Source: Thermoplasmata archaeon
GTDB taxonomy: Archaea > Thermoplasmatota > Thermoplasmata > Thermoplasmatales > ARK-15
Assembly (NCBI GenBank): GCA_038880255.1
Contig: JAVZSA010000001.1
Location: 788-64,787, forward strand
Length of the DNA: 64,000 bases
Direction: 5' to 3'
In this document: one piece after another, positions 1 through 64,000 of the stretch
Layout of the letters: every line of letters starts with the position of its first letter
Position numbering within the stretch: the stretch's first letter is position 1
Made by a program: the position numbers and the translations under genes
Notes under the pieces: model-generated
Told to the model about the DNA's origin: nothing
The model's database searches: none
Seen by the model: the letters and a program-made list of their open reading frames with translations, nothing else

Positions 1-393
1 GCAATTTATTCAAGTACAAGCGGAGATTATAATAACTTACAGGGGACTATAAATGGTATTATTGGCATAGGTCTAGGAGTAATAGGACTTGTAACTGCAG
101 TTATGAAAGCGGATGGATGGTCTCCGGCCAGTGGGTGGGCTGAAATAGGTCTCAAAGTTTTAGATATAACAGGGCTAGTGAGCTCTGTTTTAGGTTTAGT
201 ATTGAGCGGAGTAGTTAGATCAAAGTCAAGTACTATAGCATTTGGGGGATATGCCCAAAATGATGGTAAAGTAGGGAGCCCATCACAGGGTAATCCAATA
301 CTTATCTATGCTTATGTATTAAAAATTGATGTAAACTTTAATGATCATAACTATATATTTCCAGTTATGTGGCTTACTGGTAAACCTGCTTAA
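1..393 (+). CDS. Hypothetical membrane-associated protein, C-terminal part (5' end outside window)
   Basis: Frame 1 is open from base 1 with no stop before 391-393. Gly/Ile/Leu/Val-rich hydrophobic segments (GIIGIGLGVIGLVTAV, GLVSSVLGLVLSGVV) look like TM helices. No family recognised. Confidence 0.45.
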   Translation, partial: AIYSSTSGDYNNLQGTINGIIGIGLGVIGLVTAVMKADGWSPASGWAEIGLKVLDITGLVSSVLGLVLSGVVRSKSSTIAFGGYAQNDGKVGSPSQGNPILIYAYVLKIDVNFNDHNYIFPVMWLTGKPA

Positions 394-528
394 CTAATTT
401 TTTTTACTTTTTTATTTTATTATTTTAAAAAGTGTCAATAAATATATTTAGATCAAAAATTCAGATATTAAATTGACAAAAATATCTTTTGTCAAGTGAA
501 CTAACCTATTTTTTCTTTTCTTTATATA

Positions 529-863
529 GTATGAACTTGTATTTTTTGAGCATTCTTCCAGTCCACGATAATTAACTAGCTGATTCCACACCCTCATCCA
601 TTTAATAAAACTATCCAGAAATTTCAATATACTCCTTTCCCTTTGTTCATTTCTCTAAGTTCATCATCCTAATGTTCTGAAAAATTCTAGATCAGGATAA
701 AATTCACCTCTAATTACTAATTGTTTGTTATATTTTTGCGAAAATCTTTTCTTATTATGTTTTTCCTCATCTCTTATTTTTAAATTTACACATAAAAAAT
801 GAAAATGATATAAACTATATATATGATAATATTAAGACACTAATCAGATTTATTAAATAAAGT
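529..863. repeat. Copy A of a ~340-bp dispersed repeat (partner at 63143-63484, same orientation)
   Basis: Hand alignment to 63143-63484 gives roughly 88-90% identity with a few indels, including an 11-nt gap. Long identical blocks occur, e.g. tccatttaataaaactatccagaaatttcaatatactcctttccctttgttcatttctctaagttcatcatcc. Confidence 0.85.
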
Positions 864-905
864 ACCTTGAAAAGAAATATTTAATATTATAACATATTAA
901 AATAT

Positions 906-1451
906 ATGAACATGTTAGATTTATTTACTCCAGGAAAATTAAATTTTGTAAGGGAAGAGGGGGGTTTCGTTTGGGAAAATATAATTGTTGAATCCCAGAT
1001 TCTTGGCTTTAATTCATATTTAATCTTTGGGAACATTGTTCCAATCAAATTAAGAATGTTGTATGCAATTTTAAATAGAATGGGAAAAACTAAAAATATA
1101 TTGATTAGAAGAGGTTTTACATACCATCAACTTTTAACCATTGTTTTAGAACTTGAAAAATATTATGATCTTGTTCTCTTTTTCCACGACCCTGTTTCCT
1201 TTAATGATCTTAGAGGTGATGAAAAGCATTCATTATTGAATATGATTGCAATTTCATTACTCAAATATGCTGAAACAAACAATTCAATTTGCATTTTTTC
1301 ATCTGAAGAGAATTTTAAATTCCCAATTGAACATAAAAAAATAAAAATGAGGGAAATTGAGGAAGGATGGTTGCTGGAAAGTGATGGTGTTATAAGAATA
1401 TTTTATAAGGACCCCCATCAAGCTTCTCTTAATTATTTTATGGAGGTGTAA
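906..1451 (+). CDS. Hypothetical protein, possible RecA/RadB/KaiC-like fold with degenerate Walker A
   Basis: 181-aa ORF ending 3 nt before the next ORF. Its layout resembles RecA-superfamily proteins: LIFGNIVPIKLRML where GxxGxGKT would sit, a hydrophobic strand plus Asp (LVLFFHD), then a hydrophobic strand ending in SSE. This is pattern recognition only. Confidence 0.5.
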   Translation: MNMLDLFTPGKLNFVREEGGFVWENIIVESQILGFNSYLIFGNIVPIKLRMLYAILNRMGKTKNILIRRGFTYHQLLTIVLELEKYYDLVLFFHDPVSFNDLRGDEKHSLLNMIAISLLKYAETNNSICIFSSEENFKFPIEHKKIKMREIEEGWLLESDGVIRIFYKDPHQASLNYFMEV

Positions 1452-1454
1452 AAA

Positions 1455-1697
1455 ATGGGAAGAAATGTGGAATCAATGAGACAGGAAATTGAGAAAATAG
1501 TTGTTAGATGGAAATCTTACGAAAGGGCTATGAAAGAAGAGGATAGAAAATACATGGAAAAAATAATAGAGAATGTGAAAAAACATTCAGGTGAAGCACA
1601 ATATGCTCTATACGATCCGCTTGAGGCAGTTTTTCTATCAGTTTTAATAGAATTAGAAAAAGAGATAGAGGAATTAAAAAATGTTAGTGGAAATTGA
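1455..1697 (+). CDS. Small helical hypothetical protein
   Basis: 80-aa Lys/Glu-rich ORF. It is wedged between the 181-aa ORF (3-nt gap) and the polymerase ORF (17-nt overlap), which suggests translational coupling. Confidence 0.5.
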   Translation: MGRNVESMRQEIEKIVVRWKSYERAMKEEDRKYMEKIIENVKKHSGEAQYALYDPLEAVFLSVLIELEKEIEELKNVSGN

Positions 1698-3654
1698 CGT
1701 TTGGAATAATGCTTATTTATGGTATAGAGAAAATGGGAAAGTGATAATGAGAAAATATGATTTTTTACCAGAACTACTTATTTCAGGAAATGAAAATATT
1801 CTTGAAGAGCTAGAATCATTGGATATGGAAGGTGTGGTAAGAATTGAAAGAAAAAAATTTAGGGACATTGAAAATGAATATTACGGTATATCAATAAAGG
1901 CTAGATCTTCTAACTTTTTTAATGTTGTTAATACAATAGACAGATATTATAATTATCATAGGGCAAAACTTTTTAATGTTGATATTAGGTTTTCTGTGAG
2001 ATTCCTTGCTGATATGGGGATCTTTCCATTTTATGACGGTAGGGAAAGATTTAGTATAATGAATACGGATGGAATTGTTTTAATGGAAATAAAAAAAATT
2101 GGCGAAAATTTAAAAATAAATGAAAAAACAATATATTCTCTTGATTACAAAAATCTTGAAAAAATTGTTGAATCTGAAGATCCAGATATAATTATTTTTC
2201 CAGGTGGGGACAGTATTATTAAAAAAATGATAGAAATAGCAAGAAAAAATAACGATGAATTTTGTTTAGGTAGAAGAAGGGGTTGGAGGACATTGGGAGA
2301 AAAAGAATATTTTTCTTATGGCAGGGAATATTATAAGACTGGGGCATTAATACCTATAGGAAGAAGTATAGTGGATCCCGAAACATCATTCATATACAGT
2401 GAAGGAGGTATTAGAGGACTTTTAACAGTATCCAGAATATCATCATTGCCAGTTTCCTATGCCTCAAGATCTACACCTGGAACGCTGGTATCCACAATGG
2501 AAGTTTATGAAGCATTAAAAAAAGGTATTGCAGTTCCATTTCATAAATTTAAAGCTGAAAAGGAAAAAACCTTGGAAACACTTATAAACGCTGATAGGGG
2601 TGGAATTGTATACCAGCCTCAGCCAGGGCTTTATTTTGATGTTGTTGAGCTTGATTTTACATCTATGTATCCAAGTATAATAGTAAGAAAAAATCTTTCC
2701 CAGGAAACTGTTAATGCAGAATGTAGTGAATACGATACTGTTCCTGAAATTGGATACAATGTTTGTAAAAAGAGAGGATTTCTTTCAGAGGTACTTTCCC
2801 CATTACTTGAATTAAGGATTAAAACAAAAAGTATGAAGAAAAATGATACTGGAATTAAGGGTATTGATACTTCATTAAAATGGATGCTTGTTACATCATT
2901 TGGTTATACAGGATATAGAAATGCAAAATTTGGATCAATTGAAGTTCATGAGGCAATAAATGCGTATGCTAGAGAATATTTTTTAAGGGCAAAAGAAATT
3001 ATTGAGTCAAAAGGTTGCAAATTGATACATGGAATAGTTGATTCCATTATGGTTCAGGGAAAGGTAACAAAAGAAGTATTAGAGGAAATTGAAAAGGATA
3101 CATCACTTCCAATAGAAATATCAGACGAGTATTTTTGGGTAAAGATACTTCCAGAAAAAGGAATACCATCTGTGGGAGCCCCAGGAAGATATTTAGGTTT
3201 AAAAAAGAGTTTTGAATTCAAAGTAAGAGGATTAATGATGAGAAGACAGGATGTACCCCAATTTATTAAAAATTTTCAAGAAGAATCACTTGAAATACTT
3301 AAAAATTTATTTTCAAGGAGTGATATTGAAATTATAAAGAAAAGAATAAATGAAAAGTTTATGGAATATAAGAAAAGGATTGAAAGAAGGGATGTGGATA
3401 AAAATTTGTTACTCATACAGAGAAGGGTAAGTAGGTATCCATTTCAATACATTTCAAGAACTGCTAGTGCAATATTACTGGATGAACTCTATGAAAGAGG
3501 TGAAATGAAAAGACCGGGTGAATATATTAGATATTTAGTGCATTCAACAAATCCCTTAAGGGTAGTTGATGAATCTAGAATTGAGAATGTTGATTATTCT
3601 ATAAAATACTATGTTTCATTGTTAAGGGAAGCATATATGGAATTATTACCATAA
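1681..3654 (+). CDS. Family B DNA polymerase, PolB2-like (exonuclease motifs degenerate, motif C altered)
   Basis: Motif A is DFTSMYPSII and a motif B-like element is KWMLVTSFGYTGY. Motif C reads HGIVDS instead of YGDTDS. No clear DxE ExoI motif is present (LMEI where FDIE is expected). At 657 aa it is short for a replicative PolB. Confidence 0.8.
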   Translation: MLVEIDVWNNAYLWYRENGKVIMRKYDFLPELLISGNENILEELESLDMEGVVRIERKKFRDIENEYYGISIKARSSNFFNVVNTIDRYYNYHRAKLFNVDIRFSVRFLADMGIFPFYDGRERFSIMNTDGIVLMEIKKIGENLKINEKTIYSLDYKNLEKIVESEDPDIIIFPGGDSIIKKMIEIARKNNDEFCLGRRRGWRTLGEKEYFSYGREYYKTGALIPIGRSIVDPETSFIYSEGGIRGLLTVSRISSLPVSYASRSTPGTLVSTMEVYEALKKGIAVPFHKFKAEKEKTLETLINADRGGIVYQPQPGLYFDVVELDFTSMYPSIIVRKNLSQETVNAECSEYDTVPEIGYNVCKKRGFLSEVLSPLLELRIKTKSMKKNDTGIKGIDTSLKWMLVTSFGYTGYRNAKFGSIEVHEAINAYAREYFLRAKEIIESKGCKLIHGIVDSIMVQGKVTKEVLEEIEKDTSLPIEISDEYFWVKILPEKGIPSVGAPGRYLGLKKSFEFKVRGLMMRRQDVPQFIKNFQEESLEILKNLFSRSDIEIIKKRINEKFMEYKKRIERRDVDKNLLLIQRRVSRYPFQYISRTASAILLDELYERGEMKRPGEYIRYLVHSTNPLRVVDESRIENVDYSIKYYVSLLREAYMELLP

Positions 3655-3687
3655 ATTATTTAATCAAAACATGTATATTTTTATTAT

Positions 3688-4857
3688 ATGGAAGAAAAAT
3701 TAAAGAATGAAATTTTAGAAATATCCAAAAAAATATACGAATATGCTGAAATAGGAAGTGAAGAAAGAAAATCATCCAGATTACTCGTTGAATCTCTTAG
3801 GTCCCATGGTTTTAAGGTAGAATATCCATATTTGAACATAGAAACTGCCTTTAGGGCAGAATGGGGTGAAGGAAAACCTGCTGTAGGACTTTTGGCCGAA
3901 TATGATGCACTTCCAAACGGTCATTCGTGCGGTCATAATTTAATTGCAGCTTGGGCATATGGAACTGCAGTATTACTTACAAAAAGTATAAAAAGTGGAA
4001 AAGTAGTGGTATTCGGGACGCCATCAGAGGAAGGGATAGGAAAATATGCTGGAAGTAAGGTGATTTTTTCAGAAAGTGGAGCCTTTAAAGACATTGATTT
4101 TGTGATAGGAATGCACCCTGATGATTCTTGGAGTGTAGGTGGTAAAGCACTTGCAGACATATCATTTCAGGCAATATTTCACGGAAAATCCTCACATATG
4201 GCTGATTCACCTGAAAAGGGAATAAATGCATTAGATGCTGCTGTTACATCCTATGTGGCAATTAATAATATAAGGGGATGGGCAAAAAATGACAAGCATG
4301 TTGTTATTGGAATGATTTTCAGAGAAGGGGGTGTTGCCACAAATATCGTTCCTGAAAAGGCGGTTCTTGAAATTGATTTAAGATCATCCTCTGGAGAATT
4401 TCTAAAATTATTAAAAGATAAGGTATTGAGTATTTTAAATGGTGTTTCAACAGCATTTGGAACAAAGCTTGAGATTTTTTATACATCACCAATGTATGAA
4501 AATTATGTTTCAAATAATGTAATAAATAATGTAATTTTTGAATCACTAAAAGAATTTGGTGTTGAAGCAAAAAATCTCGACCTTGATACAAAACCACCAT
4601 CAGGTAGTACAGATGAGGCAAATGTAAGCAAGGTAGTACCTACAGGACACCTAGATATTAAAATTGGGTATCCAGGAATCCCAGGCCATTCAGATGATTT
4701 TAGGGAAGCATCAAATCCTGAAAAATCTGGGGATAATTTAATAATAGGTATAATGGCTACTGTAAAATCCATTGAAAAGATATTTAAAGATCCTGAACTT
4801 CTGAAGAAAATACGGACTAATTATGAGCAAAGTATCCATAAATCTCAGGAACTTTAA
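3688..4857 (+). CDS. M20-family metallo-amidohydrolase/peptidase (AbgB-like)
   Basis: HSCGHNL metal-binding motif, GTPSEEG, and length typical of M20D amidohydrolases. Confidence 0.75.
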   Translation: MEEKLKNEILEISKKIYEYAEIGSEERKSSRLLVESLRSHGFKVEYPYLNIETAFRAEWGEGKPAVGLLAEYDALPNGHSCGHNLIAAWAYGTAVLLTKSIKSGKVVVFGTPSEEGIGKYAGSKVIFSESGAFKDIDFVIGMHPDDSWSVGGKALADISFQAIFHGKSSHMADSPEKGINALDAAVTSYVAINNIRGWAKNDKHVVIGMIFREGGVATNIVPEKAVLEIDLRSSSGEFLKLLKDKVLSILNGVSTAFGTKLEIFYTSPMYENYVSNNVINNVIFESLKEFGVEAKNLDLDTKPPSGSTDEANVSKVVPTGHLDIKIGYPGIPGHSDDFREASNPEKSGDNLIIGIMATVKSIEKIFKDPELLKKIRTNYEQSIHKSQEL

Positions 4858-6481
4858 ATATGTTTACATAACCAAACCTCTCAAATTGAACAATACCATT
4901 TTCTAACTTCTCTATTTCAGGCTCTACAAGACCATTAATTGTATTACCATCTGGCATTATTACTTTACACGGTAATGAGTTCTCAGGAACCCAATGTATT
5001 ATATTCAATTTCTTTATTAAGGATAAATCATTATTTATGAAATTCAATACTTTACCATCGTAAACAAAATTCCCTAAGTCTTTTAATCTAAACATTTTAC
5101 CATCAACTATTGATGAAAAATCATTCTTTGTTATAAAAATATTAAAATTTTTTCCTAAATTATAAACCTTATCACCCATTGCCACATTTGGATGCAGTGG
5201 AATTTTAGCTACCAAATCTTTTTCACTTACAACTTTTACATTGATAGGATCCCAAACAAAAAAGTATCTTCTGGCCAAAGGATCAACAATTGACCTATTA
5301 TATGCATAAAGATTTTCCCAAGAAAAAACAATGTCAACTTCTTTAAGTCCCGCATCTATCCAATATTTCCTGATAGCATCTGGTGATATGCCCCTTTTTC
5401 TTAATGCCATTAATGTGCCAAGTCTTACATCATCCCATCCTTGAAAATTCCCATCCCTTATGCCTTTTTTAATTATTGATGTTTTTAGTATTGAATTTTC
5501 AATCCTTACCTTTCCATAGTGTATATAAACCGGTTTTTCCCAACCAAAATAGTCAAAGATGTAAAGTTGCCTATAGGTGTTATTAATATGATCCTTTCCC
5601 CTAAGAACATGGGTTAAACCAAAATCATGGTCATCAATTGCCACTGAAAAATTCATAAGAGGATAAACAATGTATTTTTCACCTGTTCTTGGATGTTTTA
5701 CTTTCCTTAATATTCTGAAAGCTGCCCAATCTCTTATTGCTGGATTTGGATGTTTTAAATCTGTTTTTACAACAAAAACAGCCTCCCTATTTCCATATTT
5801 ACCAGAAAGCATCTCATCCCATCTTTCCAAATGAACGCTTGGATCCACATCCCTATCTGGACATGGTTTCATTGAAAGTTTCAATTTTCTCCATTCCTTT
5901 TCATCACACAATGTTATGTAAGCCTTTCCCATTTCTATTAATTTTTTTGCATAATTATAATAAACATTGAATCTATCTGATTGGATTACCACTTCATGGA
6001 ATTTTACCTCGAGCCATTCCAAATCTTCTTTAATCATATCATATGCAGAATTTTCTATGTTTAAAGGATTTGTATCCTCTATTCTCAAAATAAGTTTTCC
6101 GGAATATTTCTTTGTATACTCATCATTTAAAATTGCCATTCTTGAATGACCAATGTGTAATGGACCTGAAGGTGAAGGTGCCATTCTCATCACTACCTTC
6201 CCCTTTACATTTGGAAGGGGAGGTAGTTCCTTTTTTTCCACTATTTTCTTTTTCTCCATTAATTCGGGTGCAAGAATTTGAAGTAACTCCTTCTGTTCTT
6301 CAATGGTCTTAGAATTAACTTCTTCAATCACATCTTTTATTTGAATCATTAATTCATTAATATTTCCTTTTAATGAAGGATCGTATGCAATACATTTACC
6401 AAGTACACTTCCACTATTTGCCTTACCACCATGTTCAACCGCATTTTGTAATGCGAATTTAAGAATTATATTTCTATCCAT
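4817..6481 (-). CDS. gltX: Glutamyl-tRNA synthetase, archaeal type
   Basis: Class I HIGH motif (PSGPLHIGHSRMAILN), RIEDTNP, HVLRGKDH, and archaeal/eukaryal GluRS length (554 aa). Confidence 0.9.
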   Translation of the reverse strand: MDRNIILKFALQNAVEHGGKANSGSVLGKCIAYDPSLKGNINELMIQIKDVIEEVNSKTIEEQKELLQILAPELMEKKKIVEKKELPPLPNVKGKVVMRMAPSPSGPLHIGHSRMAILNDEYTKKYSGKLILRIEDTNPLNIENSAYDMIKEDLEWLEVKFHEVVIQSDRFNVYYNYAKKLIEMGKAYITLCDEKEWRKLKLSMKPCPDRDVDPSVHLERWDEMLSGKYGNREAVFVVKTDLKHPNPAIRDWAAFRILRKVKHPRTGEKYIVYPLMNFSVAIDDHDFGLTHVLRGKDHINNTYRQLYIFDYFGWEKPVYIHYGKVRIENSILKTSIIKKGIRDGNFQGWDDVRLGTLMALRKRGISPDAIRKYWIDAGLKEVDIVFSWENLYAYNRSIVDPLARRYFFVWDPINVKVVSEKDLVAKIPLHPNVAMGDKVYNLGKNFNIFITKNDFSSIVDGKMFRLKDLGNFVYDGKVLNFINNDLSLIKKLNIIHWVPENSLPCKVIMPDGNTINGLVEPEIEKLENGIVQFERFGYVNIFKVPEIYGYFAHN

Positions 6482-7442
6482 TATTTTTCAACCTCCTTTT
6501 AATTTCTTTCAAAATTAAATCCAAATTCTTCTTTTCTTTTGCTGAAATTTTTATATTGTTAGAATTTGATAAGAATAGGTCCATTTTATTTTCTACCACA
6601 ATAATTTCCTTTTCAAGGAATTTTTTAATCTCGTTAAGTAATGAATATTGTTTTTCTATTGGATATCCACAGGTTTCGCTTGGATCAATTAGAAATATTA
6701 TTAAATGAGCCAAATATTTTAATGCAGCAATTGCCTGCTTTTCCATCGCGTTCCTTTTTTCAATATTCCTATCGAGAAGACCTGGTGTATCAATAATCTG
6801 AATTTTTTTATTATCTACTTTCATATGACCTACATAAATACCCTTTGTAGTAAATGGATATGGTGCCACTTCAGTTTTTCCAGAAGATATTGCATTAACA
6901 AGCTCAGATTTTCCTACGTTTGGAAATCCAGCTATTACAACAGTGAAAGTATTTATATCAATGTCAGGTATTTGTAAAAGTTTTTTCCTTGATTCCTTTA
7001 AAAACTTTAAAGATTCAGATATTCCCTCAACAAATGAAGAAAATCTTCCAAAATATGAATTCATAATTTTGGAAAATTCATCAATTTCTCTTGTTCTTTC
7101 CAAGCTTTTTATGGTTGATGTTGTAATCTTCACAATACTATCTCTAGCCCACTTAATTGAACCTAAGGATTTTTTGTACAAATTTTCATCAACCATAATT
7201 GAAAATAGTTCACTATGAAATTTATCTAATGTTTTTAAATCTGGAAAATTTTTTAAATATCGATCCAGGGTGTCCTTTGCGCATTTTTCAATTACCTTTA
7301 ATTTTTCAATGTCCCAATTTCTTATTGCACTTACCTTATCTGGATGTTTCGAGATTTCAACCTTTTTACCCCTTTTAAAGCATTTGTCCAAAATTTCATT
7401 AGACTCAAGTACTGTTGGTATCTTTGAGAAGCTGAATACCAT
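6474..7442 (-). CDS. NOG1-family GTP-binding protein
   Basis: G1 motif GFPNVGKS, G3 motif DTPG, G4 motif NKMD, and an N-terminal helical NOG1-like region. Confidence 0.8.
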   Translation of the reverse strand: MVFSFSKIPTVLESNEILDKCFKRGKKVEISKHPDKVSAIRNWDIEKLKVIEKCAKDTLDRYLKNFPDLKTLDKFHSELFSIMVDENLYKKSLGSIKWARDSIVKITTSTIKSLERTREIDEFSKIMNSYFGRFSSFVEGISESLKFLKESRKKLLQIPDIDINTFTVVIAGFPNVGKSELVNAISSGKTEVAPYPFTTKGIYVGHMKVDNKKIQIIDTPGLLDRNIEKRNAMEKQAIAALKYLAHLIIFLIDPSETCGYPIEKQYSLLNEIKKFLEKEIIVVENKMDLFLSNSNNIKISAKEKKNLDLILKEIKRRLKNNG

Positions 7443-7451
7443 TTAAATTCC

Positions 7452-7700
7452 TCATTTGAAATAAGAAGGTATTTCCTCTTTCTTTTCATCAGCTTTCTTT
7501 AATTCAATAACATCTATAGCCACAATTGATGCTATAGGTATGATTCTGTATTTTCCTTCCACTTCCTCCATTTCTAAAACAAGAGCAGAATCTTCACCAA
7601 TATTAATAAAACCCATAAATTTGCCAATACTTACACCAATTTTTTCATTTTCAGTTTGTAAGTAAACCCTGCACTTTGTACCTATGGTCAACTCCAACAT
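7452..7700 (-). CDS. Small hypothetical protein (beta-rich, acidic tail)
   Basis: 82-aa ORF whose start codon abuts and overlaps the stop of the upstream wHTH gene by 1 nt. No family recognised. Confidence 0.4.
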   Translation of the reverse strand: MLELTIGTKCRVYLQTENEKIGVSIGKFMGFINIGEDSALVLEMEEVEGKYRIIPIASIVAIDVIELKKADEKKEEIPSYFK

Positions 7701-8134
7701 TATCTCACCCCTGAAAGCTTTTCTATCAATTCTACCTTTTTCCTATAATATTCCATAGCAATTTTTATATTTGCTTCAACAAAATTCCAGGAAGAGGAAA
7801 GACTTCCATGTCTAAATCTATAAACCTTTTCCTTCCCCCTTGCCTCCTCTTCAAGGATATCAAGCATCTTTAACCTATTTAAATGTCTATAGAGTGTAGG
7901 TCTTGTTGTGGAAAGAACACCCATTAGTTCATCAGGTGTCCAAAATCTATCCGGTCTAAGTAGAAAACATTCCTTAAATAGTCTATAAGGTACACTTATC
8001 TTTATTTCATCCATTTCTGAGGAATTTTTTGGTTCATCTATATATCCTATACTTGATAAGAAATCAATTAGAACAGAATCAAGGTCATTTTCTTCAGGAA
8101 CGGAACCTTTAAGCTGTATTTGAATTTCAAACAT
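7700..8134 (-). CDS. Winged helix-turn-helix transcriptional regulator
   Basis: The segment TRPTLYRHLNRLKMLDILEE...KVYRF is typical of ArsR/TrmB-like wHTH proteins. Confidence 0.6.
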   Translation of the reverse strand: MFEIQIQLKGSVPEENDLDSVLIDFLSSIGYIDEPKNSSEMDEIKISVPYRLFKECFLLRPDRFWTPDELMGVLSTTRPTLYRHLNRLKMLDILEEEARGKEKVYRFRHGSLSSSWNFVEANIKIAMEYYRKKVELIEKLSGVR

Positions 8135-8203
8135 ACTTTATCATTACATCAAATATTATCCCTTTTAAATACTTTTTTATATTGAAAATTAATCTGGATC
8201 TGT

Positions 8204-9100
8204 ATGGAAAAAATAAAGCTTCCAGATGTTCAGGCTGAGAAACCAAAAACAAACTTTAAGTTAACAAGGGTAGGTGTTACCAATGTTATAAAGCAAATAA
8301 GGGTAAAGAGACCTGGGAGGGAGGTAATTTTAATCCCAACCATTAACCTTTTTGTTGATTTACCAGCATCAAAAAAAGGTTCTGATATGTCTAGAAATAT
8401 TGAAATAATAGAGGAAATAGTTGAGAGAAGTACAACTAGACCCTGCTCAGGAATAGAAGAATTGGCTGAAAATATAGTTAAGATGCTAATTAAAAAACAT
8501 ACGTATGCATCATATGCAGAAATTGAATTATCATCGGATTATTTTCTTGAAAGACAAAATCCAAGTGGTAGAAAGACAATGGAAAAGTATGTACTATTTG
8601 CAAAGGCAACATTAAAGGAGGGTAAAATTAGAAAGATGATAGGTGTGAGGGTAACAGGTATTACAGTCTGCCCGTGTGCAATGGAAACTGTTAGAACAGT
8701 GCTTAAGGAAAAGTATAAGGATTATAGAAAGTTCATTGATGAAATACCTGTAATTTCACACAATCAAAGAAATAATACCACTATAATGATAGAGGTGCCT
8801 GAAGGTTATTCAATTGAAGCAAATGATCTAATTGATATTGCGGAAAAGTCAATGTCATCACCTACATTTGAAATATTGAAGAGAAACGACGAAGAAGAAC
8901 TTGTTTTTCAAGCACACCTAAATCCAAGATTTGTTGAGGATGTTGTAAGAGAAGCATTGAATTTAATTTCAAAAAAATACTCCGATTTTCCAAAAGATAC
9001 GTTGATTACTGTAAGAAGTGAAAGTGAGGAGAGCATCCATAAACATAATGCGTTCGCAGAAAGGGTAAGTACACTTGGGGAACTTCTTGATTGTGAATGA
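8204..9100 (+). CDS. mptA: GTP cyclohydrolase, FolE2/MptA family
   Basis: Length, a conserved GITVCPCAME Cys pair and HNQRN region match the FolE2/MptA family. Confidence 0.75.
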   Translation: MEKIKLPDVQAEKPKTNFKLTRVGVTNVIKQIRVKRPGREVILIPTINLFVDLPASKKGSDMSRNIEIIEEIVERSTTRPCSGIEELAENIVKMLIKKHTYASYAEIELSSDYFLERQNPSGRKTMEKYVLFAKATLKEGKIRKMIGVRVTGITVCPCAMETVRTVLKEKYKDYRKFIDEIPVISHNQRNNTTIMIEVPEGYSIEANDLIDIAEKSMSSPTFEILKRNDEEELVFQAHLNPRFVEDVVREALNLISKKYSDFPKDTLITVRSESEESIHKHNAFAERVSTLGELLDCE

Positions 9101-9133
9101 TTAAGTATATATATCTGAGAATTTTTTATTAAA

Positions 9134-11065
9134 ATGATGGATATAGCTGAAGAGCTTGCAAAAAAACAAAAACAAATTTCAATTGCAGAATTCTTCGAAA
9201 AAAATAAACAAATTTTGGGTTTTGATTCACCACAAAAATCGTTGGTGATGGCGGTAAAGGAGGCTGTTGACAATTCACTTGATGCTTGCGAGGAAGCTCG
9301 AATACTTCCTGAAATCTATGTTGATATAAAAAGGGTGGATAAGGATGAATATCAACTTACTGTAGAAGATAATGGTCCTGGAATAATTAGAAAAGAAGTT
9401 TCAAAGGTATTTGGCCAATTTTTATATGGTTCAAGATTTCATACTGTGAGACAGAGTAGGGGCCAACAGGGTATTGGTATATCCGCCGTAGTATTATATT
9501 CACAACTCACCACAGGTAAGCCAACAAGGATTACATCAAAAATTGCTACAGAGGATGTTGGTTATTATTTTGAACTATTTATAGACACAAATAAAAATAT
9601 GGCAAATGTATTGAAGGAGGAACCTGTTATAATTGATAAAAAAAGTGGTGTAAAGATACAGGTAAATCTAAAGGGTAAGTATGTAAAAGGAAAACAAAGT
9701 GTTTTAGATTATCTTCAAAATACTGCAATTGTAAATCCACATGCGACCATAATATTTAGTGATCCAGATGGTATGAAGTTAAGATTTGAAAGGGCATGGG
9801 ACAAACCAATTGAACCACCAAAAGAAACAAAACCACATCCATTAGGTGTTGAAATTGGCGAATTAATGCATATGTGTTCTAAAACATCTGCAAAAAAATT
9901 AAAAACATTTCTTACAAATGAATTTAGTAGAATAAGCGATCATTTAGCTTTGGAGATATGCAAAATTTCAGGTATTAGTTGTGAAAGTGATCCTCATAAA
10001 TTGTCCTTGGATGAAATCAAAAAGATACAAGAATCCTTTAAAAAAGTAAAAATACTTCCTCCTTCCTTTGAATCTCTTTCACCCATTGGTGAAACATTAA
10101 TTAAGAAGGGATTAAAAAATGTATTAGGGGAATTAAAACCATCGTTCTATTCCATACCTATAACAAGAAAACCGTCAGTTTATTCTGGTAATCCATTTGT
10201 TGTTGAAGTAGGTTTAGTTTATGGTGGTTCAATACCCCATGATGAGCAGGTGAAAGTACTAAGATTTGCAAACAGAGTACCCTTATTATATCAAGCAGGT
10301 TCCTGTGCTCTTACAAAGGCAGTTGAAAATATTGATTGGAGAAAATATGGTTTGGAGCAGAGGGGGGGTGAAGGTCTTCCAATTGGCCCTATGATAATCC
10401 TCATACATCTTGGATCAACAAGGATACCATATACATCTGAGGCAAAAGAGGCAGTAGCAGAAATACCTGAAATAATGAATGAACTTGATTTAGCGTTAAA
10501 AGAATCTGCAAGACAGATTAAGGCTTTCCTTATAAAAAGAGAAGTAAAGGAAAAATTAACTGAGAAATTTTTCCTTGTTCAGAAAATATTACCAAAGATT
10601 GCAGAAAAAAGTTCAAAATTGTTGAATAAAGAAATACCAAAATTGGATCCTGTAATTACAAAAATAATGAATGTACTTTGGATAGAAGAGAATGTAGTTC
10701 AAAATGGTTCAAATGCAAAAATTCAGGTAAATGTTTCAAATTTTACCCCTGAAGAGAAGAGTTTTAAATTATATGCAGATTTGCCAGATGGTAAATTATT
10801 TGGAAAAATAGATCCATTTGGTGAATATGATCAAAATGAGGATTACATAATATGGAATGTGGAAAAATTAAGGCCAATGGAGAAACTAATTTTTACTTTT
10901 TCCCTCACTGATCTTAAGGGTGAATATGGAGAAACTGTATTTTACATTGAAGGTACAGATCCTGTACATGTTGTTGGGGCTGAACCACTACCAGGAGACT
11001 GGAATATTGATGCATTAAAATCTATTATTGAGGAAGAGGAGGAAGAAGAAAATGGAGAAGAGTAG
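9134..11065 (+). CDS. top6B: DNA topoisomerase VI subunit B
   Basis: Bergerat ATP-binding fold motifs ([21 protein letters not shown]). It lies immediately upstream of the Spo11-like subunit and has an acidic C-terminal tail. Confidence 0.9.
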
Positions 11066-12143
11066 ATATGAAAAGGCATTAGAATCATTAAAAAATATTG
11101 TTGAGAAAATATACGGAGATCTTTATAATGGAGAAATACCAACAATGGAACTACCTGCTAGAACCAAATATAACATAGAACTTGATTTACAAAAGGGTGT
11201 ATGGAAATATGGTAATGCAAAGATAACAAGATCAGCAAAAAAGATTGATGGTGCTTATACACTTTTAAGGACAATGTATATGATGGATTTTATAAGAGAA
11301 ATGATAGAACAGAGCAAATCATCAACACTTAGGGAACTTTATTATATTTCTGAGGGTTGGGATTTGGCAAAATTTCATACACAAGATGAATCAAATAGAT
11401 TAGCTGAAGATCTTGAGATTGTTACTAAATTCCTTAGAGAGGATTTTAAGCTTAGGCCAGAGGAGGATGGTGCGACAGTAATTGGTAATATAACCTTTGA
11501 GGAAATAAATAGGAAGGGTTTACCAAAGAAAATAAATTGTAGAGATGATGTGGGAGATGCTGGTTATGCAATACCCTATAATGTTGAAAAAGATAAGTTA
11601 AAGATATATGATTATGATGCCGATTTCGTTCTTGCGATTGAAACTGGAGGTATGTTTGATAGACTTGTTGAGAATGGATATGATGAAAAAGCAAGAGCAA
11701 TTCTAGTTCATTTAAAGGGACAACCAGCAAGGAGTACAAGAAGGCTTCTTAAAAGATTAAATGAAGAATTAAACCTTCCTGTTCTTGTTTTCACAGATGG
11801 GGATCCATGGTCATTTAGAATCTATGCAAGTGTTGCATATGGAGCAATAAAGACAGCGCATCTTTCAGAATATCTTGCCACCCCAACTGCTGAGTTTATT
11901 GGAATAACAGCAAGTGACATTGTTAATTATGAATTACCGACGGATAAATTGAATGAAAAGGATATAGCAGCTCTAAATGCTGAATTAACAGATCCTAGAT
12001 TTAATACACAGTTTTGGAAAAATGAAATAGAATTAATGCTTAAGCTTGGGAAAAAGGCAGAACAACAGGCCTTAGCAAAATACGGTTTAAACTATGTAAC
12101 TGATGTTTATTTACCAGATAAGGTATCGGAGTTAGGTCTATGA
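11052..12143 (+). CDS. top6A: DNA topoisomerase VI subunit A (Spo11 homologue)
   Basis: Toprim region ([26 protein letters not shown]) and a Spo11-like 5Y-CAP region (RELYYIS). I prefer the ATG at 11052 (MEKSRYE) over the ORF-track start at 11028, which lies in the acidic tail of top6B. Confidence 0.88.
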
Positions 12144-13921
12144 AGGAATTACTCACATCACCAGACATTCATTCCTGGATAAGTGCAAATTCCCAATTCA
12201 TAGTAGGTTCCTTTGTAAAAAAAATTGCACTGGATCAAGTTTTAGTTATAAGGCTACACAATAAGGAGTTTGGCAACAGGGATTTATACCTAGATAGAGA
12301 AGGCCTCATATATTTTGGTGAAAAAAAAGAAATGGAAATTAAAGGAATTTCTAAATTTCTTATGGAAGAATTTGAAAATTTAAAGATAGAATCAATAGAA
12401 CAACCCAATTTTGATAGAATAGTCAAAATAAACTTTTTTGGTAGGAAAAGCATAGTATTTGAAATGTTTGGGAAAGGAAATATAATCTTTACAAAGGAAA
12501 ACAAAATAATTTTTGCCCTTGAGTACAAAGAATGGAAAACAAGGAAGATAAAAAAAGATGAAGAATATGTTTTACCACCTTCACCAATTAATCCCTTAAA
12601 AATGGATTACGAATCATTTTCAAAATCCTTTGAGGGTAGTAAAGATATAGTTGTATTTCTTGCAACAAAATTTAATTTGAGTCATTATGCTGAACATATT
12701 TGTTCAACTTTGAATATACCAAAGGAAAAAAAGATCTATGAGTTAAATGAAGAAGAAAAAACTTCCATATTTGAGGCAATTAAAAAATTTTTATTTTCAA
12801 TAGATGGAAAAGGTTATTTTTGCAATGGAAAAATAATGTGCATTAAAATTGGTGAATGTGAAGAGTTCCAAAATATTAATGATGCAATTTTAAGATTTTT
12901 AGAAGGAAAAATAGAGGAAAATGAGGAAAAAAGAATTGAAAAGGAACAGAGAAAAAAACTTGAAGAATACAAAGAAAAAGCGTTGGAGTATAGAAAAATT
13001 GCCGATGAAATTATTGGAAAAATAGATTTATACAATTCAATCTTTGATAAATTAAGAAGAAAAGAGAAGATAAATGAATTAATCTCTATTGATGGTAAGA
13101 TTGCAAAGATAAAAATAGATGAAAATTCGCCAATATTGGAAGTTGATTTTACCAAAAAGCCAAGTGAAATTGCCCAATTTTATTATTCTGAAGCAAAAAA
13201 GCTTGAGGAAAAAATCAATAGTATAATTAACATCGTAGGGAAAATAAAAAAGAAAAAAGTGGAGGAAAAAAAGGTAATTGAAAGAAAAAGGTTCTGGTTT
13301 GAAAAATATAGATGGTTTATTTCTTCAGAAGGAATACTTGTTTTAGCTGGAAGAGATGCAAAAACAAATGAGGAGGTGGTGAAAAAATATCTTGGTGAGA
13401 AGGATTATTATGTTCATGCTGATGTTCATGGTGCACCAAGTGTTGTTGTAAAGGATACAAAGGTTTCTGAAAAAACATTAATTGAAGCAGGTATATTTGG
13501 GCTTTGTCATTCAAAGGTTTGGAGTTCAGGTTATTTGGTAGGTGATGCATATTGGGTAACATTTTCACAGGTAAGTAAGATGGCAGAAAGTGGTGAATAT
13601 GTAGCAAAAGGTGCTTGGGTGATTAGAGGAAAAAGAAATTATATGAGAAATTTGAAGCTTGAAATTGGTGTTGGAAAAATAAAATATGAAAATGTTGATT
13701 TATTAATGGCAGGACCTATTGATGCAATTAAAAGTAAAACATCTAAATATTTGGTAATAATTCCAGGAGAAACTAAAAAGGAAGAACTGGCAAAGATCAT
13801 TTCTGAAAAATTTAACTGGCCCTTGGATGATGTGATGGCAATACTTCCACCAGGTTCAGGTAAAATAATGGAGGATAAAAATGAAGAGACCGTTGAGCAT
13901 AGTAATAACTGTGAAAAATGA
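12140..13921 (+). CDS. NFACT-family protein (RqcH/Rqc2/FbpA homologue, ribosome quality control)
   Basis: NFACT-N-like N-terminus, a long coiled coil and a DUF814/NFACT-R block ([15 protein letters not shown]). Confidence 0.75.
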
Positions 13922-14654
13922 GGAGGAGCATATTGGCGAACTTCTTGATTCACTTTGTTTACAGGAAGGTCCTTTTGAGGTGGTTATTGTTGATGCTGAA
14001 AGTACAGACAATACAATAAAAATTATTGAATCATATAAGGAAAAATTAAACATAAAATTGATAGTTAAAAAGAGTACAAGAGGTGGTGGTAGAAATATTG
14101 GTGTAAAAAATTCATCTTATGATTATGTTGTTTTTACTGATGGTGATATAATTGTTTCAAAAAATTGGCTTGAGGAAATGAGGAAATTCATAGATATGGG
14201 GAATGATGTAGTGGCTGGTAAAACTTTGTATGTGGGGAATGAAAAATTTTCTCTAGAAAGAGTAGAATTAATCTATATGGGTTACGATGTTACATTTCCA
14301 TCATGTAATCTTGCCTATAGGAAGGAACTATTTTTAAAAATTGGCGGTTTTGATGAATCTTTAATCACGGCAGAGGACATAGACTTGAATATGAGAGCAA
14401 TTATGGCAGGAGCAAAATTTGCTTATAATGAAAACGCCATTGTTTACCATAAAACAAGAGATGATCTCATATCATTCCTTAAACAGGCATTTTGGAATGG
14501 TTATGGGAGAGCACAGCTATCATCGAAACATGGAAAACTTTGGAAACAGCATTCCATAAAAAATGCATTAATAGGCCAAAGAATAAGTTTTTATGGTATT
14601 GCCCGTTTAACATTCGCATTAATTGGTTACCTCAATGCTAAGGTGGTAAAGTGA
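13881..14654 (+). CDS. Glycosyltransferase family 2
   Basis: [11 protein letters not shown]...VVIVDAESTDNT...FTDGD, followed by AEDIDL (a DxD/ED motif pattern). Confidence 0.8.
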   Translation: MKRPLSIVITVKNEEEHIGELLDSLCLQEGPFEVVIVDAESTDNTIKIIESYKEKLNIKLIVKKSTRGGGRNIGVKNSSYDYVVFTDGDIIVSKNWLEEMRKFIDMGNDVVAGKTLYVGNEKFSLERVELIYMGYDVTFPSCNLAYRKELFLKIGGFDESLITAEDIDLNMRAIMAGAKFAYNENAIVYHKTRDDLISFLKQAFWNGYGRAQLSSKHGKLWKQHSIKNALIGQRISFYGIARLTFALIGYLNAKVVK

Positions 14655-15349
14655 TTTCTGATAATTTAAGGTTATCGATCGTAATACCCACGATGAATGA
14701 AGAAAAATCTATTGGTAAGGTAATTGAAAGAATAAAAAATTCTGTGAAATATGATTATGAAATAATAATTGTTGATAGTAGTACGGACAATACCCCATTA
14801 ATTGCTGAATCTATGGGCGCAAGAGTAATTAAAGAAAAAAGAAAGGGTTATGGTAGGGCATATAAAACGGGATTTTTAAACGCTACTGGAAATATTATTG
14901 CAACAATGGATGGGGACAATACATATCCACCTGAGGAAATAAACAAGGGAGTAGAGGAAATTTTAAAAGGTTATGATTTCATATCCTTTGAAAGGATATC
15001 ACTTTTACCCAAGGATACTATGTTGAAAGCTCATAGATTAGGAAATTTTATATTGAATTTGGCAGTATTAACGCTATTTTTTATTAAAATGAAGGATTCA
15101 CAAAGTGGTATGTGGGTTTTTAAAAAGGAATTAATTAAAAAGTTTCAAGTATGTTCTAATGGAATGGGTTTTTCGGAAGAATTGAAAATAAGGGCATTTT
15201 ATAATGGGAAATTTAGGGAAATACCAATAGTTTATGGCATGAGAGAGGGTGAAAAGAAATTACAAACATTTAAAGATGGAATAAAAAATTTATTACACCT
15301 TATAAAAATTAGATTTTCCAAGTGTCAGAAAAAAATTAAAGATTGGTAG
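14651..15349 (+). CDS. Glycosyltransferase family 2 (dolichyl-phosphate sugar synthase-like)
   Basis: LSIVIPTMNEE...IIIVDSSTDNT...GYGRAYKTG...MDGDNTY. There is a 4-nt overlap with the preceding GT2 gene. Confidence 0.8.
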   Translation: MISDNLRLSIVIPTMNEEKSIGKVIERIKNSVKYDYEIIIVDSSTDNTPLIAESMGARVIKEKRKGYGRAYKTGFLNATGNIIATMDGDNTYPPEEINKGVEEILKGYDFISFERISLLPKDTMLKAHRLGNFILNLAVLTLFFIKMKDSQSGMWVFKKELIKKFQVCSNGMGFSEELKIRAFYNGKFREIPIVYGMREGEKKLQTFKDGIKNLLHLIKIRFSKCQKKIKDW

Positions 15350-15384
15350 AAAATGTTTTAATTCATTTTTTCATTAAGATAATT

Positions 15385-16860
15385 ATGAGGGCAATAATTT
15401 CAGTATCTGACAAGACTGGACTTTGTGAATTTGTAAATTACCTTCTTAAATATGGTTTTGAAATCTTCGCAACTACGGGCACAAAAAAATATCTTCAATC
15501 GAATGGTATAAATGTAAATGGTGTGGAAGAGTTATCTGGATTTTCCGAGATTTTATCTGGAAGAGTCAAAACATTGCATCCAAGTATTTTTGGTGGAATA
15601 CTTGCAAAGGTAGAACAACTCCCAGAGTTGGAGGTCTTGGGTATAAAAAGTATTGATATGGTAGTGGTAAATCTATATCCTTTTGAAAAAACTGAAAGTG
15701 TAGAGGAAAAGCTATTGGAAAATATAGATATTGGTGGTGTTGCCTTAATTAGAGCCGCGGCTAAAAATTATCATAGAGTGACTGTAATAGTGGATCCTTT
15801 AGATTATGAAATAATAAAAAAGGAACTTGAGGAAAAGGGAGAAATTTCATTTGAAACAAGGAGGAAGATGGCAATAAAGGCTTTTTACATTACTTCAAGG
15901 TACGATTCAATAATCATGAATAAATTATGGAATCTTCATTATAAAGGTCTCCCACCCTATTTCTCTATTGCGGGAACAGAGGCAATAAAATTAAGATATG
16001 GTGAAAATCCACATCAGGTGGGAAAATTTTATTCCACATTTTCATTACCTTGGGAATTAATTCAAGGAAAGGAAATATCCTACAATAATATATTAGATAT
16101 GGAAGCGGCTTGGTTGCTTGTCAATGAATTTGATAGACCTGCTGTGGCCATAATAAAACACAATAATCCTTGTGGTGTAGCTATATCTTCCAACATTAAT
16201 GAATCCTATATTATGGCCTATGAAGCGGATAAAATAAGTGCCTATGGTGGAATAATTGGATTAAATAGACCATTAGAAATTGATTTTGCACAAAGATTGA
16301 GAGGTGTATTCTACGAACTTATTGTTGCCCCAGATTTTTCAAAGGAAGCATTAGAATTCTTTTCAAAATATAAAAAGGATATGAGAGTGGTAAAATTTTA
16401 TGGTGAACTTTCAAGAATTAGTGTAAGAAGTTCATCTGGTGGTTATTTGGTTCAAGACACTATAAATGAAAACTTTGAAATAAAATATGTAACAAAAAGA
16501 AGACCAAGTGACAAGGAAATGGAAGATTTATTGTTTGCATGGAAGGTAGTAAAACACGTAAGAAGTAATGCAATTGTAATAGCTAAAAATGGTGTTAGTG
16601 TAGGGATTGGCGCTGGACAAATGAGTAGGATAGATGCAGTAAAGGTAGCAGTAATGAAAGCAGGTGAAAGAAGTAAGGGAGCAGTTCTTGCATCCGACGC
16701 ATTTTTCCCATTCTCTGATGATATTGAAGAAGCGGCAAGTGCAGGTATTAGTGCGATTATCCAGCCAGGTGGTTCAAAGAGGGATGAGGAAGTAATAAGG
16801 GCAGCTGAAAAATATGATATAGCTATGGTATTTACTGGAATAAGGGTGTTCAAACATTAA
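15385..16860 (+). CDS. purH: Bifunctional AICAR transformylase / IMP cyclohydrolase
   Basis: MGS-like N-terminus (RAIISVSDKTGL, GGILA) and the AICARFT domain (YGENPHQ, IIKHNNPCGVA, SDAFFPF). The start is placed at MRAIIS (15385). The ORF-track start is 15343. Confidence 0.88.
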   Translation: MRAIISVSDKTGLCEFVNYLLKYGFEIFATTGTKKYLQSNGINVNGVEELSGFSEILSGRVKTLHPSIFGGILAKVEQLPELEVLGIKSIDMVVVNLYPFEKTESVEEKLLENIDIGGVALIRAAAKNYHRVTVIVDPLDYEIIKKELEEKGEISFETRRKMAIKAFYITSRYDSIIMNKLWNLHYKGLPPYFSIAGTEAIKLRYGENPHQVGKFYSTFSLPWELIQGKEISYNNILDMEAAWLLVNEFDRPAVAIIKHNNPCGVAISSNINESYIMAYEADKISAYGGIIGLNRPLEIDFAQRLRGVFYELIVAPDFSKEALEFFSKYKKDMRVVKFYGELSRISVRSSSGGYLVQDTINENFEIKYVTKRRPSDKEMEDLLFAWKVVKHVRSNAIVIAKNGVSVGIGAGQMSRIDAVKVAVMKAGERSKGAVLASDAFFPFSDDIEEAASAGISAIIQPGGSKRDEEVIRAAEKYDIAMVFTGIRVFKH

Positions 16861-16861
16861 G

Positions 16862-17428
16862 GTGAGTTTTATGGATATTATTGATGAAATAATAGAAACC
16901 GGGAAAAAATTGATGAGTTTCAATATGGTGGAATCATCCCATAGCGGTAATATTAGTGCTAGAGTAGGGGATTATATGTATATAAAAAAGCATGGGAAAA
17001 TGGTGGGTTTTTTGGAAAGATCGGATATAATGAAGCTTGATTTAAAAAGTGAAGAGGGATATGAAGGTGCATCAGTGGAAGTTTATGCACATAAAAACAT
17101 ATACCTTAACACAGATGCTAAGGCAATAATCCATGCACATACACCCTACGCAATAGTTATGTCAATTTTAATGGATAGGATTGAACCTGTTGATGAGGAG
17201 GGTAAGTTTTATCTTGAATATATTCCAATAATAAAGGCTGAGAGAGCGGTGGCATCAATGGAAATAGCTGAGAAATTAGGAGAGGTATTAAGGGATAATA
17301 TGGTAGCTGTGGTAAGCGGCCATGGTACATTCGCCAGAGGGGAAAATCTTGAAGAGGCTCTGAAATATCTTACCTTGTGTGAAAGTATATCCCACATTTC
17401 ATACCTTTTCCATCTTTACAAACGTTGA
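16862..17428 (+). CDS. Class II aldolase/adducin-family protein
   Basis: SHSGNISAR and HAHTPYA motifs are typical of the fuculose-phosphate aldolase / MtnB fold. Confidence 0.7.
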   Translation: MSFMDIIDEIIETGKKLMSFNMVESSHSGNISARVGDYMYIKKHGKMVGFLERSDIMKLDLKSEEGYEGASVEVYAHKNIYLNTDAKAIIHAHTPYAIVMSILMDRIEPVDEEGKFYLEYIPIIKAERAVASMEIAEKLGEVLRDNMVAVVSGHGTFARGENLEEALKYLTLCESISHISYLFHLYKR

Positions 17429-19246
17429 ATTTAAGGTAGTGCACATTGCATACTCTTGAATTTGATCACTTGTAAGGAAATTTACATTCCATCCATATAT
17501 TGATGGCCAACTACCTTTATAAATTACTAAAATACCATTTCCCACAGAATTATCTCCTTTTACATTTGTATATATTTCACCAAATTCATTATAAATTTTT
17601 ACCCTATCACCCTCCCTTAGTTCCAATTTTTTCATATCCTCTATTGAAACATGGACGTAAGTATCATAATCATAGTAGTTATTGTGTTGACCACTCACAC
17701 CCTGAATGCTTGTAGGACTAAGTAATCTAAAATATCCTTCCTTTTCCGGAATTTTAAAATTTCTTATTTCATCTAAAAATCCATCCAATCTGATATTTAT
17801 TTTATTGTTAATTCTCTGTATCTTTGCAAAACCTTTATTGAAAAGATCTTCTCTTTTTATAGAACTCTGCTTTATAATCTTATCAATTATTGAATCCACA
17901 CTTTCATATAATGAAGGTTCTTTCAAATCCATTTTTTCAGCAAGCTTCACAAAAAGATCGTGGTTTGAAATTGATTCCCCAATGGGTTTTAACAAACCTT
18001 CATTTAAATTTATATAATCATGATAATAAGAATCAACAAGATCTCTGGTCTCAAAAAAGCTTGTTGCAGGAATAATCACATCTGCATAAAGTGCTGTATC
18101 AGTAAGGAAAAGATCATGAACAACTATAAAAAGATCCTTCTTAATTAATACATTCCTTAATAGATTTTGATTTGGTAATGAAATCAATGGATTTGTATTA
18201 TAAATGAAAAGAAATTTAATGTTTTTTTCTAAAAGTTCACGTCCTAAATTTGCAAAATTTATAATTTGTGTATCTTTTCCTTTACCCTCTAAATATTCAT
18301 AATCTATGATGTGTTTCGCATCATAAATAAAATTTTTTTCTTGACCAAATAAATACAATAAGTATCCTATTAACTTAATGGTAAGGCCACCATTAATATT
18401 CCTTTGAAATCCATAGCCCATTTGAATTGAAAATGGTTTCAGTTGTATAAGATCGGAAACAAAATTGTTTATGACATTTTTATTTACTCCGACTATTTTT
18501 TCCAAATCATCAGATTTATATTTTTTTACAACTTCATCCATAATTCCTATATTCAATCCCAATTCCTTCATTCTGTTTAAAATTAAATAAATCAAGAAAA
18601 TATCTGTACCAGGCTTAATTCTTATATGTTCATTTGCTCCCCTAGCACTTTCCGTTATCAAGGGGTCAATTACATATATTTTGGCCTTTGAAACCTTTGC
18701 CAATTTCCATCCATGTACATTCGTCCATGCAGGATTCATTCCCCAATATATAATCATCCTCATATCTTTTAAATTTTCAGGATCCATGCCTACAGAAGTG
18801 CCAAATAGCGATTTCAACGCTTTGCTACCTGCTTCATCACACAATGAATGATTTAGTTTTGAAGAGCCTATAAAATTAAAAAATCTTCTAGGAAAATAAT
18901 AGGAAATTAGACCTCTATTACCAGCATATTCAACGGGTAAAATACTACTTGCCCCATATTTTTCAATTGTTTCCTTCATTTTTTTAGAAACTATTTCTAT
19001 GGCTTTTTCCAGATCAATTTCTTCAAATTCACCCTTTCCCCTTTCACCTTTTCTTAAGAGAGCTTTTTTAAGCCTTTTTCCTCCTAATTCAGCATCTACA
19101 AAAAATTTAGACTTATAGCATAAAAAACCTGATGTGATTGGATGCTCAGGGTTTCCCTTTATTGTTACATTTTGCCCTGATTTTGCAATTATGGAGCAAG
19201 AATCAAAACAATCCTTAGGACATGCTAAAAATACCATAATTATCAT
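17399..19246 (-). CDS. Molybdopterin (Mo/W-bisPGD) oxidoreductase family protein
   Basis: N-terminal Fe4S4 motif CPKDCFDSCS, MopB-like core and a C-terminal beta-barrel-like domain. Substrate unknown. The true start may be MVFLACP at 19234. Confidence 0.7.
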   Translation of the reverse strand: MIIMVFLACPKDCFDSCSIIAKSGQNVTIKGNPEHPITSGFLCYKSKFFVDAELGGKRLKKALLRKGERGKGEFEEIDLEKAIEIVSKKMKETIEKYGASSILPVEYAGNRGLISYYFPRRFFNFIGSSKLNHSLCDEAGSKALKSLFGTSVGMDPENLKDMRMIIYWGMNPAWTNVHGWKLAKVSKAKIYVIDPLITESARGANEHIRIKPGTDIFLIYLILNRMKELGLNIGIMDEVVKKYKSDDLEKIVGVNKNVINNFVSDLIQLKPFSIQMGYGFQRNINGGLTIKLIGYLLYLFGQEKNFIYDAKHIIDYEYLEGKGKDTQIINFANLGRELLEKNIKFLFIYNTNPLISLPNQNLLRNVLIKKDLFIVVHDLFLTDTALYADVIIPATSFFETRDLVDSYYHDYINLNEGLLKPIGESISNHDLFVKLAEKMDLKEPSLYESVDSIIDKIIKQSSIKREDLFNKGFAKIQRINNKINIRLDGFLDEIRNFKIPEKEGYFRLLSPTSIQGVSGQHNNYYDYDTYVHVSIEDMKKLELREGDRVKIYNEFGEIYTNVKGDNSVGNGILVIYKGSWPSIYGWNVNFLTSDQIQEYAMCTTLNSTFVKMEKV

Positions 19247-19418
19247 TTAAATCATCATCATTATAAATTTTTTTAAATTATATTTTTTAAAAAAATCCAT
19301 AGTTTAATTTCTAATTCCATTCTAAAATATTTTTTTTAAACTTTATCCAATATATTTGGTAAAAGTTGAATCATTTTGAGAAATATTTAAATATAACTGT
19401 AGTAATAAACGATGATTA

Positions 19419-19766
19419 ATGAACTGGGATAAATTGTTTAAAAATATTGGAAATGAACAAAAAAATATATTGATAAAGGTTCGAGTTAAATCGGGTCCAA
19501 TTAAGATTGAGAAGGAAATAAGGGATGTTTTGAAAAGTAAGGATTTTAATTATTTGATACATCATTGGTCTCCATATTCATCAACAGGGTTAATGGAAAT
19601 TGGAATTGGAAAATCCAAAGTATTTCTCGAATGGTATTCAGGAAATCAAGAAGGAATAATTTTATCACAAGAAATTGAAAAATATGATGTTTTTCAATTT
19701 GATGAATATATTTCCTCTGGAATTATTGAGAGTTCTGTTTTAAGATTAATGAGAGATCAATATTAG
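19419..19766 (+). CDS. Hypothetical protein
   Basis: 115-aa ORF flanked by AT-rich intergenic DNA. No family recognised. Confidence 0.4.
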   Translation: MNWDKLFKNIGNEQKNILIKVRVKSGPIKIEKEIRDVLKSKDFNYLIHHWSPYSSTGLMEIGIGKSKVFLEWYSGNQEGIILSQEIEKYDVFQFDEYISSGIIESSVLRLMRDQY

Positions 19767-19880
19767 ATTTTTCAATTTAAATTATTTTTAATATATTAAA
19801 AAAATTTAAAAAATTTTTTATATAGATATAGTAATATTATCTTAAAAAAGATTAATTAAGCTTAATGCAATACCGTTTCG

Positions 19881-21092
19881 GTGAGTTTGATGGATTTAGA
19901 TAAGAAATTTGCTGAAATAACAAAAAACTTGAAGGGATCAGCTGTTAGAGATCTTTTAAAATATGCTGATAGGCCAGAGGTAATATCCTTTGGTGGAGGG
20001 ATGCCAAATCCCTTATCATTTCCAATAAATGAGATAGGTGATATAATAAATTATATTTTGAGTAATTATGGTGAAAAGGCTCTCCAATATAGTTCCACAG
20101 ATGGTGTGGAAGAATTCAGAAATGAAGTTTCAAAACGTATTAATTCAAGGTATGGTTTTAATTCCACAAAGGGTGATATAATTTCTCTCAACGGAAGCCA
20201 GACAGGTCTTTATATGGTCTCAAAGATATTTTTGAACAGAGGTGATTATGTAATTAGTGAAGCACCCACATATGTAGGTGCAATTACGGCATTCAATGCT
20301 CAAGCTCCATTTTGGATCCCAGTGGATTTGGAAAATGATGGTATGAATATGCAAATGCTTGAAAATGGAATAAAAAAGGTAATTTCTGAGGGTAAAATAC
20401 CAAAATTCATATATGTAATACCTACATTTCAAAATCCTGCAGGAATAACTTGGTCAATTGATAAAAGAAAGGAATTGCTTGAAATATCTTCAAAATACGA
20501 TTTAATCATATTTGAGGATGATCCTTATGGCGAACTTAGATTCAATGGTGAGCATATTAAACCAATTAAAAGTTTTGATAGTGAAGGTAGGGTAATCTAT
20601 ATGGGTACATTCTCAAAGGTTCTTTCACCAGGGATTAGATTGGGTTTTATTTATGCTAATCAGGAAATAAATAAAAAACTGAATCTATTAAAACAGGGAG
20701 TTGATCTATGCACAAATACATTTTCGCAGTACCTTGCGGCTGAATATCTAAAGAGAGGAATAATAGATAAACAAATACCAAAAATAGTAAATTTGTACAA
20801 AAAGAAGAGAGATATAATGATTGAAGCTCTTGAAACCTATATGCCAGAGGGAACAGATTTTACAAGGCCTGATGGTGGAATGTTTCTTTGGGTAACGCTA
20901 AAAGGAAATATTGATACAGAAAAATTACTGAAGAAAGCACTGGAATTTAATGTTGCCTATGTTATAGGTTCTGCATTTTATCCCGACGGAAGAGGAAAAA
21001 ATTCAATGAGATTAAATTATACATTTTCAAAGGATGAGGATATAGTAGAGGGAATAAAAAGACTCTCAAAGGCAATCAAAGAATATCAATAA
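19881..21092 (+). CDS. PLP-dependent aminotransferase (class I/II, LysN/ARO8-like)
   Basis: Fold-type I pattern with the PLP lysine context GTFSKVLSPGIRLG, and length of 403 aa. Confidence 0.8.
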   Translation: MSLMDLDKKFAEITKNLKGSAVRDLLKYADRPEVISFGGGMPNPLSFPINEIGDIINYILSNYGEKALQYSSTDGVEEFRNEVSKRINSRYGFNSTKGDIISLNGSQTGLYMVSKIFLNRGDYVISEAPTYVGAITAFNAQAPFWIPVDLENDGMNMQMLENGIKKVISEGKIPKFIYVIPTFQNPAGITWSIDKRKELLEISSKYDLIIFEDDPYGELRFNGEHIKPIKSFDSEGRVIYMGTFSKVLSPGIRLGFIYANQEINKKLNLLKQGVDLCTNTFSQYLAAEYLKRGIIDKQIPKIVNLYKKKRDIMIEALETYMPEGTDFTRPDGGMFLWVTLKGNIDTEKLLKKALEFNVAYVIGSAFYPDGRGKNSMRLNYTFSKDEDIVEGIKRLSKAIKEYQ

Positions 21093-22102
21093 TTTAAAAT
21101 TAATTCAAGTAATTTAATTAGATTATTAATATCCTCCAAAGATGACATCTCTACAGTAGTATGCGTATACCTAATGGGGAAACATAATGCAATTGAAGGA
21201 ATTCCAAGATCAAATGTGCCTGCAGCATCAGTACTACCACCTGTAAAAACTTGTTGATAACTTATTTCATTTTCCTTTGCTATTTTTTCAACTTTTAATT
21301 TTAATTTTAATGAATTTGCACCCCTAGCATCAATAAATCTTATTACAGGTCCCTTATTCAATGAAACTGGACTTAGGTAATAATCAACTTTTGGTATATC
21401 ACCAGCAGAAACACTGTCCACAGCATAAAGTTCATCTATTTCCCTTTCAGTTATTGCCTTAGCACCTCTTAATCCCGTCTCCTCCTGAATCGTAAATATA
21501 AAAGTGACCTTTTTGTTCAATCTTTTATTTTTAAGGTTTTCAATCATTTTAATCAAAATAGCACAACCTACCCTATCATCCAGGCCTCTTGAAACTATGT
21601 ATTTTTCATTAAGTACATAAAATTGTTTTACCCATCTAACAGGATCAAGAATTGAAATACCCATTGATATTACCTCATCTTTTGAATTTGCTCCAACATC
21701 AAGATAAAGATCATCTATTACTGGAGCACTTTTCATTTCACTTTCTGTAGAAATGTGGGGTGGTTTTAAACCTATTATACCCAAATGTCTTCTTCCATCT
21801 TTAGTAAATATTTCAAAATACTGTCCATAAAGCATTCTTGTGTCAACACCACCCAATTTCTTTAACCTAATGAAACCATTTTCCTCTATGTGAGCTACCA
21901 CCATACCTATTTCATCCATATGTGCCATGAAAGCTACATGTTTTTCTCCTTCACCTATGGTAAAGTATATGTTACCAAGTTTGTCCAATTTTGGATCTCC
22001 CATCCTACTGAGATAATCCAGGATCTTTTCTCTCACATCATCCTCATAACCACTTATACCTTGGGTAAAAACTAAATCCCTAATAATATCAACAAGTTCC
22101 AT
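21086..22102 (-). CDS. M42-family aminopeptidase (TET/FrvX-like)
   Basis: HMDEIG, RGLDDRVGC and QEETGLRGA motifs. Confidence 0.8.
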   Translation of the reverse strand: MELVDIIRDLVFTQGISGYEDDVREKILDYLSRMGDPKLDKLGNIYFTIGEGEKHVAFMAHMDEIGMVVAHIEENGFIRLKKLGGVDTRMLYGQYFEIFTKDGRRHLGIIGLKPPHISTESEMKSAPVIDDLYLDVGANSKDEVISMGISILDPVRWVKQFYVLNEKYIVSRGLDDRVGCAILIKMIENLKNKRLNKKVTFIFTIQEETGLRGAKAITEREIDELYAVDSVSAGDIPKVDYYLSPVSLNKGPVIRFIDARGANSLKLKLKVEKIAKENEISYQQVFTGGSTDAAGTFDLGIPSIALCFPIRYTHTTVEMSSLEDINNLIKLLELILNY

Positions 22103-22138
22103 ATTTCAGAGAATTTAATTTTAAATAAATCTTTTTCC

Positions 22139-23782
22139 CTAAAATTTCAATTTTTCTTCCACTATTTTTGGATAAAATGTATCCAAATAAATTTCAAACA
22201 TTGTGACAGGATTACCTAAATTAAATTTCTCTATTATTAGTGGATGAACTTCTCCAAAGAATCCTGAAAATTTACCGTTTATTATTATCCAGGATTGTCT
22301 TCCATCTATTAGAAATGGAAAATTTGACTCCTGTTGTGATATTTTAATGTTTAAGGATAGGGCAATTCTTTCCACAGTTCCTTTTACATTTGTAAATGAA
22401 GCATCAGACTCCTCAGAGACAGCACCAAGATTCACAGTTTCAAAATTTCTGAAAACCTTCCCCACTTCAAAAATTTTCTGTGGTAAAGATCTATGTCTGT
22501 TATTTGCTAATGTTTCCATTAACATTGGAAATATCCATGTTCTAAATATTATTTGATCCTCAACTACAGGGTTTTCTATCTTTGGTGAATCAATCACTTC
22601 CATACCAAAGGTTTTAAAATTTCTTTCAATCGAAGTAAATGTTAGGTTCATTACTTCTATATAACCTAAACCCACCATAATTTTCCTTATTTTTTCTTTT
22701 ATTTTTTCCACTTCAGATTCTTTGCCAATAGAAAATTTTTCAGGTAATGAAAGGGGTATATTTTCATAACCATATGCTTTTATTACATCTTCCACTATAT
22801 CCACCTGATGCATAATATCTATTCTATATGGTGGGACACCAACTCTGAAACCACTGCCCACCTTCTTCACACTATATCCCATTGAAATTAATGTCTCTTT
22901 AATCATTTTTAAATTTATATTTTCACCAAGCATCTCTGATACAGTTTTCTTTGATATGTAATATTTCTCTTCACCTAGATTTGGTAATTCTAACGAATAT
23001 TTTCCATAATTTACATTAATTTTATATGGATTTCCACCCAATTCCAATATATTTGTTGTAACAATGTTTAATGCATTTAAAACAGAAAATAAATCAGTAC
23101 CCGTTACATCAATAAATATATTTCTTGTGTTTTTATTTATTTCTGTTAATGTGCCATTTATAATGGGAGGGAAGGAAAGAACATTTCCATCAACATCCAA
23201 TATTACAGGATATTTTGAAAAACCAGAAAGTAGATGTGAATATTCAATCCCCTTTGGATGTATTTTTAAAATTTCTTCAGGTGTTAGTTTCACGTCCATA
23301 CCCAATGGTATGAAGGAAATTTCATTTCCAGAAACGGCCTTATAGACAAATGGTGCCTTTACTTTATCAAAATCATGAAGTCCTATTGCCAATTTTTTTC
23401 TATCTCTTCCAATTGATAAATGCAATTTTTCTTGCATATCAATGATATATGATATTCTAGAATCATCAAGTTCAACATTATTTATAAGTGCTGCACCAAT
23501 GTAAGGGCGTACATTTGAAACACTTTCATCCACAATTAAATTAATACCTGAGTTTTTAACATTATAAACAATATTTTTTTTAAGATAGAAAATTTTTAAA
23601 GCCCTTGAAATACCAAAAATTGAATACAAATCTGGTCTATCTGGGTAAAGTTCTAAATCCCAGGAATTTTCATCTTCTCTCTTTATTTCAATACCAATAG
23701 TGTCAAAAAATTTCAAAATACTTTCAATATTAATACCTGAATACGTCTCTATATCCCTTTTGCTTATTTTAATTACTACCAT
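22139..23782 (-). CDS. pheT: Phenylalanyl-tRNA synthetase beta subunit, archaeal type
   Basis: B3/4 and B5 domain pattern, YPDRPDL near the N-terminus, and a 547-aa length typical of archaeal PheT. Confidence 0.85.
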   Translation of the reverse strand: MVVIKISKRDIETYSGINIESILKFFDTIGIEIKREDENSWDLELYPDRPDLYSIFGISRALKIFYLKKNIVYNVKNSGINLIVDESVSNVRPYIGAALINNVELDDSRISYIIDMQEKLHLSIGRDRKKLAIGLHDFDKVKAPFVYKAVSGNEISFIPLGMDVKLTPEEILKIHPKGIEYSHLLSGFSKYPVILDVDGNVLSFPPIINGTLTEINKNTRNIFIDVTGTDLFSVLNALNIVTTNILELGGNPYKINVNYGKYSLELPNLGEEKYYISKKTVSEMLGENINLKMIKETLISMGYSVKKVGSGFRVGVPPYRIDIMHQVDIVEDVIKAYGYENIPLSLPEKFSIGKESEVEKIKEKIRKIMVGLGYIEVMNLTFTSIERNFKTFGMEVIDSPKIENPVVEDQIIFRTWIFPMLMETLANNRHRSLPQKIFEVGKVFRNFETVNLGAVSEESDASFTNVKGTVERIALSLNIKISQQESNFPFLIDGRQSWIIINGKFSGFFGEVHPLIIEKFNLGNPVTMFEIYLDTFYPKIVEEKLKF

Positions 23783-23807
23783 ATCCTTTAAGAAATATCT
23801 TAAGTCA

Positions 23808-25688
23808 CTATTTTAAACTTGCTATTTCCCAAAATGATTTAATATCTTTCACAATATCTTTACTTTTCTCTATTTCTAAATATTCTTTAAACCTTGTTGC
23901 CCTACTATCTAAAATAACTGCCACTCCCCTGTCTGTGGATGATCTAATCATTCTTCCCACAGCTTGTGTTAATTTCCTTCCAGCAGGTCCATGAACAAGA
24001 AATCTAAAAACATCATTTTTAGACATTTCTTGAAGATAATATTTTTCTAACAATCTTTGTCTTGTATCCGGTTTTGGATAAGGAATACCCACACTCACTA
24101 TAACTTGAATTTCTCCACCTGGAAAGTCCATGCCTTCACTTATTCTACTACCAAAAACTGAAAAAAATACTCCCCCCTTCTTTTTAAAAAGGTGTAGGAT
24201 TCTTATAAATTCAGATTGTTCCATATTCTGTTTTTCAATAAAGAAATTTCCATTATATGTTAGGTCTTCATCAATTACCTTTTTCAAAACCCTGTATGAT
24301 GGGAATAGAACAAGTGTATTGTAACCAATATTTATAATATTATCCACAATTTCAGCAATTCTTTTTACTTGTGTATCATCGTATTCAAGTGTTTCGTATT
24401 TTGTTGTAACAGAATCCACATAATATATTTTCAAATTTTCTTTCGGAAATATTGAAGGATATATCTTTTTTACAGTTTTTGCATTTTTAAAAACCATCGA
24501 TTCATATTCCTCAAGTGGTTTTAATGTTCCTGACATGTGTATTGATGAATAAACATTTTCCACTATAGATGTGATTGGCCTAGCATCGAGTGAAAAAATT
24601 TCAATGGATAAACCATTATTTTTTGTTATAATTCTTGCTATGTCTCTTTCTTCAGAATAGAAAAATCTGTTCAAAAAATTACCGAGATGACCAATATGTG
24701 TACTTGGTATCTCATCTTTTTTAATTTTTTCTAAAATCACGTGTTCACCAAATTCAATTGATTCATCAATGAATTCTTCAATATCATTTTCCATAAGTCC
24801 TGTAAATTCAATTAGTTTTTCCATTAGGTAATTCTGCGATATTATGGAATCCTCCTGTCCTATTAGAAGTGTTCTTCCAAGATTTATAATGGATTCCCTT
24901 AAATATTCTACAAATTCTGAAAATTTTATGTCAGAATGATTGAAATCACCGTAATCCTTTATTTCCTTGTCAACGAGGGATAATGAACGGAGAGATAATT
25001 TTTCAGATCTAAGATCCCTTGCAAAATCCGGTAAATTGTGCGCTTCATCAACAATAAGTATTATTCTATCAACGGTAACTGAGCTCCATTCCAAAAGTCT
25101 TGATCTTATAAAGGGATCAAAAAAATACACATAAGGCATAATGAGGAGATCAGATTTTGATGAAAGTAATTTCATTGCTTCATAGGCGCATATTTCATTT
25201 TCTAGACAAAAATCTCTAAATTCCTGAGCTGTCATTATATTCCTTTGTGCTTCATAAATAGATTTACTATCCACGTTTAAAAATTTCGCATAATATGGAC
25301 AAGATTTTAGATTACCATTTTTTACATCTTCTTTCCTTTTTCTACATGCAAGAGCAAGTTCTTCTAAGCTAAAGTTTTCTAAATTGTTTCTAAAAAGAAA
25401 ACAATAATTATTTCGACCCTGAATTGGTATAAGGGAAAATTCAATTTTTTTCCTCAATTGTTTGGATTCTTTTACTACCTGTTCTTGCTGTGAATTTGTT
25501 CTTGTGAGATAAAAAACTTTTAAACCTTTTTCAAGAGCAAACTCAATTGATGGTACAAGCACTGAAATTGTTTTACCAATTCCGGTAGGTGCCTCCAATA
25601 TAAGATGACCTCTAGTCCTTAATGCTTCTTCAACATCATTAATTATATCCAGTTGATATTTTCTTGGTTCATAGGGGAAATTTTTCAT
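23808..25688 (-). CDS. xpd: XPD/Rad3-family Fe-S DNA helicase
   Basis: Walker A EAPTGIGKT, DEAH box (VDEAHNL) and a Cys-containing Fe-S insert (NNYCF...CRKRK...CPYY...C). Confidence 0.85.
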   Translation of the reverse strand: MKNFPYEPRKYQLDIINDVEEALRTRGHLILEAPTGIGKTISVLVPSIEFALEKGLKVFYLTRTNSQQEQVVKESKQLRKKIEFSLIPIQGRNNYCFLFRNNLENFSLEELALACRKRKEDVKNGNLKSCPYYAKFLNVDSKSIYEAQRNIMTAQEFRDFCLENEICAYEAMKLLSSKSDLLIMPYVYFFDPFIRSRLLEWSSVTVDRIILIVDEAHNLPDFARDLRSEKLSLRSLSLVDKEIKDYGDFNHSDIKFSEFVEYLRESIINLGRTLLIGQEDSIISQNYLMEKLIEFTGLMENDIEEFIDESIEFGEHVILEKIKKDEIPSTHIGHLGNFLNRFFYSEERDIARIITKNNGLSIEIFSLDARPITSIVENVYSSIHMSGTLKPLEEYESMVFKNAKTVKKIYPSIFPKENLKIYYVDSVTTKYETLEYDDTQVKRIAEIVDNIINIGYNTLVLFPSYRVLKKVIDEDLTYNGNFFIEKQNMEQSEFIRILHLFKKKGGVFFSVFGSRISEGMDFPGGEIQVIVSVGIPYPKPDTRQRLLEKYYLQEMSKNDVFRFLVHGPAGRKLTQAVGRMIRSSTDRGVAVILDSRATRFKEYLEIEKSKDIVKDIKSFWEIASLK

Positions 25689-25735
25689 ATTATTGTTTAA
25701 TGATTAAGCTCCAATTATTTCAATATTTCCAATCA

Positions 25736-25819
25736 CGCCGCGGGGGAGATTTGAACTCCCGCTCCCTTTCGGGAACCAGCTCTCAAGGCTGGCGCCGTAG
25801 TCCACTTGGCTACCGCGGC
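25736..25819 (-). tRNA. tRNA-Ser (anticodon UGA), no encoded CCA
   Basis: Hand-folded cloverleaf. Acceptor GCCGCGG/CCGCGGC, anticodon stem CCAGC/GCTGG with loop CTTGAGA, long variable arm TTCCCGAAAGGGAGC, and T arm GGGAG-TTCAAAT-CTCCC. It is a GC-rich island in AT-rich DNA. Confidence 0.85.
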
Positions 25820-25839
25820 TAAAAAAGAATATAAAAAGG

Positions 25840-25849
25840 TAATATAATA
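25840..25849 (-). promoter_or_regulatory. Putative archaeal TATA box for tRNA-Ser
   Basis: On the minus strand, TTATATTA lies about 21-28 nt upstream of tRNA position 1, the canonical archaeal TATA spacing. Confidence 0.4.
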
Positions 25850-25855
25850 TCTTTT

Positions 25856-27049
25856 TTAAATAAGATCTTCGAATTCTTTTACAAGTTCTGGATATTTCTT
25901 TTGGACGGCATCAAGTAGACTTTTCACAGATATGGATGTGAGTTCCACTGAAGATATTGCGTCAACAAGTTTATTTAATGTTTCATCTGAAAGTATAGAT
26001 AATTTTTCTTTTGCAAACCAATTCCTTAAATGTTTTCTTTCGAGTTTTTCTCTCACTTTCTTTTCATAATGCTCCTTTAGAAATTCCTTACTTGTATTAT
26101 TCGATTTTATTGCTTCATATGCTACCTCTCCTGCCAATTTACCAGATATACAGGCGTTCGCTACACCTCCACCAGTTATTGGATCAATTAACCTAGCAGA
26201 ATCGCCGACAAGCATTACATTATCTGTGACTATGCTATTTGGCATTGCACAAGTTGAAACTGCCCCTGTAATTATTTCAATTGTTTTTCCTTTTTTTAAA
26301 CCTGGATGTTTTTCAATAAAATCATCTAAGTATCTTTTTACCTCTCCCTTTTCTTTCAATTTATTTAAAGCTACACCAATTCCAACATTAGCCTCATCCT
26401 TTCCTTTTGGGAAAACCCAGACATAACCACCAGGTGCACAACTACCAAGATAAAAATCAGTAAAATTTTTGTCAATATCTATACCTACCATTCTATATTC
26501 AATACATGAGACAATATCCCTATCCTTTAACATCGTGTTTATTTTTGCCCATCTACCTACTTGACTTTCAAATCCATCTGCTCCAATTATTATTTTTGCA
26601 CGTACTTCCACCTCTTCACCCATCCTTCTTATTTTTGCACCTACCACTTTATTATTTTCCTTTATTAGTGAAATCGCAGGACTTTTTACCCAAATATCAA
26701 CACCTTCTCTTGCAGCTAACGCAGCTAAATATTTATCAAATTTATCTCTTTCAATTATATAACCCACCTCATTGCCTGCCTTGTTTGCAGAAAGTTTAAT
26801 GAATGTTTTTTCATCTGGGGGGAATATCCTTGCGCCTTCAACTTCATTTGAAATCCAGTTCTTTTGCGGTTCTATTTCCACTTCAGGTAACCAATTCTTA
26901 GAAATACCTTCTCCACATCTTACTGGTGATCCAATATCAGGTCTTTTTTCTACCATTAGAACTTTTAAATTGTGTTTTGCTGCATACCTTGCTGCTGAAC
27001 TGCCACCAGGGCCAGCACCTATAACAAGAACATCATATTCATATTTCAT
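25856..27049 (-). CDS. Geranylgeranyl reductase (digeranylgeranylglycerophospholipid reductase family)
   Basis: FAD-binding GxGxxG (DVLVIGAGPGGSSAA), the RCGEG motif and a 397-aa length typical of archaeal GGR. Confidence 0.85.
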   Translation of the reverse strand: MKYEYDVLVIGAGPGGSSAARYAAKHNLKVLMVEKRPDIGSPVRCGEGISKNWLPEVEIEPQKNWISNEVEGARIFPPDEKTFIKLSANKAGNEVGYIIERDKFDKYLAALAAREGVDIWVKSPAISLIKENNKVVGAKIRRMGEEVEVRAKIIIGADGFESQVGRWAKINTMLKDRDIVSCIEYRMVGIDIDKNFTDFYLGSCAPGGYVWVFPKGKDEANVGIGVALNKLKEKGEVKRYLDDFIEKHPGLKKGKTIEIITGAVSTCAMPNSIVTDNVMLVGDSARLIDPITGGGVANACISGKLAGEVAYEAIKSNNTSKEFLKEHYEKKVREKLERKHLRNWFAKEKLSILSDETLNKLVDAISSVELTSISVKSLLDAVQKKYPELVKEFEDLI

Positions 27050-27222
27050 CTAAACCACTCCGCTGATATTGCCCCCATTGGGCATACTCTTATACAAAAA
27101 CCACATTTTGTACAGGAATTTTCATCAATTGAAATCCTAGTTTCATCAAGGAAAATGCAATTTACTGGGCAAGATCCAACACATGCACCACAATAATTGC
27201 ATTTTGATGTATCTACATTCAT
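27046..27222 (-). CDS. 2x[4Fe-4S] ferredoxin
   Basis: Two CxxCxxCxxxCP motifs (CNYCGACVGSCP, CTKCGFCIRVCP). Its stop overlaps the GGR start by 4 nt. The start is placed at MNVDTS (27222). The ORF-track start is 27246. Confidence 0.8.
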   Translation of the reverse strand: MNVDTSKCNYCGACVGSCPVNCIFLDETRISIDENSCTKCGFCIRVCPMGAISAEWFR

Positions 27223-27226
27223 CAAT

Positions 27227-28789
27227 TCACATCCCTTCCGTTCCAACTACATTTCCATATCTTTTTCTATATTCTTCTAGAGTAATTGAGAATTTTTTCT
27301 CCACTTCTGTCCTATAAACTGGACCTGAGTTGTATGCACAAAATGGAATTATTCTGCCATCGGGTGTTGCATAATGTATAACACACCTTTTTAGTCTTTC
27401 TAAATCATAGTTGTACTCATCTTGGAAATGCATTGCTCCAATGAAAAGTGAATCCCAGTGTAATTTGCCCAGGGAATCCTTAGTACCCTCACTAAATATG
27501 TTTAATATTTCTTTCAATTTAAAGTGAGAGGGTGCTTGTGATTGATCATAATATTTTTTGAAAATTCTGTAAAGATACGGGATAGTAAATACCTTTGACC
27601 TATTCTCAAATTTTGTCTCTATTATTTTAGGACTTAATTCTTCAAGAAGACCTTCTACATTTATGAATCTTGTAATAGGAATCACTTTTTTCTTATCGTA
27701 ATCCATAAATACGTAAGTGGCTGTACCACAATGTGGATGAGAAGTGAACGCTACATATGGATGCTTAAAAAGTTGTGATGCAAGTTCTGAGAATAGTGCA
27801 GCAACAGGGATTGGGAAAAAGTCACCCTTTTCAAAATAGTCAGTTTGATTAATCAAATCCTTTATTAGGTCACCCTGGGTATATCTACCCACTATTAATT
27901 CCTCCTGAGGTATTCTTCCTGCGAATGAGACAGGTTGGAAATTAACGGACCTAATCACATCAAGATTATCAAGGCCAAATTGTATAATTTTCCCCACCTC
28001 ATCATCATTAACACCCTTTACAATGACTGGAACAAGAACTGTGGCAAGAGGTTTTGGTTTCGTATGTCTTAAATAATCCAGGGCCTGTAGTTTTTCCTTT
28101 AAAAATCCAGGTCTGTTTCTAGTTTTAATATATGTGCTATCCTTGAAACCGTCAAATTGTAAATACACTGTATGTAAGCCTGCATCTAACATTTTCTGTG
28201 CAAAATCTGGTTCATGAGCTATTCTAACACCGTTTGTTGCAACTTGAATCTGGGCAAATCCAAGTTCCTTTGCCTTTTTTATTACCTCAAGAAAATAAGG
28301 ATATATGGTAGGTTCTCCACCAGCAAATTGAACAGCAGGTGTGGGTACAGGTTTTTCATTCCTTAACACTTTCATCATTTCCACTACTTGCTCAAATGTA
28401 GGTTCATAAACATAACCGGCAGCATTTGCATTTGCAAAACATATTGGGCATTTTAGATTGCACCTATTAGTAAGATCAATGTTTGCAAGCGATGTATGAC
28501 TATAATGTAATTCACATAATCCACAGTCTAATGGGCAATTTATACCCTTTATTTGGGGATTTTCCACACCTATACCATCAAATGCCCATTTTTCATATCT
28601 TAAATATGTTTCAACATCACCAAAATATATGTCCTTAAATTCACCATGTTCTGGACATGTTTTTTTATACATTACCTTCCCATCCTCTTCATAAATAGTT
28701 GCAGGTATCACTTTTTTGCACACAGGGCATATGGATTGCGTATCTTTTGGTAAACCTTTTTTTAATTTTGACTGCTGTATTATGTACAT
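27227..28789 (-). CDS. Radical SAM enzyme, tetraether lipid synthase (Tes / GDGT-MAS)-like
   Basis: N-terminal Zn ribbon (CPVCKK...CPEHG), the radical SAM motif CNLKCPIC in TNRCNLKCPICFANAN, and VQFAGGEPT. It is cotranscription-compatible with the ferredoxin and GGR genes. The family assignment comes from remembered sequence patterns of MJ0619-type proteins. Confidence 0.6.
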   Translation of the reverse strand: MYIIQQSKLKKGLPKDTQSICPVCKKVIPATIYEEDGKVMYKKTCPEHGEFKDIYFGDVETYLRYEKWAFDGIGVENPQIKGINCPLDCGLCELHYSHTSLANIDLTNRCNLKCPICFANANAAGYVYEPTFEQVVEMMKVLRNEKPVPTPAVQFAGGEPTIYPYFLEVIKKAKELGFAQIQVATNGVRIAHEPDFAQKMLDAGLHTVYLQFDGFKDSTYIKTRNRPGFLKEKLQALDYLRHTKPKPLATVLVPVIVKGVNDDEVGKIIQFGLDNLDVIRSVNFQPVSFAGRIPQEELIVGRYTQGDLIKDLINQTDYFEKGDFFPIPVAALFSELASQLFKHPYVAFTSHPHCGTATYVFMDYDKKKVIPITRFINVEGLLEELSPKIIETKFENRSKVFTIPYLYRIFKKYYDQSQAPSHFKLKEILNIFSEGTKDSLGKLHWDSLFIGAMHFQDEYNYDLERLKRCVIHYATPDGRIIPFCAYNSGPVYRTEVEKKFSITLEEYRKRYGNVVGTEGM

Positions 28790-28852
28790 TAAATATTCAC
28801 CTGATCTAAATTTATTGTAAAAATCAATATAATAGTTTTGTCATATTTATAA

Positions 28853-29476
28853 CTACAAATTTGCAGAAGGACAAAGATCATTTACTGGGCATTCTTTACA
28901 TTTTGGTTTAACAGGTCTGCAAATCTTTTTTCCAAATTCAACAAATAGGGAATTAATCATATTCCAATATTTTTTATCGAGAATTTTCATAAGTTCCTTT
29001 TCAGTATCCTCAGGTCTTTTAGTGTTTACCCAGCCAAGTCTATTCGAGATTCTATGGACGTGGGTATCAACTGCAATGTATTTCTTATCGAAACAGACAG
29101 ATAATACAATGTTTGCTGTTTTTTGTCCCACGCCAGGAAGCTGAATTAATAAATCCCTTTCACTTGGTACTTTCCCATCATATTTTTCTAAAAGCAACCT
29201 TGCAATTTCCTTAATTCTTTTCGCTTTTTCTCTGTAGAATCCAATGGGTTTCAGTAAATTTTCTAAATCCACAGGATCAGCATTAGATAAACTTTCTAAA
29301 TCGGAATATTTTTCAAATAATCTCTTTGAAACAATTTCAGTTATTTCATCCTTTGTTCTTTGAGAAAGCACTGTGGCTAAAAGGACTTTCCATGGATCAC
29401 TAAATGGTATACGATGCGGTTTTATCACTTTAGAAATCCTTTCAATTATAATTTCAATATTATTCATAGTGATCAC
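28853..29476 (-). CDS. nth: Endonuclease III (HhH-GPD DNA glycosylase with Fe-S cluster)
   Basis: HhH motif LPGVGQKTANIVL, catalytic region VDTHVHRI, and C-terminal Cys cluster CRPVKPKCKECPVNDLC. Confidence 0.85.
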   Translation of the reverse strand: MITMNNIEIIIERISKVIKPHRIPFSDPWKVLLATVLSQRTKDEITEIVSKRLFEKYSDLESLSNADPVDLENLLKPIGFYREKAKRIKEIARLLLEKYDGKVPSERDLLIQLPGVGQKTANIVLSVCFDKKYIAVDTHVHRISNRLGWVNTKRPEDTEKELMKILDKKYWNMINSLFVEFGKKICRPVKPKCKECPVNDLCPSANL

Positions 29477-31218
29477 CTAAAAACATAAGCTGGGCAAGGA
29501 CCTAAACACTTTGTGCAATGTATGCAAGAATCCTCATTTACCCATACCTTTCCATTATTCAAAAAGAGAGCATTTCTCTCACATCTTCCTGTACATATAC
29601 CACAACCAACACACTCTTCAGATTGATAAATAACTTGCATTGCCTTTTCTATAAAATTTTTATGGACATGTAGATCATCATCAAGAACACCATTTGGAAG
29701 GATATTTTTAATATTTTTTAATCTTTCTAAATTAAGATTTTTATTTGGGATTAACTTAAAATTCCCATTCTCTTCTTTTATTTGTAGTATTAATGATTGT
29801 CTAACATGATCATTGATAGAATATTTTCTTTTTAAAAATTCTGGTATTTTATTCCATCTCCATAAACCATATTCTACCCATTCCTCTTTCAAATTATTTT
29901 TTAAAGCATACTCTCTAAGATATGAATCCCATTTTTCATAAATTTTACTTTTTGAAACAATTGAAAGATCAGCGAGATCCTGTGATGGGCACATAAAGCA
30001 ACCAATTCTCCATAGCCCCCTATCATACCAGCTATTATATTTCAATTTATGCATAAAAATGTAAAGCCAAATCATAAAAGAATCCCAATTTTGTATTGGG
30101 CTTATTCCTATTTGATTTGGGACCCATTCATTTTCCCAAATATTTCCTGAAAATGATCTTGATGAACTTTCATATGCTCTTTGGCCTATCACCATATAAA
30201 TTTTTTCATTACCCAAGGATTTAATATATCTTGTTGTTGGTCCCAATTTGCATACTTTGCAACACCATCTATAATCTCTTCCAGGAGGACCAAAATGCTC
30301 AAGATTTTTAAAAAACGCATCACCTGCACTTATAATATCATAATTTAATGAAAATTCTTCAAGCATATCTTTTACATAATCTTTTGTCTCTTTAAATTCC
30401 AGACCTGTATCAAGAAAAACTACTTTTGGTTTAATTCCAGCTTTAAGTGTTAAATGTAAGGCCACTAAACTATCTTTTCCCCCACTGAAAGATACAATTA
30501 TTTTTTCATTTTTAAATTTTCTTAAAAATTTTATTGCCTTTTCTTCTGCCTTTTTCATATACGTTGCATTTCCTTCAATTACATCTTTAATACTTGATTC
30601 TTTAAGTTTAATATTTTCCTCTTTAATAACATATTTTATTTTTACTGCCATTCCCCTATTTATTAAATGTTCTTTATCTATTTTAGAAATCCCTAAGGCA
30701 AAAACTTTGTTTTCCGGAGTCTTTATGAAGGCATCATTACCTATTTTTACATTTTCACCTAATTTAATAACACCTGGTGCCATAAGATTCTTACCATTTT
30801 TTATGGAATCAATTGCGCCTGGATCTGCAGTTATAAAAATATCCTTCAGATAATCCTTTACAATATTGTAAAAAATCGGTTTTAATGAGACTCTTAATGA
30901 CATATTTTCATGTATTAAAGTTGCAATCACATTTCCACCCACAATTATTTCCACCGTTCTATCTGGGCCAGGTATTCTATTTAATACTACTACATATTTT
31001 GAAAAAATTTCCGAAAATTTATTTTTTAAAATTGGTAAAAAAGCATCGTCTAAAATTTTCCAATCATTTTCAAGAGGAAATTTGAAATCACCAGGTGGTG
31101 TTAAATTTACTGTTCTTGTTGGGTAATTGCATCTACCGCATCTTTCACCAATAACAGGTATATTGCAATTATCGCACCATTTTAATCTTATTTTTCCGAG
31201 GAAAATTGGCTTTGACAT
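29473..31218 (-). CDS. Zn-ribbon / PUA / PAPS-reductase-family PP-loop ATPase / 2x[4Fe-4S] fusion protein
   Basis: N-terminal CxxC...CxxC, a PUA-like segment (NLMAPGVIKLGENVKIGD), PP-loop VSFSGGKDS, and a C-terminal ferredoxin (CVGCGICTGRC...CIHCTKCLGPCP). Confidence 0.7.
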   Translation of the reverse strand: MSKPIFLGKIRLKWCDNCNIPVIGERCGRCNYPTRTVNLTPPGDFKFPLENDWKILDDAFLPILKNKFSEIFSKYVVVLNRIPGPDRTVEIIVGGNVIATLIHENMSLRVSLKPIFYNIVKDYLKDIFITADPGAIDSIKNGKNLMAPGVIKLGENVKIGNDAFIKTPENKVFALGISKIDKEHLINRGMAVKIKYVIKEENIKLKESSIKDVIEGNATYMKKAEEKAIKFLRKFKNEKIIVSFSGGKDSLVALHLTLKAGIKPKVVFLDTGLEFKETKDYVKDMLEEFSLNYDIISAGDAFFKNLEHFGPPGRDYRWCCKVCKLGPTTRYIKSLGNEKIYMVIGQRAYESSSRSFSGNIWENEWVPNQIGISPIQNWDSFMIWLYIFMHKLKYNSWYDRGLWRIGCFMCPSQDLADLSIVSKSKIYEKWDSYLREYALKNNLKEEWVEYGLWRWNKIPEFLKRKYSINDHVRQSLILQIKEENGNFKLIPNKNLNLERLKNIKNILPNGVLDDDLHVHKNFIEKAMQVIYQSEECVGCGICTGRCERNALFLNNGKVWVNEDSCIHCTKCLGPCPAYVFR

Positions 31219-31367
31219 CTCTGTAAGTTAATATTGCAAGTTTAAATAGATTTTTCATTGAATTATATATAAATTTTTGAAAATATTATTGAAAAATTTT
31301 CAAATAATTAGAAAAAATGAAAATATTTTATAATATAATTCTATTTAACAATACGGAGTAATTAAAT

Positions 31368-32492
31368 ATGTCACAAAAAATTTCTGAAGAGAAGGAGTTA
31401 ATCGTAAAAAATATAGAAGAGTTTGCAAAGAAAAAAATAGAACCAATTGCATTGAATGTGGATAAGGAGGATCATATTCCAGAAAGTTTATATGCAGAAA
31501 TGAAGGATCATGGGCTACTCACTTTAATTGTACCTGAAAAATATGGAGGTCTTTCTTTAGATACCTGTACCTATGCAAAAATAATAGAAATTATTGCAAG
31601 ATTCTCAGGTGGAATAGCTTTAAGTATTGAGGCACATAATAGCCTTGGCTTAAACCATGTCTTTCTTTTTGGAAATGAAAATCAAAAAGAGGAAGTAATT
31701 TCAGATGTAATAAAGAATTCCAAGCCAGTTGCATGGGCGTTGACTGAACAGACATCTGGTAGCGATGCAAAAAACATGCATACAACATATGAAAGGGAAA
31801 ATGGATATTACATTTTAAATGGTTCAAAAACGTTCATCACTCATGGTGTAAATTCAAATTATATTGTAATTTTTGCAAAAGGTAAAGAAGGTATTAATGC
31901 ATTTCTTTTGAACTCTAAGGATGAGGGTATAGAAAGAAACAAATTGAATGATAAGATGGGTGTTAGAGGAAGCGATACAGGTGAAATTATTTTGCATGAT
32001 GTTCGAATACCTGAGGAAAGGATAATAGGTAAAACAGGAGAAGGTTTTAAACAAGCTTTAAAAATATTGGAAGGAGGGAGGATTGCAATCGGATCCCTCG
32101 CTTTAGGTCTTGCAAATGCTTGCCTAGAAAAATCAATAGAATATGCTAAACAGAGAACTGCCTTTGGTTCCAAACTCTCGGAATTTCAAGGAATACAATT
32201 TTATTTAGCTGATATTGCCACTGACATAAGGGCAGCCACTCTTCTTATAGAACATGCATGTGATCTTTTTGATCGTGGTATTTATGCAAGAAAAGAAATT
32301 TCAATGGCTAAATATTTTGCAAGTCAAGTTGCCATGGAAGCATCAAGAATGGCAATACAAATATATGGAGGTTATGGATATTTTAGGGATACTGGAATAG
32401 AGAGATATCTCAGGGATTCGAAATTAATGGAAATAGGCGAGGGAACAAATGAAGTGCAAAAAATTATAATTGCAAGAGAATTGTTAAAATGA
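31368..32492 (+). CDS. Acyl-CoA dehydrogenase
   Basis: ACAD pattern: ALTEQTSGSDA, the middle beta domain, and a C-terminal catalytic Glu context (IGEGTNEVQ). Confidence 0.85.
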   Translation: MSQKISEEKELIVKNIEEFAKKKIEPIALNVDKEDHIPESLYAEMKDHGLLTLIVPEKYGGLSLDTCTYAKIIEIIARFSGGIALSIEAHNSLGLNHVFLFGNENQKEEVISDVIKNSKPVAWALTEQTSGSDAKNMHTTYERENGYYILNGSKTFITHGVNSNYIVIFAKGKEGINAFLLNSKDEGIERNKLNDKMGVRGSDTGEIILHDVRIPEERIIGKTGEGFKQALKILEGGRIAIGSLALGLANACLEKSIEYAKQRTAFGSKLSEFQGIQFYLADIATDIRAATLLIEHACDLFDRGIYARKEISMAKYFASQVAMEASRMAIQIYGGYGYFRDTGIERYLRDSKLMEIGEGTNEVQKIIIARELLK

Positions 32493-32506
32493 ATGGAGGT
32501 GAAAGA

Positions 32507-33865
32507 ATGGGAAATAGAGTAGCAATGGTAGCAGGAGGAATGACGCAATTTGCTAAATCTAGAAAAGATTCTACACAGGAAGAATTGGTGATGGAAGCTA
32601 CAAGAATGGCATTGTTTGAAAATGACTTAAGGATAAATCCTCTGGATGTTAAAAAAATGATAGATGGAACAATTGTAAGTTATTTTTCAGATCATTTTGA
32701 GAGACAGCTCCTTTTTGGTGCAATCATTAGAGATTATCTTGGATTAAATCCAATGCAAAGTGCAAGAATTGAAGGTGGCGGTGCTACAGGAGGTCTTGGT
32801 CTAAAGGCAGGTTATGAAATGATTAAATCTGGTGATGCAAGTGTAGTACTTGTTATTGGTTTTGAAAAAATGTCTGAGGTTTCTACAGCGAAGGGTAATG
32901 AATTCATAGCTTTGGCAAGTGATACAGATTTTGATTTCCCTGTTGGCGGATATTATACAGCCTATTACGCAGCAATGGCTACAAGATACATGTACGAATT
33001 TGGCATAACTGAAAAACAGATGGCAAAGGTGGCAGTAAAAAATAGGAATAATGCACAATACAACTTTTTTGCACAAACAAATGCAAAAAATCCATATGCA
33101 ACAAAAAGTACCTCAGGTTTTATAACAATTTATGATGTTTTGAAATCAGAAAAGATCTCCACACCTCTTAAAAGACTTGATTGTTGTTTAATGAGTGATG
33201 GTGCTGCAGTTGCATTACTTGCAGAGGAGTCAATTGCAAAGGAATTGACTGATAAGCCTGTTATAATTGAGGGTGTTGGTAATGGAACGGATACAATGAG
33301 ACCTTCGGATAGACCTACCACTGTTGGAGGTTTAATAAAGGAAGATCTACTTTTACCACATGAGAAAGCAGAATGGTATGAAGATATGGTATATCCCGGT
33401 CTTCATTCATTTAGGGCTGGAAGAAAGGCAGCAAAAATGGCTTATAAAATGGCAGGAATTACCAACCCTCTAGAGCAAATAGATGTTGTAGAATTACATG
33501 ATGCATATACATCAAGTGAACTTCAAACATATGAAGATCTTGGTTTGGCTAGGTATGGTGAAGGTGGAAAATTGATAGATTCTGCACCTTTTGATGATGA
33601 AAAAGGTGTTTTCAAAGAAATAAATCCTAAACTAGCGAATAGAATTCATGTCAATCCTTCTGGTGGTCTATTGGGATGTATGCATGCTGTGGGTGCAACT
33701 GGAATAATGCAGGCAGTTAGTGTAATGTGGCAATTGCAGAATAAGATTGAAAAATTCTACGGAAGTGATAAATTACAGGTTAGAAATGCAAAAAGAGGAT
33801 TAGCCCATAGTCATGCGGGTACTGGAAGTGATGTTACAGTATTTATTTTAGGTAGGGGGTGGTAA
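32507..33865 (+). CDS. Thiolase-superfamily protein (archaeal acetyl-CoA acetyltransferase / SCP-x-type thiolase)
   Basis: Thiolase-fold pattern (GGGATGG, CCLMSDGAAA, HAVGATG). The start is at 32507, preceded by GGAGGTG. The ORF-track start is 32489. Confidence 0.8.
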   Translation: MGNRVAMVAGGMTQFAKSRKDSTQEELVMEATRMALFENDLRINPLDVKKMIDGTIVSYFSDHFERQLLFGAIIRDYLGLNPMQSARIEGGGATGGLGLKAGYEMIKSGDASVVLVIGFEKMSEVSTAKGNEFIALASDTDFDFPVGGYYTAYYAAMATRYMYEFGITEKQMAKVAVKNRNNAQYNFFAQTNAKNPYATKSTSGFITIYDVLKSEKISTPLKRLDCCLMSDGAAVALLAEESIAKELTDKPVIIEGVGNGTDTMRPSDRPTTVGGLIKEDLLLPHEKAEWYEDMVYPGLHSFRAGRKAAKMAYKMAGITNPLEQIDVVELHDAYTSSELQTYEDLGLARYGEGGKLIDSAPFDDEKGVFKEINPKLANRIHVNPSGGLLGCMHAVGATGIMQAVSVMWQLQNKIEKFYGSDKLQVRNAKRGLAHSHAGTGSDVTVFILGRGW

Positions 33866-33869
33866 AAAT

Positions 33870-34400
33870 ATGTCTGTGGGAGAAAAATATGTTTCAAAAA
33901 ATAAATCGCCACATATTGTGGAACATCCATATACCATACTCTACAAACATTCTTACGGTGAAGTATCACCATTCTTTTTAGGATTAATAAAGAAAAGATT
34001 GTTAGGGACAGTTTGTAGAAATAAAGATAAACATAAAAATGGTAAAGAACTTCTTTTCCTACCACCAAGGGCAGATTGTCCAGAATGTTTAGCAGAATTA
34101 AATGAATGGGTAGATTTAACAGATGCTGATATTAGAATATATACATTTACAACTGCATATTTTGCGGGTGAGACATTCCTAAATAAGGTACCTTTCACAT
34201 TAATAAATATTGATGTTCAGGGTTACGATAATTCGTACTCAAAATTAACAAGTACACTTGTAATAAATGAACCAGGTGAAATTAATATAGACATAAATGA
34301 AATAAAAATAGGTATGAAAATAAAACCTAAGTTTAGAGATGTTCCTCTTGAAAAAGTAGATGCATCTGTTCTTTATTTTGTTCCAGCAGAAAAACCATAA
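33870..34400 (+). CDS. DUF35-type Zn-ribbon/OB-fold protein (thiolase-associated scaffold)
   Basis: It follows the thiolase gene after 4 nt. It has a Zn-ribbon-like pair C...CPEC followed by an OB-like C-terminus. The thiolase plus DUF35 pairing is a known archaeal arrangement. Confidence 0.65.
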   Translation: MSVGEKYVSKNKSPHIVEHPYTILYKHSYGEVSPFFLGLIKKRLLGTVCRNKDKHKNGKELLFLPPRADCPECLAELNEWVDLTDADIRIYTFTTAYFAGETFLNKVPFTLINIDVQGYDNSYSKLTSTLVINEPGEINIDINEIKIGMKIKPKFRDVPLEKVDASVLYFVPAEKP

Positions 34401-34453
34401 AAAAGCTTAAAAATAAAAAGATATTAAGGTGATAAGACGGAAGGTGCTATAAA

Positions 34454-34987
34454 ATGGTAAGGAAACCTGCAAGAATGTACAGGAGGATTACAGGTCCAGC
34501 GTATACCAGAAAGGAGTTTATAGCTGGTATTCCACAGCCAAGAATCCATGAATTTGAGCATGGTGATTTAAAAGATCCAAATAGATTTGAATATACATTA
34601 AATCTTGTGGCTGAAGAGGATTGTCAGATTAGGCATACTGCACTTGAAGCAGCAAGAATTGCTGCTAACAAATATTTAATGACAGCTCTTGGTGCCACAA
34701 ATTACTATCTTAAGATTAGGGTTTATCCTCATCATGTATTAAGAGAGCATAAAATGGCAACAGGAGCTGGTGCAGATAGGATTTCAAGCGGAATGAGTAT
34801 GGCATTTGGAAAGCCTGTAGGCACTGCTGCTAGGGTCAGATCTGGTGATACAATAATAATTTTAAAGGTTAATGGGGCCGATATTGAGAAAGCTAAACAG
34901 GCATTAAGAAAGGCAAAGATGAAATTACCTACCCCCGCAAGAATAAACATTTTTCAATCTAATGTGAAGGAAGGGATATCAAGTTAA
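34454..34987 (+). CDS. rpl10e: 50S ribosomal protein L10e (uL16)
   Basis: The N-terminus MVRKPARMYRRITGPAYTRKEF and overall length are diagnostic for archaeal L10e. Confidence 0.9.
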   Translation: MVRKPARMYRRITGPAYTRKEFIAGIPQPRIHEFEHGDLKDPNRFEYTLNLVAEEDCQIRHTALEAARIAANKYLMTALGATNYYLKIRVYPHHVLREHKMATGAGADRISSGMSMAFGKPVGTAARVRSGDTIIILKVNGADIEKAKQALRKAKMKLPTPARINIFQSNVKEGISS

Positions 34988-35630
34988 ATTCCTTTAAAAG
35001 AAAATTTCTTTCCTCATCCCCCATTGTTTTCAGGTTTATTGAAATAATCATAATTCCCTTATTTATTTTTACATTATCTTTTATAGATGTGAGTGATTTT
35101 ATTGTATTATCAAAACCATTATTTTTTATCAACAGTTCAATGCCATCCATAAGTATTATACCCTTTGTACCCTCTTTAATAAAATTGTTTATTCCATTTG
35201 AAATTAGGCTAAGATCTGTAGGTTGCAAACTTGTTACTTTTCCGTCCCTATAATTTACTGTTGTGAGCCAAATAAACTTTACATTTTCTGATGATCCATA
35301 AAAAGAAATACTTTCAGGATGTGTTCTTGTAATACATAATCCTGCCCTTCCTTTTTTAAGTGCTTGATTAAATATATCATAACATTTGTTTGGTTTTTCT
35401 TCATCAATTATATAGGATTCACCAAAGTTCAATATTAAATCGGGCTTTTTATTTTTTGAAGGTGATGTTATAAACTTAAGTCTTTTTTCATAATTTCTTA
35501 TAATTGTATAAATATCATCCCTTTTTATTTCTTCTTCATCAAGTTTTTCTTTTAATTCATTTATAAATTCTTTAAAAAGCGCAATTATTATTTCACTATT
35601 TTCATCCATAATATTAAAAAAATGTAACAA
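34959..35630 (-). CDS. DUF835-like domain protein
   Basis: The C-terminal domain pattern GLCITRTHPESI...FIWLT...ILMDGIELLI matches my recollection of archaeal DUF835. Confidence 0.5.
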   Translation of the reverse strand: MLHFFNIMDENSEIIIALFKEFINELKEKLDEEEIKRDDIYTIIRNYEKRLKFITSPSKNKKPDLILNFGESYIIDEEKPNKCYDIFNQALKKGRAGLCITRTHPESISFYGSSENVKFIWLTTVNYRDGKVTSLQPTDLSLISNGINNFIKEGTKGIILMDGIELLIKNNGFDNTIKSLTSIKDNVKINKGIMIISINLKTMGDEERNFLLKEFNLISLPSH

Positions 35631-35682
35631 TATTATAAATGTTTTTGAGTAAATTTATTATTTTAAAAAATAACAATTATAT

Positions 35683-36450
35683 TTAAAGCGAATGTGAAAA
35701 ATAATCTTCTCTACCTCCGTCCACCACTATCACTTGTCCTGTAATAAAATCTGAATCTTTTGATGCGAGAAAAACAGCTACCCTTGCTATATCCAAAGGT
35801 TTACCAATCCTTCTTAGGGCGGTTTTTTCCGATATTAGTTTAACTGTTCTTTCCCAATCTTCCTTATCCTTTCCCTTTTTTGTCATATCTGTCTCAATAT
35901 ATCCTGGAGATATTGCATTTACATTGACACCATATTTACCCAATTCGAATGCGTATCTTTTCGTTAATGTTATTACCCCTCCCTTTGTAATTGAATAGAA
36001 TGTTGTTCCTTCTAATGATGTGACAATTCCAGCAATACTAGCAATATTAATTATTTTACCACCATTTTTCATAAAATTTTCTCTCAGTGCTTCTATTGTA
36101 TAAACCATAGAATAAAGGTTTACAGATATCATCTTCTTTAAATCTTCAAAGTTATTTGTGTTAGTTATCATAATTCCAGCATTATTTACAAGTACATCTA
36201 TCCTTTTGAAATATTCTAATGCTTTATTTACCATATCCTTAACTTCATCAGCATTGGAAACATCAGCCTTTATTGCCATGCATTCATTTCCATTTTCTTT
36301 AATTTTTAAACATACATTTTTTGCCTCTGCTTCACTACTTTTATAATTCAAAATTACCTTTGCTCCTTCCCTTGAAAATTCTTCAACAATTGATCTGCCT
36401 ATGCCCCTTGAGGAACCTGTAACAAGTGCTATTTTATTTTTGAGGATCAT
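35683..36450 (-). CDS. Short-chain dehydrogenase/reductase (FabG-like 3-oxoacyl reductase)
   Basis: TGSSRGIG cofactor motif, NNAG, and the catalytic YxxxK (YSITK). Confidence 0.85.
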   Translation of the reverse strand: MILKNKIALVTGSSRGIGRSIVEEFSREGAKVILNYKSSEAEAKNVCLKIKENGNECMAIKADVSNADEVKDMVNKALEYFKRIDVLVNNAGIMITNTNNFEDLKKMISVNLYSMVYTIEALRENFMKNGGKIINIASIAGIVTSLEGTTFYSITKGGVITLTKRYAFELGKYGVNVNAISPGYIETDMTKKGKDKEDWERTVKLISEKTALRRIGKPLDIARVAVFLASKDSDFITGQVIVVDGGREDYFSHSL

Positions 36451-36650
36451 ATTATATTATATTCTAAGAAGTTCATAAATTTTTAGGAAAAATTTAAATT
36501 AGGTAAGCAATAAAATATTTCGATGAAAAGAAATGATACATGCATTGAAGGAGTTCTTATTATGGAATTAGCTACAATGGTGGTGGCAATACCCTTGCCT
36601 TTCTTGCAAGTTCACTTTCAACTTATTCCAGTCAAGCTATACAAACAATA

Positions 36651-37091
36651 GTGGAATTTGTAATAATAAGCACAGTTGTGGTATGGTTTTGGTGGTCATA
36701 TGTTGTTGAAAGAATTGAATATCCATTTAAAACATTCAAGTTCCCATTTTATGATGTTTTAATTTTAATAACAATTTCTCTTATACCGTTTGTTTATAAA
36801 ATAGGGGGAATAATGTATATTGCAGGCCTCCTTTCATTTTTAATGTTTTTCTGGTCATTAATGCTCATTGAAATAAAAAATGAATATATTGATAGTATTA
36901 ATGAAATTGAAAGAAAAATTTTTAATTTCGAAATAAGGAGTAGAATAATTATTACATTAGTATCTGCATTTACTGTTATAGTTGCATACTTTTCAATTTT
37001 TTATGGAATAATTGTTTTTACTTTTGTTATTGTTATCATAATTTTTGGTTATTTAAGAAAAATAAATCTTATTAAATTGAAACAAACTTAA
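36651..37091 (+). CDS. Hypothetical multi-pass membrane protein (GTG start, possibly 5'-disrupted)
   Basis: 146-aa highly hydrophobic ORF. An upstream ATG ORF (36524-36649) in another frame also encodes a hydrophobic segment (see findings). Confidence 0.4.
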   Translation: MEFVIISTVVVWFWWSYVVERIEYPFKTFKFPFYDVLILITISLIPFVYKIGGIMYIAGLLSFLMFFWSLMLIEIKNEYIDSINEIERKIFNFEIRSRIIITLVSAFTVIVAYFSIFYGIIVFTFVIVIIIFGYLRKINLIKLKQT

Positions 37092-37102
37092 AAAGTAACA
37101 TA

Positions 37103-38530
37103 TTAAAGATTTGGATTTAAGATCCATTTCCCTTTCAGATAAATGCCTAAAATTTTAATTTTTTCTGGATTTGTAGTGAGTGGATCCTTATCCAAAACAA
37201 GAAAATTTGCCTCCATACCTGGTGAAAGGGATCCATACTTTAATCCTAAGACCTTTGCTGATCCTTCAGTATAACAATAGTATGCTTCCTCAGGTTTTAG
37301 TGTTTGATCCTTTGTGTACTCATAAATCTTTAAATTTTTATTACCACCCCTTTCAATTGCTGCAGAAAGTGTAAGAAAAGGATTTAATGGTTCCACCGGT
37401 GAATCTGTAGAAAATGATAAATTCGTGAAATTTAAAAGATCCTTAAATCTATAAACATATTTAGCTCTATTAACACCCAATCTATCGACCACCCAAAAAT
37501 CTGAGATAATGAAATGTGGCTGAACAACAATATTAATGCCCCTTAATTTTTCCAATTGGTCATCCCTTACAACAGATGCATGTTCTATTCTTTTACCATA
37601 TTTAGCATTTTTTAAGACATTTAGGGCAATGTCTAAGGCCTTATCGCCAATTGCATGTATTGCCACATCCTTTTTCATTTCATTTGCTCTTTCCACAATC
37701 ATATTTAAAAAATTCTCATCTGTTACCTGTTCACCGTATGTATTAGAATCACTATATTTCTCAGAAAGTAGGGCTGTTCTTGCACCAAGTGAACCATCAA
37801 TAAAAAGTTTTACTCCTTTTACATTTATATTTTTGAAATCGTATTTTAAAAAATCCTCAGCATTTAAATATATGGAAATATCAATTGGTAATTTTCTTTT
37901 TTCCTGAATTTTCTCAATAATTTTTAAGGACTCAAGGTTGCATGATACAAAGCCAACAGCTGATATTCCATTCATTGCAACAAAATCTATTGCATTTTCC
38001 ATATATTTCATTTTTAATTCAAATGGAATCATTTCAATGAACCTTTTTCTAAAGATTTCAAACTCATTTTCAAAAACTATACCATTTCCATCAGTTTTCA
38101 TCATATCCAAAAAGTATGAATTTACCAAGGCGGCATGAAGGCAAATTCTTGTAAGGATTACAGGTCTATCATTTACAATATCATCAATATCATATTTGTT
38201 TGGCCATCTCCTTTCTTTAAAAAGTTCTTGGTCCCAACCGTGACCAATAATTGGGCCATTATTATTTTTAGCAAAAATTTTCAATTTTTCCCTTAATTCA
38301 TTTATTGATCTTATACCTCTTAAATCAAGAGTGTTTAAAAATAATCCAATTTCATCCAAATGAAGATGTGAATCTATGAAAGCAGGTATTATGAATTTTC
38401 CATTCAGATCAATTGCATCAGGATCATCTTCAAAGGACTTTACCTTACCATTATCTATAATAATAGAATTATGAATTTTGAGAGGAATAAAACTTGAATA
38501 TACTTTGCAATTTTTAAATGAAATTTTCAT
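37103..38530 (-). CDS. Metal-dependent amidohydrolase (YtcJ-like, amidohydrolase_3)
   Basis: The IDSHLHLDE metal-binding motif near the N-terminus and a later HAIGD motif. Length 475 aa. Confidence 0.75.
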   Translation of the reverse strand: MKISFKNCKVYSSFIPLKIHNSIIIDNGKVKSFEDDPDAIDLNGKFIIPAFIDSHLHLDEIGLFLNTLDLRGIRSINELREKLKIFAKNNNGPIIGHGWDQELFKERRWPNKYDIDDIVNDRPVILTRICLHAALVNSYFLDMMKTDGNGIVFENEFEIFRKRFIEMIPFELKMKYMENAIDFVAMNGISAVGFVSCNLESLKIIEKIQEKRKLPIDISIYLNAEDFLKYDFKNINVKGVKLFIDGSLGARTALLSEKYSDSNTYGEQVTDENFLNMIVERANEMKKDVAIHAIGDKALDIALNVLKNAKYGKRIEHASVVRDDQLEKLRGINIVVQPHFIISDFWVVDRLGVNRAKYVYRFKDLLNFTNLSFSTDSPVEPLNPFLTLSAAIERGGNKNLKIYEYTKDQTLKPEEAYYCYTEGSAKVLGLKYGSLSPGMEANFLVLDKDPLTTNPEKIKILGIYLKGKWILNPNL

Positions 38531-38695
38531 AATAGTTAATTAAAAATGTAGTAAATCAATTTTTATGTTAATTTTACAAAACATTAATTTATCTATGAAA
38601 TATTATATTAAAAAATTAAATTTTGAAATTTTAGGATTTAAAATTAACAATTTTTATATAGCAATTGAATCATACATATGGTTAAGGTGGCTGAA

Positions 38696-39961
38696 AGTAT
38701 GGAGGATATATTACTTGATGAAAATGAAAAGAAAATTAAATATGAAGTAAGGGAAGTTGTAAGAGAAATACCCCATGAATTAATAAGGGAAATAGAAAGT
38801 GAAAAAGTTGTTTTTCCCAGAAAATTCATTCAAATAATAACATCAAAGAAAATTGTGGGATTAAGATTTCCATCCGAGTATGGAGGAAGAAATGCTTCAT
38901 GGGTAGCGGAAATGGCTGCTGTTGAGGAAATGGGGTATCTTGGTTTTACTTTAAGTTGTATGTATTCCCTTGGATCAATTGTAGGCGAACCAATAAATAA
39001 ATTTGGAACCAAAGATCAAAAAGAAAAATATTTGTTGGGTATCACTTCTGGTAATAGATATGGTGCTGAGGCTATTACTGAACCTACAGGTGGTTCTGAT
39101 CTTTTTGGTATGATGAGAACAAGGGCTGAAAAGAGAGGCTCAAAGTTTATACTGAACGGTCAAAAGAGGTTTGTTGTAGGTGGCAATGGTGCAGATTTTT
39201 TTGTTACCTACGCTATTACTGATCCTTTAGCAAAACCAATTTCAAAGGGTATTAGTGCATTTGTTGTGGATAGAGAGACACCAGGAATTAAGGTTGAAAC
39301 TGTTTATGGTCTAATGGGTACACGTGGTGGTGGAACAGCCAGGATTGTTTTTAAGGATGTTGAAATTGATGAAACAAATATAATTGGAAATGTAAACGGT
39401 GGATATGATGTCTTTAATATTATGATGATACCTGAAAGACTCACAACTGCTGCAGGTTCAGTTGGAGTTGCCTTGGCAGCAATAGAAATAGCAACAAATT
39501 ATGCTATGAAAAGAGAAGCATTTGGAAATAAGTTGATAGAGCATGAAGGTGTGAATTTTAAAATTGCAGAATCTTTAACAGGTATTGAAAATGCGATGTC
39601 ACTTGTGTACACTGCTAGTAAAGCAGCAGATATGTTTGAAAAGGGTAAAGTTCCACTTTCATACGTAAGAAAATTGGTTTCAATGTCTAAACTTAATTCC
39701 ACAGAAACAATGTGGAAAGCAGTTAATGATGCAATGCAAATTATGGGCGGAATTGGATACACCACTATTTATCCTATTGAAAGACTGTTAAGGGATTCTA
39801 GACTTGGAATGATTTGGACTGGTACAAACGAGGTAATGAAAATGATCATTCAACACGAATTTATTAAAGAATTAAAAGATCCAAATTATTTCTCAAAAAA
39901 GAGGAATGTAGAACTTGATGCATTAGATTTCAATCTTGTTGAAGAAAAAGTTTACAAATAA
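38696..39961 (+). CDS. Acyl-CoA dehydrogenase (second paralogue)
   Basis: ACAD pattern (AITEPTGGSDL, GTNEVM). The start is at 38696 after AAGGTGG. The ORF-track start is 38678. Confidence 0.8.
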   Translation, partial: SMEDILLDENEKKIKYEVREVVREIPHELIREIESEKVVFPRKFIQIITSKKIVGLRFPSEYGGRNASWVAEMAAVEEMGYLGFTLSCMYSLGSIVGEPINKFGTKDQKEKYLLGITSGNRYGAEAITEPTGGSDLFGMMRTRAEKRGSKFILNGQKRFVVGGNGADFFVTYAITDPLAKPISKGISAFVVDRETPGIKVETVYGLMGTRGGGTARIVFKDVEIDETNIIGNVNGGYDVFNIMMIPERLTTAAGSVGVALAAIEIATNYAMKREAFGNKLIEHEGVNFKIAESLTGIENAMSLVYTASKAADMFEKGKVPLSYVRKLVSMSKLNSTETMWKAVNDAMQIMGGIGYTTIYPIERLLRDSRLGMIWTGTNEVMKMIIQHEFIKELKDPNYFSKKRNVELDALDFNLVEEKVYK

Positions 39962-39976
39962 TTAAAACATAAATAT

Positions 39977-40318
39977 ATGAGTAAAATATTAATCATAATT
40001 ACTTTAGAGAAAAATGAAATCGATAATGTAATGGCAGGTCTAAACCTTGCTTATTATATCAAATTAAGGGATCACTCAGAAGAAATAAAAATAATCTTGC
40101 ATGGACAGAGTAAAGAATCTGTAGTATTAGATAATAAGGATGTTAAGGATTTAATAATAAAATTGATAAATTTAGGAATAGGGATATTTGCTAGTAAAAA
40201 TGATTTAGATAATTTTAAAATAAATATGGAACTAGAAAAACTTGGTATAAATGTGGATAACTTTGAAAAATTATTAACTAAATATATGAGGCAAGGATAT
40301 ATACCAATGAAATTTTAA
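39977..40318 (+). CDS. Hypothetical protein, possibly DsrE/F-like
   Basis: 113-aa ORF with an alternating beta-alpha pattern (KILIIITLEKNE...IILHGQS). The resemblance is weak. Confidence 0.3.
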   Translation: MSKILIIITLEKNEIDNVMAGLNLAYYIKLRDHSEEIKIILHGQSKESVVLDNKDVKDLIIKLINLGIGIFASKNDLDNFKINMELEKLGINVDNFEKLLTKYMRQGYIPMKF

Positions 40319-40328
40319 AAGGAAAAAA

Positions 40329-40336
40329 ATTATAAA
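40329..40336 (+). promoter_or_regulatory. Putative TATA box (ATTATAAA) with A-rich BRE-like upstream element, driving L41e and tRNA-Trp
   Basis: It is centred about 39 nt upstream of the ATG at 40372. An AGGTG Shine-Dalgarno-like element lies at 40362-40366. Confidence 0.35.
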
Positions 40337-40371
40337 CATTGACAGATTTTCCATTTACACCAGGTGTTAGA

Positions 40372-40479
40372 ATGAAGAGAAGTTCCAGAGTATGGAAAAA
40401 AAGAGGACAAATGCGATGGAAGTGGAGAAAAAAGAGAATGAGAAGGTTAATGCGCCAAAGGAGAGCCAATAAGAAATAG
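40372..40479 (+). CDS. rpl41e: 50S ribosomal protein L41e (eL41), 35 codons, absent from the ORF track
   Basis: It translates to [35 protein letters not shown]. The extreme Arg/Lys content and [10 protein letters not shown] core are characteristic of eL41. AGGTG lies 5 nt upstream of the ATG. Confidence 0.75.
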
Positions 40480-40480
40480 T

Positions 40481-40622
40481 GGGGGCATGGGGTAATCAGG
40501 TATCCTAGCGGGCTCCAGTTATGGAAATGATTCTCCAGAGGGTCAACTGAAGAAATGATGATTAACTGGAGCAATGATCCAGGAGTGACCCGCGGATCTG
40601 GGTTCAAATCCCAGTGCCCCCA
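40481..40622 (+). tRNA. tRNA-Trp (anticodon CCA) interrupted by a 69-nt intron at 37/38
   Basis: Acceptor GGGGGCA/TGCCCCC plus discriminator A, anticodon stem GCGGG/CCCGC, loop CTCCAG|intron|A, and T arm CTGGG-TTCAAAT-CCCAG. Exons are 40481-40518 and 40588-40622. Confidence 0.85.
40519..40587 (+). ncRNA. Box C/D guide RNA embedded in the tRNA-Trp intron
   Basis: C-like AAUGAUU (40526-32), D' CUGA (40547-50), C' AUGAUGA (40555-61) and D-like AUGA (40574-77). Guide UAACUGGAGC (40563-72) pairs with GCUCCAGUUA (40512-21) and puts the N+5 position on C34. Guide GGGUCA (40540-45) pairs with UGACCC (40586-91) and puts N+5 on C39. Confidence 0.7.
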
Positions 40623-40761
40623 TACTTTTGGATTATGCTGTCAAATGTGATTATTTGTCAATTTATTTTAATAATTTAAATAAACACATTTTAAAAAATC
40701 ATTTAAAAATTATTATTATGATTTTTTTGAATAAATTTAAAATAAAGATGAAAAATAAAAG

Positions 40762-42288
40762 TTAAAACCCCAATCCCATACTATCTCGTCTAGGATCAGA
40801 TCCTCCCATTAACACATTTTCTTTCTTTATTATTATGTTTGCATCCCCCATCAAATCATTTAATTTACCAACAATTTCAGTATTGAAAATACTACTCAAT
40901 TTTTCCAAGGTATATTTTTCAAAATTTTCCTCAATTTTTAGTGTTTCATTGCCTTCAAATAAGATTCTACCATGAACAAATCTTGGATATTCAACACTTT
41001 CTTGAGGATTCATTTTTCTATCTATTATATTGTGGATTATCTGTATATGTGTTTGGGGTTGTCCTTCACCACCTGCAGCTCCAAATACCCCAAAAAGTTC
41101 CTCATCCTTTACTATCATTCCTGCTGTGAGTGTATGTAACGTTCTCTTATTTGGTTGAATAAAATTTGGATGTTCATTTGACAATGAAAAATAGGCACCT
41201 CTATTTTGAAATATTACTCCAGTTTTTTCATCTGCATATCCAGATCCAAAGGGATAAAAAAGACTCTGTATACCAGAAATGGCATTTCCATCTTTATCAA
41301 TAATTGCAAAATTTACTGTATCACCTTCAATTGTTCTTTTAATACTTTCATGAATATTGCTACCATTATTTTCAATAAATTCCATTATATCAAATTTCAT
41401 AAACTTAGGATCAGTTACCATTTCTCTTATCTGGAATGCTTTAATCTTCGCCATTACCATTATTGAAATGTTTTCCCATTCCTTCAGATTTGCCACATCA
41501 TAATTTTCCATAATTTTTAATGCGACTAATGCTGCGATGCCCTGAGTGTTTGGAGGTGTTTCAAATATTTCATATTTTCTATAATTTCCTTTTATTGGAT
41601 TATCCCAGAATGCCTTATAATTTTTTAAATCTGATGGAATTATAAAAGATCCTATTTCTTCAAGGTATTCTGAAATTTTTTCGAAGGTTTCACCATTGTA
41701 AAAATCTAATGGATTTTCAGATATTTTCTTTAATGTTTGGGCCAGAGGCAAGTTTTTTACAGTTTCTCCAAACATTTTTCCTGAAAAATTTTCAAATAAA
41801 AATTTATTTTTCCTAATTTTTTCTTTACTTTTAAAAATTTGAGATGATAAATGATAGGAAATGGGAAAACCATTTTCAGCATAATCTATTGATTGAGAAA
41901 GTAACTTTTCAAATTTCATTGTTGAATAGGAAGAAAGAAGATACCATCCATATGTAATTCCTGGAACAGTGATTGAATATGGACTTTCCTTAGGAAGTAT
42001 TTTAATTCCAGATTCTTCTGGTAAATTTTCAAATTTTGCTAATGAACCTGAATAGCCACTAGCATTTAAAAATTTGATTTTCCCATTTGAAGAATCATAA
42101 TAAAGAGCAAAAAAATCACCACCAATCCCATTCTGTGATGGTAAAACAACAGATAAAACAGAACTTACTGCTATTGCAGCATCGGCAGCATTTCCACCTT
42201 CCTGAAGAATTTTTAAGCCGGCACTGGTGGCGAGAGGATGCCCTGAAACTACCAACCCTTTTTTTCCAATTGCGGGTGTTCTATACAT
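40762..42288 (-). CDS. ggt: Gamma-glutamyltranspeptidase family protein
   Basis: The N-terminal GHPLATSAGLKILQEGGNAADAAIA and the autoprocessing Thr region (RTLHTLTAG) are typical of GGT. Confidence 0.85.
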   Translation of the reverse strand: MYRTPAIGKKGLVVSGHPLATSAGLKILQEGGNAADAAIAVSSVLSVVLPSQNGIGGDFFALYYDSSNGKIKFLNASGYSGSLAKFENLPEESGIKILPKESPYSITVPGITYGWYLLSSYSTMKFEKLLSQSIDYAENGFPISYHLSSQIFKSKEKIRKNKFLFENFSGKMFGETVKNLPLAQTLKKISENPLDFYNGETFEKISEYLEEIGSFIIPSDLKNYKAFWDNPIKGNYRKYEIFETPPNTQGIAALVALKIMENYDVANLKEWENISIMVMAKIKAFQIREMVTDPKFMKFDIMEFIENNGSNIHESIKRTIEGDTVNFAIIDKDGNAISGIQSLFYPFGSGYADEKTGVIFQNRGAYFSLSNEHPNFIQPNKRTLHTLTAGMIVKDEELFGVFGAAGGEGQPQTHIQIIHNIIDRKMNPQESVEYPRFVHGRILFEGNETLKIEENFEKYTLEKLSSIFNTEIVGKLNDLMGDANIIIKKENVLMGGSDPRRDSMGLGF

Positions 42289-42346
42289 ATTACTGAAAGA
42301 TCCTTATTGTTTATTTAATTTTCTCGCTAAAATTTTTAGAATTTCA

Positions 42347-42955
42347 TTATTTAGAATAAAGATGGCACGCAACCCAATGATCACCTTTTATATTTAACAA
42401 TTCAGGTTCCTCTTTTCTGCACTTTTCAAATGCATATGGACATCTTGGGTGAAACCTGCATCCTGTGGGTATTTCCATAGGGTTTGGTATTTCTCCTTTA
42501 ATATTTACCTCTTTTTCCTTCTTTCCTAAGGTGGGTATTGCATCCATAAGTGCCCTTGTATAGGGATGAAGAGGATTATTTATTATTTCATCCTTTTTTC
42601 CTTCTTCCATTAATTTACCTAAATAAAGTACACTAATTTTATTCCCAACGTAGGATGCAACGGATATATCATGTGTAATCATAAGCATAGATACTTGATA
42701 TTTTCTATTCATTTCTTTCATAAGATTTAGAAAATTTGCTCTTATAGAAACATCGAGCATTGAAACAGGTTCATCAGCTACAATAAATTCAGGTGAAATC
42801 CCAAGAGCCCTTGCAATTGCTACTCTCTGTCTTTGACCACCTGAAAGCTGGTGGGGATACCTATTTAAAAAATCTTGAGCTGGTTTTAAACCAATATCCT
42901 CCATTACCCTTAAAATCCTATCATCATCAAATTTAATTTTTATTAATTTAATCAA
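42347..42955 (-). pseudogene. 5'-truncated oligopeptide/dipeptide ABC transporter ATP-binding gene (OppF/DppF-like remnant)
   Basis: It retains the signature LSGGQRQR, Walker B IVADEPVSMLD, the H-loop ITHD and the C-terminal oligopeptide-type extension (CRFHPRCP). It has no Walker A or Q-loop region. Only ~50 bp separate it from the divergent gene, and there are no permease or binding-protein partners. Confidence 0.7.
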
Positions 42956-43004
42956 ATAAATATTAGAAAATATTTTATAAAGGTATTTATTATTTTTAAA
43001 TCCT

Positions 43005-43388
43005 ATGGAAAAAAAAGATTGTATTGAAGACCAACTTGCATGTATGATTGGGTATAGAGGTAAGACAATTTGTGTTTTACCTTCAGAAAAAATTCTTAAT
43101 GTCTTAGGTAAAAAATATACAATACTTATTATTGCACTTCTTGGAAATCAGGACAAAGTCAATTTCAACGAAATATTGAAAAAAACCGGATTCCCTCGTC
43201 CTAATTTACTTTCACAACGGTTAAAAGAACTAGAGGAATTAGATCTTATAAAAAAGAAAATAATCACAGAAAAGGCTCCAATTTCAACAATCTATATGCT
43301 AACTAAAAAGGGTAAGAAATTAAGATCTCTACTTTTACCTCTTCTTGCCTGGGTAGAATTGAACTCAAGAAATACTTTAAAAAAATAA
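43005..43388 (+). CDS. HxlR/MarR-like winged-helix transcriptional regulator
   Basis: The pattern C...LNVLGKKYTILIIALL...NFNEILK...RLKELEELDLIKKK is typical of HxlR-type wHTH. Confidence 0.6.
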   Translation: MEKKDCIEDQLACMIGYRGKTICVLPSEKILNVLGKKYTILIIALLGNQDKVNFNEILKKTGFPRPNLLSQRLKELEELDLIKKKIITEKAPISTIYMLTKKGKKLRSLLLPLLAWVELNSRNTLKK

Positions 43389-43457
43389 ATTTAATTTAAA
43401 TTTTTAAACTTTTTATTTAATATATCTATATTAATTTATCTTAATTAGGTGATTATA

Positions 43458-44048
43458 ATGGCAGGTTTTATAGATTCTCTAGCAATAATGCTGATTGGTC
43501 TAGGTTCGGGTTTACTACTTGTAGCCCTTTTTGTTCTATTTTCTGCACTAAATAAATTGGAAGATTTGAAAGAAAAGTTAGCAATACCTGCAATGGGGAT
43601 TGGATTTTTTGATTTTGTTAGTGGTTTTATAATGGCTTTCACATGGCCTCTTCCAGGCGGGTATAATATGCTTTTTGGTGATCCTTTATTGTTCTTTGGT
43701 CTTCTTCTTTTCCTTGGTTCCTATATGTTTTATAAGGGTAAATCACCATCATGGTTAACAATTTTCGCATTTATTATAGGTATTTACGTAATTCTTGGAG
43801 CTTATGCAATGGCAGCGGATAAATTGGAAACAGGAGCAAATTTCCTCCCAGCTTTTGGTCTTTATTTGTCAAGTGGAATAAGTGCTCTTCTTTCACCAAT
43901 TTTGATTTTAAAACCAGTTGGAGCAGTGAAAGCTCTTTATTATCTTGAGTTTATAATACTCATAGTTGCTACATTTGTTGCACTGTTTATAGGCTACAAT
44001 GCTCTATTGGAACATCTAGTAAGCTTTGCACATTACTATCCAGCATAA
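43458..44048 (+). CDS. Hypothetical integral membrane protein
   Basis: About 6 predicted TM segments. ATG at 43458 is preceded by AGGTGA. The ORF-track GTG start at 43449 lies inside that SD-like element. Confidence 0.55.
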   Translation: MAGFIDSLAIMLIGLGSGLLLVALFVLFSALNKLEDLKEKLAIPAMGIGFFDFVSGFIMAFTWPLPGGYNMLFGDPLLFFGLLLFLGSYMFYKGKSPSWLTIFAFIIGIYVILGAYAMAADKLETGANFLPAFGLYLSSGISALLSPILILKPVGAVKALYYLEFIILIVATFVALFIGYNALLEHLVSFAHYYPA

Positions 44049-44078
44049 AGATTTATTTACTACTTTTTATTTTTTTTA

Positions 44079-45194
44079 TTGGTGAAATTTGATACAAAAT
44101 TTTTAAGAATAATAATTGCTTGGTTAATAACATTTCCAGAAATATTCATTAGACTTGTTTTTAGTGTTACAATAATTCCAATAAAGGAATCATTAAATAT
44201 TAATTATTTTTTTGCCTCACTCCTTTTATCTTCCTTTTATATAGGTTATGCATTATTTAATTTACCCATGGGACACTTTGTGGATAAATATGGATACAGG
44301 GTGATATCTGCATCCCTTATATTTTTAGGCATTTTTTCAATAATTTTTTCATTTTCAAAGAATTATTATATATCACTTTTTTCAATGTTTATGTTGGGAG
44401 TATTTTCTGCACCTACATATATAGGATCCATTAAAATTGTTTCAGAAAAAGAAAAAAAGTTTAGGGCCACTGCAATAAGTCTTTTAAATACTGCAGGCCC
44501 TTCTTCACTTTTAATCACTAATATTTTTTTGACTGGGAATTTATCCTTAATAGATTGGAGATCAGTTTATGTTTATATTTCAATAGTTGCATTTGTAATG
44601 TCCATCCCTCTTTTTTTTATTAAAAAATTTGATGAAAAAAATGTAAAAAATGCAATAAATAAAAAGTCAATACTCGCTGCATTTGTAAGATTTTCAGGAT
44701 TTTGGGGTATGTGGGGTATCTCTACCTATTTGTTTTTATTATCTCATTTAGAGTTTAACCTTAGTTATATATATTCAGGTTTAGTCTCAGCCATTTTTTC
44801 ATTAGGTGCAATCCTATCCATTCCAATTTCAGGTATAATATCTGATATTTTTAAAAATAGGAAAGGTGTATCTTCAATCTATTTAATCTTATTTTTTATT
44901 CTTTTGATACTATTCCCATTTATTGGACCATACTTTATGTTTCCAATATCATTTATATTGGGTTTTATTTCATTTGGGTATAGGACACCTTTAGATGCAT
45001 TCATTTCTGAAATTACAAAGGGAAAGGAAGCAACTTCAATGGGTTTGGCAAATCTTATTTCACAACCAAGTCTTATAATCGTTCCAGCAATTATAGGAGC
45101 TATAATCACTTATACAGGCAATATTTTTCTTTCATTCATTACACTTTCAATTGGCCCACTTGTGGCTTTTATAATTTTAAGAATAATAGATTAG
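44079..45194 (+). CDS. MFS-type transporter
   Basis: 371 aa, about 10-12 TM segments, and an MFS-like loop motif (GHFVDKYGYR). Confidence 0.65.
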   Translation: MVKFDTKFLRIIIAWLITFPEIFIRLVFSVTIIPIKESLNINYFFASLLLSSFYIGYALFNLPMGHFVDKYGYRVISASLIFLGIFSIIFSFSKNYYISLFSMFMLGVFSAPTYIGSIKIVSEKEKKFRATAISLLNTAGPSSLLITNIFLTGNLSLIDWRSVYVYISIVAFVMSIPLFFIKKFDEKNVKNAINKKSILAAFVRFSGFWGMWGISTYLFLLSHLEFNLSYIYSGLVSAIFSLGAILSIPISGIISDIFKNRKGVSSIYLILFFILLILFPFIGPYFMFPISFILGFISFGYRTPLDAFISEITKGKEATSMGLANLISQPSLIIVPAIIGAIITYTGNIFLSFITLSIGPLVAFIILRIID

Positions 45195-46069
45195 TCTAAA
45201 AATTTTTTTACACTTTCAGAAATTTCAATAATTGCTTTAGTTGCAATTGATTTGGGATTAAACAACACTAAAGGTTTTTTATATGCAAGCGATTTTGAAA
45301 CATTTTCGTCGTAGGGAATTTCCCCTAATATTTCAATATTATTTTCACTTGCAAATTTTTTAATTCCATCAAATCCTGGATTTATATTACTCTTATTCAA
45401 AATTATATAGGATTTTATTCTAAAATGATAAGTGAGGGAAAAAATCCTTGAAAGATCACTCAGGCTGGATTCTGTTGGTTCTGCTACCAATATTGCATAA
45501 TTTGCACCACTTACTGAGGCTATTACTTGACATCCTATTCCCGCCGCTGAATCAACTATAAGATTTTTTACCTTTCCATCTCTTATCCACTCTCTTGCAA
45601 TCTTTTTTTCTTCTGTAACCAGTTTACCACTATTTGGCTGACCCACCTCAAGTTCAGAGGTAATAAGAGGTCCATACTTCGTACTTGAAATTCTGATCCA
45701 TCCTGAATGCTGATCTTTTATTATTTCAATAGCCTTTTTTGGGCAAACTACTTTACAGGCTCCACATCCTTCACATACATAATCCCTTATCTTCAACAAA
45801 CTATCGTGATAAATTGCTTCATATGAGCAATTTTTTTCACAGATTAAACACATATCACATTTGGAATAATTTACCACTGCAACACTTTTATTTCTATAAT
45901 CAATCTCCTTTTCCCAGTTATTTATGTCAAATATTAAATGCAGATTTGGTGCTTCAGCATCAGCATCAACTATCCCTATTTTTTTGTCACTTAAAATTAC
46001 TGATAATGATGAGGATATAGTACTTTTTCCTACTCCTCCTTTCCCACTTGCCACCACTATTTCCGCCAT
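45191..46069 (-). CDS. MinD/ParA-superfamily P-loop ATPase with inserted 2x[4Fe-4S] ferredoxin domain (COG1149-type)
   Basis: Deviant Walker A SGKGGVGKST, with inserted CDMCLICEKNC and CEGCGACKVVCP motifs. Confidence 0.8.
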   Translation of the reverse strand: MAEIVVASGKGGVGKSTISSSLSVILSDKKIGIVDADAEAPNLHLIFDINNWEKEIDYRNKSVAVVNYSKCDMCLICEKNCSYEAIYHDSLLKIRDYVCEGCGACKVVCPKKAIEIIKDQHSGWIRISSTKYGPLITSELEVGQPNSGKLVTEEKKIAREWIRDGKVKNLIVDSAAGIGCQVIASVSGANYAILVAEPTESSLSDLSRIFSLTYHFRIKSYIILNKSNINPGFDGIKKFASENNIEILGEIPYDENVSKSLAYKKPLVLFNPKSIATKAIIEISESVKKFLD

Positions 46070-46911
46070 AATAAATGCACCACCTTATTTGAAATATCTG
46101 AGAAAATCCTTGATTCATCACTTTCCGGGAACATTTTCACTACTGGAATACCACTTATATAACTTTTTAATATTTTATCGCTTACCTGTATTTTTCCTAT
46201 AAATTCAACCCCATTTACATTGGGAATTTCATCCACAATGTTATATCTATTCATTATGCCATATCCAATTTTGTTTTGTTTCTTTAAAAGATCAAAAATT
46301 TTTTTAAGATCGTGCAAACCTAAAGGTGTTGGTTCTGTTACTACAATTACAAGATCTGAGTCTTCAATTGCTGCTGCCACATGGTTTCCAGTTCCGGATG
46401 ATGTATCAAAAATTAAAATATCGTGGGAGATCTCAAAAGCCCTTTTTTTTGTAGAAAGTACAAGAGGATAGGATCTTTCCTCTCCTTCGTTGAGTATACC
46501 GGAAACGAGTGTAAAATTTTCATTAACTTTTGTTACATAAGTATGACCTATGATTTTTTTATCCTCCTTTACTGCCCCAACTGGACATACAAACTTACAG
46601 GTTTTACATCCAGTACATAAAGTAGGCATTAGAAATGGATAACCATTACTAAATAATATTATTGCATTTTCTGAACAGTTTTTGGCGCACAAAGAACATT
46701 TTATACATTTTTCATAATCAAATTTTGGCTTAAATATGTGTTCCTCTCTTTCGTTATCTAGTTTTGCAGAGAGTAATATATGATCATTTGGGCATTCCAC
46801 ATCCACATCCGCCAAAACGACATTAAATTTTTTTGAAAGTTCCCAGGCTAAATTAACAGCGACGGTACTTTTTCCCGTTCCACCTTTTCCTCCAGTTACA
46901 GTAAAAATCAT
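46057..46911 (-). CDS. MinD/ParA-superfamily P-loop ATPase with inserted 2x[4Fe-4S] ferredoxin domain (COG1149-type), paralogue
   Basis: Deviant Walker A GGKGGTGKST, with inserted CIKCSLCAKNC and CTGCKTCKFVCP motifs. There is a 13-nt overlap with the downstream paralogue. Confidence 0.8.
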   Translation of the reverse strand: MIFTVTGGKGGTGKSTVAVNLAWELSKKFNVVLADVDVECPNDHILLSAKLDNEREEHIFKPKFDYEKCIKCSLCAKNCSENAIILFSNGYPFLMPTLCTGCKTCKFVCPVGAVKEDKKIIGHTYVTKVNENFTLVSGILNEGEERSYPLVLSTKKRAFEISHDILIFDTSSGTGNHVAAAIEDSDLVIVVTEPTPLGLHDLKKIFDLLKKQNKIGYGIMNRYNIVDEIPNVNGVEFIGKIQVSDKILKSYISGIPVVKMFPESDESRIFSDISNKVVHLLWRK

Positions 46912-46917
46912 ACAGGG

Positions 46918-47322
46918 TCAATAGGGACCAAATCTCCCACGATGTCCGAATCCTCTGCCCATTCCAGGACCTCTCATTCCTGTAGCCGGGGGTAATTTTC
47001 CTTCAAAAAACATTTTAATTGATTCTTCAACAGTGATTGCGGGGCTTTCTCTCATATCAATACCATTCATTGAAAGTACTTGAAAAGAGTTTGGGCCTAT
47101 TGAGCCAGCAATTACCACATTACATTTTTCATTAATTATCAATTGTGCAGCTTGAATTCCTGCACCACTCCCAGCAAATGAACCTGGATTTTGAATTATA
47201 CTTACATTTTTAATTTCTTCTTTTTCCGCATCCACTATTGTAAATGTAGGGCATCTTCCAAACTGTAAACTAACAAAATCTTTCAAACCTCCAGTACCTG
47301 AAGTAGCAAAACATATTCTCAT
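46918..47322 (-). CDS. NifX/NifB-C-terminal-like (dinitrogenase FeMo-cofactor-binding fold, COG1433-type) protein with Gly/Arg-rich tail
   Basis: MRICFATSG...HFGRCP-like FGRCPTFTIVD...AGSGAGIQAAQLI...VIAGSIGPN. The C-terminal tail is GMRGPGMGRGFGHRGRFGPY. The start is placed at MRICF. The ORF-track start is 47370. Confidence 0.7.
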   Translation of the reverse strand: MRICFATSGTGGLKDFVSLQFGRCPTFTIVDAEKEEIKNVSIIQNPGSFAGSGAGIQAAQLIINEKCNVVIAGSIGPNSFQVLSMNGIDMRESPAITVEESIKMFFEGKLPPATGMRGPGMGRGFGHRGRFGPY

Positions 47323-47373
47323 TTGAAACACCAAAAAAGAAAATGAATTAAAATATTTTAGGTTTACCAAAAA

Positions 47374-47655
47374 TTACTTTTTCAGTTGATCAAGTCTCCT
47401 TTTTACATCTTCAAGTCTTTCCTGGAGATATTTGTATTCATTTTCTAATGCCTCCTTCTCATCATATGTTTCTGGATTAAATCTTTGCCAAGGACTGTAA
47501 TACCACCAATAGCCAGGATAGTTATAACCATATGGTGTATATGTTCCGTAATATGGATAATTTAGCCATCTTGCACCTCTTGGAAGACCAGTCCATGGGC
47601 AATAGCCTAATGTTGCTCCCCAACCTTTTCCTCTACCACCAAACCAACCCAACAT
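47374..47655 (-). CDS. DUF5320-like small protein (Gly/Trp/Tyr/Pro-rich N-half, coiled-coil C-half)
   Basis: MLGWFGGRGKGWGATLGYCPWTGLPRG, then a Tyr/Trp/Pro-rich stretch, then EKEALENEYKYLQERLEDVKRRLDQLKK. This matches the remembered DUF5320 layout, and the protein sits first in the COG1433/COG1149 cluster. Confidence 0.55.
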   Translation of the reverse strand: MLGWFGGRGKGWGATLGYCPWTGLPRGARWLNYPYYGTYTPYGYNYPGYWWYYSPWQRFNPETYDEKEALENEYKYLQERLEDVKRRLDQLKK

Positions 47656-47739
47656 ATCTAATCACCTTATTACTCAAATGTGTAAAAATATATAAATTTT
47701 TTGTCATTCTTATACATTAAAATTTTTAACAAATTTATA

Positions 47740-49242
47740 TTAGATTTTATATTTATAAATCAAAGTTTTACATAATTCTAAATTTTTTCTCGCATTTTCA
47801 AAATCTTTGTCCAAAGAAATTGCACTTTCATATTGTTTTATCGCCTGTTCAAGAAAATTTTTCCTTTTTTTCTTATCCTTTTCAATTAATGCCATTTTTC
47901 TATAGCAGTCCCCCATCCCAGCATATGAATATTTTAGTGATGGATTTAAAGATATAGATTCCTCATACTTTTTGATTGCCTTCTCTAAAAATTCCATTTT
48001 TTTATTTAAATTATTTTCAATATTGGCTAAGTCTAGTAATCTATTTCCCATATTATGATATGGAAATGAAAATAGTGGATCATATGAAATGGATTTGTCA
48101 ATTTCTTCAATCGATTTATAAATGTACATTTTTTTCTTTTCTTTGTTTTTAATATTTTTACTCATAAGTGCATAACAAATTGAGAGACCATTATATGATA
48201 AGGAATATTTACTATTTATTGATAAAGCATTTTCAAAATTTTTAATAGCATTTTTTAAATATTTATCCCTTTTTTCATTGTCACTCTCTATTTTATATAG
48301 ATCAATGAATACATTTCCAATACCATTATACGCATGAATAAACTCCCCATCAGTTTTTATACATTTTTCAAATTCTTCTAATGAAATTTTCAAGAATTCA
48401 ACTTTTTCATCTTTATTGACAGTAATTCTTGACATTTCTAAATATCCTTCAGCCTTTCCATTATGCAGATATGTATTAAGAGGATCAAGATTAAGACCCA
48501 AATTAAAATAATCTAGAGCCTTTTTAATTAAATCAATCTTTTTGTCTTTACCACTTTTATTTTTAAAAATTTCTAAATAGGCATTTCCAAGTCCTACATA
48601 ATTTTCAACAATTCTTTCATCCATTTTCATTGATTTTTCATACTCTTTAATTGCCATTTCAATATTCTTTAATCTTTCATTTTCGTTCCTATTGAATCTT
48701 GATAGTATCAAGTACACGTTACCTTTGCCATTATGTGCTAGAGGATCATCATAAAATTGTATTAATAAATCATATTCTTGCAAAGCATTCAAAAGAAGAA
48801 TATTTTTTGAATTTAAACTAAATTCAAGTTTTGACAGTTCATAGTAACAATTACCTTTACCATAAATAGCAATCCTAATTTTTGGATCTATTTCACATAC
48901 ATCTGAAAAAATTTTCAGTGCATTTTCAAAAAATTCTTTCCTTTTTTCTATTTCATTTTCAAGAAGACCGAATTGATATAGACATTCGCCCTTTCCTGAA
49001 TACAATAATGGAAAATCCTTATTTAAAGAAATACCATTCTCAAATTCTTTTAAGGCTAAATCTAATAAACCTTTTTTTCTAATTCTATTATTCTCAATCT
49101 TTACTTCTTTTAATAAAATGACTCCTTTTAAATAATTGGAGAAATAAAGTTCATTATTTATGGCTAGTGAATTGTTCAATTCTTTTAAAGCACTTTCTAA
49201 CAATTCTTTTTTCTTACCTAAAGAAATTACACTTTTTTCCAA
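47740..49242 (-). CDS. TPR-repeat protein (fragment 4 of a split NTPase-TPR gene, TTG start)
   Basis: Many TPR-like repeats (..Y.GKG.CY...G....A...F..A..I.P..). The reading frame stays open 54 nt upstream of the called TTG start and overlaps the end of the preceding ORF. Confidence 0.7.
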   Translation of the reverse strand: MEKSVISLGKKKELLESALKELNNSLAINNELYFSNYLKGVILLKEVKIENNRIRKKGLLDLALKEFENGISLNKDFPLLYSGKGECLYQFGLLENEIEKRKEFFENALKIFSDVCEIDPKIRIAIYGKGNCYYELSKLEFSLNSKNILLLNALQEYDLLIQFYDDPLAHNGKGNVYLILSRFNRNENERLKNIEMAIKEYEKSMKMDERIVENYVGLGNAYLEIFKNKSGKDKKIDLIKKALDYFNLGLNLDPLNTYLHNGKAEGYLEMSRITVNKDEKVEFLKISLEEFEKCIKTDGEFIHAYNGIGNVFIDLYKIESDNEKRDKYLKNAIKNFENALSINSKYSLSYNGLSICYALMSKNIKNKEKKKMYIYKSIEEIDKSISYDPLFSFPYHNMGNRLLDLANIENNLNKKMEFLEKAIKKYEESISLNPSLKYSYAGMGDCYRKMALIEKDKKKRKNFLEQAIKQYESAISLDKDFENARKNLELCKTLIYKYKI

Positions 49243-49253
49243 TTCATATATTG

Positions 49254-50105
49254 CTATTGCCTTAAGTATGTATGAATCAAAGAATATGTGATTTTTTCAA
49301 TTGAAATATCAAATTCTTTTATTGCATTTTCAAAATCCCCTTTTTCCAAATGATTAGCACCAGCAAAAAAATGGTAAAATTCATCATCATTACTTGAGAC
49401 TGAATTATTTATATATTCAAGAATTTTTAAATTTGTATTCTCCATTAAATTTAATTTATGAAGGGAATTGAAATAAGAAATTATTATTTTTCCTTCTGGT
49501 GATTCTCTACCATACTCCTTAAAAATGAACGGAATAGAATAGAAATTTTTATCATTTAAAGACATTAATAATGGAGTGTAAGCATAACTTCCTTTTCCCT
49601 TTTCTTTTAATAATGCTAGAGGTGTGAGATAAGAATAAATATATTCAAGGCTAGGTAAAATTTTGGGAAGAAGTTTTAATGAACTAACACCATTGGTAAT
49701 TAGAGTATACCAAATAACAAGGTTAATGTTATCTTTAAAGTATGGAATTTCCATATTATTAATTAAATTTTTTACATAGGATTTTGCTTCCTGAGCTATT
49801 TCATTAATATATGATACGAAATTCTGAAATTCTAAAATATTTTTTTTCAATTCTTCTGAAATTTCTTGTGGAATTATATATTCACCATCAATTTTTTCAA
49901 AAATTGATGTATCAATATTAAAATTTTTAATTATAATTTCATCAATTGGAAATTTAGTACCAATGTATATAATAAGTAAATTTATTTTATTATATTTATT
50001 TAGTATATGTTCAATATAATACTTTTTAGCATCTATTTCCAACAAATTAATTAATTCTGAAGGATTAATTTCTTCTAACATAATTGAAAAAGTCTTACAA
50101 AACAA
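49254..50105 (-). CDS. Hypothetical helical protein (fragment 3 of split gene)
   Basis: The frame is open upstream of the called TTG start as far as 50297, overlapping the stop of the preceding ORF. The C-terminal residues (GANHLEKGDFENAIKEFDISIEK) already look TPR-like. Confidence 0.6.
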   Translation of the reverse strand: MFCKTFSIMLEEINPSELINLLEIDAKKYYIEHILNKYNKINLLIIYIGTKFPIDEIIIKNFNIDTSIFEKIDGEYIIPQEISEELKKNILEFQNFVSYINEIAQEAKSYVKNLINNMEIPYFKDNINLVIWYTLITNGVSSLKLLPKILPSLEYIYSYLTPLALLKEKGKGSYAYTPLLMSLNDKNFYSIPFIFKEYGRESPEGKIIISYFNSLHKLNLMENTNLKILEYINNSVSSNDDEFYHFFAGANHLEKGDFENAIKEFDISIEKITYSLIHTYLRQ

Positions 50106-50281
50106 ATAAATTTCTGATATTGTATTAAAATGAAATTTATCTATAAATCCCCCTTCTTCAAATAAATTCCATTTTTCTTCAGGTAAAATTAACCTTAAAA
50201 ATTTTAAAATTAAATCTTTGGTATAATCTTGCCATTCAAAAAGAACTACATGATTCCCTGTACTGTTTAATAAATAAAATT

Positions 50282-50902
50282 TTATGGGTCCAAAAATTCA
50301 ATTAATTTTAAATTCAAATTATATGAAGAGTCAACAATTGAAATTAAATTAGGTATAGGATATTCAGGTATGTAATTTTTTGTAATTATTAAAGAATCTT
50401 GCATTAACCAATTCATAATACCTCTGTGTTTTTCTTTCAAAAAAATTGATTTTTTAAAATATTTCTTTAAAATTAAACTGATAAATATTATATTATCTAC
50501 TCTATTCTCAGATTTGAGAATTATTGTACCCTTTTGAAGAATATCCCATGATTTTTCAATGCTTGGGGCTATTAGATTATCAATATCTTCAATTAATTTT
50601 TCAAATAATGGTACATTACCTAATAAATTTATAGATTCATTAAAATTCAATTCCATAATGGAATTTTTTAAATTCATTGTTAAATTTTTGACAAAACTAT
50701 CAAGCTTTTCAAGAATAAAATCAAAGTTGTTAAGTGAATTTAGACAATCATAGACATTATTTCTATCAATTTTTAACTCTAAAGAAAATTGAGAAGACAA
50801 AATATGCTTATAATCATCAATCAAATTTTTCCAGTCTTTAATGAATTCTTTAAATTTTTCCCCATAATTTAAGCCATAATCATGATAAAATAAGAGGATC
50901 AA
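50282..50902 (-). CDS. Hypothetical helical protein (fragment 2 of split gene)
   Basis: The frame is open upstream of the called TTG start as far as 51013, overlapping the stop of the P-loop ORF. Confidence 0.6.
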   Translation of the reverse strand: MILLFYHDYGLNYGEKFKEFIKDWKNLIDDYKHILSSQFSLELKIDRNNVYDCLNSLNNFDFILEKLDSFVKNLTMNLKNSIMELNFNESINLLGNVPLFEKLIEDIDNLIAPSIEKSWDILQKGTIILKSENRVDNIIFISLILKKYFKKSIFLKEKHRGIMNWLMQDSLIITKNYIPEYPIPNLISIVDSSYNLNLKLIEFLDP

Positions 50903-50988
50903 TGAAATTAAAATTTTGTCACAATTTCTATTTGTTTTTAAATTTATTGCTGAAACAATATTCTTTAATTCTCTAATTTCAGAATCAT

Positions 50989-51540
50989 TTAAAAAGGAAT
51001 TGCATTTATAAATTCATTTGAATGGAGACCAAGATTCTGAAATTTTAAATAATCTACCAATTTATTATATATTTTCCTTTGTTTTTCAATTTCCAAATCA
51101 TCATATTCTAGTAGGCCAGGTAAAATATAGTTTATTCCCATCCATGATATAGTTATTTCTTTAAAATTATCACCCTTTATTGCATATATTAAACCCTTTT
51201 TTTTATTTATATTTTCAATTTGATTTAATAATTCTTCAGGAATCATTTTTATATCAAAATTACCGCTATTAACAAAATTTTTTATTTTAAAGATACTAAT
51301 ATTTTTTCCCGGATTTTTTATAATATCTTCAATATCCCTATCTTGATTTATTAAACCAAAAGTGAATTCATCTAAAGATAATTTCTTAAATTTTTTCTTA
51401 ATATCATTTATAAAATATGTTTTGCCGGATCTTGGGGGTCCTATTAAATATTTTATATGATATTTATTTATCAAATTTAAAAAATTATTCTGTTCAGAAA
51501 TTAGAATTCTTTTTAATTCCTCAATTTTCTCTAAATTCAT
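50989..51540 (-). CDS. P-loop NTPase domain protein (fragment 1 of split gene)
   Basis: Walker A GPPRSGKT follows an N-terminal helix. A candidate Walker B strand is GLIYAIKGD. Confidence 0.65.
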   Translation of the reverse strand: MNLEKIEELKRILISEQNNFLNLINKYHIKYLIGPPRSGKTYFINDIKKKFKKLSLDEFTFGLINQDRDIEDIIKNPGKNISIFKIKNFVNSGNFDIKMIPEELLNQIENINKKKGLIYAIKGDNFKEITISWMGINYILPGLLEYDDLEIEKQRKIYNKLVDYLKFQNLGLHSNEFINAIPF

Positions 51541-51621
51541 CTTAATTATTTAATAGTTAATCTTTATATAAATAGTTTTTTCTGACAAAATTTTTTAATT
51601 ACATTATAATCCCAGGATATA

Positions 51622-53253
51622 ATGGAAAACATCCTAAGAAAATATGCAATAATCGAGGTGGGGATTCTCCTCATAGTTGCATTTTATGCAATTTTTCCAG
51701 CAAATCTTGTTCTTACTGTTTGGCAATATGCTCTTTTTTCATTCCTTAGGATGTTAGTAGCGTATATAATTTCCCTTATATTTTCAATACTTTATGGATT
51801 GTACGCTGCAACAAATAAAAAAGCAGAAAAAATTATGATTCCAATCTTGGACATACTTCAAAGTGTTCCTATTCTTGGTTTTTTTCCAATTGTGATATTT
51901 ATTTTAATAATGTATCTCCCTTCCAGTATAGGTGCAGAAATAGCATCAATTATACTTATTTTTACAAGTCAAGCTTGGAATATGGCTTTTGGTGTTTATG
52001 AAAGTATTATTACAATACCTGAAGAATTGAGGATTGCATCCAATGCATTTAAACTTAAGGGAATAATAAGATTCAGATATCTTTATTTTCCTTCAATGAT
52101 TCCAAGGCTAATATACAATAGCATGATGTCTTGGGCGGGCGGTTGGTATTTTCTTTTTGCCGCAGAAATAATATCGGTGGGTAATCTAACTTATACTTTG
52201 CCAGGTTTGGGATCTTTTATGTGGAGAATGGTAATGAGTGGTGAGATATCTTACGGTTTACTCGCACTATTTACACTTGTTTTAATAATTGTTTTAATGG
52301 ATATTTTGTTTTGGAGACCTCTATCAAAGGTATCTGAGAAATATAAGTATGAAAGTTTATCGGAAGAGCAGATTGAAAAGAAATTTTATTTGGCTAAACT
52401 TCTTAATTATTTACCGTCCCTCGATTTCATGGTAAGTATTTTTAAAAAATTATCTTTTAGAAATAGAAAGTTTAGAGTTTTTTCTTGGATTTGGAAATAT
52501 AAAAAGTATATACTTTACTTTTTCTTTTCTCTGTTATTAATCTTCATTTTTTACGCACTTTTTATATCAATTGAACATGGCATAAATTTTGAAATTTCAA
52601 GCAATGATATTTTTATTGTTCCAATTGCATTATTCTATTCCATTTTAAGACTTTTGATAGCTTATTTACTCTCACTGGCTTGGATAATCCCACTTGCAAT
52701 ATACCTTAAATCACATAAAAATTCAGAGAAATGGTTGAATCCATTATTTGAAATTCTTGCTTCAATACCTGCTACAGCACTTTTCCCATTCTTCGTTCTT
52801 ATATTTATAAAAATGCCTTTTGGTACAAACATTGCTTCCATACTTTTAATAATGACCGGTATGCAATGGTATATTCTTTTTAATGTACTCTCAGGTATAA
52901 GGACTTTCCCTGCTGATTATGATACAGTATCAAGGGCATTTAGGTTCAAAAAGTGGCAGTATATAAGGAAGGTACTTTTACCGGGAATATTTGCGCCACT
53001 TTTAACTGGTAGCATTACCGGATGGGGAGGGGGATGGAATGCATTAATAGTATCTGAATACATAATAATTAATGGAACTGTTTATTCAGTCCTTGGAATA
53101 GGATATTTAATAGATTACGCTACTTATGTAAAGGGTAACGTTTTTCTAAATATTTTCTATGTTGTTATATTGAGCTTAACCGTGGTAATTTTAAATAGAT
53201 TGTTTTGGAGAAGATTATACCTTAGGGCGGAAAGGTATGCCTATATCTCTTAA
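51622..53253 (+). CDS. ABC transporter permease with duplicated transmembrane domains (anion/NitT-TauT-like)
   Basis: Two tandem BPD-type permease modules, each with an EAA-like loop region (ELRIASNAFKLKG, DYDTVSRAFRFKK). No ATPase or binding-protein gene is adjacent. Confidence 0.7.
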   Translation: MENILRKYAIIEVGILLIVAFYAIFPANLVLTVWQYALFSFLRMLVAYIISLIFSILYGLYAATNKKAEKIMIPILDILQSVPILGFFPIVIFILIMYLPSSIGAEIASIILIFTSQAWNMAFGVYESIITIPEELRIASNAFKLKGIIRFRYLYFPSMIPRLIYNSMMSWAGGWYFLFAAEIISVGNLTYTLPGLGSFMWRMVMSGEISYGLLALFTLVLIIVLMDILFWRPLSKVSEKYKYESLSEEQIEKKFYLAKLLNYLPSLDFMVSIFKKLSFRNRKFRVFSWIWKYKKYILYFFFSLLLIFIFYALFISIEHGINFEISSNDIFIVPIALFYSILRLLIAYLLSLAWIIPLAIYLKSHKNSEKWLNPLFEILASIPATALFPFFVLIFIKMPFGTNIASILLIMTGMQWYILFNVLSGIRTFPADYDTVSRAFRFKKWQYIRKVLLPGIFAPLLTGSITGWGGGWNALIVSEYIIINGTVYSVLGIGYLIDYATYVKGNVFLNIFYVVILSLTVVILNRLFWRRLYLRAERYAYIS

Positions 53254-53896
53254 GAATCAGAGGAAAAGTTGGGAAAAATTTTATTCAAACCATAAGGATC
53301 CTTGGAGAGTCTACAAGGAATATCCTATTGAAAATTATCTTTCAAAGGGTTCATTAATTCTTGATTTTTGTTCTGGCACAGGAAAATCAAGTTTTAGATT
53401 GGTTGAAAAGGGTTACAATGTAATACTTTTAGATTTTTCAATGAACTCATTAAGGCGATCTAGTGGAAAAGAATATGCAAAAATATTGGGAAATGCCTTA
53501 AATCTTCCATTTAGGGATTCAATATTTGATGCAATAATTGCATCCCATGCAATTTCACACATGTTAATGGATGATAGAAAAAAAGCAATCCAAGAAATAT
53601 TCAGAGTATCAAAGGATAATGCAATTTTTGTGTTTGAGGGTTTTTCCACTGAGGATTTTAGGTATGGGAAAGGTAAGGAAATAGAAAAAAACACATTTCT
53701 TAGAGGAAATGGAATTTATACCCATTATTTTACAGAGGATGAATTGAATAATTTTTTTATCAATTTTGAAATTCTTGATAGAAAAGTTAAAATATTAAAT
53801 AGAAAAATTTTAGGATCTTTATATAAAATGGTGGTATTGGTATATATTATGAAAATTAATAAAAATAAAAAGGTTTTTATGCATGCAATTCATTAA
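53237..53896 (+). CDS. Class I SAM-dependent methyltransferase
   Basis: Motif I ILDFCSGTGKSS, followed by an acidic residue after strand 2 (LLDFS) and motif II/III spacing. Confidence 0.7.
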   Translation: MPISLKNQRKSWEKFYSNHKDPWRVYKEYPIENYLSKGSLILDFCSGTGKSSFRLVEKGYNVILLDFSMNSLRRSSGKEYAKILGNALNLPFRDSIFDAIIASHAISHMLMDDRKKAIQEIFRVSKDNAIFVFEGFSTEDFRYGKGKEIEKNTFLRGNGIYTHYFTEDELNNFFINFEILDRKVKILNRKILGSLYKMVVLVYIMKINKNKKVFMHAIH

Positions 53897-53902
53897 GAAT
53901 AG

Positions 53903-55858
<1,956 letters not shown>

Positions 55859-55868
55859 GGTGGATGGA

Positions 55869-58265
55869 ATGTCAAATGTTCAAACAAAGACAATAGAAGA
55901 AGAAATGAAATATTCTTACATGGATTATGCTATGAGCGTCATAGTGGGAAGGTCTTTGCCAGATGTGAGGGATGGTTTAAAACCTGTTCAAAGAAGGATA
56001 CTTTATTCAATGTACGAGATGGGTCTTACACATGATAAACCTTTTAGGAAATGTGCTAGGATAGTGGGTGAAGTGATGGGTAAATATCATCCTCATGGTG
56101 AGGCACCAATATATGATGCTCTTGTAAGGATGGCACAACCATTTTCTCTCAGGTATACCCTCGTTCAAGGTCAAGGAAATTTTGGAAGTGTGGATGGTGA
56201 TTCACCTGCGGCCATGAGATATACTGAGGCAAGGATGGAAAGACTTGCTGAAGAAATGCTTGAGGATATAGAAAAGGAAACAGTACCAACGATGCAAAAT
56301 TTTGATGGAACACTAAATGAGCCAATATATTTACCATCAAAGGTACCAAATCTTCTCATAAATGGATCTTCAGGTATAGCTGTAGGAATGGCTACAAATA
56401 TGCCTCCTCATAATATTTCAGATACAATAGACGCAATAATTCATTACATAAATCATAGGGATTGTACCATTGATGAATTAATAGAGATTATTAAGGGTCC
56501 AGATTTTCCAACAGGTGGTGTAGTATTCAATTATTCAGGTCTTGTTGAAGCATATAAAACTGGAAAGGGAATGATAAAAATAAGGGGAAGATATGAAATT
56601 CATGAGAGGGACATTATTTTTACTGAAATACCATATGAAGTAAATAAATCAGAACTTTTAAAAAATATTGGAAGTCTTGTTAAGGATGAGAAAATAAGTG
56701 GTATACAGGGAATTAGGGATGAAAGTAATAAAGAGGGAATAAGAATTGTGATAAGACTGAAAAAAGATGCAAATACTGATATAGTTCTAAATCAATTACT
56801 TGAGCATACCCAGCTTGAAGTATCCTATGGAATAATAAATCTAGCATTAATTGATAATGTTCCAAGAATTTTCAATTTGAAAGAATTAATTTCAGAATTT
56901 GTAAAACATAGGTTTGGTGTAATAACTAAAAAAATTAAATATGATCTAAGGAAAGATGAAGAAAGGGAGCACATACTTCAAGGTTATATTATCGCCTTAG
57001 ATCATCTCGATGAAGTTATTAATACGATCAGATCATCCAAAGATTATGGTGAGGCAAAGGAAGCATTGATTAAAAATTTTAATATGAGTGAAATACAAGC
57101 TAAAGCTGTGCTAGATCTAAGGTTGCAGAGATTAACAGCAATGGAGAGGGAATCGATTATTAGAGAGGAGGAAGAGATTAGAAAGGAAATAGAGAGGTTA
57201 AAGGATCTACTTTCTCATGAAGAAAAAATCTATGATCTAATGGTTAAAGAGTTGTTGGACCTTAAAAAAAGATATGGTGATTCAAGAAAAACAGAAATAA
57301 TGAAGGAAGAATTGGGTAGAAGAGACATTGAAGATCTCATACCCCCAGAAAACTTTGTTGTAACATTTACCAAGGGGGGATACATAAAGAGAATTTCTAT
57401 GGATGAATATAGGTCCCAAGGAAGAGGTGGAACTGGAGTTATAACAGAATATGGGGAAGAGGATTTTCCTGTTCAGGTATTCATAGCGAACAGTCATGAT
57501 AATTTGCTCTTTTTCACAAATAAGGGAAGGGTATATTCATTAAAATGTTATAAAATAGTACAAACATCCAGAAAAGCAAGTGGTAAGAATATAAAAAATT
57601 ATATAGAACTCGATGAAAATGAGGTAGTGGAAAGAATACTTCCAATTAATGAAAAATCTGAGGGAAATATAGTATTTCTCACAACAAAAGGGATTGTAAA
57701 GAAAACATCATTAAAACATTTTATTAATATTAGATCCAGAGGTATTATTGCAATTTCGTTGGATGGAGATACAATAAAAGATGTTTGCTTGGCAAAAGAT
57801 GATGAAGATATTTTCATATTCACTACGAATGGCCAAACTGTAAGATTCCCATCAAAAGAATTGAGAGAGATGGGTAGGATAAGTCATGGAGTGAGAGGTA
57901 TAAAGATAAGGGAAGGTGATAGTGCACTTTCAATCTCATCTGTTAAACCTGATGATTTAATCCTTACAGTAACAGAGCTTGGCAGAGGAAAAATAACAAA
58001 GGTAGAAATGTTCAGAAGAACACATAGAGGGAAAATAGGGATTAGGGGCCAAAGAATCAATGATAAGACTGGAAAACTTGCAGGAGCAATAAAAGTTGTA
58101 GAAAATGATGTAATAATGTTACAGACAATAAAGGGAATGACAATACAGTTTTCACTTAGTGAAATACCAGAGCTAGGTAGAAATGCATCAGGTGTAAAAT
58201 TAATCGATCTAAAGGAAAATGATAAGGTGGGGGCGATTACAAGAATTCCATCATTTGATGAATGA
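55869..58265 (+). CDS. gyrA: DNA gyrase subunit A
   Basis: DGLKPVQRR, the active-site region AAMRYTE, and C-terminal beta-pinwheel repeats. The start is at 55869 after GAGGTGGA. The ORF-track TTG start is 55848. Confidence 0.92.
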   Translation: MSNVQTKTIEEEMKYSYMDYAMSVIVGRSLPDVRDGLKPVQRRILYSMYEMGLTHDKPFRKCARIVGEVMGKYHPHGEAPIYDALVRMAQPFSLRYTLVQGQGNFGSVDGDSPAAMRYTEARMERLAEEMLEDIEKETVPTMQNFDGTLNEPIYLPSKVPNLLINGSSGIAVGMATNMPPHNISDTIDAIIHYINHRDCTIDELIEIIKGPDFPTGGVVFNYSGLVEAYKTGKGMIKIRGRYEIHERDIIFTEIPYEVNKSELLKNIGSLVKDEKISGIQGIRDESNKEGIRIVIRLKKDANTDIVLNQLLEHTQLEVSYGIINLALIDNVPRIFNLKELISEFVKHRFGVITKKIKYDLRKDEEREHILQGYIIALDHLDEVINTIRSSKDYGEAKEALIKNFNMSEIQAKAVLDLRLQRLTAMERESIIREEEEIRKEIERLKDLLSHEEKIYDLMVKELLDLKKRYGDSRKTEIMKEELGRRDIEDLIPPENFVVTFTKGGYIKRISMDEYRSQGRGGTGVITEYGEEDFPVQVFIANSHDNLLFFTNKGRVYSLKCYKIVQTSRKASGKNIKNYIELDENEVVERILPINEKSEGNIVFLTTKGIVKKTSLKHFINIRSRGIIAISLDGDTIKDVCLAKDDEDIFIFTTNGQTVRFPSKELREMGRISHGVRGIKIREGDSALSISSVKPDDLILTVTELGRGKITKVEMFRRTHRGKIGIRGQRINDKTGKLAGAIKVVENDVIMLQTIKGMTIQFSLSEIPELGRNASGVKLIDLKENDKVGAITRIPSFDE

Positions 58266-59174
58266 AACTCCTTCATTATCTATTTTAACTTCATAATATT
58301 TTATACCCATACTTTCAAGTTTTTCTATTACCATTTCTTTCTTTCTAGGTATTATTACAACTGCACCCCCACCACCTGCTCCCGTAATCTTCGCTCCGTA
58401 TGAATAATCTATAACATTTTCAATAATTTTAGTTGTACTTTCATGACCCACTCCGATTATATTGAGAAGTTTATTGTTCCTATTCATAAGATTTCCTATT
58501 TTTTCAAGATCTCCATTTTTCAGTGGGGCTATTGCATCTTCTGTAATCTTACCTATTTCATCAATAATTTCCATTCCAAATTTATTTTTTGATACAAAAT
58601 TATTCACTTTAGAAACCATTTGTGCAGTTGATGATCTAATACCAGAGTTTGCAACAATTAAATCCAATTCAGATATTTCCAATCTTTCTATCCACCATAA
58701 ATAACCATTTTTCTCTATTTTCCATAATGATCTTTCACTTTTTTTTGGGGAGATCATTACAGCACCACCTAATGTGACTGTTGAAGTATCAATTGGACTT
58801 GCCCTTCCTTGAACTTGATATTCTGTTTCAAATGCAATCCTTGCAATATTATCCTTTGACCATTTTTCAATAAGGTAAAGCAAGGAAGATACAGTTCCTA
58901 CGGTAATTGAGGCTGATGAACCTAGGCCTGATGATTGCGAAAAAGAGCTTCTTATTCTAATACTTACTGGGAAATCGACCCCTGAAAGTTCATATGCTTT
59001 AAGAATATACGAATGATATTTTTTGTCTGGTTGAATTCCATCAATAAGCATTGAGCTGTGTTTCTCTACTATTACACTTGAATAAATGTTTATAGCCACT
59101 GCTATTGCAGGTTTTCCATAAACAACAGCATGTTCCCCAAATAGTATTACCTTAGCAGGTGTTTTAGATTCCAT
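58251..59174 (-). CDS. mvk: Mevalonate kinase
   Basis: N-terminal AKVILFGEHAVVYG, GHMP motif SGLGSSAS, and C-terminal KITGAGGGG. The start is placed at MESKTP. The ORF-track start is 59207. Confidence 0.85.
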   Translation of the reverse strand: MESKTPAKVILFGEHAVVYGKPAIAVAINIYSSVIVEKHSSMLIDGIQPDKKYHSYILKAYELSGVDFPVSIRIRSSFSQSSGLGSSASITVGTVSSLLYLIEKWSKDNIARIAFETEYQVQGRASPIDTSTVTLGGAVMISPKKSERSLWKIEKNGYLWWIERLEISELDLIVANSGIRSSTAQMVSKVNNFVSKNKFGMEIIDEIGKITEDAIAPLKNGDLEKIGNLMNRNNKLLNIIGVGHESTTKIIENVIDYSYGAKITGAGGGGAVVIIPRKKEMVIEKLESMGIKYYEVKIDNEGVSFIK

Positions 59175-59859
59175 GAATGATCGCCTTGAATTTTTTTGCA
59201 TCTTCACACATATTTGTGTTATTAAACATTATATAATCATTATCTTTAATTTTATTCTTCAAGTAAATTAAATCTTCCATAGTATAGGAATATGAATAAC
59301 CTCCTTTTCCATGTAATCTAAAATATCTTAAACCTTCACTTACACTATCTGAATAAAATGGATCTACAACATGTATTATACCAAGATTTTCATAAATATA
59401 TTTCAGGGTATCAATTTTCCAATTTCCCCTTAGCTCAAGACCATAGGTAATATTATTCATTTTATATTTTTTAAAGAAATTCATTAAATTTTCGATATTT
59501 TCATCACATTCTGAAAATGATGGAGGTGTTTGGAAAATCATTATTTTTGCATTTAAAATTTTTGCATATTCTAACATTTTATCCATTGCGTTGTTTATTT
59601 CCCAATTATCTCTAAAATTTCCATAATTTTCCTTGTTTCCAAAAATTGACTTAAATCTTCTGTATGTTTTTGAATTTTTTTTGTGCGTAATAATTTGTAT
59701 TGCCTTAAATGTAAATTCAAAATCCCCTGCCTCTTCTCTTAAACCTTTTAACCAAGATTCATTTACAAAGTCATAGAATGTGTTTTGTATTTCCACCACA
59801 TCAAGATCTTTATAAATATTTGACCTTTTCATGCAAAAGCCACAGGTACCTACCTTCAT
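59164..59859 (-). CDS. DUF72-family protein
   Basis: The MKVGTCGF... N-terminus, VEIQNTFY, and FRLHG near the C-terminus match the remembered DUF72 pattern. Confidence 0.6.
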   Translation of the reverse strand: MKVGTCGFCMKRSNIYKDLDVVEIQNTFYDFVNESWLKGLREEAGDFEFTFKAIQIITHKKNSKTYRRFKSIFGNKENYGNFRDNWEINNAMDKMLEYAKILNAKIMIFQTPPSFSECDENIENLMNFFKKYKMNNITYGLELRGNWKIDTLKYIYENLGIIHVVDPFYSDSVSEGLRYFRLHGKGGYSYSYTMEDLIYLKNKIKDNDYIMFNNTNMCEDAKKFKAIIHGI

Positions 59860-59907
59860 ATTTTTTGTATCATAAATCTGGTAAAAATATTTTTATATTG
59901 TTTTGAT

Positions 59908-60108
59908 TTGTTCAAAATAATGTGGAAAAATACTCTTGTGGAAATATTCGGATATTTATTAATTTTAATTGGGCTAATATTTTATATTGGTTGGTCCCTT
60001 AAATATAATGCATGGTTTGATGTGGGACTTTTTTCCTTTGTTACACCTATAATAATTTTTGGAATTTTAGGAGTTATACTTGCGAGATTAAATGAAAAAG
60101 GTCAATAG
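59908..60108 (+). CDS. Small two-TM membrane protein
   Basis: 66-aa ORF with two clear hydrophobic helices. No family recognised. Confidence 0.4.
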   Translation: MFKIMWKNTLVEIFGYLLILIGLIFYIGWSLKYNAWFDVGLFSFVTPIIIFGILGVILARLNEKGQ

Positions 60109-61565
60109 GATTTTCCTACATAACAAACAATATTTGTATCCTTCCCACAAACAGCACATTTTCCATTTTTTTCTCCTTTCTCAATTGGTATTCCTAGAAC
60201 ATTTTTACCTGCAATTTCTTCAATTTTTTTTGCACATTCCTCACTACCGCACCAGTTTATTATATTTACTTTATTACTCTTTCTAATCTCATCAATATTT
60301 GAAGCTTCTTCAATATAATCATACATCATTTTCCAAGCCCTTAATTTTAGATTTTCTTGAACATCATTAAGTAATTTTTCAATTTCCTCTAGAGCCTTAT
60401 CCCTTTTTACAGTAATTTTCCTTTTTGAATTCTTTTCTTCCTTTGGTATATCCCTTCTAACTATTGTAACTTCATTATTTTCTATTTCCTTTTGGCCTAT
60501 TTCCACCCTTAAGGGAACACCTTTCATTTCCCAATCATAAAACTTATAGCCGGGTGTATAGTTATCCCTATCATCAAGTTTAACCCTAAAATTTTTTGAA
60601 ATCTCTTTATAGAATTTTCTACTTTCATTAAGAATTTTTTCTTTATTATTTTCATTTATTTCAATTTTGTTGTTAGAATTTTCCTTCGATGGTAGAATTG
60701 GAATTATTACCACTTGATAAGGTGCAATTGCAGGTGGCAAAATTAGTCCATTGTCATCTCCGTGAATACCTACTATTGCACCTATTACCCTTTCACTGAT
60801 ACCAAATGTTGTTTGATGAACATAATCTCTTTTACCATTTTCATCAAGAAACTTAATGTCATAGGCTTTCGAAAAATTCTGCCTATAATTGTGCATAGTA
60901 CCTATTTGTAATGGTCTTCCTGAAGGCATTATTGTATCAGCTGCAATTGAATAATCAGCCCCTGCAAATTTATCCCATTCAGGCCTTTTATTAAGTATGT
61001 ATGGAAGAGCAAGTAAATCACAGAATTTTTTCCATATTTCCCTATCCTCATTTATCTGATTTTCTGCTTCTTCAAAAGTCCTATGACATGTATGTGCTTC
61101 GAAAAAATGAATTTCCCTTACCCTAAGAAATACCCTTGTTTGTTTTGTTTCGTATCTGAATACATTTACTATTTGAAATACTTTTAGTGGGAGATCCGCA
61201 TGTGTTCTTATCCATAGAGAAAATATTGGATACATAGCAGTTTCACTTGTTGGTCTTAATGCAAGTGGAATGTCAAGTGGGGAATCTCCCCCTCTATCTA
61301 CCCAAAATACCTCCCCTCCAAAACCCCTTATGTGTTCTTCCTCCTTTGCAAATTGGTCCTTTGGTATAAGAAGTGGGAAATAAACTTCTTCATGGTTTGT
61401 GGAAAACATTAACTCTCTTAATATTTCATCAATTCTTCTAGCAATTGACCAACCATAGGGCATCCACACGTTCATTCCTTTTACAGGATATCTTTTATCA
61501 ACTAGACCTGTTTTTTCAATTACATCATTGTACCATTCATTGAATTCATTTTTTGAAAATTCCAT
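60102..61565 (-). CDS. proS: Prolyl-tRNA synthetase, archaeal/eukaryal type
   Basis: Class II motifs (FRYE, RPTSET, GTMHN...), a C-terminal Zn-binding-like domain, and a terminal Tyr as in archaeal ProRS. Confidence 0.9.
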   Translation of the reverse strand: MEFSKNEFNEWYNDVIEKTGLVDKRYPVKGMNVWMPYGWSIARRIDEILRELMFSTNHEEVYFPLLIPKDQFAKEEEHIRGFGGEVFWVDRGGDSPLDIPLALRPTSETAMYPIFSLWIRTHADLPLKVFQIVNVFRYETKQTRVFLRVREIHFFEAHTCHRTFEEAENQINEDREIWKKFCDLLALPYILNKRPEWDKFAGADYSIAADTIMPSGRPLQIGTMHNYRQNFSKAYDIKFLDENGKRDYVHQTTFGISERVIGAIVGIHGDDNGLILPPAIAPYQVVIIPILPSKENSNNKIEINENNKEKILNESRKFYKEISKNFRVKLDDRDNYTPGYKFYDWEMKGVPLRVEIGQKEIENNEVTIVRRDIPKEEKNSKRKITVKRDKALEEIEKLLNDVQENLKLRAWKMMYDYIEEASNIDEIRKSNKVNIINWCGSEECAKKIEEIAGKNVLGIPIEKGEKNGKCAVCGKDTNIVCYVGKSY

Positions 61566-61626
61566 AATAATGGAAAAATAGCATAGTATTAAAAAATTTT
61601 TTTCAAAAAAATAATTTAAATCATTT

Positions 61627-62649
61627 CTATGAAGAAATATTTTCTATCATTTCCCTCAATTCCTCTTTTTTATCTAACCTTTCCCTCACAGGTTTTAAAA
61701 TTTCTATCAATAATTCCGATATATTTTCTTTTAAATCAAGTGGATGAATCTCTTTTTTCGAATATAATGTTTCAAGTTCATTGTAATTTTTTACTATTAT
61801 TTCACCACCATATTTTCTTTCTATTTTTACCTCATTTTTATAATATGGGAATATTATGAATTTGTAAATTTCAAGAATGGGGTTGTTTGAAACCTCTCCC
61901 TCTGGACAAAATGCACCTCTAATCTTAGATCTTATTATTTCAGGAGAATCTGTTACGAAAATAGCACCCTCACCCTTGCTTTTGCTCATTTTGAATGAAA
62001 AATCCATCCTGTTTCCTCCCTTTAAATTTGTAAGCAAGGGTGTATGTATCGCTACAGGAACTTTAAAGCCCAATTTAGGGGCAAGATCTCTTGCGAGCAT
62101 ATGGGCATGCCTTTGATCCATGCCACCAAGTGCTATGTCAAGATCCATAAAGAAAATATCTGTTACCTGCATAAACGGATAGATCATTTTTGAGGTATCA
62201 AGATCAAGGTCAGAACTTTTTCTTCCCATTATATCGAGGGCACGCCTTACCCTGTTTAAAGTGGTATTTTTCGCCACCTTAAGTAATATTGACCAATATT
62301 CTTTACCATCCACTAATTCTTCAGCATAAATAAATTGAACATTTTCAGGTACTCCTATTGCCAGAAATGATTCTTTCATTATTTCTGCTGCCATTTTAAT
62401 CTTTTCCATATTACCATTAAATTTATCATTTATGAAAGCGTGCCAGTCGGCTAAAAGTACTCTCATTGAAACATTTTCTTCTGCTAAATCCCTTATTTTG
62501 TTTCCACATATCAAACCTGTCCCAAGATGAACTAGTCCAGAAGGTTCAAAACCTATATAACCCTTAAGATTTTTTCTATCTGAAATAGATTCAAGATCTT
62601 CAGGAGTAACTATTTCCTGAACATTCTTTTTTATTCTTTCAATATTCAT
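61627..62649 (-). CDS. tyrS: Tyrosyl-tRNA synthetase, archaeal type
   Basis: It is colinear with remembered M. jannaschii TyrRS: YIGFEPSG..HLG, LLADWHA, YPFMQV.D, GGMDQR..HMLARDL, KMSKSKG, HPLDLK. Confidence 0.85.
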   Translation of the reverse strand: MNIERIKKNVQEIVTPEDLESISDRKNLKGYIGFEPSGLVHLGTGLICGNKIRDLAEENVSMRVLLADWHAFINDKFNGNMEKIKMAAEIMKESFLAIGVPENVQFIYAEELVDGKEYWSILLKVAKNTTLNRVRRALDIMGRKSSDLDLDTSKMIYPFMQVTDIFFMDLDIALGGMDQRHAHMLARDLAPKLGFKVPVAIHTPLLTNLKGGNRMDFSFKMSKSKGEGAIFVTDSPEIIRSKIRGAFCPEGEVSNNPILEIYKFIIFPYYKNEVKIERKYGGEIIVKNYNELETLYSKKEIHPLDLKENISELLIEILKPVRERLDKKEELREMIENISS

Positions 62650-63142
62650 TGTGAAAAAATAATTTATAATGTTTATTTAAAGATTGTTATAAAATTTGTT
62701 GTGTTTAATAAATCAATTATTGGTAATTTTTTATCTATATTATATTCATAATCTTTAATTCCCTCTCTTTAATTCACTCGAAAACCGTTAAATTTTCATT
62801 AAGATAACACATCCTTTTGATTCTGCATAACATTTTATTGTATGGTATGCCCAAAATCTCTGATATTCTTCTGGAATCAGATTTTTTTTGATTGTAAAAC
62901 TGTATTTCTTCATATTTCTTTTTTACCAATGAAAATATGCTTTCTGTTCCTACCTACCTCATATTATAATTTTGCGTAGATATATTTTAGTCTTTTTATT
63001 TTCAAGTCATTGTTTTTATTTGTTTTTCCTAACTTTTATAAGTTAAATTGATTTTTATTGTTTATATTTAAATTAAACTTTTTCCTTCTAACATCTAATA
63101 ATATAACAGATGTTTTTTTTATTTTTTACTCTTCAAAATAAG

Positions 63143-63484
63143 GTATGAACATGTAATTTTTGAACATTCTTCCGATCCCTTCCATTCCACGATAATTAAC
63201 TAGTTGATTCCATACAATCATCCATTTAATAAAACTATCCAGAAATTTCAATATACTCCTTTCCCTTTGTTCATTTCTCTAAGTTCATCATCCCAATGCT
63301 CTGAAAATTCTAGATCAAGATAAAATTCATCTCTAATTATTAATTGGTTGTTGTATTTTTGCAAAAATCTTTTCTTATTATGATGTTTTTCCCATCTCTT
63401 ATTTTTAAATTTACACATAGAAAATGATAATAATATAAACTATATAATAATATTATAACATTAGTCAGATTTATTAAACAAAGC
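63143..63484. repeat. Copy B of the ~340-bp dispersed repeat (partner at 529-863)
   Basis: See copy A. This copy retains a 57-codon minus-strand ORF (MCKFKNKRWEKHHNKKRFLQKYNNQL...) that is interrupted in copy A. Confidence 0.85.
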
Positions 63485-63579
63485 ATTGTTTAAAGGCAAA
63501 TTTACTAAGACTTTTTTGAGCAAGATATGTGATATTGATTTTAGAAGAATTAAAAAAATATAAAAAAATATGAGAGGAT

Positions 63580-64000
63580 TTATGGATTATTTTCCTGTTT
63601 TGGATTTTCTTTCTCTGGTGTTTCAATTACTTTGGGATTCTTTGGTTTTCTGGCATATGCGACTAATATTGCTATAACCACTATGACCAAAATAATTACT
63701 ATGATCCATGGTAATAATGTACTCAATTCAGATGGCATCTTTTGAAACACTGCATTTACACTGACGTTGCCATTTACAGTTATTGTTGCAGTGCCAGGCG
63801 CTGTATATCCAGACACATTTTGGATAGTGTATGAATAAGTTCCGGCAGGTATGCCTGTAATAATAATTGTAGATGTTGTTGAAGTGTACTGTACACCGTT
63901 AAATGTTACTGACCATGTGGTACCCGCTGCTAGCCCAGACTCTGTAAATGTCACTGTGAAGGATGTAGGTACTGCTATAAACGAGATCTGCACTGTGCTG
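63580..64000 (-). CDS. Surface/secreted protein, C-terminal part (5' end outside window), with beta-sandwich repeat, TM anchor and charged tail
   Basis: The frame is open to the window edge. The FTESGLAAGTTWSVTFNG motif resembles the repeat domain of thermopsin-like archaeal surface proteins. It is followed by the TM helix LLPWIIVIILVIVVIAILVAY and the tail RKPKNPKVIETPEKENPKQENNP. Confidence 0.6.
   Translation of the reverse strand, partial: STVQISFIAVPTSFTVTFTESGLAAGTTWSVTFNGVQYTSTTSTIIITGIPAGTYSYTIQNVSGYTAPGTATITVNGNVSVNAVFQKMPSELSTLLPWIIVIILVIVVIAILVAYARKPKNPKVIETPEKENPKQENNP

What the first reader, a model, noticed from the sequence alone, without database searches (positions are those of the whole stretch)
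40481..40622. tRNA-Trp intron carries a box C/D guide aimed at positions 34 and 39 of its own tRNA
The 69-nt intron (40519-40587) sits at the canonical 37/38 site.
- Its box motifs are AAUGAUU, CUGA, AUGAUGA and AUGA, in C, D', C', D order.
- The 10-nt guide UAACUGGAGC, upstream of the D-like box, is perfectly complementary to GCUCCAGUUA. That target spans the anticodon loop and the first intron bases, and the fifth paired base upstream of the box is opposite C34.
- The guide upstream of D' (GGGUCA) pairs with UGACCC across the 3' splice junction and places the fifth base opposite C39.
- The same residues also form the central 4-bp helix of a bulge-helix-bulge. C32-C35 pairs with 40582-40585, flanked by bulges AG|U and UG|A. 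Methylation and splicing conformations are therefore mutually exclusive.
- Self-targeting tRNA-Trp introns are documented in Euryarchaeota (Haloferax, Pyrococcus and others). Finding one here supports the taxonomic placement.
- This example is unusually compact, with a non-canonical AUGA D box and only a 6-bp D' guide.
Basis: partly seen in the sequence, partly recalled or inferred. Interest (0 to 1): 0.6.

Follow-up and report, generated by a model that had tools for sequence, protein, structure and literature searches.

The report
tRNA-Trp intron box C/D guide
This is an archaeal tryptophan tRNA gene whose intron is a small guide RNA that most likely directs methylation of two sugars in its own anticodon arm before being spliced out, a mechanism known since 2000-2001 and seen here in an uncultured hot-spring Thermoplasmatota archaeon.

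Summary
Window 40481-40622 (+) is a tRNA-Trp(CCA) gene with a 69-nt intron (40519-40587) at the canonical 37/38 site.

- **Boxes:** C AUGAUUC, D' CUGA, C' AUGAUGA, D AUGA.
- **D guide:** a 10-bp guide places C34 opposite the fifth nucleotide upstream of box D.
- **D' guide:** a 6-bp guide does the same for C39.
- **Relatives:** comparison with 55 related pre-tRNA-Trp sequences shows covariation in the D-guide duplex and the terminal stem. Box C position 6 and box D position 1 are U/A in 40 sequences and G/C in 16, with no mixed cases.
- **Family:** Rfam sR3 (RF01133) is this intron family. It matches Archaeoglobi and Aciduliprofundum introns above threshold, but the window reaches only 23 bits against 41.

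So this is the documented tRNA-Trp intron guide in its Thermoplasmatota form.

- The intron is not unusually compact, since the archaeal median is 65 nt.
- AUGA is the clade norm.
- A short D' duplex is the clade norm.
- Guide-bearing Trp introns also occur outside Euryarchaeota.
- ARAGORN's "Arg CCU" call is a splice-register artefact.

In passing: a ribosomal protein L41e gene ends 1 nt before the tRNA.

Verdict: a new member of a known kind, of low interest.

The parts
40481..40518 (+). tRNA-Trp 5' exon (G1 to G37, with one extra D-loop nucleotide). It has G10.U25 and U13.U22 in the D stem.
   Evidence: Rfam tRNA model, 46.4 bits. Sequence read. The G10.U25 and U13.U22 pairs are described as a tRNA-Trp feature in PMC13520502.
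40515..40517 (+). Anticodon CCA. C34 (40515) is the predicted target of the D guide.
   Evidence: The C34 pair is C-G in 55 of 56 relatives.
40519..40587 (+). 69-nt intron at the canonical 37/38 position, which is also a box C/D guide RNA.
40523..40525 (+). 5' strand (GGA) of the terminal stem closing the C/D kink-turn. It pairs with 40578-40580.
   Evidence: All 3 pairs covary in alignment A1 and 93.9% of cells are paired.
40527..40533 (+). Box C variant AUGAUUC (consensus RUGAUGA). U40532, at position 6, pairs with A40574.
   Evidence: In the tool-based count the pair is U-A in 33 sequences and G-C in 11, 100% paired.
40533..40539 (+). CUCCAGA, an exact copy of the mature anticodon loop (positions 32-38) inside the D' spacer. 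It pairs with the D guide in the predicted fold.
   Evidence: Minimum-free-energy folds. The 6-bp duplex is -8.4 kcal/mol. CUCCAG is kept in most of the closest relatives.
40540..40545 (+). D' guide GGGUCA, pairing with 40586-40591. G40542 is the fifth nucleotide upstream of D'.
   Evidence: The D' spacer 40534-40546 is 13 nt.
40547..40550 (+). Box D' CUGA.
40555..40561 (+). Box C' AUGAUGA (consensus), 4 nt after D'.
40563..40572 (+). D guide UAACUGGAGC, pairing with G31 to intron nucleotide 3 (40512-40521). G40569 is the fifth nucleotide upstream of box D.
   Evidence: The duplex is -15.2 kcal/mol. The helix is 97% paired, with 3 covarying pairs. The D spacer 40562-40573 is 12 nt.
40574..40577 (+). 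Box D variant AUGA (consensus CUGA).
   Evidence: AUGA occurs in all 40 Thermoplasmatota-type sequences and CUGA in 16 others. The choice always matches box C position 6.
40578..40580 (+). 3' strand (UCC) of the terminal stem.
40582..40585 (+). GGAG, the intron strand of the 4-bp central helix of the splicing motif. It pairs with C32-C35 (40513-40516).
   Evidence: The C34 pair is Watson-Crick in only 5 of 44 relatives, the window included.
40588..40622 (+). tRNA-Trp 3' exon (A38 to A73). C39 (40589) is the predicted target of the D' guide. CCA is not encoded.
40626..40629 (+). TTTT run just after the tRNA, a likely transcription stop.
   Evidence: Read from the sequence. This is an inference only.
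40372..40479 (+). Context: a 35-codon gene for ribosomal protein L41e/eS32 that ends 1 nt before the tRNA. It is a probable co-transcript, with a TATA-like TTATAAAC at 40330-40337.

Best explanation
The locus is the tRNA-Trp(CCA) gene of an uncultured Thermoplasmatota archaeon. Its 69-nt intron is a dual-guide box C/D small RNA, homologous to the tRNA-Trp introns of Haloferax and Pyrococcus and to Rfam sR3.

Proposed steps:
1. The gene is probably transcribed together with the L41e gene just upstream (inferred).
2. In the precursor, L7Ae binds the terminal kink-turn, which is formed by box C AUGAUUC, box D AUGA and the stem GGA/UCC. It also binds the internal C'/D' kink-loop. Nop5 and fibrillarin then assemble on it (inferred from the known family).
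3. The 12-nt D spacer pairs over 10 bp with G31 to intron nucleotide 3 and positions C34 for 2'-O-methylation. The D' spacer pairs over 6 bp across the 3' splice junction and positions C39. Both pairings are shown by sequence and covariation. The methylation is inferred.
4. Both duplexes include intron bases, so the substrate must be unspliced pre-tRNA. The guide may sit on the same molecule, on another precursor, or on the excised (probably circular) intron. This is unresolved here.
5. The same exon bases, C32-C35 and C39-C41, then refold into the anticodon stem and the 4-bp helix of the bulge-helix-bulge. The splicing endonuclease cuts after G37 (40518) and after G40587, giving the loop CUCCAGA.

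The non-consensus U at box C position 6 and A at box D position 1 replace the usual G-C pair with U-A, so the kink-turn should still form.
For: - **tRNA:** Rfam tRNA model, 46.4 bits over 40481-40622.
- **Geometry:** guides, boxes and the fifth-nucleotide rule were read directly from the sequence and are far beyond chance.
- **Tool-based counts on alignment A1 (44 sequences):** the D-guide duplex is 97% paired with three covarying intron-side pairs. All three terminal-stem pairs covary. The box C position 6 / box D position 1 pair is U-A in 33 and G-C in 11, never unpaired. Every slid control drops to 35-51% paired.
- **Register-anchored count on 56 distinct sequences:** D-guide positions 2 to 11 are paired in 45-56 of 56. 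D'-guide positions 3 to 7 are paired in 52-56 of 56. Position 2 of the D' guide switches between U-A and A-U. Box combinations are 40 U/A and 16 G/C, with none mixed.
- **Family link:** Rfam sR3 hits the introns of Archaeoglobi tRNA-Trp genes at 62-66 bits and Aciduliprofundum at 45-49 bits. It aligns to the window intron end to end at 23 bits, E 8.5e-4.
- **Conformers:** the splicing and guide conformers have similar computed stability, -34 to -37 kcal/mol.
- **Literature:** the tRNA-Trp intron guides methylation of positions 34 and 39 in Haloferax, and the intron is a stable circle (PMC3326292, PMC4090602, PMC7994747). Hori's review lists 'Cm34 and Um39 (or Cm39)' made by L7Ae, Nop5, fibrillarin and the intron guide (PMC6313347).
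- **Sequence reliability:** the identical pre-tRNA is present in six independent assemblies.
Against: - There are no RNA or modification data for this organism.
- The D' duplex is only 6 contiguous pairs, 5 in most relatives. That is below the 8-9 bp usually required for a credible archaeal guide (PMC6009581).
- Box C matches the consensus at only 5 of 7 positions, and box D at 3 of 4.
- The D' spacer is 13 nt rather than the usual 12.
- The window scores below Rfam's threshold for sR3 (23 against 41 bits).
- In the predicted fold, the D guide is sequestered by an intron-internal copy of the anticodon loop.
- No fibrillarin, Nop5 or L7Ae gene lies in the 64-kb window, so the machinery is assumed from general knowledge of archaea.
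- The U-A swap probably reflects one evolutionary event, not many.
Confidence: 0.8

Rival explanations
1. Half-active guide. The terminal C/D unit directs Cm34, but the D' pairing is too short to direct methylation of C39. It would instead serve only to hold the 3' junction or help folding.
For: - The D' duplex is 6 bp in the window and 5 bp in most Thermoplasmatota.
- Guide predictions are usually accepted at 8-9 bp or more (PMC6009581).
- The window's D' spacer is 13 nt rather than 12.
Against: - The GGGUC core is invariant, and CUGA (or CCGA) always lies exactly 5 nt from the base opposite position 39, in all 56 sequences.
- Position 2 of the guide covaries with intron position -2 (U-A or A-U in 21 of 56).
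- Archaeoglobi, Thermococci and the closest relatives extend the same duplex to 7-10 bp.
- Methylation at 39 is experimentally documented for the homologous intron (PMC4090602, PMC6313347).
- Pairing within one molecule can tolerate a shorter duplex.
Confidence: 0.15
2. Relic intron. The boxes have decayed (AUGAUUC, AUGA) and no ribonucleoprotein forms. The complementarities would persist only because they shape the precursor for splicing.
For: - Box C and box D both depart from the consensus.
- The score is below Rfam's sR3 threshold.
- In Sulfolobus, consensus boxes are reported as absent from the tRNA-Trp intron (PMC3326292).
- The Haloferax intron is dispensable for viability (PMC4090602).
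Against: - The two departures are exactly complementary (U6 with A1) and are fixed across 40 sequences with no mixed state. This is the signature of selection on the kink-turn, not decay.
- C' and D' are consensus.
- The G.A-forming UGA cores are invariant in alignment A1.
- Guide length and register are conserved while the intron-side bases covary.
- The D-guide duplex is not part of the splicing fold and in fact competes with it.
Confidence: 0.04
3. It is a tRNA-Arg(CCU), as ARAGORN in intron mode reports, with the intron removed two bases earlier on each side.
For: ARAGORN -i reports Arg (cct) with a 69-nt intron.
Against: - ARAGORN uses the same shifted register for every relative. There it yields Trp(CCA), because those introns end in AG. 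Only the window and L092, which end in UG, become 'Arg'.
- The shifted cuts would fall inside the 4-bp helix rather than in the bulges.
- The exons are 85-93% identical to Thermoplasmatota tRNA-Trp genes.
- They carry the tRNA-Trp D-stem signature G10.U25 and U13.U22 (PMC13520502).
- Both guides are centred on a CCA-reading frame.
Confidence: 0.01

Closest known systems
Box C/D intron of euryarchaeal pre-tRNA-Trp (Haloferax volcanii; Pyrococcus abyssi sR50; Omer et al. 2000, Clouet d'Orval et al. 2001, Singh et al. 2004)
   Same: - The host gene and the intron position (37/38) are the same.
- The box order is the same: C, D', C', D.
- The D guide targets C34 and the D' guide targets position 39. 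This assignment is from my recollection of Singh et al. 2004. The held papers confirm only the two target positions (PMC3326292, PMC4090602, PMC7994747).
- Both duplexes span an exon-intron junction, so the substrate is the unspliced precursor, and the guide and splicing folds exclude each other.
   Different: - Position 39 is C rather than U, as in the 'or Cm39' of PMC6313347.
- The intron is 69 nt, against 105 nt in Haloferax.
- Box C is AUGAUUC and box D is AUGA, with a U-A pair in place of G-C.
- The D' duplex is only 6 bp.
- There is no experimental evidence for this lineage.
Rfam RF01133, 'Small nucleolar RNA sR3'
   Same: - The window intron aligns to the model end to end, with all four boxes and both guides (GGGUC, UGGAGC) in register.
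- The family's true hits in my loci are tRNA-Trp introns of Archaeoglobi and Aciduliprofundum.
   Different: - The window scores 23 bits against a threshold of 41.
- The four other Thermoplasmatota loci tested with the AUGA variant (L079, L054, L103, L050) also fall below threshold.
Sulfolobus solfataricus tRNA-Trp intron (65-nt stable circle; Danan et al. 2012, PMC3326292)
   Same: It is an intron of similar length with short complementarities to positions 34 and 39 and non-consensus boxes.
   Different: - The window keeps consensus C' and D' boxes and a recognisable, compensated terminal C/D pair.
- The Sulfolobus intron is reported to lack consensus C and D boxes.
- It belongs to a different phylum.
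Free-standing archaeal box C/D sRNAs that target tRNA wobble positions (for example Pyrococcus guides for tRNA-Leu and tRNA-Met, cited in PMC7994747)
   Same: They have the same ribonucleoprotein architecture and the same fifth-nucleotide rule, and they target position 34.
   Different: They are independent genes acting in trans on mature-type sequence. Here the guide is the intron of its own target, and it needs intron bases in the duplex.

Membership tests
Intron-containing archaeal tRNA-Trp(CCA) | Cloverleaf that passes the tRNA covariance model | tested here: met
   Rfam RF00005 scores 46.4 bits against a threshold of 29, model positions 1-71, with the insert in the anticodon loop.
Intron-containing archaeal tRNA-Trp(CCA) | Anticodon CCA after removal of an intron at 37/38 | tested here: met
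   - This follows from the helix and bulge geometry.
- It also follows from homology with 55 relatives.
- ARAGORN's CCU call uses a register that gives CCA in all relatives whose introns end in AG.
Intron-containing archaeal tRNA-Trp(CCA) | Bulge-helix-bulge: a 4-bp helix flanked by two 3-nt bulges that carry the cut sites | tested here: inconclusive
   - The 4-bp helix CUCC/GGAG and the 3-nt 3' bulge (U, G, A38) are present.
- The 5' site lies in a 5-nt bulge in the predicted fold.
- It becomes a 3-nt bulge only with a lone U40520-A40581 pair, which costs about 2-5 kcal/mol.
Archaeal dual-guide box C/D sRNA | Box C RUGAUGA and box D CUGA near the ends | tested here: not met
   - Box C is AUGAUUC (5 of 7 match) and box D is AUGA (3 of 4 match).
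- The UGA cores needed for the G.A pairs are intact.
- The two changes at box C position 6 and box D position 1 are mutually compensating: U-A in 40 sequences, G-C in 16, none mixed.
Archaeal dual-guide box C/D sRNA | Internal C' and D' boxes | tested here: met
   C' is AUGAUGA and D' is CUGA, separated by 4 nt. Both are conserved in relatives.
Archaeal dual-guide box C/D sRNA | Terminal stem closing the kink-turn | tested here: met
   GGA 40523-25 pairs with UCC 40578-80. All 3 pairs covary and 93.9% of cells are paired.
Archaeal dual-guide box C/D sRNA | Spacers of about 12 nt between the boxes | tested here: inconclusive
   The D spacer is 12 nt. The D' spacer is 13 nt in the window and its closest relatives, and 12 nt in other Thermoplasmatota.
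Archaeal dual-guide box C/D sRNA | Guide-target duplex of at least 8-9 bp, with the target opposite the fifth nucleotide upstream of D or D' | tested here: inconclusive
   - The D guide meets this: 10 Watson-Crick pairs, with C34 at the fifth position.
- The D' guide has the correct register for C39 but only 6 bp.
- The threshold is taken from PMC6009581.
Archaeal dual-guide box C/D sRNA | Assembly with L7Ae, Nop5 and fibrillarin, and actual 2'-O-methylation | not testable with these tools
   None of these genes lies in the 64-kb window. No RNA or modification data are available.
Rfam RF01133 sR3 | Score at or above the curated threshold of 41 bits | tested here: not met
   The window scores 23 bits, E 8.5e-4, in a 501-nt search. 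Archaeoglobi score 62-66 bits and Aciduliprofundum 45-49 bits.

The most novel reading that the evidence does not exclude
In this sub-clade of hot-spring Thermoplasmatota, the intron carries an exact copy of the mature anticodon loop (CUCCAGA, 40533-40539) inside the D' spacer. This copy pairs with the D guide in every predicted fold. It could act as a built-in decoy that keeps the guide closed until the ribonucleoprotein assembles, or that silences the excised intron. Together with the clade-wide U-A rewiring of the terminal kink-turn, and co-transcription with the Trp-rich ribosomal protein L41e, this would make the locus a regulated, self-timing maturation unit rather than a plain guide intron.
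Probability: 0.08. Interest if true: 0.45.

Novelty: new member of a known kind. Interest (0 to 1): 0.2.

Why it matters
As biology it confirms a textbook case. The tRNA-Trp intron that guides methylation of its own anticodon arm extends, in recognisable form, into uncultured hot-spring Thermoplasmatota.

Its practical value lies in annotation:
- The default Rfam scan and default ARAGORN miss this gene.
- ARAGORN in intron mode misnames it Arg(CCU).
- Rfam sR3 does not reach the five Thermoplasmatota-variant introns I tested (the window and four related loci).
- Such genomes can therefore appear to lack tRNA-Trp and its guide.

The clade-wide swap of G-C for U-A between box C position 6 and box D position 1 is a natural compensatory test of the kink-turn model.

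Tried and rejected
- **tRNA finders.** Default ARAGORN and the gathering-mode Rfam scan of the whole window found only tRNA-Ser at 25736-25819. The Trp gene appeared only in the local E-value scan. ARAGORN's Arg(CCU) call was considered and rejected.
- **Primary papers.** I tried to read Clouet d'Orval 2001 (PMC92551), Bortolin 2003 (PMC275556) and Hirata 2019 (PMC6779453). None is held. What I say about the D-to-34 and D'-to-39 assignment, and about trans action, rests on my recollection of Singh et al. 2004 plus the reviews that are held.
- **Organism name.** A literature search for the assembly accessions returned nothing, so the organism is placed only by similarity.
- **Thermoplasma literature.** Searches for a Thermoplasma-specific description of this intron, or of the AUGA variant, found nothing in the held library. 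I cannot say whether the U-A swap has been noted before.
- **Genome scan.** A targeted metagenome scan supplied the close relatives.
- **Outer helix.** I first thought the window's 3-nt shorter tail had destroyed an outer helix that is present in the 72-nt relatives. The predicted folds of those relatives do not form that helix either, so I dropped the claim.
- **Machinery.** A Pfam scan of 50 ORFs in the window found no fibrillarin, Nop5, L7Ae, splicing endonuclease or RtcB.
Full report
**1. What is in the sequence**

Window 40481-40622 on the + strand reads as a pre-tRNA. Rfam's tRNA model aligns it end to end at 46.4 bits (threshold 29), with a 73-nt insert in the anticodon loop.

My reading is as follows:
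- Exon 1 is 40481-40518 (G1 to G37, with one extra D-loop base).
- The intron is 40519-40587 (69 nt).
- Exon 2 is 40588-40622 (A38 to the discriminator A73; CCA is not encoded).
- The anticodon CCA is at 40515-40517.

The intron contains these elements:
- Box C AUGAUUC at 40527-33.
- A 13-nt spacer.
- Box D' CUGA at 40547-50.
- A 4-nt linker.
- Box C' AUGAUGA at 40555-61.
- A 12-nt spacer.
- Box D AUGA at 40574-77.
- A terminal stem, GGA 40523-25 paired with UCC 40578-80.

- The D-spacer bases 40563-72 (UAACUGGAGC) are perfectly complementary to 40512-21 (G31 to intron base 3). G40569, the fifth base upstream of box D, faces C34.
- GGGUCA at 40540-45 pairs with 40586-91 across the 3' splice junction. 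G40542, the fifth base upstream of D', faces C39.

**2. More than chance**

I ran 100,000 dinucleotide-preserving shuffles of the intron.
- A duplex of at least 10 bp covering C34 arose in 0.07% of shuffles.
- A duplex of at least 6 bp covering C39, with NUGA at the right distance, arose in 0.18%.
- A lenient joint criterion was met in 0.004%.

The precursor also folds more stably than its shuffles, with a z-score of -4.1.

**3. Which tRNA, and where the intron is**

ARAGORN in its default mode misses the gene. In intron mode it reports Arg(CCU), with a 69-nt intron shifted 2 nt to the left at both ends.

Run on 16 relatives, ARAGORN uses the same shifted register everywhere. There it returns Trp(CCA), because those introns end in AG. 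Only the window and L092, whose introns end in UG, become "Arg". The shifted cuts would also lie inside the 4-bp helix rather than in the bulges.

Several other lines agree that this is tRNA-Trp:
- The exons are 85-93% identical to Thermoplasmatota tRNA-Trp genes.
- The D stem has G10.U25 and U13.U22, described as a tRNA-Trp hallmark in PMC13520502.

I conclude that this is tRNA-Trp(CCA) with the intron at 37/38.

**4. The splicing fold**

The predicted fold contains the anticodon stem, the 4-bp helix C32-C35 with 40582-85, and a 3-nt bulge (U40586, G40587, A38).

On the 5' side the predicted bulge is 5 nt (A36, G37, U, U, A). It is closed by UGGA/UCCA. The strict 3-nt bulge needs a lone U40520-A40581 pair and is 2-5 kcal/mol less stable. 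The motif is thus canonical on the 3' side and relaxed on the 5' side.

In 39 of 44 aligned relatives, the C34 position of the central helix is a C.A mismatch. The window is one of five with a full Watson-Crick helix.

**5. Who the organism is**

- The neighbouring acyl-CoA dehydrogenase, and the identical pre-tRNA, occur in six assemblies that I take to be hot-spring metagenome genomes, judging from isolate names of the same accession series.
- The window has about 31% G+C. It carries archaeal housekeeping genes, including topoisomerase VI together with gyrase A and B.
- The best exon matches (93%) are a Thermoplasmataceae genome (L103) and two Thermoplasmata genomes (L042, L019). Oxyplasma meridianum (L079) is at 92%.

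The placement is therefore Thermoplasmatota, which is Euryarchaeota in the older sense.

**6. Comparative test of the guide model**

Alignment A1 holds 44 distinct precursors: the window, 34 Thermoplasmatota and 9 Archaeoglobi. On the guide conformer:
- The D-guide duplex is 97% paired.
- Its three intron-side pairs covary: U-A/C-G, U-A/C-G/G-C and A-U/G-C.
- All three terminal-stem pairs covary.
- The slid controls fall to 35-51% paired.

A register-anchored count on 56 distinct sequences included close relatives from a metagenome scan. It gave:
- D-guide positions 2 to 11 paired in 45-56 of 56. The C34 pair is C-G in 55 of 56.
- D'-guide positions 3 to 7 paired in 52-56 of 56.
- D'-guide position 2 paired in 21 of 56, in two forms. 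The window, L128 and L092 have intron U with guide A. Eighteen sequences have intron A with guide U.

The D' duplex is therefore real and in register, but short. It is 5 bp in most Thermoplasmatota, 6 bp here, and 7-10 bp in most Archaeoglobi, the Thermococcaceae loci and some of the closest relatives.

**7. The "non-canonical" boxes**

All 40 Thermoplasmatota-type sequences have U at box C position 6 and A at box D position 1. All 16 others (Archaeoglobi, Aciduliprofundum, Thermococci) have G and C. No sequence is mixed (the tool-based count is U-A 33, G-C 11).

In the kink-turn formed by boxes C and D, these two bases pair just beyond the two G.A pairs and the U.U pair. That is my knowledge of the motif, not a result obtained here. 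The AUGA box D is therefore a compensated, clade-wide variant, probably from a single evolutionary event. It is not a defect or a peculiarity of this locus.

**8. Relation to known families**

Rfam RF01133 (sR3) proved to be this very family. It hits the introns of Archaeoglobi tRNA-Trp genes at 62-66 bits and those of Aciduliprofundum at 45-49 bits. It aligns to the window intron end to end, with all boxes and both guides in register, but at only 23 bits against a threshold of 41. The four other AUGA-variant Thermoplasmatota loci in that scan also fell below threshold.

The literature held here says the following:
- The tRNA-Trp intron nests a box C/D RNA that selects positions 34 and 39 for 2'-O-methylation in Haloferax.
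- The excised intron is a stable circle.
- The archaeal median length of these introns is 65 nt (PMC3326292, PMC4090602, PMC7994747).
- PMC6313347 lists "Cm34 and Um39 (or Cm39)" made by L7Ae, Nop5, fibrillarin and the intron guide.

From memory of Singh et al. 2004, the C/D unit guides C34, the C'/D' unit guides position 39, the reaction works in trans, and it is sequential. The window's arrangement matches this.

**9.

- The intron is not unusually compact. The archaeal median is 65 nt, Thermoplasmatota relatives have 65-69 nt, and only the nearest relatives have 72-74 nt.
- The AUGA box and the short D' guide are clade norms.
- The C34 guide (YUGGAGC) is also present in sampled Bathyarchaeia, Desulfurococcales, Sulfolobales, Nitrososphaeria and Hadarchaeota introns, mostly with degenerate terminal boxes. 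Presence of the feature alone does not indicate Euryarchaeota.

**10. Mechanism and confidence**

Shown by sequence and comparison:
- The gene identity and the splice sites.
- The box architecture.
- Both duplexes in the correct register.
- The mutual exclusivity of the guide and splicing folds. C32-C35 and C39-C41 are used in both, and the two folds have similar computed stability.

Inferred from the family:
- Binding of L7Ae, Nop5 and fibrillarin.
- Methylation of C34 and C39 on the unspliced precursor.
- Refolding, cleavage, ligation, and circularisation of the intron.

Open:
- Whether the guide acts in cis or in trans.
- Whether a 6-bp D' duplex suffices.

I put the overall model at 0.8. 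A version in which only C34 is methylated gets 0.15.

**11. Features specific to the window's sub-clade**

The window and its closest relatives share box C AUGAUUC, a 13-nt D' spacer, and a copy of the anticodon loop (CUCCAG) in that spacer. L129 has CUCUGG instead, and L135, which has slightly different exons, lacks these features. The loop copy pairs with the D guide in all predicted folds. This could be incidental, or it could be a decoy. It is the basis of the low-probability novel reading.

**12. Verdict**

The finding is a new member, in uncultured Thermoplasmatota, of a system described in 2000-2001. Interest is low, apart from its use for annotation and as a natural compensatory variant of the kink-turn.

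Noticed in passing
window 40372-40479 (+), with TTATAAAC at 40330-40337: A 35-codon ORF ([35 protein letters not shown]) matches archaeal ribosomal protein L41e/eS32 chains from solved ribosomes (6skf_Bk and 6sw9_0, E about 2e-6 to 4e-6, residues 1-33). Pfam scores it below cut-off and NCBIfam has no hit. Its stop codon ends 1 nt before the tRNA, so the two are probably co-transcribed. A same-strand L41e gene lies upstream of tRNA-Trp in 25 Thermoplasmatota genome loci, directly adjacent in most and about 200-760 nt away in six. It is also present in 11 metagenome loci, and in none of the Archaeoglobi or Thermococci loci.
   Followed up: partly
window 40481-40622: Standard annotation would lose or misname this gene. 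The gathering-mode Rfam scan of the whole window and default ARAGORN both miss it, although it scores 46.4 bits locally. ARAGORN in intron mode calls it Arg(CCU).
   Followed up: yes
L128-L139 (metagenome contigs with exons identical or nearly identical to the window's): The closest relatives carry 72-74-nt introns, and the window is 3-5 nt shorter in the tail between UCCA and GGAG. Most share AUGAUUC, CUCCAG and a 13-nt D' spacer. Several have a longer D' duplex (UGGGUCU, up to 8 bp).
   Followed up: partly
L033, L047, L058, L062, L091 (Thermoplasmata genomes): This subclade has D' = CCGA together with C' = AUGAAGA, GUGAAGA or AUGAGGA. It may be a second co-change, at the U.U position of the internal kink-loop.
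   Followed up: no
L009-L126, non-euryarchaeal loci (for example L013, L049, L072, L083, L095): tRNA-Trp introns of Bathyarchaeia, Desulfurococcales, Sulfolobales and Nitrososphaeria keep the C34 guide (YUGGAGC). Most also keep a GGAUGA-like C' box and a GGGUYU guide followed by a CUGA-like D' box. They mostly lack recognisable terminal C and D boxes.
   Followed up: partly
L012, L035, L041, L048, L055, L089, L095, L111, L116, L123: In these Thermoproteota and Bathyarchaeia loci, the sequence 5' of G29 is not tRNA-like (it ends in ...TAAGGGCTCCAG or similar). This suggests an additional intron or a split or permuted tRNA-Trp.
   Followed up: no
window 48000-52000: The G+C content drops to 23-24%, against about 31% elsewhere. 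Three ORFs there (49254-50105, 50282-50902, 50989-51540, all on the - strand) have no Pfam match. This may be a foreign or fast-evolving segment.
   Followed up: no
window 9134-12143 and 53918-58265: Topoisomerase VI (B and A subunits) and DNA gyrase (B and A subunits) are both encoded. This is consistent with the Thermoplasmatota placement.
   Followed up: no
window 61627-62649 (-): A class I Trp/Tyr-type aminoacyl-tRNA synthetase (Pfam tRNA-synt_1b) lies about 21 kb from the tRNA-Trp gene. I did not determine whether it is TrpRS or TyrRS.
   Followed up: no

Follow-up and report, generated by a model that had tools for sequence, protein, structure and literature searches.

[quoted passage not shown] 2017, PMC5524996). 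The same study placed MTH1175 of Methanothermobacter thermautotrophicus in the IssA clade (PMC5524996). The five most sulfur-induced genes of Pa. pacificus include those encoding IssA, a second NifX-like protein and two ATPases (PMC6981617), the latter identified in the present analysis as PAP_06425 and PAP_06430. In T. onnurineus, the protein SipB is co-induced with SipA/IssA and was annotated as 'ATPase C-terminus' (PMC4463584). The issA gene of P. furiosus is adjacent to and divergent from a pair of ATPase genes, termed A and B; in T. barophilus and Pa. pacificus, 4-10 kb separate it from this pair. The A and B genes adjoining issA in P. furiosus appear to be frameshifted; since IssA particles nevertheless form in this organism, the ATPases may be dispensable for deposition.

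A second described system is the orange protein (ORP) complex of Desulfovibrio (2011; PMC6345978; PMC8359166), in which Orp3, Orp4 and Orp8 were purified together and MrpORP supplies them with Fe-S clusters (PMC6345978). The orange protein of D. gigas is reported to carry a non-covalently bound Mo-Cu-S cluster (PMC6345978). The orp phenotype was interpreted as a defect in cell division or morphology, and the role of the complex was termed 'still unclear' by its authors (PMC6345978, PMC8359166). The initial annotation of the locus described here had regarded its combination of genes as being without an assigned function and thereby overlooked the work on both ORP and IssA (PMC6345978, PMC8359166, PMC5524996). 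Experimental studies of this operon or of DUF5320 proteins in general were not found in the literature.

The window, i.e. the whole stretch of 64,000 nucleotides that was analysed, contains four co-directional and tightly packed open reading frames on the minus strand within positions 45191-47655. They encode a DUF5320 protein of 93 amino acids (gene 1, 47374-47655), a NifX-like protein of 134 amino acids (gene 2, 46918-47322) and two MinD-type ATPases, 'A' with 284 amino acids (gene 3, 46057-46911) and 'B' with 292 amino acids (gene 4, 45191-46069). All four reading frames were confirmed as initially annotated, and the 6-nt gap between genes 2 and 3 (46912-46917) and the 13-nt overlap of genes 3 and 4 at the start of gene 4 (46057-46069) were likewise correct. 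The 3-nt gap assumed between genes 1 and 2 hinges on a TTG start codon at 47370, with which gene 2 was listed as a reading frame of 150 amino acids (46918-47370). Translation of gene 2 almost certainly begins instead with the ATG codon at position 47322 (MRICF...), which corresponds in the alignment to residue 1 of MTH1175, is preceded by GGTG and was also chosen as the start in four sister genomes (MAGs), where the gene likewise specifies 134 amino acids; the gap between genes 1 and 2 therefore comprises 51 nt. The cluster genes are real, as the cluster is 99.7-99.8% identical and gap-free in four other assemblies and the homologues of its genes number in thousands. The three family assignments made previously all held in profile searches judged by the curated Pfam cut-offs, and close homologues carry COG1149 and COG1433 titles in their sources. 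Nitrogenase genes were not detected within 10 kb on either side of the cluster, in agreement with the earlier view that the NifX-like fold does not serve nitrogenase. The 64-kb window contains neither further NifH/MinD-like or NifX-like reading frames nor genes for MrpORP, FeoB or NifU.

The product of gene 2 is a single-domain NifX-like protein (IPR003731 / PF02579 Nitro_FeMo-Co) that was detected with 71.5 bits. Its best solved full-length match is MTH1175, the structure of which was determined by structural genomics (PDB 1EO1; E 1.5e-24), followed by the orange protein of D. gigas (2WFB; E 2.9e-13), and it shares 36.6% identity with the NifX-fold N-domain of IssA. Compared with the Thermococcales proteins, it resembles the product of their second, short-tailed NifX-like gene more closely than IssA proper. 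The protein ends in a Gly/Arg tail of 24 amino acids with a pI of 12 and without cysteine; MTH1175 contains the start of such a tail (SPGSGRG), but in a shorter version. These similarities identify gene 2, at the level of homology, as encoding a NifX-fold carrier related to Orp8, MTH1175 and the N-domain of IssA.

The product of gene 1 matched the DUF5320 family (PF17253) with 35 bits at a cut-off of 27. Its N-terminal half is cationic, rich in Gly, Arg, Trp, Tyr and Pro and contains a single cysteine; residues 1-60 have a pI of 9.6, a charge of +4.5 and no acidic residue. Outside residues 66-92 the AF2 model has pLDDT values below 50, and the N-terminal half is thus predicted to be disordered. 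The Gly/Trp/Tyr/Pro-rich peptide quoted in the initial annotation, WLNYPYYGTYTPYGYNYPGYWWYYSPW, is indeed present in this protein, but the identity of this half of the protein with the IssA tail motif had been missed. Residues 9-31 (47563-47631, minus strand; GKGWGATLGYCPWTGLPRGARWL), which include the sole cysteine C19, are invariant in 15 homologues. The DUF5320 N-terminus, GWGATLGYCPWTGLPRGxRW, has its counterpart in P. furiosus IssA, where the cationic tail terminates in the same motif (GRGWGSILGYCPWTGMPSRRALRW); the match gave E-values of 2e-5 in BLASTP and 1.8e-5 in tblastn searches. A profile created from stand-alone DUF5320 genes matched 73 of 120 IssA-family proteins and neither reversed nor tail-shuffled decoys (0 matches each), indicating that the similarity is not compositional. 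Moreover, 80 of the 120 IssA-family members, consisting of a NifX domain plus tail, carry the LGYCPWTG motif at the tail end. The Pfam DUF5320 model itself gave no score on the Thermococcales IssA tail, and the link between the two families rests on a motif of approximately 25 residues. The C-terminal part of the protein (residues 66-92; 47380-47460, minus strand) was modelled by AF2 as a helix with a pLDDT of about 80, the only confident part of the model. This amphipathic helix is hydrophobic at seven of nine heptad a/d positions, is conserved as LENEYKYLQERLxxVKRRLDxLKK among homologues and probably oligomerises as a coiled coil.

As judged from this comparison, the small DUF5320 protein represents the IssA tail motif in the form of a separate gene, a relationship that is new. 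Both IssA and the proteins of the present locus combine a NifX-fold domain with a cationic, acid-free Gly/Arg/Trp/Tyr/Pro-rich segment that has its single cysteine within the sequence GWGxxLGYCPWTGxPxRxxRW, and in the Thermococcales the same pair of MinD-ferredoxin ATPases is linked and co-induced with IssA. In IssA the tail continues the NifX domain at its C-terminus and has no coiled coil, whereas the corresponding segment here is a separate protein with a C-terminal helix that is encoded upstream of a NifX-like protein with only the 24-residue Gly/Arg tail. Fused arrangements were found elsewhere: the proteins P0235 and P0238 combine NifX with a complete DUF5320 domain including the coiled coil, a Desulfobacteraceae orp cluster encodes a NifX-DUF5320-NifX fusion, and the NifX domain of locus L014 reads as having a Gly-rich, coiled-coil C-terminal extension, although Pfam did not confirm the latter.

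Genes 3 and 4 each matched ParA/CbiA plus several Fer4 models of Pfam, and their products share 31% identity. The Walker A motifs read GGKGGTGKST in gene 3 and SGKGGVGKST in gene 4, and a 2x[4Fe-4S] ferredoxin domain is inserted at about residues 61-119 of gene 3 (46555-46731, minus strand) and 63-120 of gene 4 (45710-45883, minus strand). The initial annotation had assigned two CxxCxxCxxxCP clusters to each ATPase; this is correct for the second motif (CTGCKTCKFVCP and CEGCGACKVVCP), but the first ends with CS (CIKCSLCAKNCS and CDMCLICEKNCS). Gene 3 belongs to an orthologous 'A' group together with the upstream partner of Thermococcus and Thermoprotei, and the eight cysteines, the signature lysine of Walker A and the aspartate of Walker B are invariant in the A and B groups. 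The AF2 model of gene 4 (pLDDT 94.4) is nearest to the solved folds of archaeal MinD, FleN, ApbC and NifH, none of which contains the insert, and no MinD-ATPase with an inserted ferredoxin domain occurred among the structure matches. The deviant Walker A, whose signature lysine points to an ATP-sandwich dimer, as well as Fe-S chemistry and metal-centre partners are shared with the SIMIBI metallocentre ATPases (NifH/BchL/CfbC, Mrp/NBP35/ApbC, CooC, HypB). These families have a single cluster bridging the subunit interface, unlike the inserted domain in each subunit observed here, and all scores of the two ATPases against them were far below the cut-offs. The sequence data hence define genes 3 and 4 as an ancient A/B pair of deviant-Walker-A ATPases with two [4Fe-4S] motifs each, related by homology to Orp4 and Orp3 in both architecture and gene order.

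By homology, the NifX-like protein and the ATPase pair correspond to Orp8, Orp4 and Orp3, which make up the core of the ORP complex in Desulfovibrio. Both systems comprise a single-domain NifX-fold protein, two adjacent paralogous MinD-type ATPases with two ferredoxin motifs each and a small Gly-rich protein encoded immediately upstream, and both are confined to anaerobes, an archaeal origin having been suggested previously for the ORP system. In contrast to the orp genes, the window lacks MrpORP (Orp9) and a second NifX-like gene (Orp7), the small protein is a one-cysteine DUF5320 protein with a coiled coil instead of the multi-cysteine Orp5, and all genes are arranged in one operon and not in two divergent operons.

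The control by sigma54 and OrpR is also absent here and replaced by an archaeal TATA box followed by a palindrome. The TATA-like box TTTATATA (47689-47696, minus strand) follows an A-run, precedes the ATG start codon of gene 1 by about 37 nt and is kept as AAAAATTTAWATA in related loci. The inverted repeat TTACACATTTGAGTAA (47670-47685; consensus TTACTCAwtTGAGTAA) sits between this box and the Shine-Dalgarno sequence GGTGA (47663-47667). It is conserved at this position ahead of DUF5320 genes in 18 loci, is present as a single copy in the window and was found nowhere else in 1.7 Mb of fetched DNA, making it a candidate operator of a dimeric repressor. The 51-nt spacer between genes 1 and 2 (47323-47373, minus strand) contains T-runs (TTTTT, TTTTCTTTTTT) and GGTG before the ATG, and T-runs follow the stop codon of gene 1 in most relatives; the spacer may act as a partial archaeal terminator or an internal promoter, the evidence being weak in an AT-rich genome.

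The recurrence of this gene combination in anaerobic archaea and bacteria, which the initial annotation had stated, was borne out by strong co-conservation, and the adjacency of the genes is not unique to this locus. In a set of 17 loci from phylogenetically diverse genomes, the second MinD-Fer4 paralogue was adjacent to the first in 16 and within 6 kb in the remaining one, a NifX-like gene belonged to the cluster in 16, and a Pfam-verified DUF5320 gene or domain in seven. When the DUF5320 motif served as the anchor, the NifX-like gene was located directly downstream in 47 of 51 loci, and the A/B ATPase pair was also present in 21-22 of the 30 loci with enough sequence. Recurrent iron-related neighbours were FeoB (five loci) and NifU_N (four loci).

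We consider it on balance probable that the four genes form one operon specifying an archaeal ORP/IssA-type module that handles inorganic metal-sulfide, most likely iron-sulfur. Its homology is solid, while the function is deduced: the module would represent a split IssA-type Fe-S store or carrier that is served by a heterodimeric redox-active ATPase. The idea of a metallocluster machine put forward in the initial annotation is compatible with this reading insofar as assembly, delivery or storage is the best-supported function class. The NifX-like domain would nucleate or hold Fe-S in an anionic form, which may be thioferrate-like (FeS2-)n or else a precursor of clusters, and oligomeric DUF5320 would act in trans, its multivalent Gly/Arg/aromatic arms wrapping around this species and stabilising it, as proposed for the IssA tail. 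The A/B heterodimer would dock on the carrier and use ATP binding and hydrolysis along with its four [4Fe-4S] clusters either to load the store or to mobilise it reductively into [4Fe-4S] clusters for apo-proteins, a role suggested by analogy to NifH, Mrp/NBP35, CooC and HypB. A repressor bound to the palindrome over the transcription start probably holds expression off.

The membership of the ATPases in the SIMIBI class with NifH, CooC, HypB and Mrp could also indicate a dedicated maturase on the model of NifH/NifX/NifEN, CooC or HypB, in which the ATPases and the NifX-like carrier build a complex metallocluster or insert it into one client enzyme and DUF5320 is an accessory scaffold. NifX-fold proteins do carry cofactor precursors, and radical SAM genes reminiscent of a split NifB are located nearby in seven loci (L005, L006, L011, L016, L087, L105 and L162). 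We nevertheless regard this alternative as unlikely, because no candidate client gene is conserved beside the cluster across phyla or adjacent to it in the window, the hosts differ widely in metabolism, and induction by sulfur to very high levels is more in keeping with bulk storage or detoxification than with the maturation of a single enzyme.

The counterpoint to iron-sulfur is that the sole relative within this protein family whose bound cofactor has been defined, the orange protein of D. gigas, holds Mo-Cu-S. Given its match to the NifX-like protein, the latter might hold a non-covalent [S2MoS2CuS2MoS2]-type cluster, and the module might store, detoxify or deliver heterometallic thiometalates (Mo or W with Cu), for instance to pterin enzymes; the cationic tails would also suit an anionic thiometalate. 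The molybdopterin oxidoreductase at 17399-19246, which the initial annotation had named as a possible linked client, is a real gene, but it is located 26 kb from the cluster, and neither Mo/W genes in general nor Mo/W transporter or pterin genes were among the 25 largest neighbour families, in which FeoB and NifU_N recur. The NifX-like protein is closer to MTH1175 of the IssA clade, the DUF5320 motif is common to IssA, a proven Fe-S store, and the Thermococcales genes respond to sulfur and iron, so that handling of thiometalates appears distinctly improbable.

A redox or iron-sulfide sensor or detoxifier that sequesters FeS or sulfide transiently and signals the redox state without storage is very unlikely in its own right. 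According to a citation in PMC6981617, the role originally proposed for SipA/IssA was detoxification of iron sulfide inside the cell, the orp genes are switched by redox potential, and the ATPases carry four low-potential clusters; however, IssA-bound iron is usable for rebuilding ferredoxin clusters (PMC5524996), and Pfam detected no DNA-binding or signalling domain in the four proteins. As detoxification and storage are hard to separate, this alternative largely overlaps the Fe-S storage module favoured above. The least probable alternative, originally put forward for the ORP complex, is a cell-division or positioning system of the MinD type, in which the ATPases localise a structure or septum by the redox state sensed via their Fe-S clusters: MinD proteins are the closest solved folds and sequences, morphological defects follow the loss of orp expression and MrpORP localises to the poles in D. 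vulgaris (PMC6345978, PMC8359166), but the cluster contains no MinC/MinE-type partner gene, there was no recognisable membrane-targeting tail, the last helix being modelled within the confidently folded domain, the invariant genomic partners are metal-sulfide carriers and not division proteins, and the ORP authors themselves leave the role unclear. Positioning of storage particles, comparable to that of carboxysomes by ParA-type ATPases, would be compatible with the Fe-S storage module and is no true rival to it.

In this anaerobic archaeon, the operon unites in compact form two systems that are still poorly understood, the orange protein complex of Desulfovibrio and IssA of Pyrococcus, and the presence of the IssA motif on a separate DUF5320 gene suggests that the ORP complex and IssA are one machine.

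To judge from its sequence, the four-gene cluster on the minus strand is of an already known kind, combining a NifX-like protein with two ferredoxin-containing MinD-type ATPases as found at the heart of the Desulfovibrio ORP complex. The observation made in the initial annotation stood and its reading was partly right; by describing the combination as lacking an assigned function it missed the ORP literature and that on IssA, the thioferrate storage protein of Pyrococcus. The homologies of the cluster are assigned with high confidence from the sequence comparisons, and every family named in that annotation was backed by Pfam.

The co-directional open reading frames are located at 47374-47655 (DUF5320 protein), 46918-47370 (NifX-like protein), 46057-46911 (ATPase A) and 45191-46069 (ATPase B), all on the minus strand. 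An ORF check reproduced the peptide quoted earlier for the first gene, the 13-nt overlap and the 6-nt gap. The first gap, previously given as 3 nt, amounts to 51 nt, since the NifX-like gene almost certainly starts with the ATG at 47322 and specifies a product of 134 aa: this codon aligns with Met1 of MTH1175, is called as the start in four sister assemblies and is preceded by GGTG. The cluster is present in four other assemblies with 99.7-99.8% identity and without gaps. The source genome, with a G+C content of about 30%, is that of an uncultured archaeon named Thermoplasmata at NCBI, and the DNA gyrase B and A genes at 53918-58265 on the plus strand are consistent with this naming; a partial protein of 99% identity (P0001) is deposited as 'Fervidicoccaceae archaeon', probably owing to a binning or naming error.

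A convergent MFS-transporter gene (44079-45194, plus strand) overlaps the stop end of ATPase B with its own stop end by 4 nt (45191-45194), leaving no room for an intergenic terminator. Directly upstream of the cluster, a TPR-repeat gene (47740-50902, minus strand) forms a single ORF of 1031 aa in three sister assemblies and is split in the window into ORFs of 500, 283 and 206 aa; between the window and these assemblies there are 2-4 small indels here, so the gene is either truly a pseudogene or was broken by misassembly. A separate gene run at 25856-31218 on the minus strand encodes a geranylgeranyl reductase, a radical SAM protein with an HMPTM-type zinc ribbon, an HhH-GPD glycosylase and a PUA-PAPS-reductase-domain protein. 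The gene of a 66-aa ferredoxin with two [4Fe-4S] motifs (27046-27246) overlaps the reductase gene, and no gene of this run is linked to the four-gene cluster.

The DUF5320 protein matches PF17253 with 35 bits (cut-off 27), residues 7-91 aligning with model positions 11-99 and thus with most of the model, and has both traits of the family, namely one conserved Cys (GxGyC) in a Gly-rich N-terminus and a C-terminal coiled-coil helix. The helix comprises residues 66-92, the coiled coil being judged by AF2, which predicts the remainder to be disordered, and by heptad counting, which gave a good pattern. Residues 1-60 are cationic (pI 9.6), rich in Gly, Trp, Tyr and Pro, free of acidic residues and include the sole Cys. 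Across fifteen homologues the string LGYCPWTG and its flanking residues are invariant and the aromatic linker varies freely; in this subfamily the N-terminus replaces the canonical MPRGDGTGP...GRGxGYC, with P0276-P0278 as bridging sequences. A profile of the 15 closest homologues retrieved only 26 proteins among 1.84 billion representatives and matched nothing in the loci from genomes of more distant relatives. Because the protein is too short and too biased in composition for deep searches, detection relied on the motif and on Pfam. PDB sequence and fold searches yielded nothing for DUF5320, and nothing relevant was found in the searchable literature on DUF5320, COG1149/COG1433 or the inserted ferredoxin domain.

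The NifX-like protein belongs to the NifX / NifB-C / NafY superfamily (IPR003731), matching the Nitro_FeMo-Co model PF02579 with 71.5 bits (cut-off 26.3). Its solved relatives in the PDB include 1EO1, 2WFB, 1RDU and 2YX6, the best match being MTH1175 (1EO1; E 1.5e-24), and the Desulfovibrio gigas orange protein (2WFB) aligns with residues 18-131 (E 2.9e-13). The C-terminal tail consists of 24 residues dominated by Gly and Arg, with a pI of 12 and no Cys. The earlier statement that this fold does not serve nitrogenase here held up, as no nif gene was detected within 10 kb of the cluster and no NifH-like ORF in the 64-kb window; a role as NifX proper, the carrier of the FeMo-co precursor, or any other nitrogenase-related role was rejected because nif genes are absent around the cluster.

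Both ATPases match ParA/CbiA and Fer4 models of Pfam. They are 31% identical to each other and represent two orthologous groups, A with GGKGGTGKST and B with SGKGGVGKST, whose pairing in the order A before B also occurs in Thermococcus and Thermoprotei. In both groups, Walker A with its signature lysine, the aspartates of the switch and of Walker B, and a set of eight cysteines do not vary. Regarding the CxxCxxCxxxCP clusters ascribed to each protein, the second motif does end in CP and the first ends in CS. The AF2 model of ATPase B (pLDDT 94.4) has archaeal MinD, FleN, ApbC and NifH as nearest solved folds, and PDB sequence and fold searches returned no structure with a ferredoxin-inserted MinD architecture. 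Identity with NifH or a nitrogenase-like reductase, in which one [4Fe-4S] cluster bridges the dimer, was rejected on profile scores far under the cut-offs: NCBIfam NifH-like models gave 32-33 bits (cut-offs 350-427), and the PF00142 match contained no stretch passing on its own.

In Desulfovibrio vulgaris, the ORP complex is encoded by the operons orp5-orp4-orp3 and orp7-orp8-orp9; Orp3, Orp4 and Orp8 co-purify, and their Fe-S clusters are supplied by MrpORP (PMC6345978). The window shares with this system a single-domain NifX-fold protein, corresponding to Orp8 (2WFB, E 2.9e-13), and two adjacent MinD-type ATPase paralogues with two [4Fe-4S] motifs each, corresponding to Orp3 and Orp4; the probable equivalence to D. 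vulgaris Orp3 and Orp4 (DVU2103, DVU2104) and to Orp5 was judged from published descriptions, 2WFB and a cluster from the Desulfobacteraceae. The latter locus (L009) displays the full bacterial layout, with a NifX-DUF5320-NifX fusion, NifX, MrpORP, a small Cys-rich protein, NifU_N, A and B, the fusion being a 330-aa protein (1170-2162) inside the orp-type cluster. MrpORP (Orp9), a fusion of an Mrp/NBP35 domain with a Di-Nase domain, is encoded in the bacterial cluster, whereas the 64-kb window contains no Mrp-like and no further NifX-like ORF, and NF041136 gave a partial match only, far below its cut-off. The bacterial operons are controlled by sigma54 promoters and the enhancer-binding protein OrpR, whereas the window cluster is preceded by an archaeal TATA box and a palindrome; OrpR-like PAS/sigma54 activators flank bacterial relatives.

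The initial annotation had suggested that this gene combination recurs, and both searches confirmed that its adjacency is not unique to the window. A scan of contigs with one genome per species yielded 17 true relatives among the 80 loci listed; the other loci encode generic MinD/Mrp proteins and did not serve as a control set. Among the matches listed, the relatives belong to Nitrososphaerota, Micrarchaeota, Methanomethylicota, Bathyarchaeia, Methanobacterium, Desulfobacteraceae, Dehalococcoidia, Firmicutes, Spirochaetes, Bacteroidota, Planctomycetota and Synergistota. All 17 of these listed relatives contain a second MinD-ferredoxin paralogue (adjacent in 16, within 6 kb in one), 16 a NifX-like gene inside the cluster and seven a Pfam-verified DUF5320 gene or domain; others encode a small Gly-rich protein ending in CxxC...CxxC. 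The converse search, anchored on the DUF5320 motif in metagenomes, resulted in 64 non-redundant loci, 57 of them with a stand-alone small gene. A NifX-like gene directly follows in 47 of the 51 loci with at least 500 nt of downstream sequence, and the A/B pair in 21-22 of the 30 with at least 2.5 kb. Recurring neighbours are FeoB (5 loci), NifU_N (4), PAS/sigma54 activators (8), MBL-fold proteins (9), radical SAM proteins (5) and DUF134 genes, which flank the cluster in 8 loci and may encode its regulator in many lineages. In a Methanobacterium sp. (L022, 4626-5246), one protein joins a putative DUF134 regulator to a Gly-rich stretch and a zinc-ribbon-like CxxC...CxxC end resembling that of small Orp5-like proteins.

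The second known system to which the cluster is connected is IssA of P. furiosus, a NifX-fold domain with a 70-residue cationic tail containing a single Cys; MTH1175 has been assigned to the IssA clade by Vaccaro et al. (PMC5524996). IssA was retrieved as a protein of 179 aa (P0156) whose tail composition equals the published numbers, and its tail end GRGWGSILGYCPWTGMPSRRALRWYYGWW can be compared with the start of the window DUF5320 protein, GKGWGATLGYCPWTGLPRGARWLNYPYY. The DUF5320 motif matched the IssA orthologue of T. barophilus by BLASTP (E 2e-5) and the P. furiosus issA locus by tblastn (E 1.8e-5), and is present in 80 of 120 IssA-family proteins. A 32-column profile built only from 43 stand-alone DUF5320 genes matched 73 of the 120 at E <= 1e-3 and IssA itself at 4e-5, with no match to 240 reversed or tail-shuffled decoys or to any other ORF among about 7,600. 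Moreover, a NifX domain and a whole DUF5320 domain including the coiled coil are fused in P0235 and P0238; in the L014 locus a NifX domain is extended at its C-terminus by a Gly-rich, coiled-coil segment, as read from its sequence without Pfam confirmation. IssA carries its long cationic Gly/Arg/aromatic tail with the Cys on the same polypeptide, whereas the window NifX-like protein has the short Cys-free tail and the motif resides on the separate DUF5320 protein. The motif match, the profile statistics and the fusions argue that the window probably encodes a split IssA-like pair, with the caveat that the closer relative of the NifX-like protein, which has 36.6% identity with the N-domain of IssA, is the short-tailed second NifX-like gene following issA in Thermococcales rather than IssA.

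The ATPases are likewise associated with IssA in Thermococcales. The A/B pair is located 4 kb from issA in T. barophilus and 10 kb from it in Palaeococcus pacificus, where A and B were identified by chromosomal gene counting as PAP_06425 and PAP_06430. Together with IssA (PAP_06520) and the second NifX-like protein (PAP_06515), these are among the five most sulfur-induced Pa. pacificus genes (PMC6981617), and in T. onnurineus the co-induced SipB is annotated as 'ATPase C-terminus' (PMC4463584). In P. furiosus COM1 (CP003685.1; L087, 8099-9817) the A/B orthologues are divergently adjacent to issA and apparently frameshifted, extending over three reading frames called as five short genes; the 'SipB' (PF2026) known from work on the sulfur response may be one of these fragments. 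If these frameshifts are real, IssA particles form there without intact ATPases. A protein of about 75 aa without a Pfam match, comprising a Gly/Arg-rich N-terminus (MPRGFGRGYGR...) and hydrophobic, probably membrane-spanning segments, is encoded between issA and the second NifX-like gene or immediately 5' of the DUF5320 gene (L158, 5144-5380; L155, 5146-5382; T. barophilus L005, 11216-11434; and 11 other loci); it could tether the store to the membrane.

Upstream of the first gene, a TATA-like box (47689-47696), the inverted repeat TTACACATTTGAGTAA (47670-47685) and GGTGA come in this order. The consensus TTACTCAwtTGAGTAA was found at the equivalent place in 18 loci, whose DUF5320 proteins are only 40-67% identical; the 1.7 Mb of fetched DNA has no copy at any other place, and the window has a single one. 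Lying over the expected transcription start, the repeat is a candidate operator for a repressor. The short string AACCTAAAAT, conserved in the DUF5320/NifX-like spacer at 47355-47364 and in the loci L088-L090, may be an internal TATA-like element for the three downstream genes. T-runs after the DUF5320 stop codon in most relatives hint weakly, the genome being AT-rich, at production of more small structural protein than ATPases. Scans for sigma-70 promoters and bacterial terminators, models made for bacteria and applied to an archaeal host, gave no more matches than expected from shuffled sequence.

With modest confidence, we favour the interpretation of the cluster as an Fe-S store or carrier module served by the A/B ATPases. 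The homologies, the fusions, the synteny and the co-induction in relatives are observed; the mechanism is inferred. The NifX-like domain would hold or nucleate an anionic Fe-S species, and oligomeric DUF5320 would offer it in trans a number of cationic arms with one Cys each, in the way suggested for the tail of IssA. The A/B heterodimer, with ATP and four [4Fe-4S] clusters of its own, would drive the loading of the store or its reductive mobilisation. A rival interpretation is the handling of thiometalates (Mo/W-Cu). The D. gigas orange protein is reported to bind a Mo-Cu-S cluster, and IssA, which is induced by sulfide plus iron, forms thioferrate nanoparticles; no Mo/W transporter or pterin gene was present among the 25 largest recurrent neighbour families inspected. 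A dedicated maturase is a further rival. The molybdopterin oxidoreductase suggested earlier as a linked client was rejected, since it lies 26 kb away and Mo/W genes do not recur near the cluster among the families inspected. Pure sensing or detoxification is another rival, as is MinD-like positioning. Identity with MinD itself was rejected in view of equivalog scores of the two ATPases below cut-off (TIGR01969, 91 and 54 bits versus 201.75; TIGR01968, 61 and 46 versus 212.9), the ferredoxin insert of about 60 residues and neighbours that are metal-sulfide carriers.

Beyond the store or carrier module, a more speculative unification can be put forward tentatively. The ORP complex and the IssA thioferrate store, from sulfate reducers and Thermococcales respectively, might be two faces of one ancient, anaerobe-wide machine. 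Its parts would be a nucleator with the NifX fold, a DUF5320 arm that is polycationic, has one Cys and is either fused or supplied in trans, in many cases with a coiled coil for oligomerisation, and an ATPase heterodimer containing four [4Fe-4S] clusters. With ATP and electrons the machine would build and dissolve an inorganic iron-sulfide polymer, an ATP-driven mineral store feeding Fe-S supply without cysteine desulfurase, in which case DUF5320 would count as the first 'thioferrate-wrapping' protein family.

Iron and sulfur storage and the supply of Fe-S assembly in strict anaerobes are poorly understood, and work on the two relevant systems has so far proceeded separately: fifteen years after the ORP complex was discovered, publications continue to call its role unclear, and IssA has been described as a lone protein with no known partners. 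The operon and its relatives tie both together through the DUF5320-IssA tail link and the IssA-ATPase link, neither of which is described as far as the searchable literature shows. For the uncharacterised family DUF5320 this means a specific role open to testing, that of an IssA tail provided in trans; the likely engine of the store is named as the ATPase pair (Orp3/Orp4, probably SipB), and the compact four-gene unit is suited to anaerobic reconstitution. With these two links the function of the ORP complex becomes a testable question; if confirmed, the proposed role would account for those genes of Thermococcales that sulfur induces most strongly, as well as for the anaerobe specificity of the ORP genes.

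Follow-up and report, generated by a model that had tools for sequence, protein, structure and literature searches.

The window analyzed here, a stretch of 64,000 nucleotides from a Thermoplasmata archaeon, contains four consecutive minus-strand open reading frames (ORFs) which most probably constitute a young pseudogene allele, still segregating in the population, of a single gene some 1270 codons long. In the strain represented by the window, three ordinary spontaneous deletions of 1 nt and one in-frame deletion of 9 nt have accumulated; translation from the real ATG would stop after 183 codons and the three downstream "ORFs" would be out-of-frame remnants with fortuitous TTG starts. Intact, single-, double- and triple-hit alleles as well as other independent null alleles coexist in this hot-spring population; they are distributed over two or more strain backgrounds living side by side, and recombination has probably reshuffled them. 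As the population carries many null alleles, the gene appears to be dispensable under present conditions and in the process of being lost, presumably through relaxed selection or possibly through selection for loss.

The ancestral gene and its lesions in the window

A preliminary description of this DNA had reported the four ORFs, three of them with TTG starts, as pieces of a single gene of about 1260 codons. The ORF listing reproduces them (Table 1), and a stop-to-stop frame scan gives open frames at 51549-50989, 51013-50282, 50297-49254 and 49296-47740, each downstream frame being -1 relative to the preceding one. The overlap zones described earlier (50989-51013, 50282-50297 and 49254-49296) and the common direction of the three frame changes are therefore correct. 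In the protein collection, 42 contigs have an identical product of fragment 1 (183 aa), and 10 MAG loci bearing it were fetched.

The single-gene ancestry of the pieces is established by intact alleles and by orthologues. Three near-identical sibling MAGs (L012, L013, and L022) have intact 1270-aa alleles (P0005, P0015) in the same syntenic place, and the window is ~99.6% identical to the sibling locus L001 across the gene and immediate flanks. Two sister species carry a syntenic single ORF of 1270 aa (L026, 47% identity) and 1279 aa (L031, 36% identity), the latter species being represented also by L106 from an independent JGI metagenome. Each of these three orthologues gives one tblastn HSP spanning all three junctions (aa 1-1265 and 9-1267), and the fragments are colinear from end to end, with no gaps at the junctions, with a single uninterrupted homologue (P0005, P0015, L026, L031, and L106). 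The comparison with orthologous loci that had been proposed as a check thus returned single ORFs in two sister species and three sibling MAGs, and none of the relatives examined has separately initiated genes in their place. Gene order is kept as well (MinD-MinD-NifX-DUF5320-gene, then permease-MTase-gyrB). The gene is restricted to a small group of AT-rich Thermoplasmata related to Aciduliprofundum, and its identity of 36-47%, compared with 64-88% for its neighbors, indicates that it evolves 2-3 times faster than they do.

Table 1. Features of the split gene, in positions of the window.
Feature	Position	Strand	Description
ORF 1	51540-50989	minus	ATG start, 183 aa (ORF listing)
ORF 2	50902-50282	minus	TTG start, 206 aa (ORF listing)
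ORF 3	50105-49254	minus	TTG start, 283 aa (ORF listing)
ORF 4	49242-47740	minus	TTG start, 500 aa (ORF listing)
Fragment 1	50989..51540	minus	aa 1-183 of the ancestral protein; real ATG start; premature TAA made by lesion b
Fragment 2, open frame	50282..51013	minus	~aa 184-421 of the intact protein; lesion c in codon 417
Fragment 3, open frame	49254..50297	minus	~aa 417-765 of the intact protein
Fragment 4, open frame	47740..49296	minus	bulk of the TPR-like array and natural stop codon
Lesion b (junction 1)	50998..50999	minus	AATTTCC to AATTCC, T3 to T2, 1-nt deletion
Lesion c (junction 2)	50292..50296	minus	TTTTAT to TTTTT, single non-repeated A deleted
Lesion d	between 50133 and 50132	minus	in-frame 9-nt deletion, TCAAAATTA, removes S-K-L
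Lesion e (junction 3)	49292..49297	minus	A7 to A6, the only genuine homopolymer contraction
Walker-A-like motif	51418..51441	minus	GPPRSGKT, aa 34-41, after predicted beta strand IKYLIG
C-terminal repeat array	47743..49375	minus	nine regular 45-residue TPR-like units and about three degenerate units upstream

The lesions were called from a MAFFT alignment of 24 near-identical loci with L012 as the intact reference, relative to which the window shows the three 1-nt deletions and the in-frame 9-nt deletion listed in Table 1. The frame changes had been attributed to coding-strand runs (T5 at 50995-50991, T5 at 50296-50292 and A6 at 49297-49292). The positions of these runs are right and addition of one base to each yields a 1267-aa product without stops, but the homopolymer account holds for junction 3 only, one of the three. 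At this site A7 has become A6 as predicted, within the peptide IEKNHIFF. At junction 1 the T is missing from ATTTCC, 3 nt upstream of the run held responsible, and the true peptide is NAISFLND rather than NAIPFLND; at junction 2 the lone A is gone from TTTTAT, with no change in run length, and IEFFGPIKFY should read IEFYGPIKFY, which places lesion c within the conserved motif E-x-Y-G-P-I/L. Lesion d did not appear in the earlier account; it is flanked by two AAATT direct repeats.

Architecture of the intact protein

The ancestral product would begin with ~180 aa of alpha/beta structure bearing an AAA+-like loop, GPPxSGK[TS], continue with ~550 aa of mostly helical but unassignable sequence and end in ~12 TPR-like repeats. 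Judged from sequence, only the C-terminal array, with its period of 45 aa, is solidly assigned. The signature G-x-G-N-x-Y recurs every 45 aa in P0005 (aa 853-1257), and three Pfam TPR profiles score above their cut-offs (TPR_11, 60.8 bits against 26.8, E = 9.6e-17; TPR_2, 28.9 against 27; TPR_17, 26.5 against 24.4), whereas the match to the TPR-S "sensor" repeat is weak and sub-threshold (22.4 bits, cut-off 27.6). This spacing and these profiles support the long array of about 12 repeats put forward in the preliminary description, as well as its placement of the last junction within a TPR-like repeat, lesion e lying inside the first repeats.

The STAND/AAA-plus or Avs architecture proposed for the whole protein is not supported. 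Like the STAND/AAA+ NTPase-TPR proteins (Avs, MalT-like regulators, Aravind-type NTPase + TPR-S proteins), the intact product has a GxxxxGK[ST] motif in an alpha/beta N-terminus, a helical middle, a TPR-like C-terminus, a length of ~1270 aa and a fast rate of evolution; it differs from them in matching no NACHT, NB-ARC, AAA or Avs profile and in the state of its nucleotide-binding loop. The Walker-A-like motif is kept in only two of the four orthologue species: L026 reads GPPISGKS at this position, whereas HPPSAGIE (L031/L106) and YPPASGAE (P0032) have lost the Walker A lysine, and P35, P36, and G39 are the only invariant residues of the loop. A canonical hhhhD[DE] Walker B was not recognized by eye in the alignment of the four orthologues.

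Profile searches agree with this picture. Pfam returned no NTPase family for the fused window protein (E<=1) or for the N-termini of four members of the family, drawn from three species (E<=5), and NCBIfam no NTPase profile; phmmer and profile searches of PDB with the N-terminal region gave nothing better than E = 0.2, and the N-terminal 770 aa of four orthologues matched nothing in Pfam, NCBIfam, PADLOC or PDB even at lax thresholds. An exhaustive HMMER search of 1.84e9 proteins recovered self-hits and one orthologue fragment only. AlphaFold single-sequence models were too low in confidence to be of use (pLDDT 33 for 754 aa and 45 for 248 aa), the order of secondary-structure elements, b1-loop-a1-b2-a2-b3-a3-b4, being their one suggestive feature; Foldseek found nothing in PDB at E<=0.001. 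An Avs-type or other known antiviral system was considered and rejected: PADLOC reported 0 defense families, the Pfam search revealed no effector domain, and the neighbors (gyrase, methyltransferase, ABC permease, DUF5320, NifX-like, and MinD/Fer4 genes) are of a housekeeping type and form no defense island. Our best guess for the intact protein is a scaffold or sensor that binds other proteins through its TPRs and in which the nucleotide-binding loop would already be degenerate in part of the family.

Allelic variation and possible routes to gene loss

Across the 24 near-identical loci the alleles of this gene include six with a frameshift, one with an in-frame deletion and one with a nonsense mutation, those outside the window being a (+G), a' (+A), f (+T), and W133*. 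The tracts affected are T3, a unique A, A7, G2, A3, and T8; a single allele may bear as many as three lesions. Lesion b occurs in 17 of the 23 loci that cover its site, c in 13 of 21 and e in 10 of 20 (window included in each case), while d is restricted to the window, L002 and L011; every lesion of the window is thus heritable, being shared by 3 to 17 MAG assemblies that were deposited separately. The observed series intact, b, b+c, b+c+e, and b+c+d+e is nested, as stepwise decay predicts. Lesions a and b, located 79 bp apart, occur in all four allele combinations, a pattern beyond a simple decay tree which needs recombination, recurrent mutation or mixing of consensus sequences by the assembler.

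The disruption is restricted to this gene. All 7 of 7 indel events fall within its 3.8 kb, whereas the 6.46 kb of coding DNA on its flanks has none across the aligned loci (Fisher p ~0.001), in keeping with the earlier statement that the neighboring genes are intact. SNPs are 14 synonymous to 23 nonsynonymous in the gene vs. 44 to 16 in the flanks (Fisher p = 7e-4), corresponding to a rough pN/pS of ~0.37 vs. ~0.1 or less. The raised pN/pS is not specific to broken alleles because intact copies of the gene, too, are under weak constraint (4 synonymous to 10 nonsynonymous differences between L031 and L106). Since pN/pS is below 1 and the fragments' own frames contain no secondary stops, the decay would be very recent; the fragments are presumably non-functional, and some residual function is conceivable. 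Among the options listed in the preliminary description, a recently decayed gene is favored by the intact siblings and orthologues, the nested lesions and the gene-restricted indels.

Loss may instead have been adaptive or balanced, the intact gene encoding a sensor that is costly to its host, such as an NTPase-TPR immune protein of the abortive-infection type, with null alleles repeatedly selected and the intact allele kept in a co-existing strain by fluctuating virus pressure. At least 7 independent null mutations among 24 near-identical genomes, of which only 3 are intact, would fit such a trade-off, as would the occurrence of null and intact alleles on different co-existing strain backgrounds, the rapid evolution relative to the neighbors and the weak TPR-S match. 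However, it is unlikely given the housekeeping neighborhood (gyrase, ABC permease, Fe-S/MinD genes) and the failure to recognize a PADLOC family, effector or NTPase domain; moreover, the number of indels is about neutral by a rough estimate (synonymous diversity of ~0.02/site, 3.8 kb and an indel:substitution ratio of ~0.1 predict ~7) and most lesions were the second or third to strike an allele that no longer functioned. The fuller version, which sees in the intact protein a new NTPase-like/TPR sensor restricted to this clade, its functional and null alleles being held in balanced polymorphism, e.g., by a virus-driven trade-off, is likewise unlikely. If it were true, some null sites (a and b, with their four combinations) would arise or revert repeatedly, and the locus would be a natural example of a large archaeal sensor gene whose alleles cycle on and off.

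The sibling MAGs probably belong to the Tengchong set, which was obtained by Illumina HiSeq 4000 sequencing and per-sample SPAdes assembly (PMC11770067). Sibling MAG contigs often break within this gene.

It is very improbable that the gene is truly intact and the three bases are consensus errors of sequencing or assembly in an AT-rich, low-complexity stretch. With 23% GC, the gene contains 28 runs of >=6 nt, one lesion turns A7 into A6, and the frequent contig breaks point in the same direction; however, the other two of the three lesions do not alter the length of a homopolymer, and the same lesions recur in many separately deposited assemblies, even in the same combination (the window, L002, and L011 are identical in this respect). 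Assemblies deposited alongside, from adjacent series of GCA/JAV accessions, contain the intact allele. The flanking coding DNA contains 69 runs of >=5 nt, all of them invariant, which together with the recurrence of the alleles argues against the local miscalls previously entertained. Intact alleles share a distinct flank SNP background, so the alleles co-vary with their surroundings and are strain-linked, not random errors.

Recoding or phase variation, that is, ribosomal or transcriptional -1 slippage at U/A runs or reversible slipped-strand switching, had been suggested for a regulated sensor and is extremely improbable. All three shifts are -1, single P-site tRNA re-pairing is possible on a run in each overlap zone (CCU UUU UAA, GAA AAA AUC) and the four combinations of a and b could reflect recurrent mutation. 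The locus resembles genes with programmed -1 frameshifting or transcriptional slippage (dnaX, IS transposases) in having consecutive ORFs whose overlaps are in the -1 frame and contain U- or A-runs, but the shift sites are not conserved (orthologues of two species and three sibling MAGs are plain ORFs), none has an X XXY YYZ heptamer, and a full-length product would require three independent slips of low efficiency which multiply. With the contingency loci of Neisseria, Haemophilus, and Campylobacter it shares inactivation by 1-nt length changes, one at A7, and several on/off genotypes per population. Known contingency tracts are typically 7-8 nt or more; most lesions here lie in runs of 2-3 nt or at a unique base, hits are stacked in one allele and not reversible by a single slip, and no variation is seen in longer tracts nearby, among them the 9 flank runs of >=7 nt. 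The additional null alleles (+G, +A, +T, and W133*) are not compatible with slippage either.

Gene fission into four functional proteins (e.g., a stand-alone TPR protein from fragment 4), to which the stop-free frames and the separate CDSs called in many MAGs might point, has scarcely any probability, as the split state differs among near-identical genomes, no relative has separately initiated genes, and the downstream starts are TTG only, 11-180 nt past the preceding stop, with gene callers in disagreement on the lengths (180 vs. 206, 275 vs. 283, and 487 vs. 500 aa).

A young pseudogene allele compares well with the segregating frameshift pseudogenes of other prokaryotes, in which one ancestral ORF is broken by 1-nt indels, null and intact alleles occur within one species, and stepwise hits and relaxed constraint (raised pN/pS) leave the neighbors unaffected. 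The present case differs in that it concerns an uncultured hot-spring Thermoplasmata population known from MAG consensus sequences only, and in its mosaic allele combinations, with four-gamete violations at 79 bp.

A single gene split into four open frames

The minus-strand gene at 47740-51540 is a recently and polymorphically pseudogenised gene, an ordinary phenomenon. The four ORFs of the preliminary description were recovered in the ORF listing at exactly the same positions (see table), and its proposal that they derive from one split gene is borne out by intact 1270-codon copies in sibling MAGs and by single-ORF orthologues in other species. Scanned from stop to stop, the coding strand shows open frames at 51549-50989, 51013-50282, 50297-49254 and 49296-47740, each displaced by -1 with respect to the preceding one (overlaps of 24, 15, and 42 nt), and the addition of one base at T5 50995-50991, T5 50296-50292, and A6 49297-49292 yields a product of 1267 aa without stops. 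Stop-codon reassignment was rejected, as the reading frame shifts and the next stop lies no more than 8 codons on.

Features of the split gene, its alleles, its orthologues and its neighbors (window coordinates unless a locus is named)
Feature	Position	Strand	Description	Loci
ORF 1	51540-50989	minus	ATG start	
ORF 2	50902-50282	minus	TTG start	
ORF 3	50105-49254	minus	TTG start	
ORF 4	49242-47740	minus	TTG start	
Lesion b	50999-50998	minus	-T in AATTTCC (T3 to T2)	
Lesion c	within 50296-50292	minus	lone A lost from TTTTATGG; loss creates T5 run	
Lesion d	50133/50132	minus	in-frame 9-nt deletion between AAATT direct repeats; removes S-K-L	
Lesion e	49297-49292	minus	A7 to A6	
Allele a			+G (GG to GGG)	8 loci
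Allele a'			+A	L023
Allele f			+T (T8 to T9)	L024
Allele W133*			nonsense	L023
Intact haplotype			uninterrupted 1270 codons	L012, L013, L022
Haplotype b				L005, L008
Haplotype b+c				L003, L007
Haplotype b+c+e				L004, L006, L009, L010
Haplotype b+c+d+e				window, L002, L011
Orthologue	L026 6098-9910		1270-aa ORF, 47% identity, syntenic	L026
Orthologue	L031 6085-9924		1279-aa ORF, 36% identity, syntenic	L031
Orthologue (Aciduliprofundum sp. ARK-15)			partial, truncated at contig end (protein P0032)	L027/L025
Orthologue			JGI metagenome contig; intact, 99.2% identical to L031 gene, same species	L106
Downstream cluster	45191-47655	minus	DUF5320, NifX-like (Nitro_FeMo-Co), two MinD/ParA-type ATPases with 4Fe-4S ferredoxin domains	
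202-aa ORF	42347-42955	minus	TTG start	

When the fused N-terminal 814 aa were used as query in a word-indexed search, a single cluster from "Thermoplasmata archaeon" MAGs was retrieved. Together with the cluster of fragment 1 it groups some 80 proteins of numerous MAGs, including two full-length proteins of 1270 aa (P0005 and P0015), forms of 1057 and 1031 aa, and many fragments. Gene order is identical in all 23 sibling loci compared (L002-L024; 24 sequences with the window region), namely gyrA-gyrB-methyltransferase-ABC permease, the divergent target gene and DUF5320-NifX-like-MinD/Fer4-MinD/Fer4, and three of these loci retain the uninterrupted gene. Intact orthologues in other species were recovered solely by anchoring on the neighboring ABC permease in the GTDB genome set. 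Their alignment is gap-free across the three junctions, the second and third of which fall within the conserved motifs E-x-Y-G-P-I/L and N/R-N-H-L/I-F, respectively. The ORF of L026 spans in frame an N-gap of its scaffold (14 X). In annotation, the four "hypothetical proteins" called at this locus, as in dozens of sibling MAGs, are best joined into one entry marked as a pseudogene, with the intact 1270-aa allele P0005 as the reference form.

Lesions, haplotypes and strain background

Indels were called against the intact locus L012 in the alignment of the window region and the 23 loci. The three frameshifts of the window (b, c, and e) are all 1-nt deletions, which explains their common direction. 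Their description as homopolymer frame changes holds for e, the sole homopolymer length change among the window lesions, but not for b or c; at junction 1 the base is missing from AATTTCC and not from the T5 run to which it had been assigned.

The haplotypes nest in the order intact, b, b+c, b+c+e, and b+c+d+e, and several of these backgrounds carry allele a. Compensation of a (+1) by b (-1) was ruled out, as a stop lies 14 nt past a. Alleles a and b, located 79 bp apart (L012 5463 and 5542; window ~51078 and 50998), occur among the MAGs in all four combinations, as do the pairs b/c and c/e; with the mosaic SNP matrix, this pattern points to co-existing strains having recombined or to mixed consensus sequences produced by the assembler, and recurrent mutation could be another source of the a/b combinations. 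The locus captures cleanly, in nature, how a gene dies in an uncultured thermophilic archaeon, with intact, one-, two-, and three-hit alleles in one species.

The lesions are unlikely to be artefacts and are not typical of the region at large. The 3.8-kb target holds all 7 indel events, against none in the 6.46 kb of flanking coding DNA compared in the same 24 sequences (p about 0.001); within the ~10.5 kb at the start of the alignment, where most loci have sequence, the only indel outside the target is an A6/A7 difference in an intergenic poly-A downstream of the gene (window 47688-47703; L012 8851). The flanks contain 69 homopolymer runs of at least 5 nt (21 of at least 6 and 9 of at least 7), none of which varies, vs. 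two variable runs in the target among 71 (28 and 9, respectively). Each window lesion is shared by 3 to 17 assemblies, deposited separately and counted with the window, and the intact allele was recovered in assemblies of adjacent accession series. In the flanking genes the SNPs of the intact alleles form a distinct shared background, which ties the alleles to strains; this background and the allele series might be of use in strain-level population genetics (recombination, loss rates).

The probable source of the sibling MAGs is the Tengchong hot-spring series, which was obtained by Illumina HiSeq 4000 sequencing and per-sample SPAdes assembly (PMC11770067). Sibling contigs L013, L018-L021, and L024 stop inside or just beside the target (L018 at 18 bp past lesion c), and the sibling scaffold L001/L017 has an N-gap at 12329-12428, followed closely by a duplicated gene end. 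Both the contig ends and the gap fit the co-existence of several alleles in single samples.

Constraint, distribution and alternative explanations

Across the 24 loci the target carries 14 synonymous and 23 nonsynonymous SNPs, vs. 44 and 16 in the flanking genes (Fisher p = 7e-4); with an expected nonsynonymous fraction of 0.815, the rough pN/pS is 0.37 for the target and 0.1 or less for the flanks. Identity between species is 36-47% for the target vs. 64-88% for its neighbors, and the two intact sister-species copies (L031 and L106) differ at 4 synonymous and 10 nonsynonymous positions with no indels. Fast divergence combined with intact sister copies indicates a weakly constrained gene that is kept whole elsewhere, its constraint having been lost here recently. 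The several independent null alleles and the intact allele in a co-existing strain leave a small chance that the loss is adaptive or balanced.

Recoding or phase variation, brought forward in the preliminary description as slippage, is highly improbable: no relative shares the two-frame organization, the tracts hit by mutation measure 2-3 nt or consist of one unique base, the X XXY YYZ heptamer is absent and, with up to three hits per allele, a single slip cannot restore the frame, three independent slips per translation being required. Nothing at this locus speaks for a new mechanism, and it has none to offer studies of recoding or phase variation.

The protein family is confined to a few Thermoplasmata species. 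No target homologue was found within 10 kb in the more distant relatives L028-L030 and L034, which keep the permease-MTase-gyrB order, nor in a scan of a viral contig collection. Word-indexed searches with a 4-sequence profile or a single sequence gave nothing outside the cluster of the same species, two metagenome scans gave no locus and one locus (L106), respectively, and HMMER, run exhaustively against 1.84 billion representative proteins, returned self-fragments and the orthologue fragment P0032, nothing else. A narrow species range is common for fast-evolving archaeal genes. The GC content of the target is 23% (31% in the window); as the orthologues are also 6-7 percentage points below their surroundings (0.32 vs. 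0.385 in L026; 0.31 vs. 0.38 in L031), this low GC belongs to the family and does not indicate decay or recent transfer.

The encoded protein and its neighbors

Judged from sequence, only the C-terminal TPR array is identifiable in the target protein; it comprises nine very regular 45-residue units and about three degenerate ones, with TPR_11, TPR_2, and TPR_17 above the Pfam thresholds. The N-terminal ~770 aa have no Pfam match at E<=1 (fused protein) or E<=5 (four family sequences from three species), and none in NCBIfam, PADLOC or PDB sequences (single-sequence and profile searches in the latter). The AAA+-like loop reads GPPRSGKT in the target, GPPISGKS in L026, HPPSAGIE in L031/L106, and YPPASGAE in P0032, and no canonical hhhhD[DE] Walker B was seen in a by-eye reading of the orthologue alignment. 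AlphaFold single-sequence models were too low in confidence for use (pLDDT 33 for aa 1-754 and 45 for aa 1-248), and Foldseek gave no matches with E<=0.001 for the latter. No feature other than the predicted b-loop-a-b-a-b-a-b order hints at a P-loop-like domain. The STAND/Avs label initially given to this protein finds no backing in these searches, the GK loop being absent from L031/L106 and P0032 and the surroundings consisting of housekeeping and not defence genes; at most, the protein would join a TPR scaffold to a degenerate nucleotide-binding-like domain.

The DUF5320-NifX-like-MinD cluster lies directly downstream on the same strand and keeps its linkage to the target in each of the three species that possess the gene; in relatives without the target, the 10 kb upstream of the permease did not contain it. 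Farther along, the 202-aa ORF, ~50 bp from a divergent HxlR gene, matches the Pfam ABC_tran profile over its final third alone (positions 82-136 of 137) as well as oligo_HPY, and looks like an OppD/F-type ABC ATPase without its Walker A half. An identical 202-aa call occurs in the sibling MAG of L022, and this ORF may be a second gene remnant.
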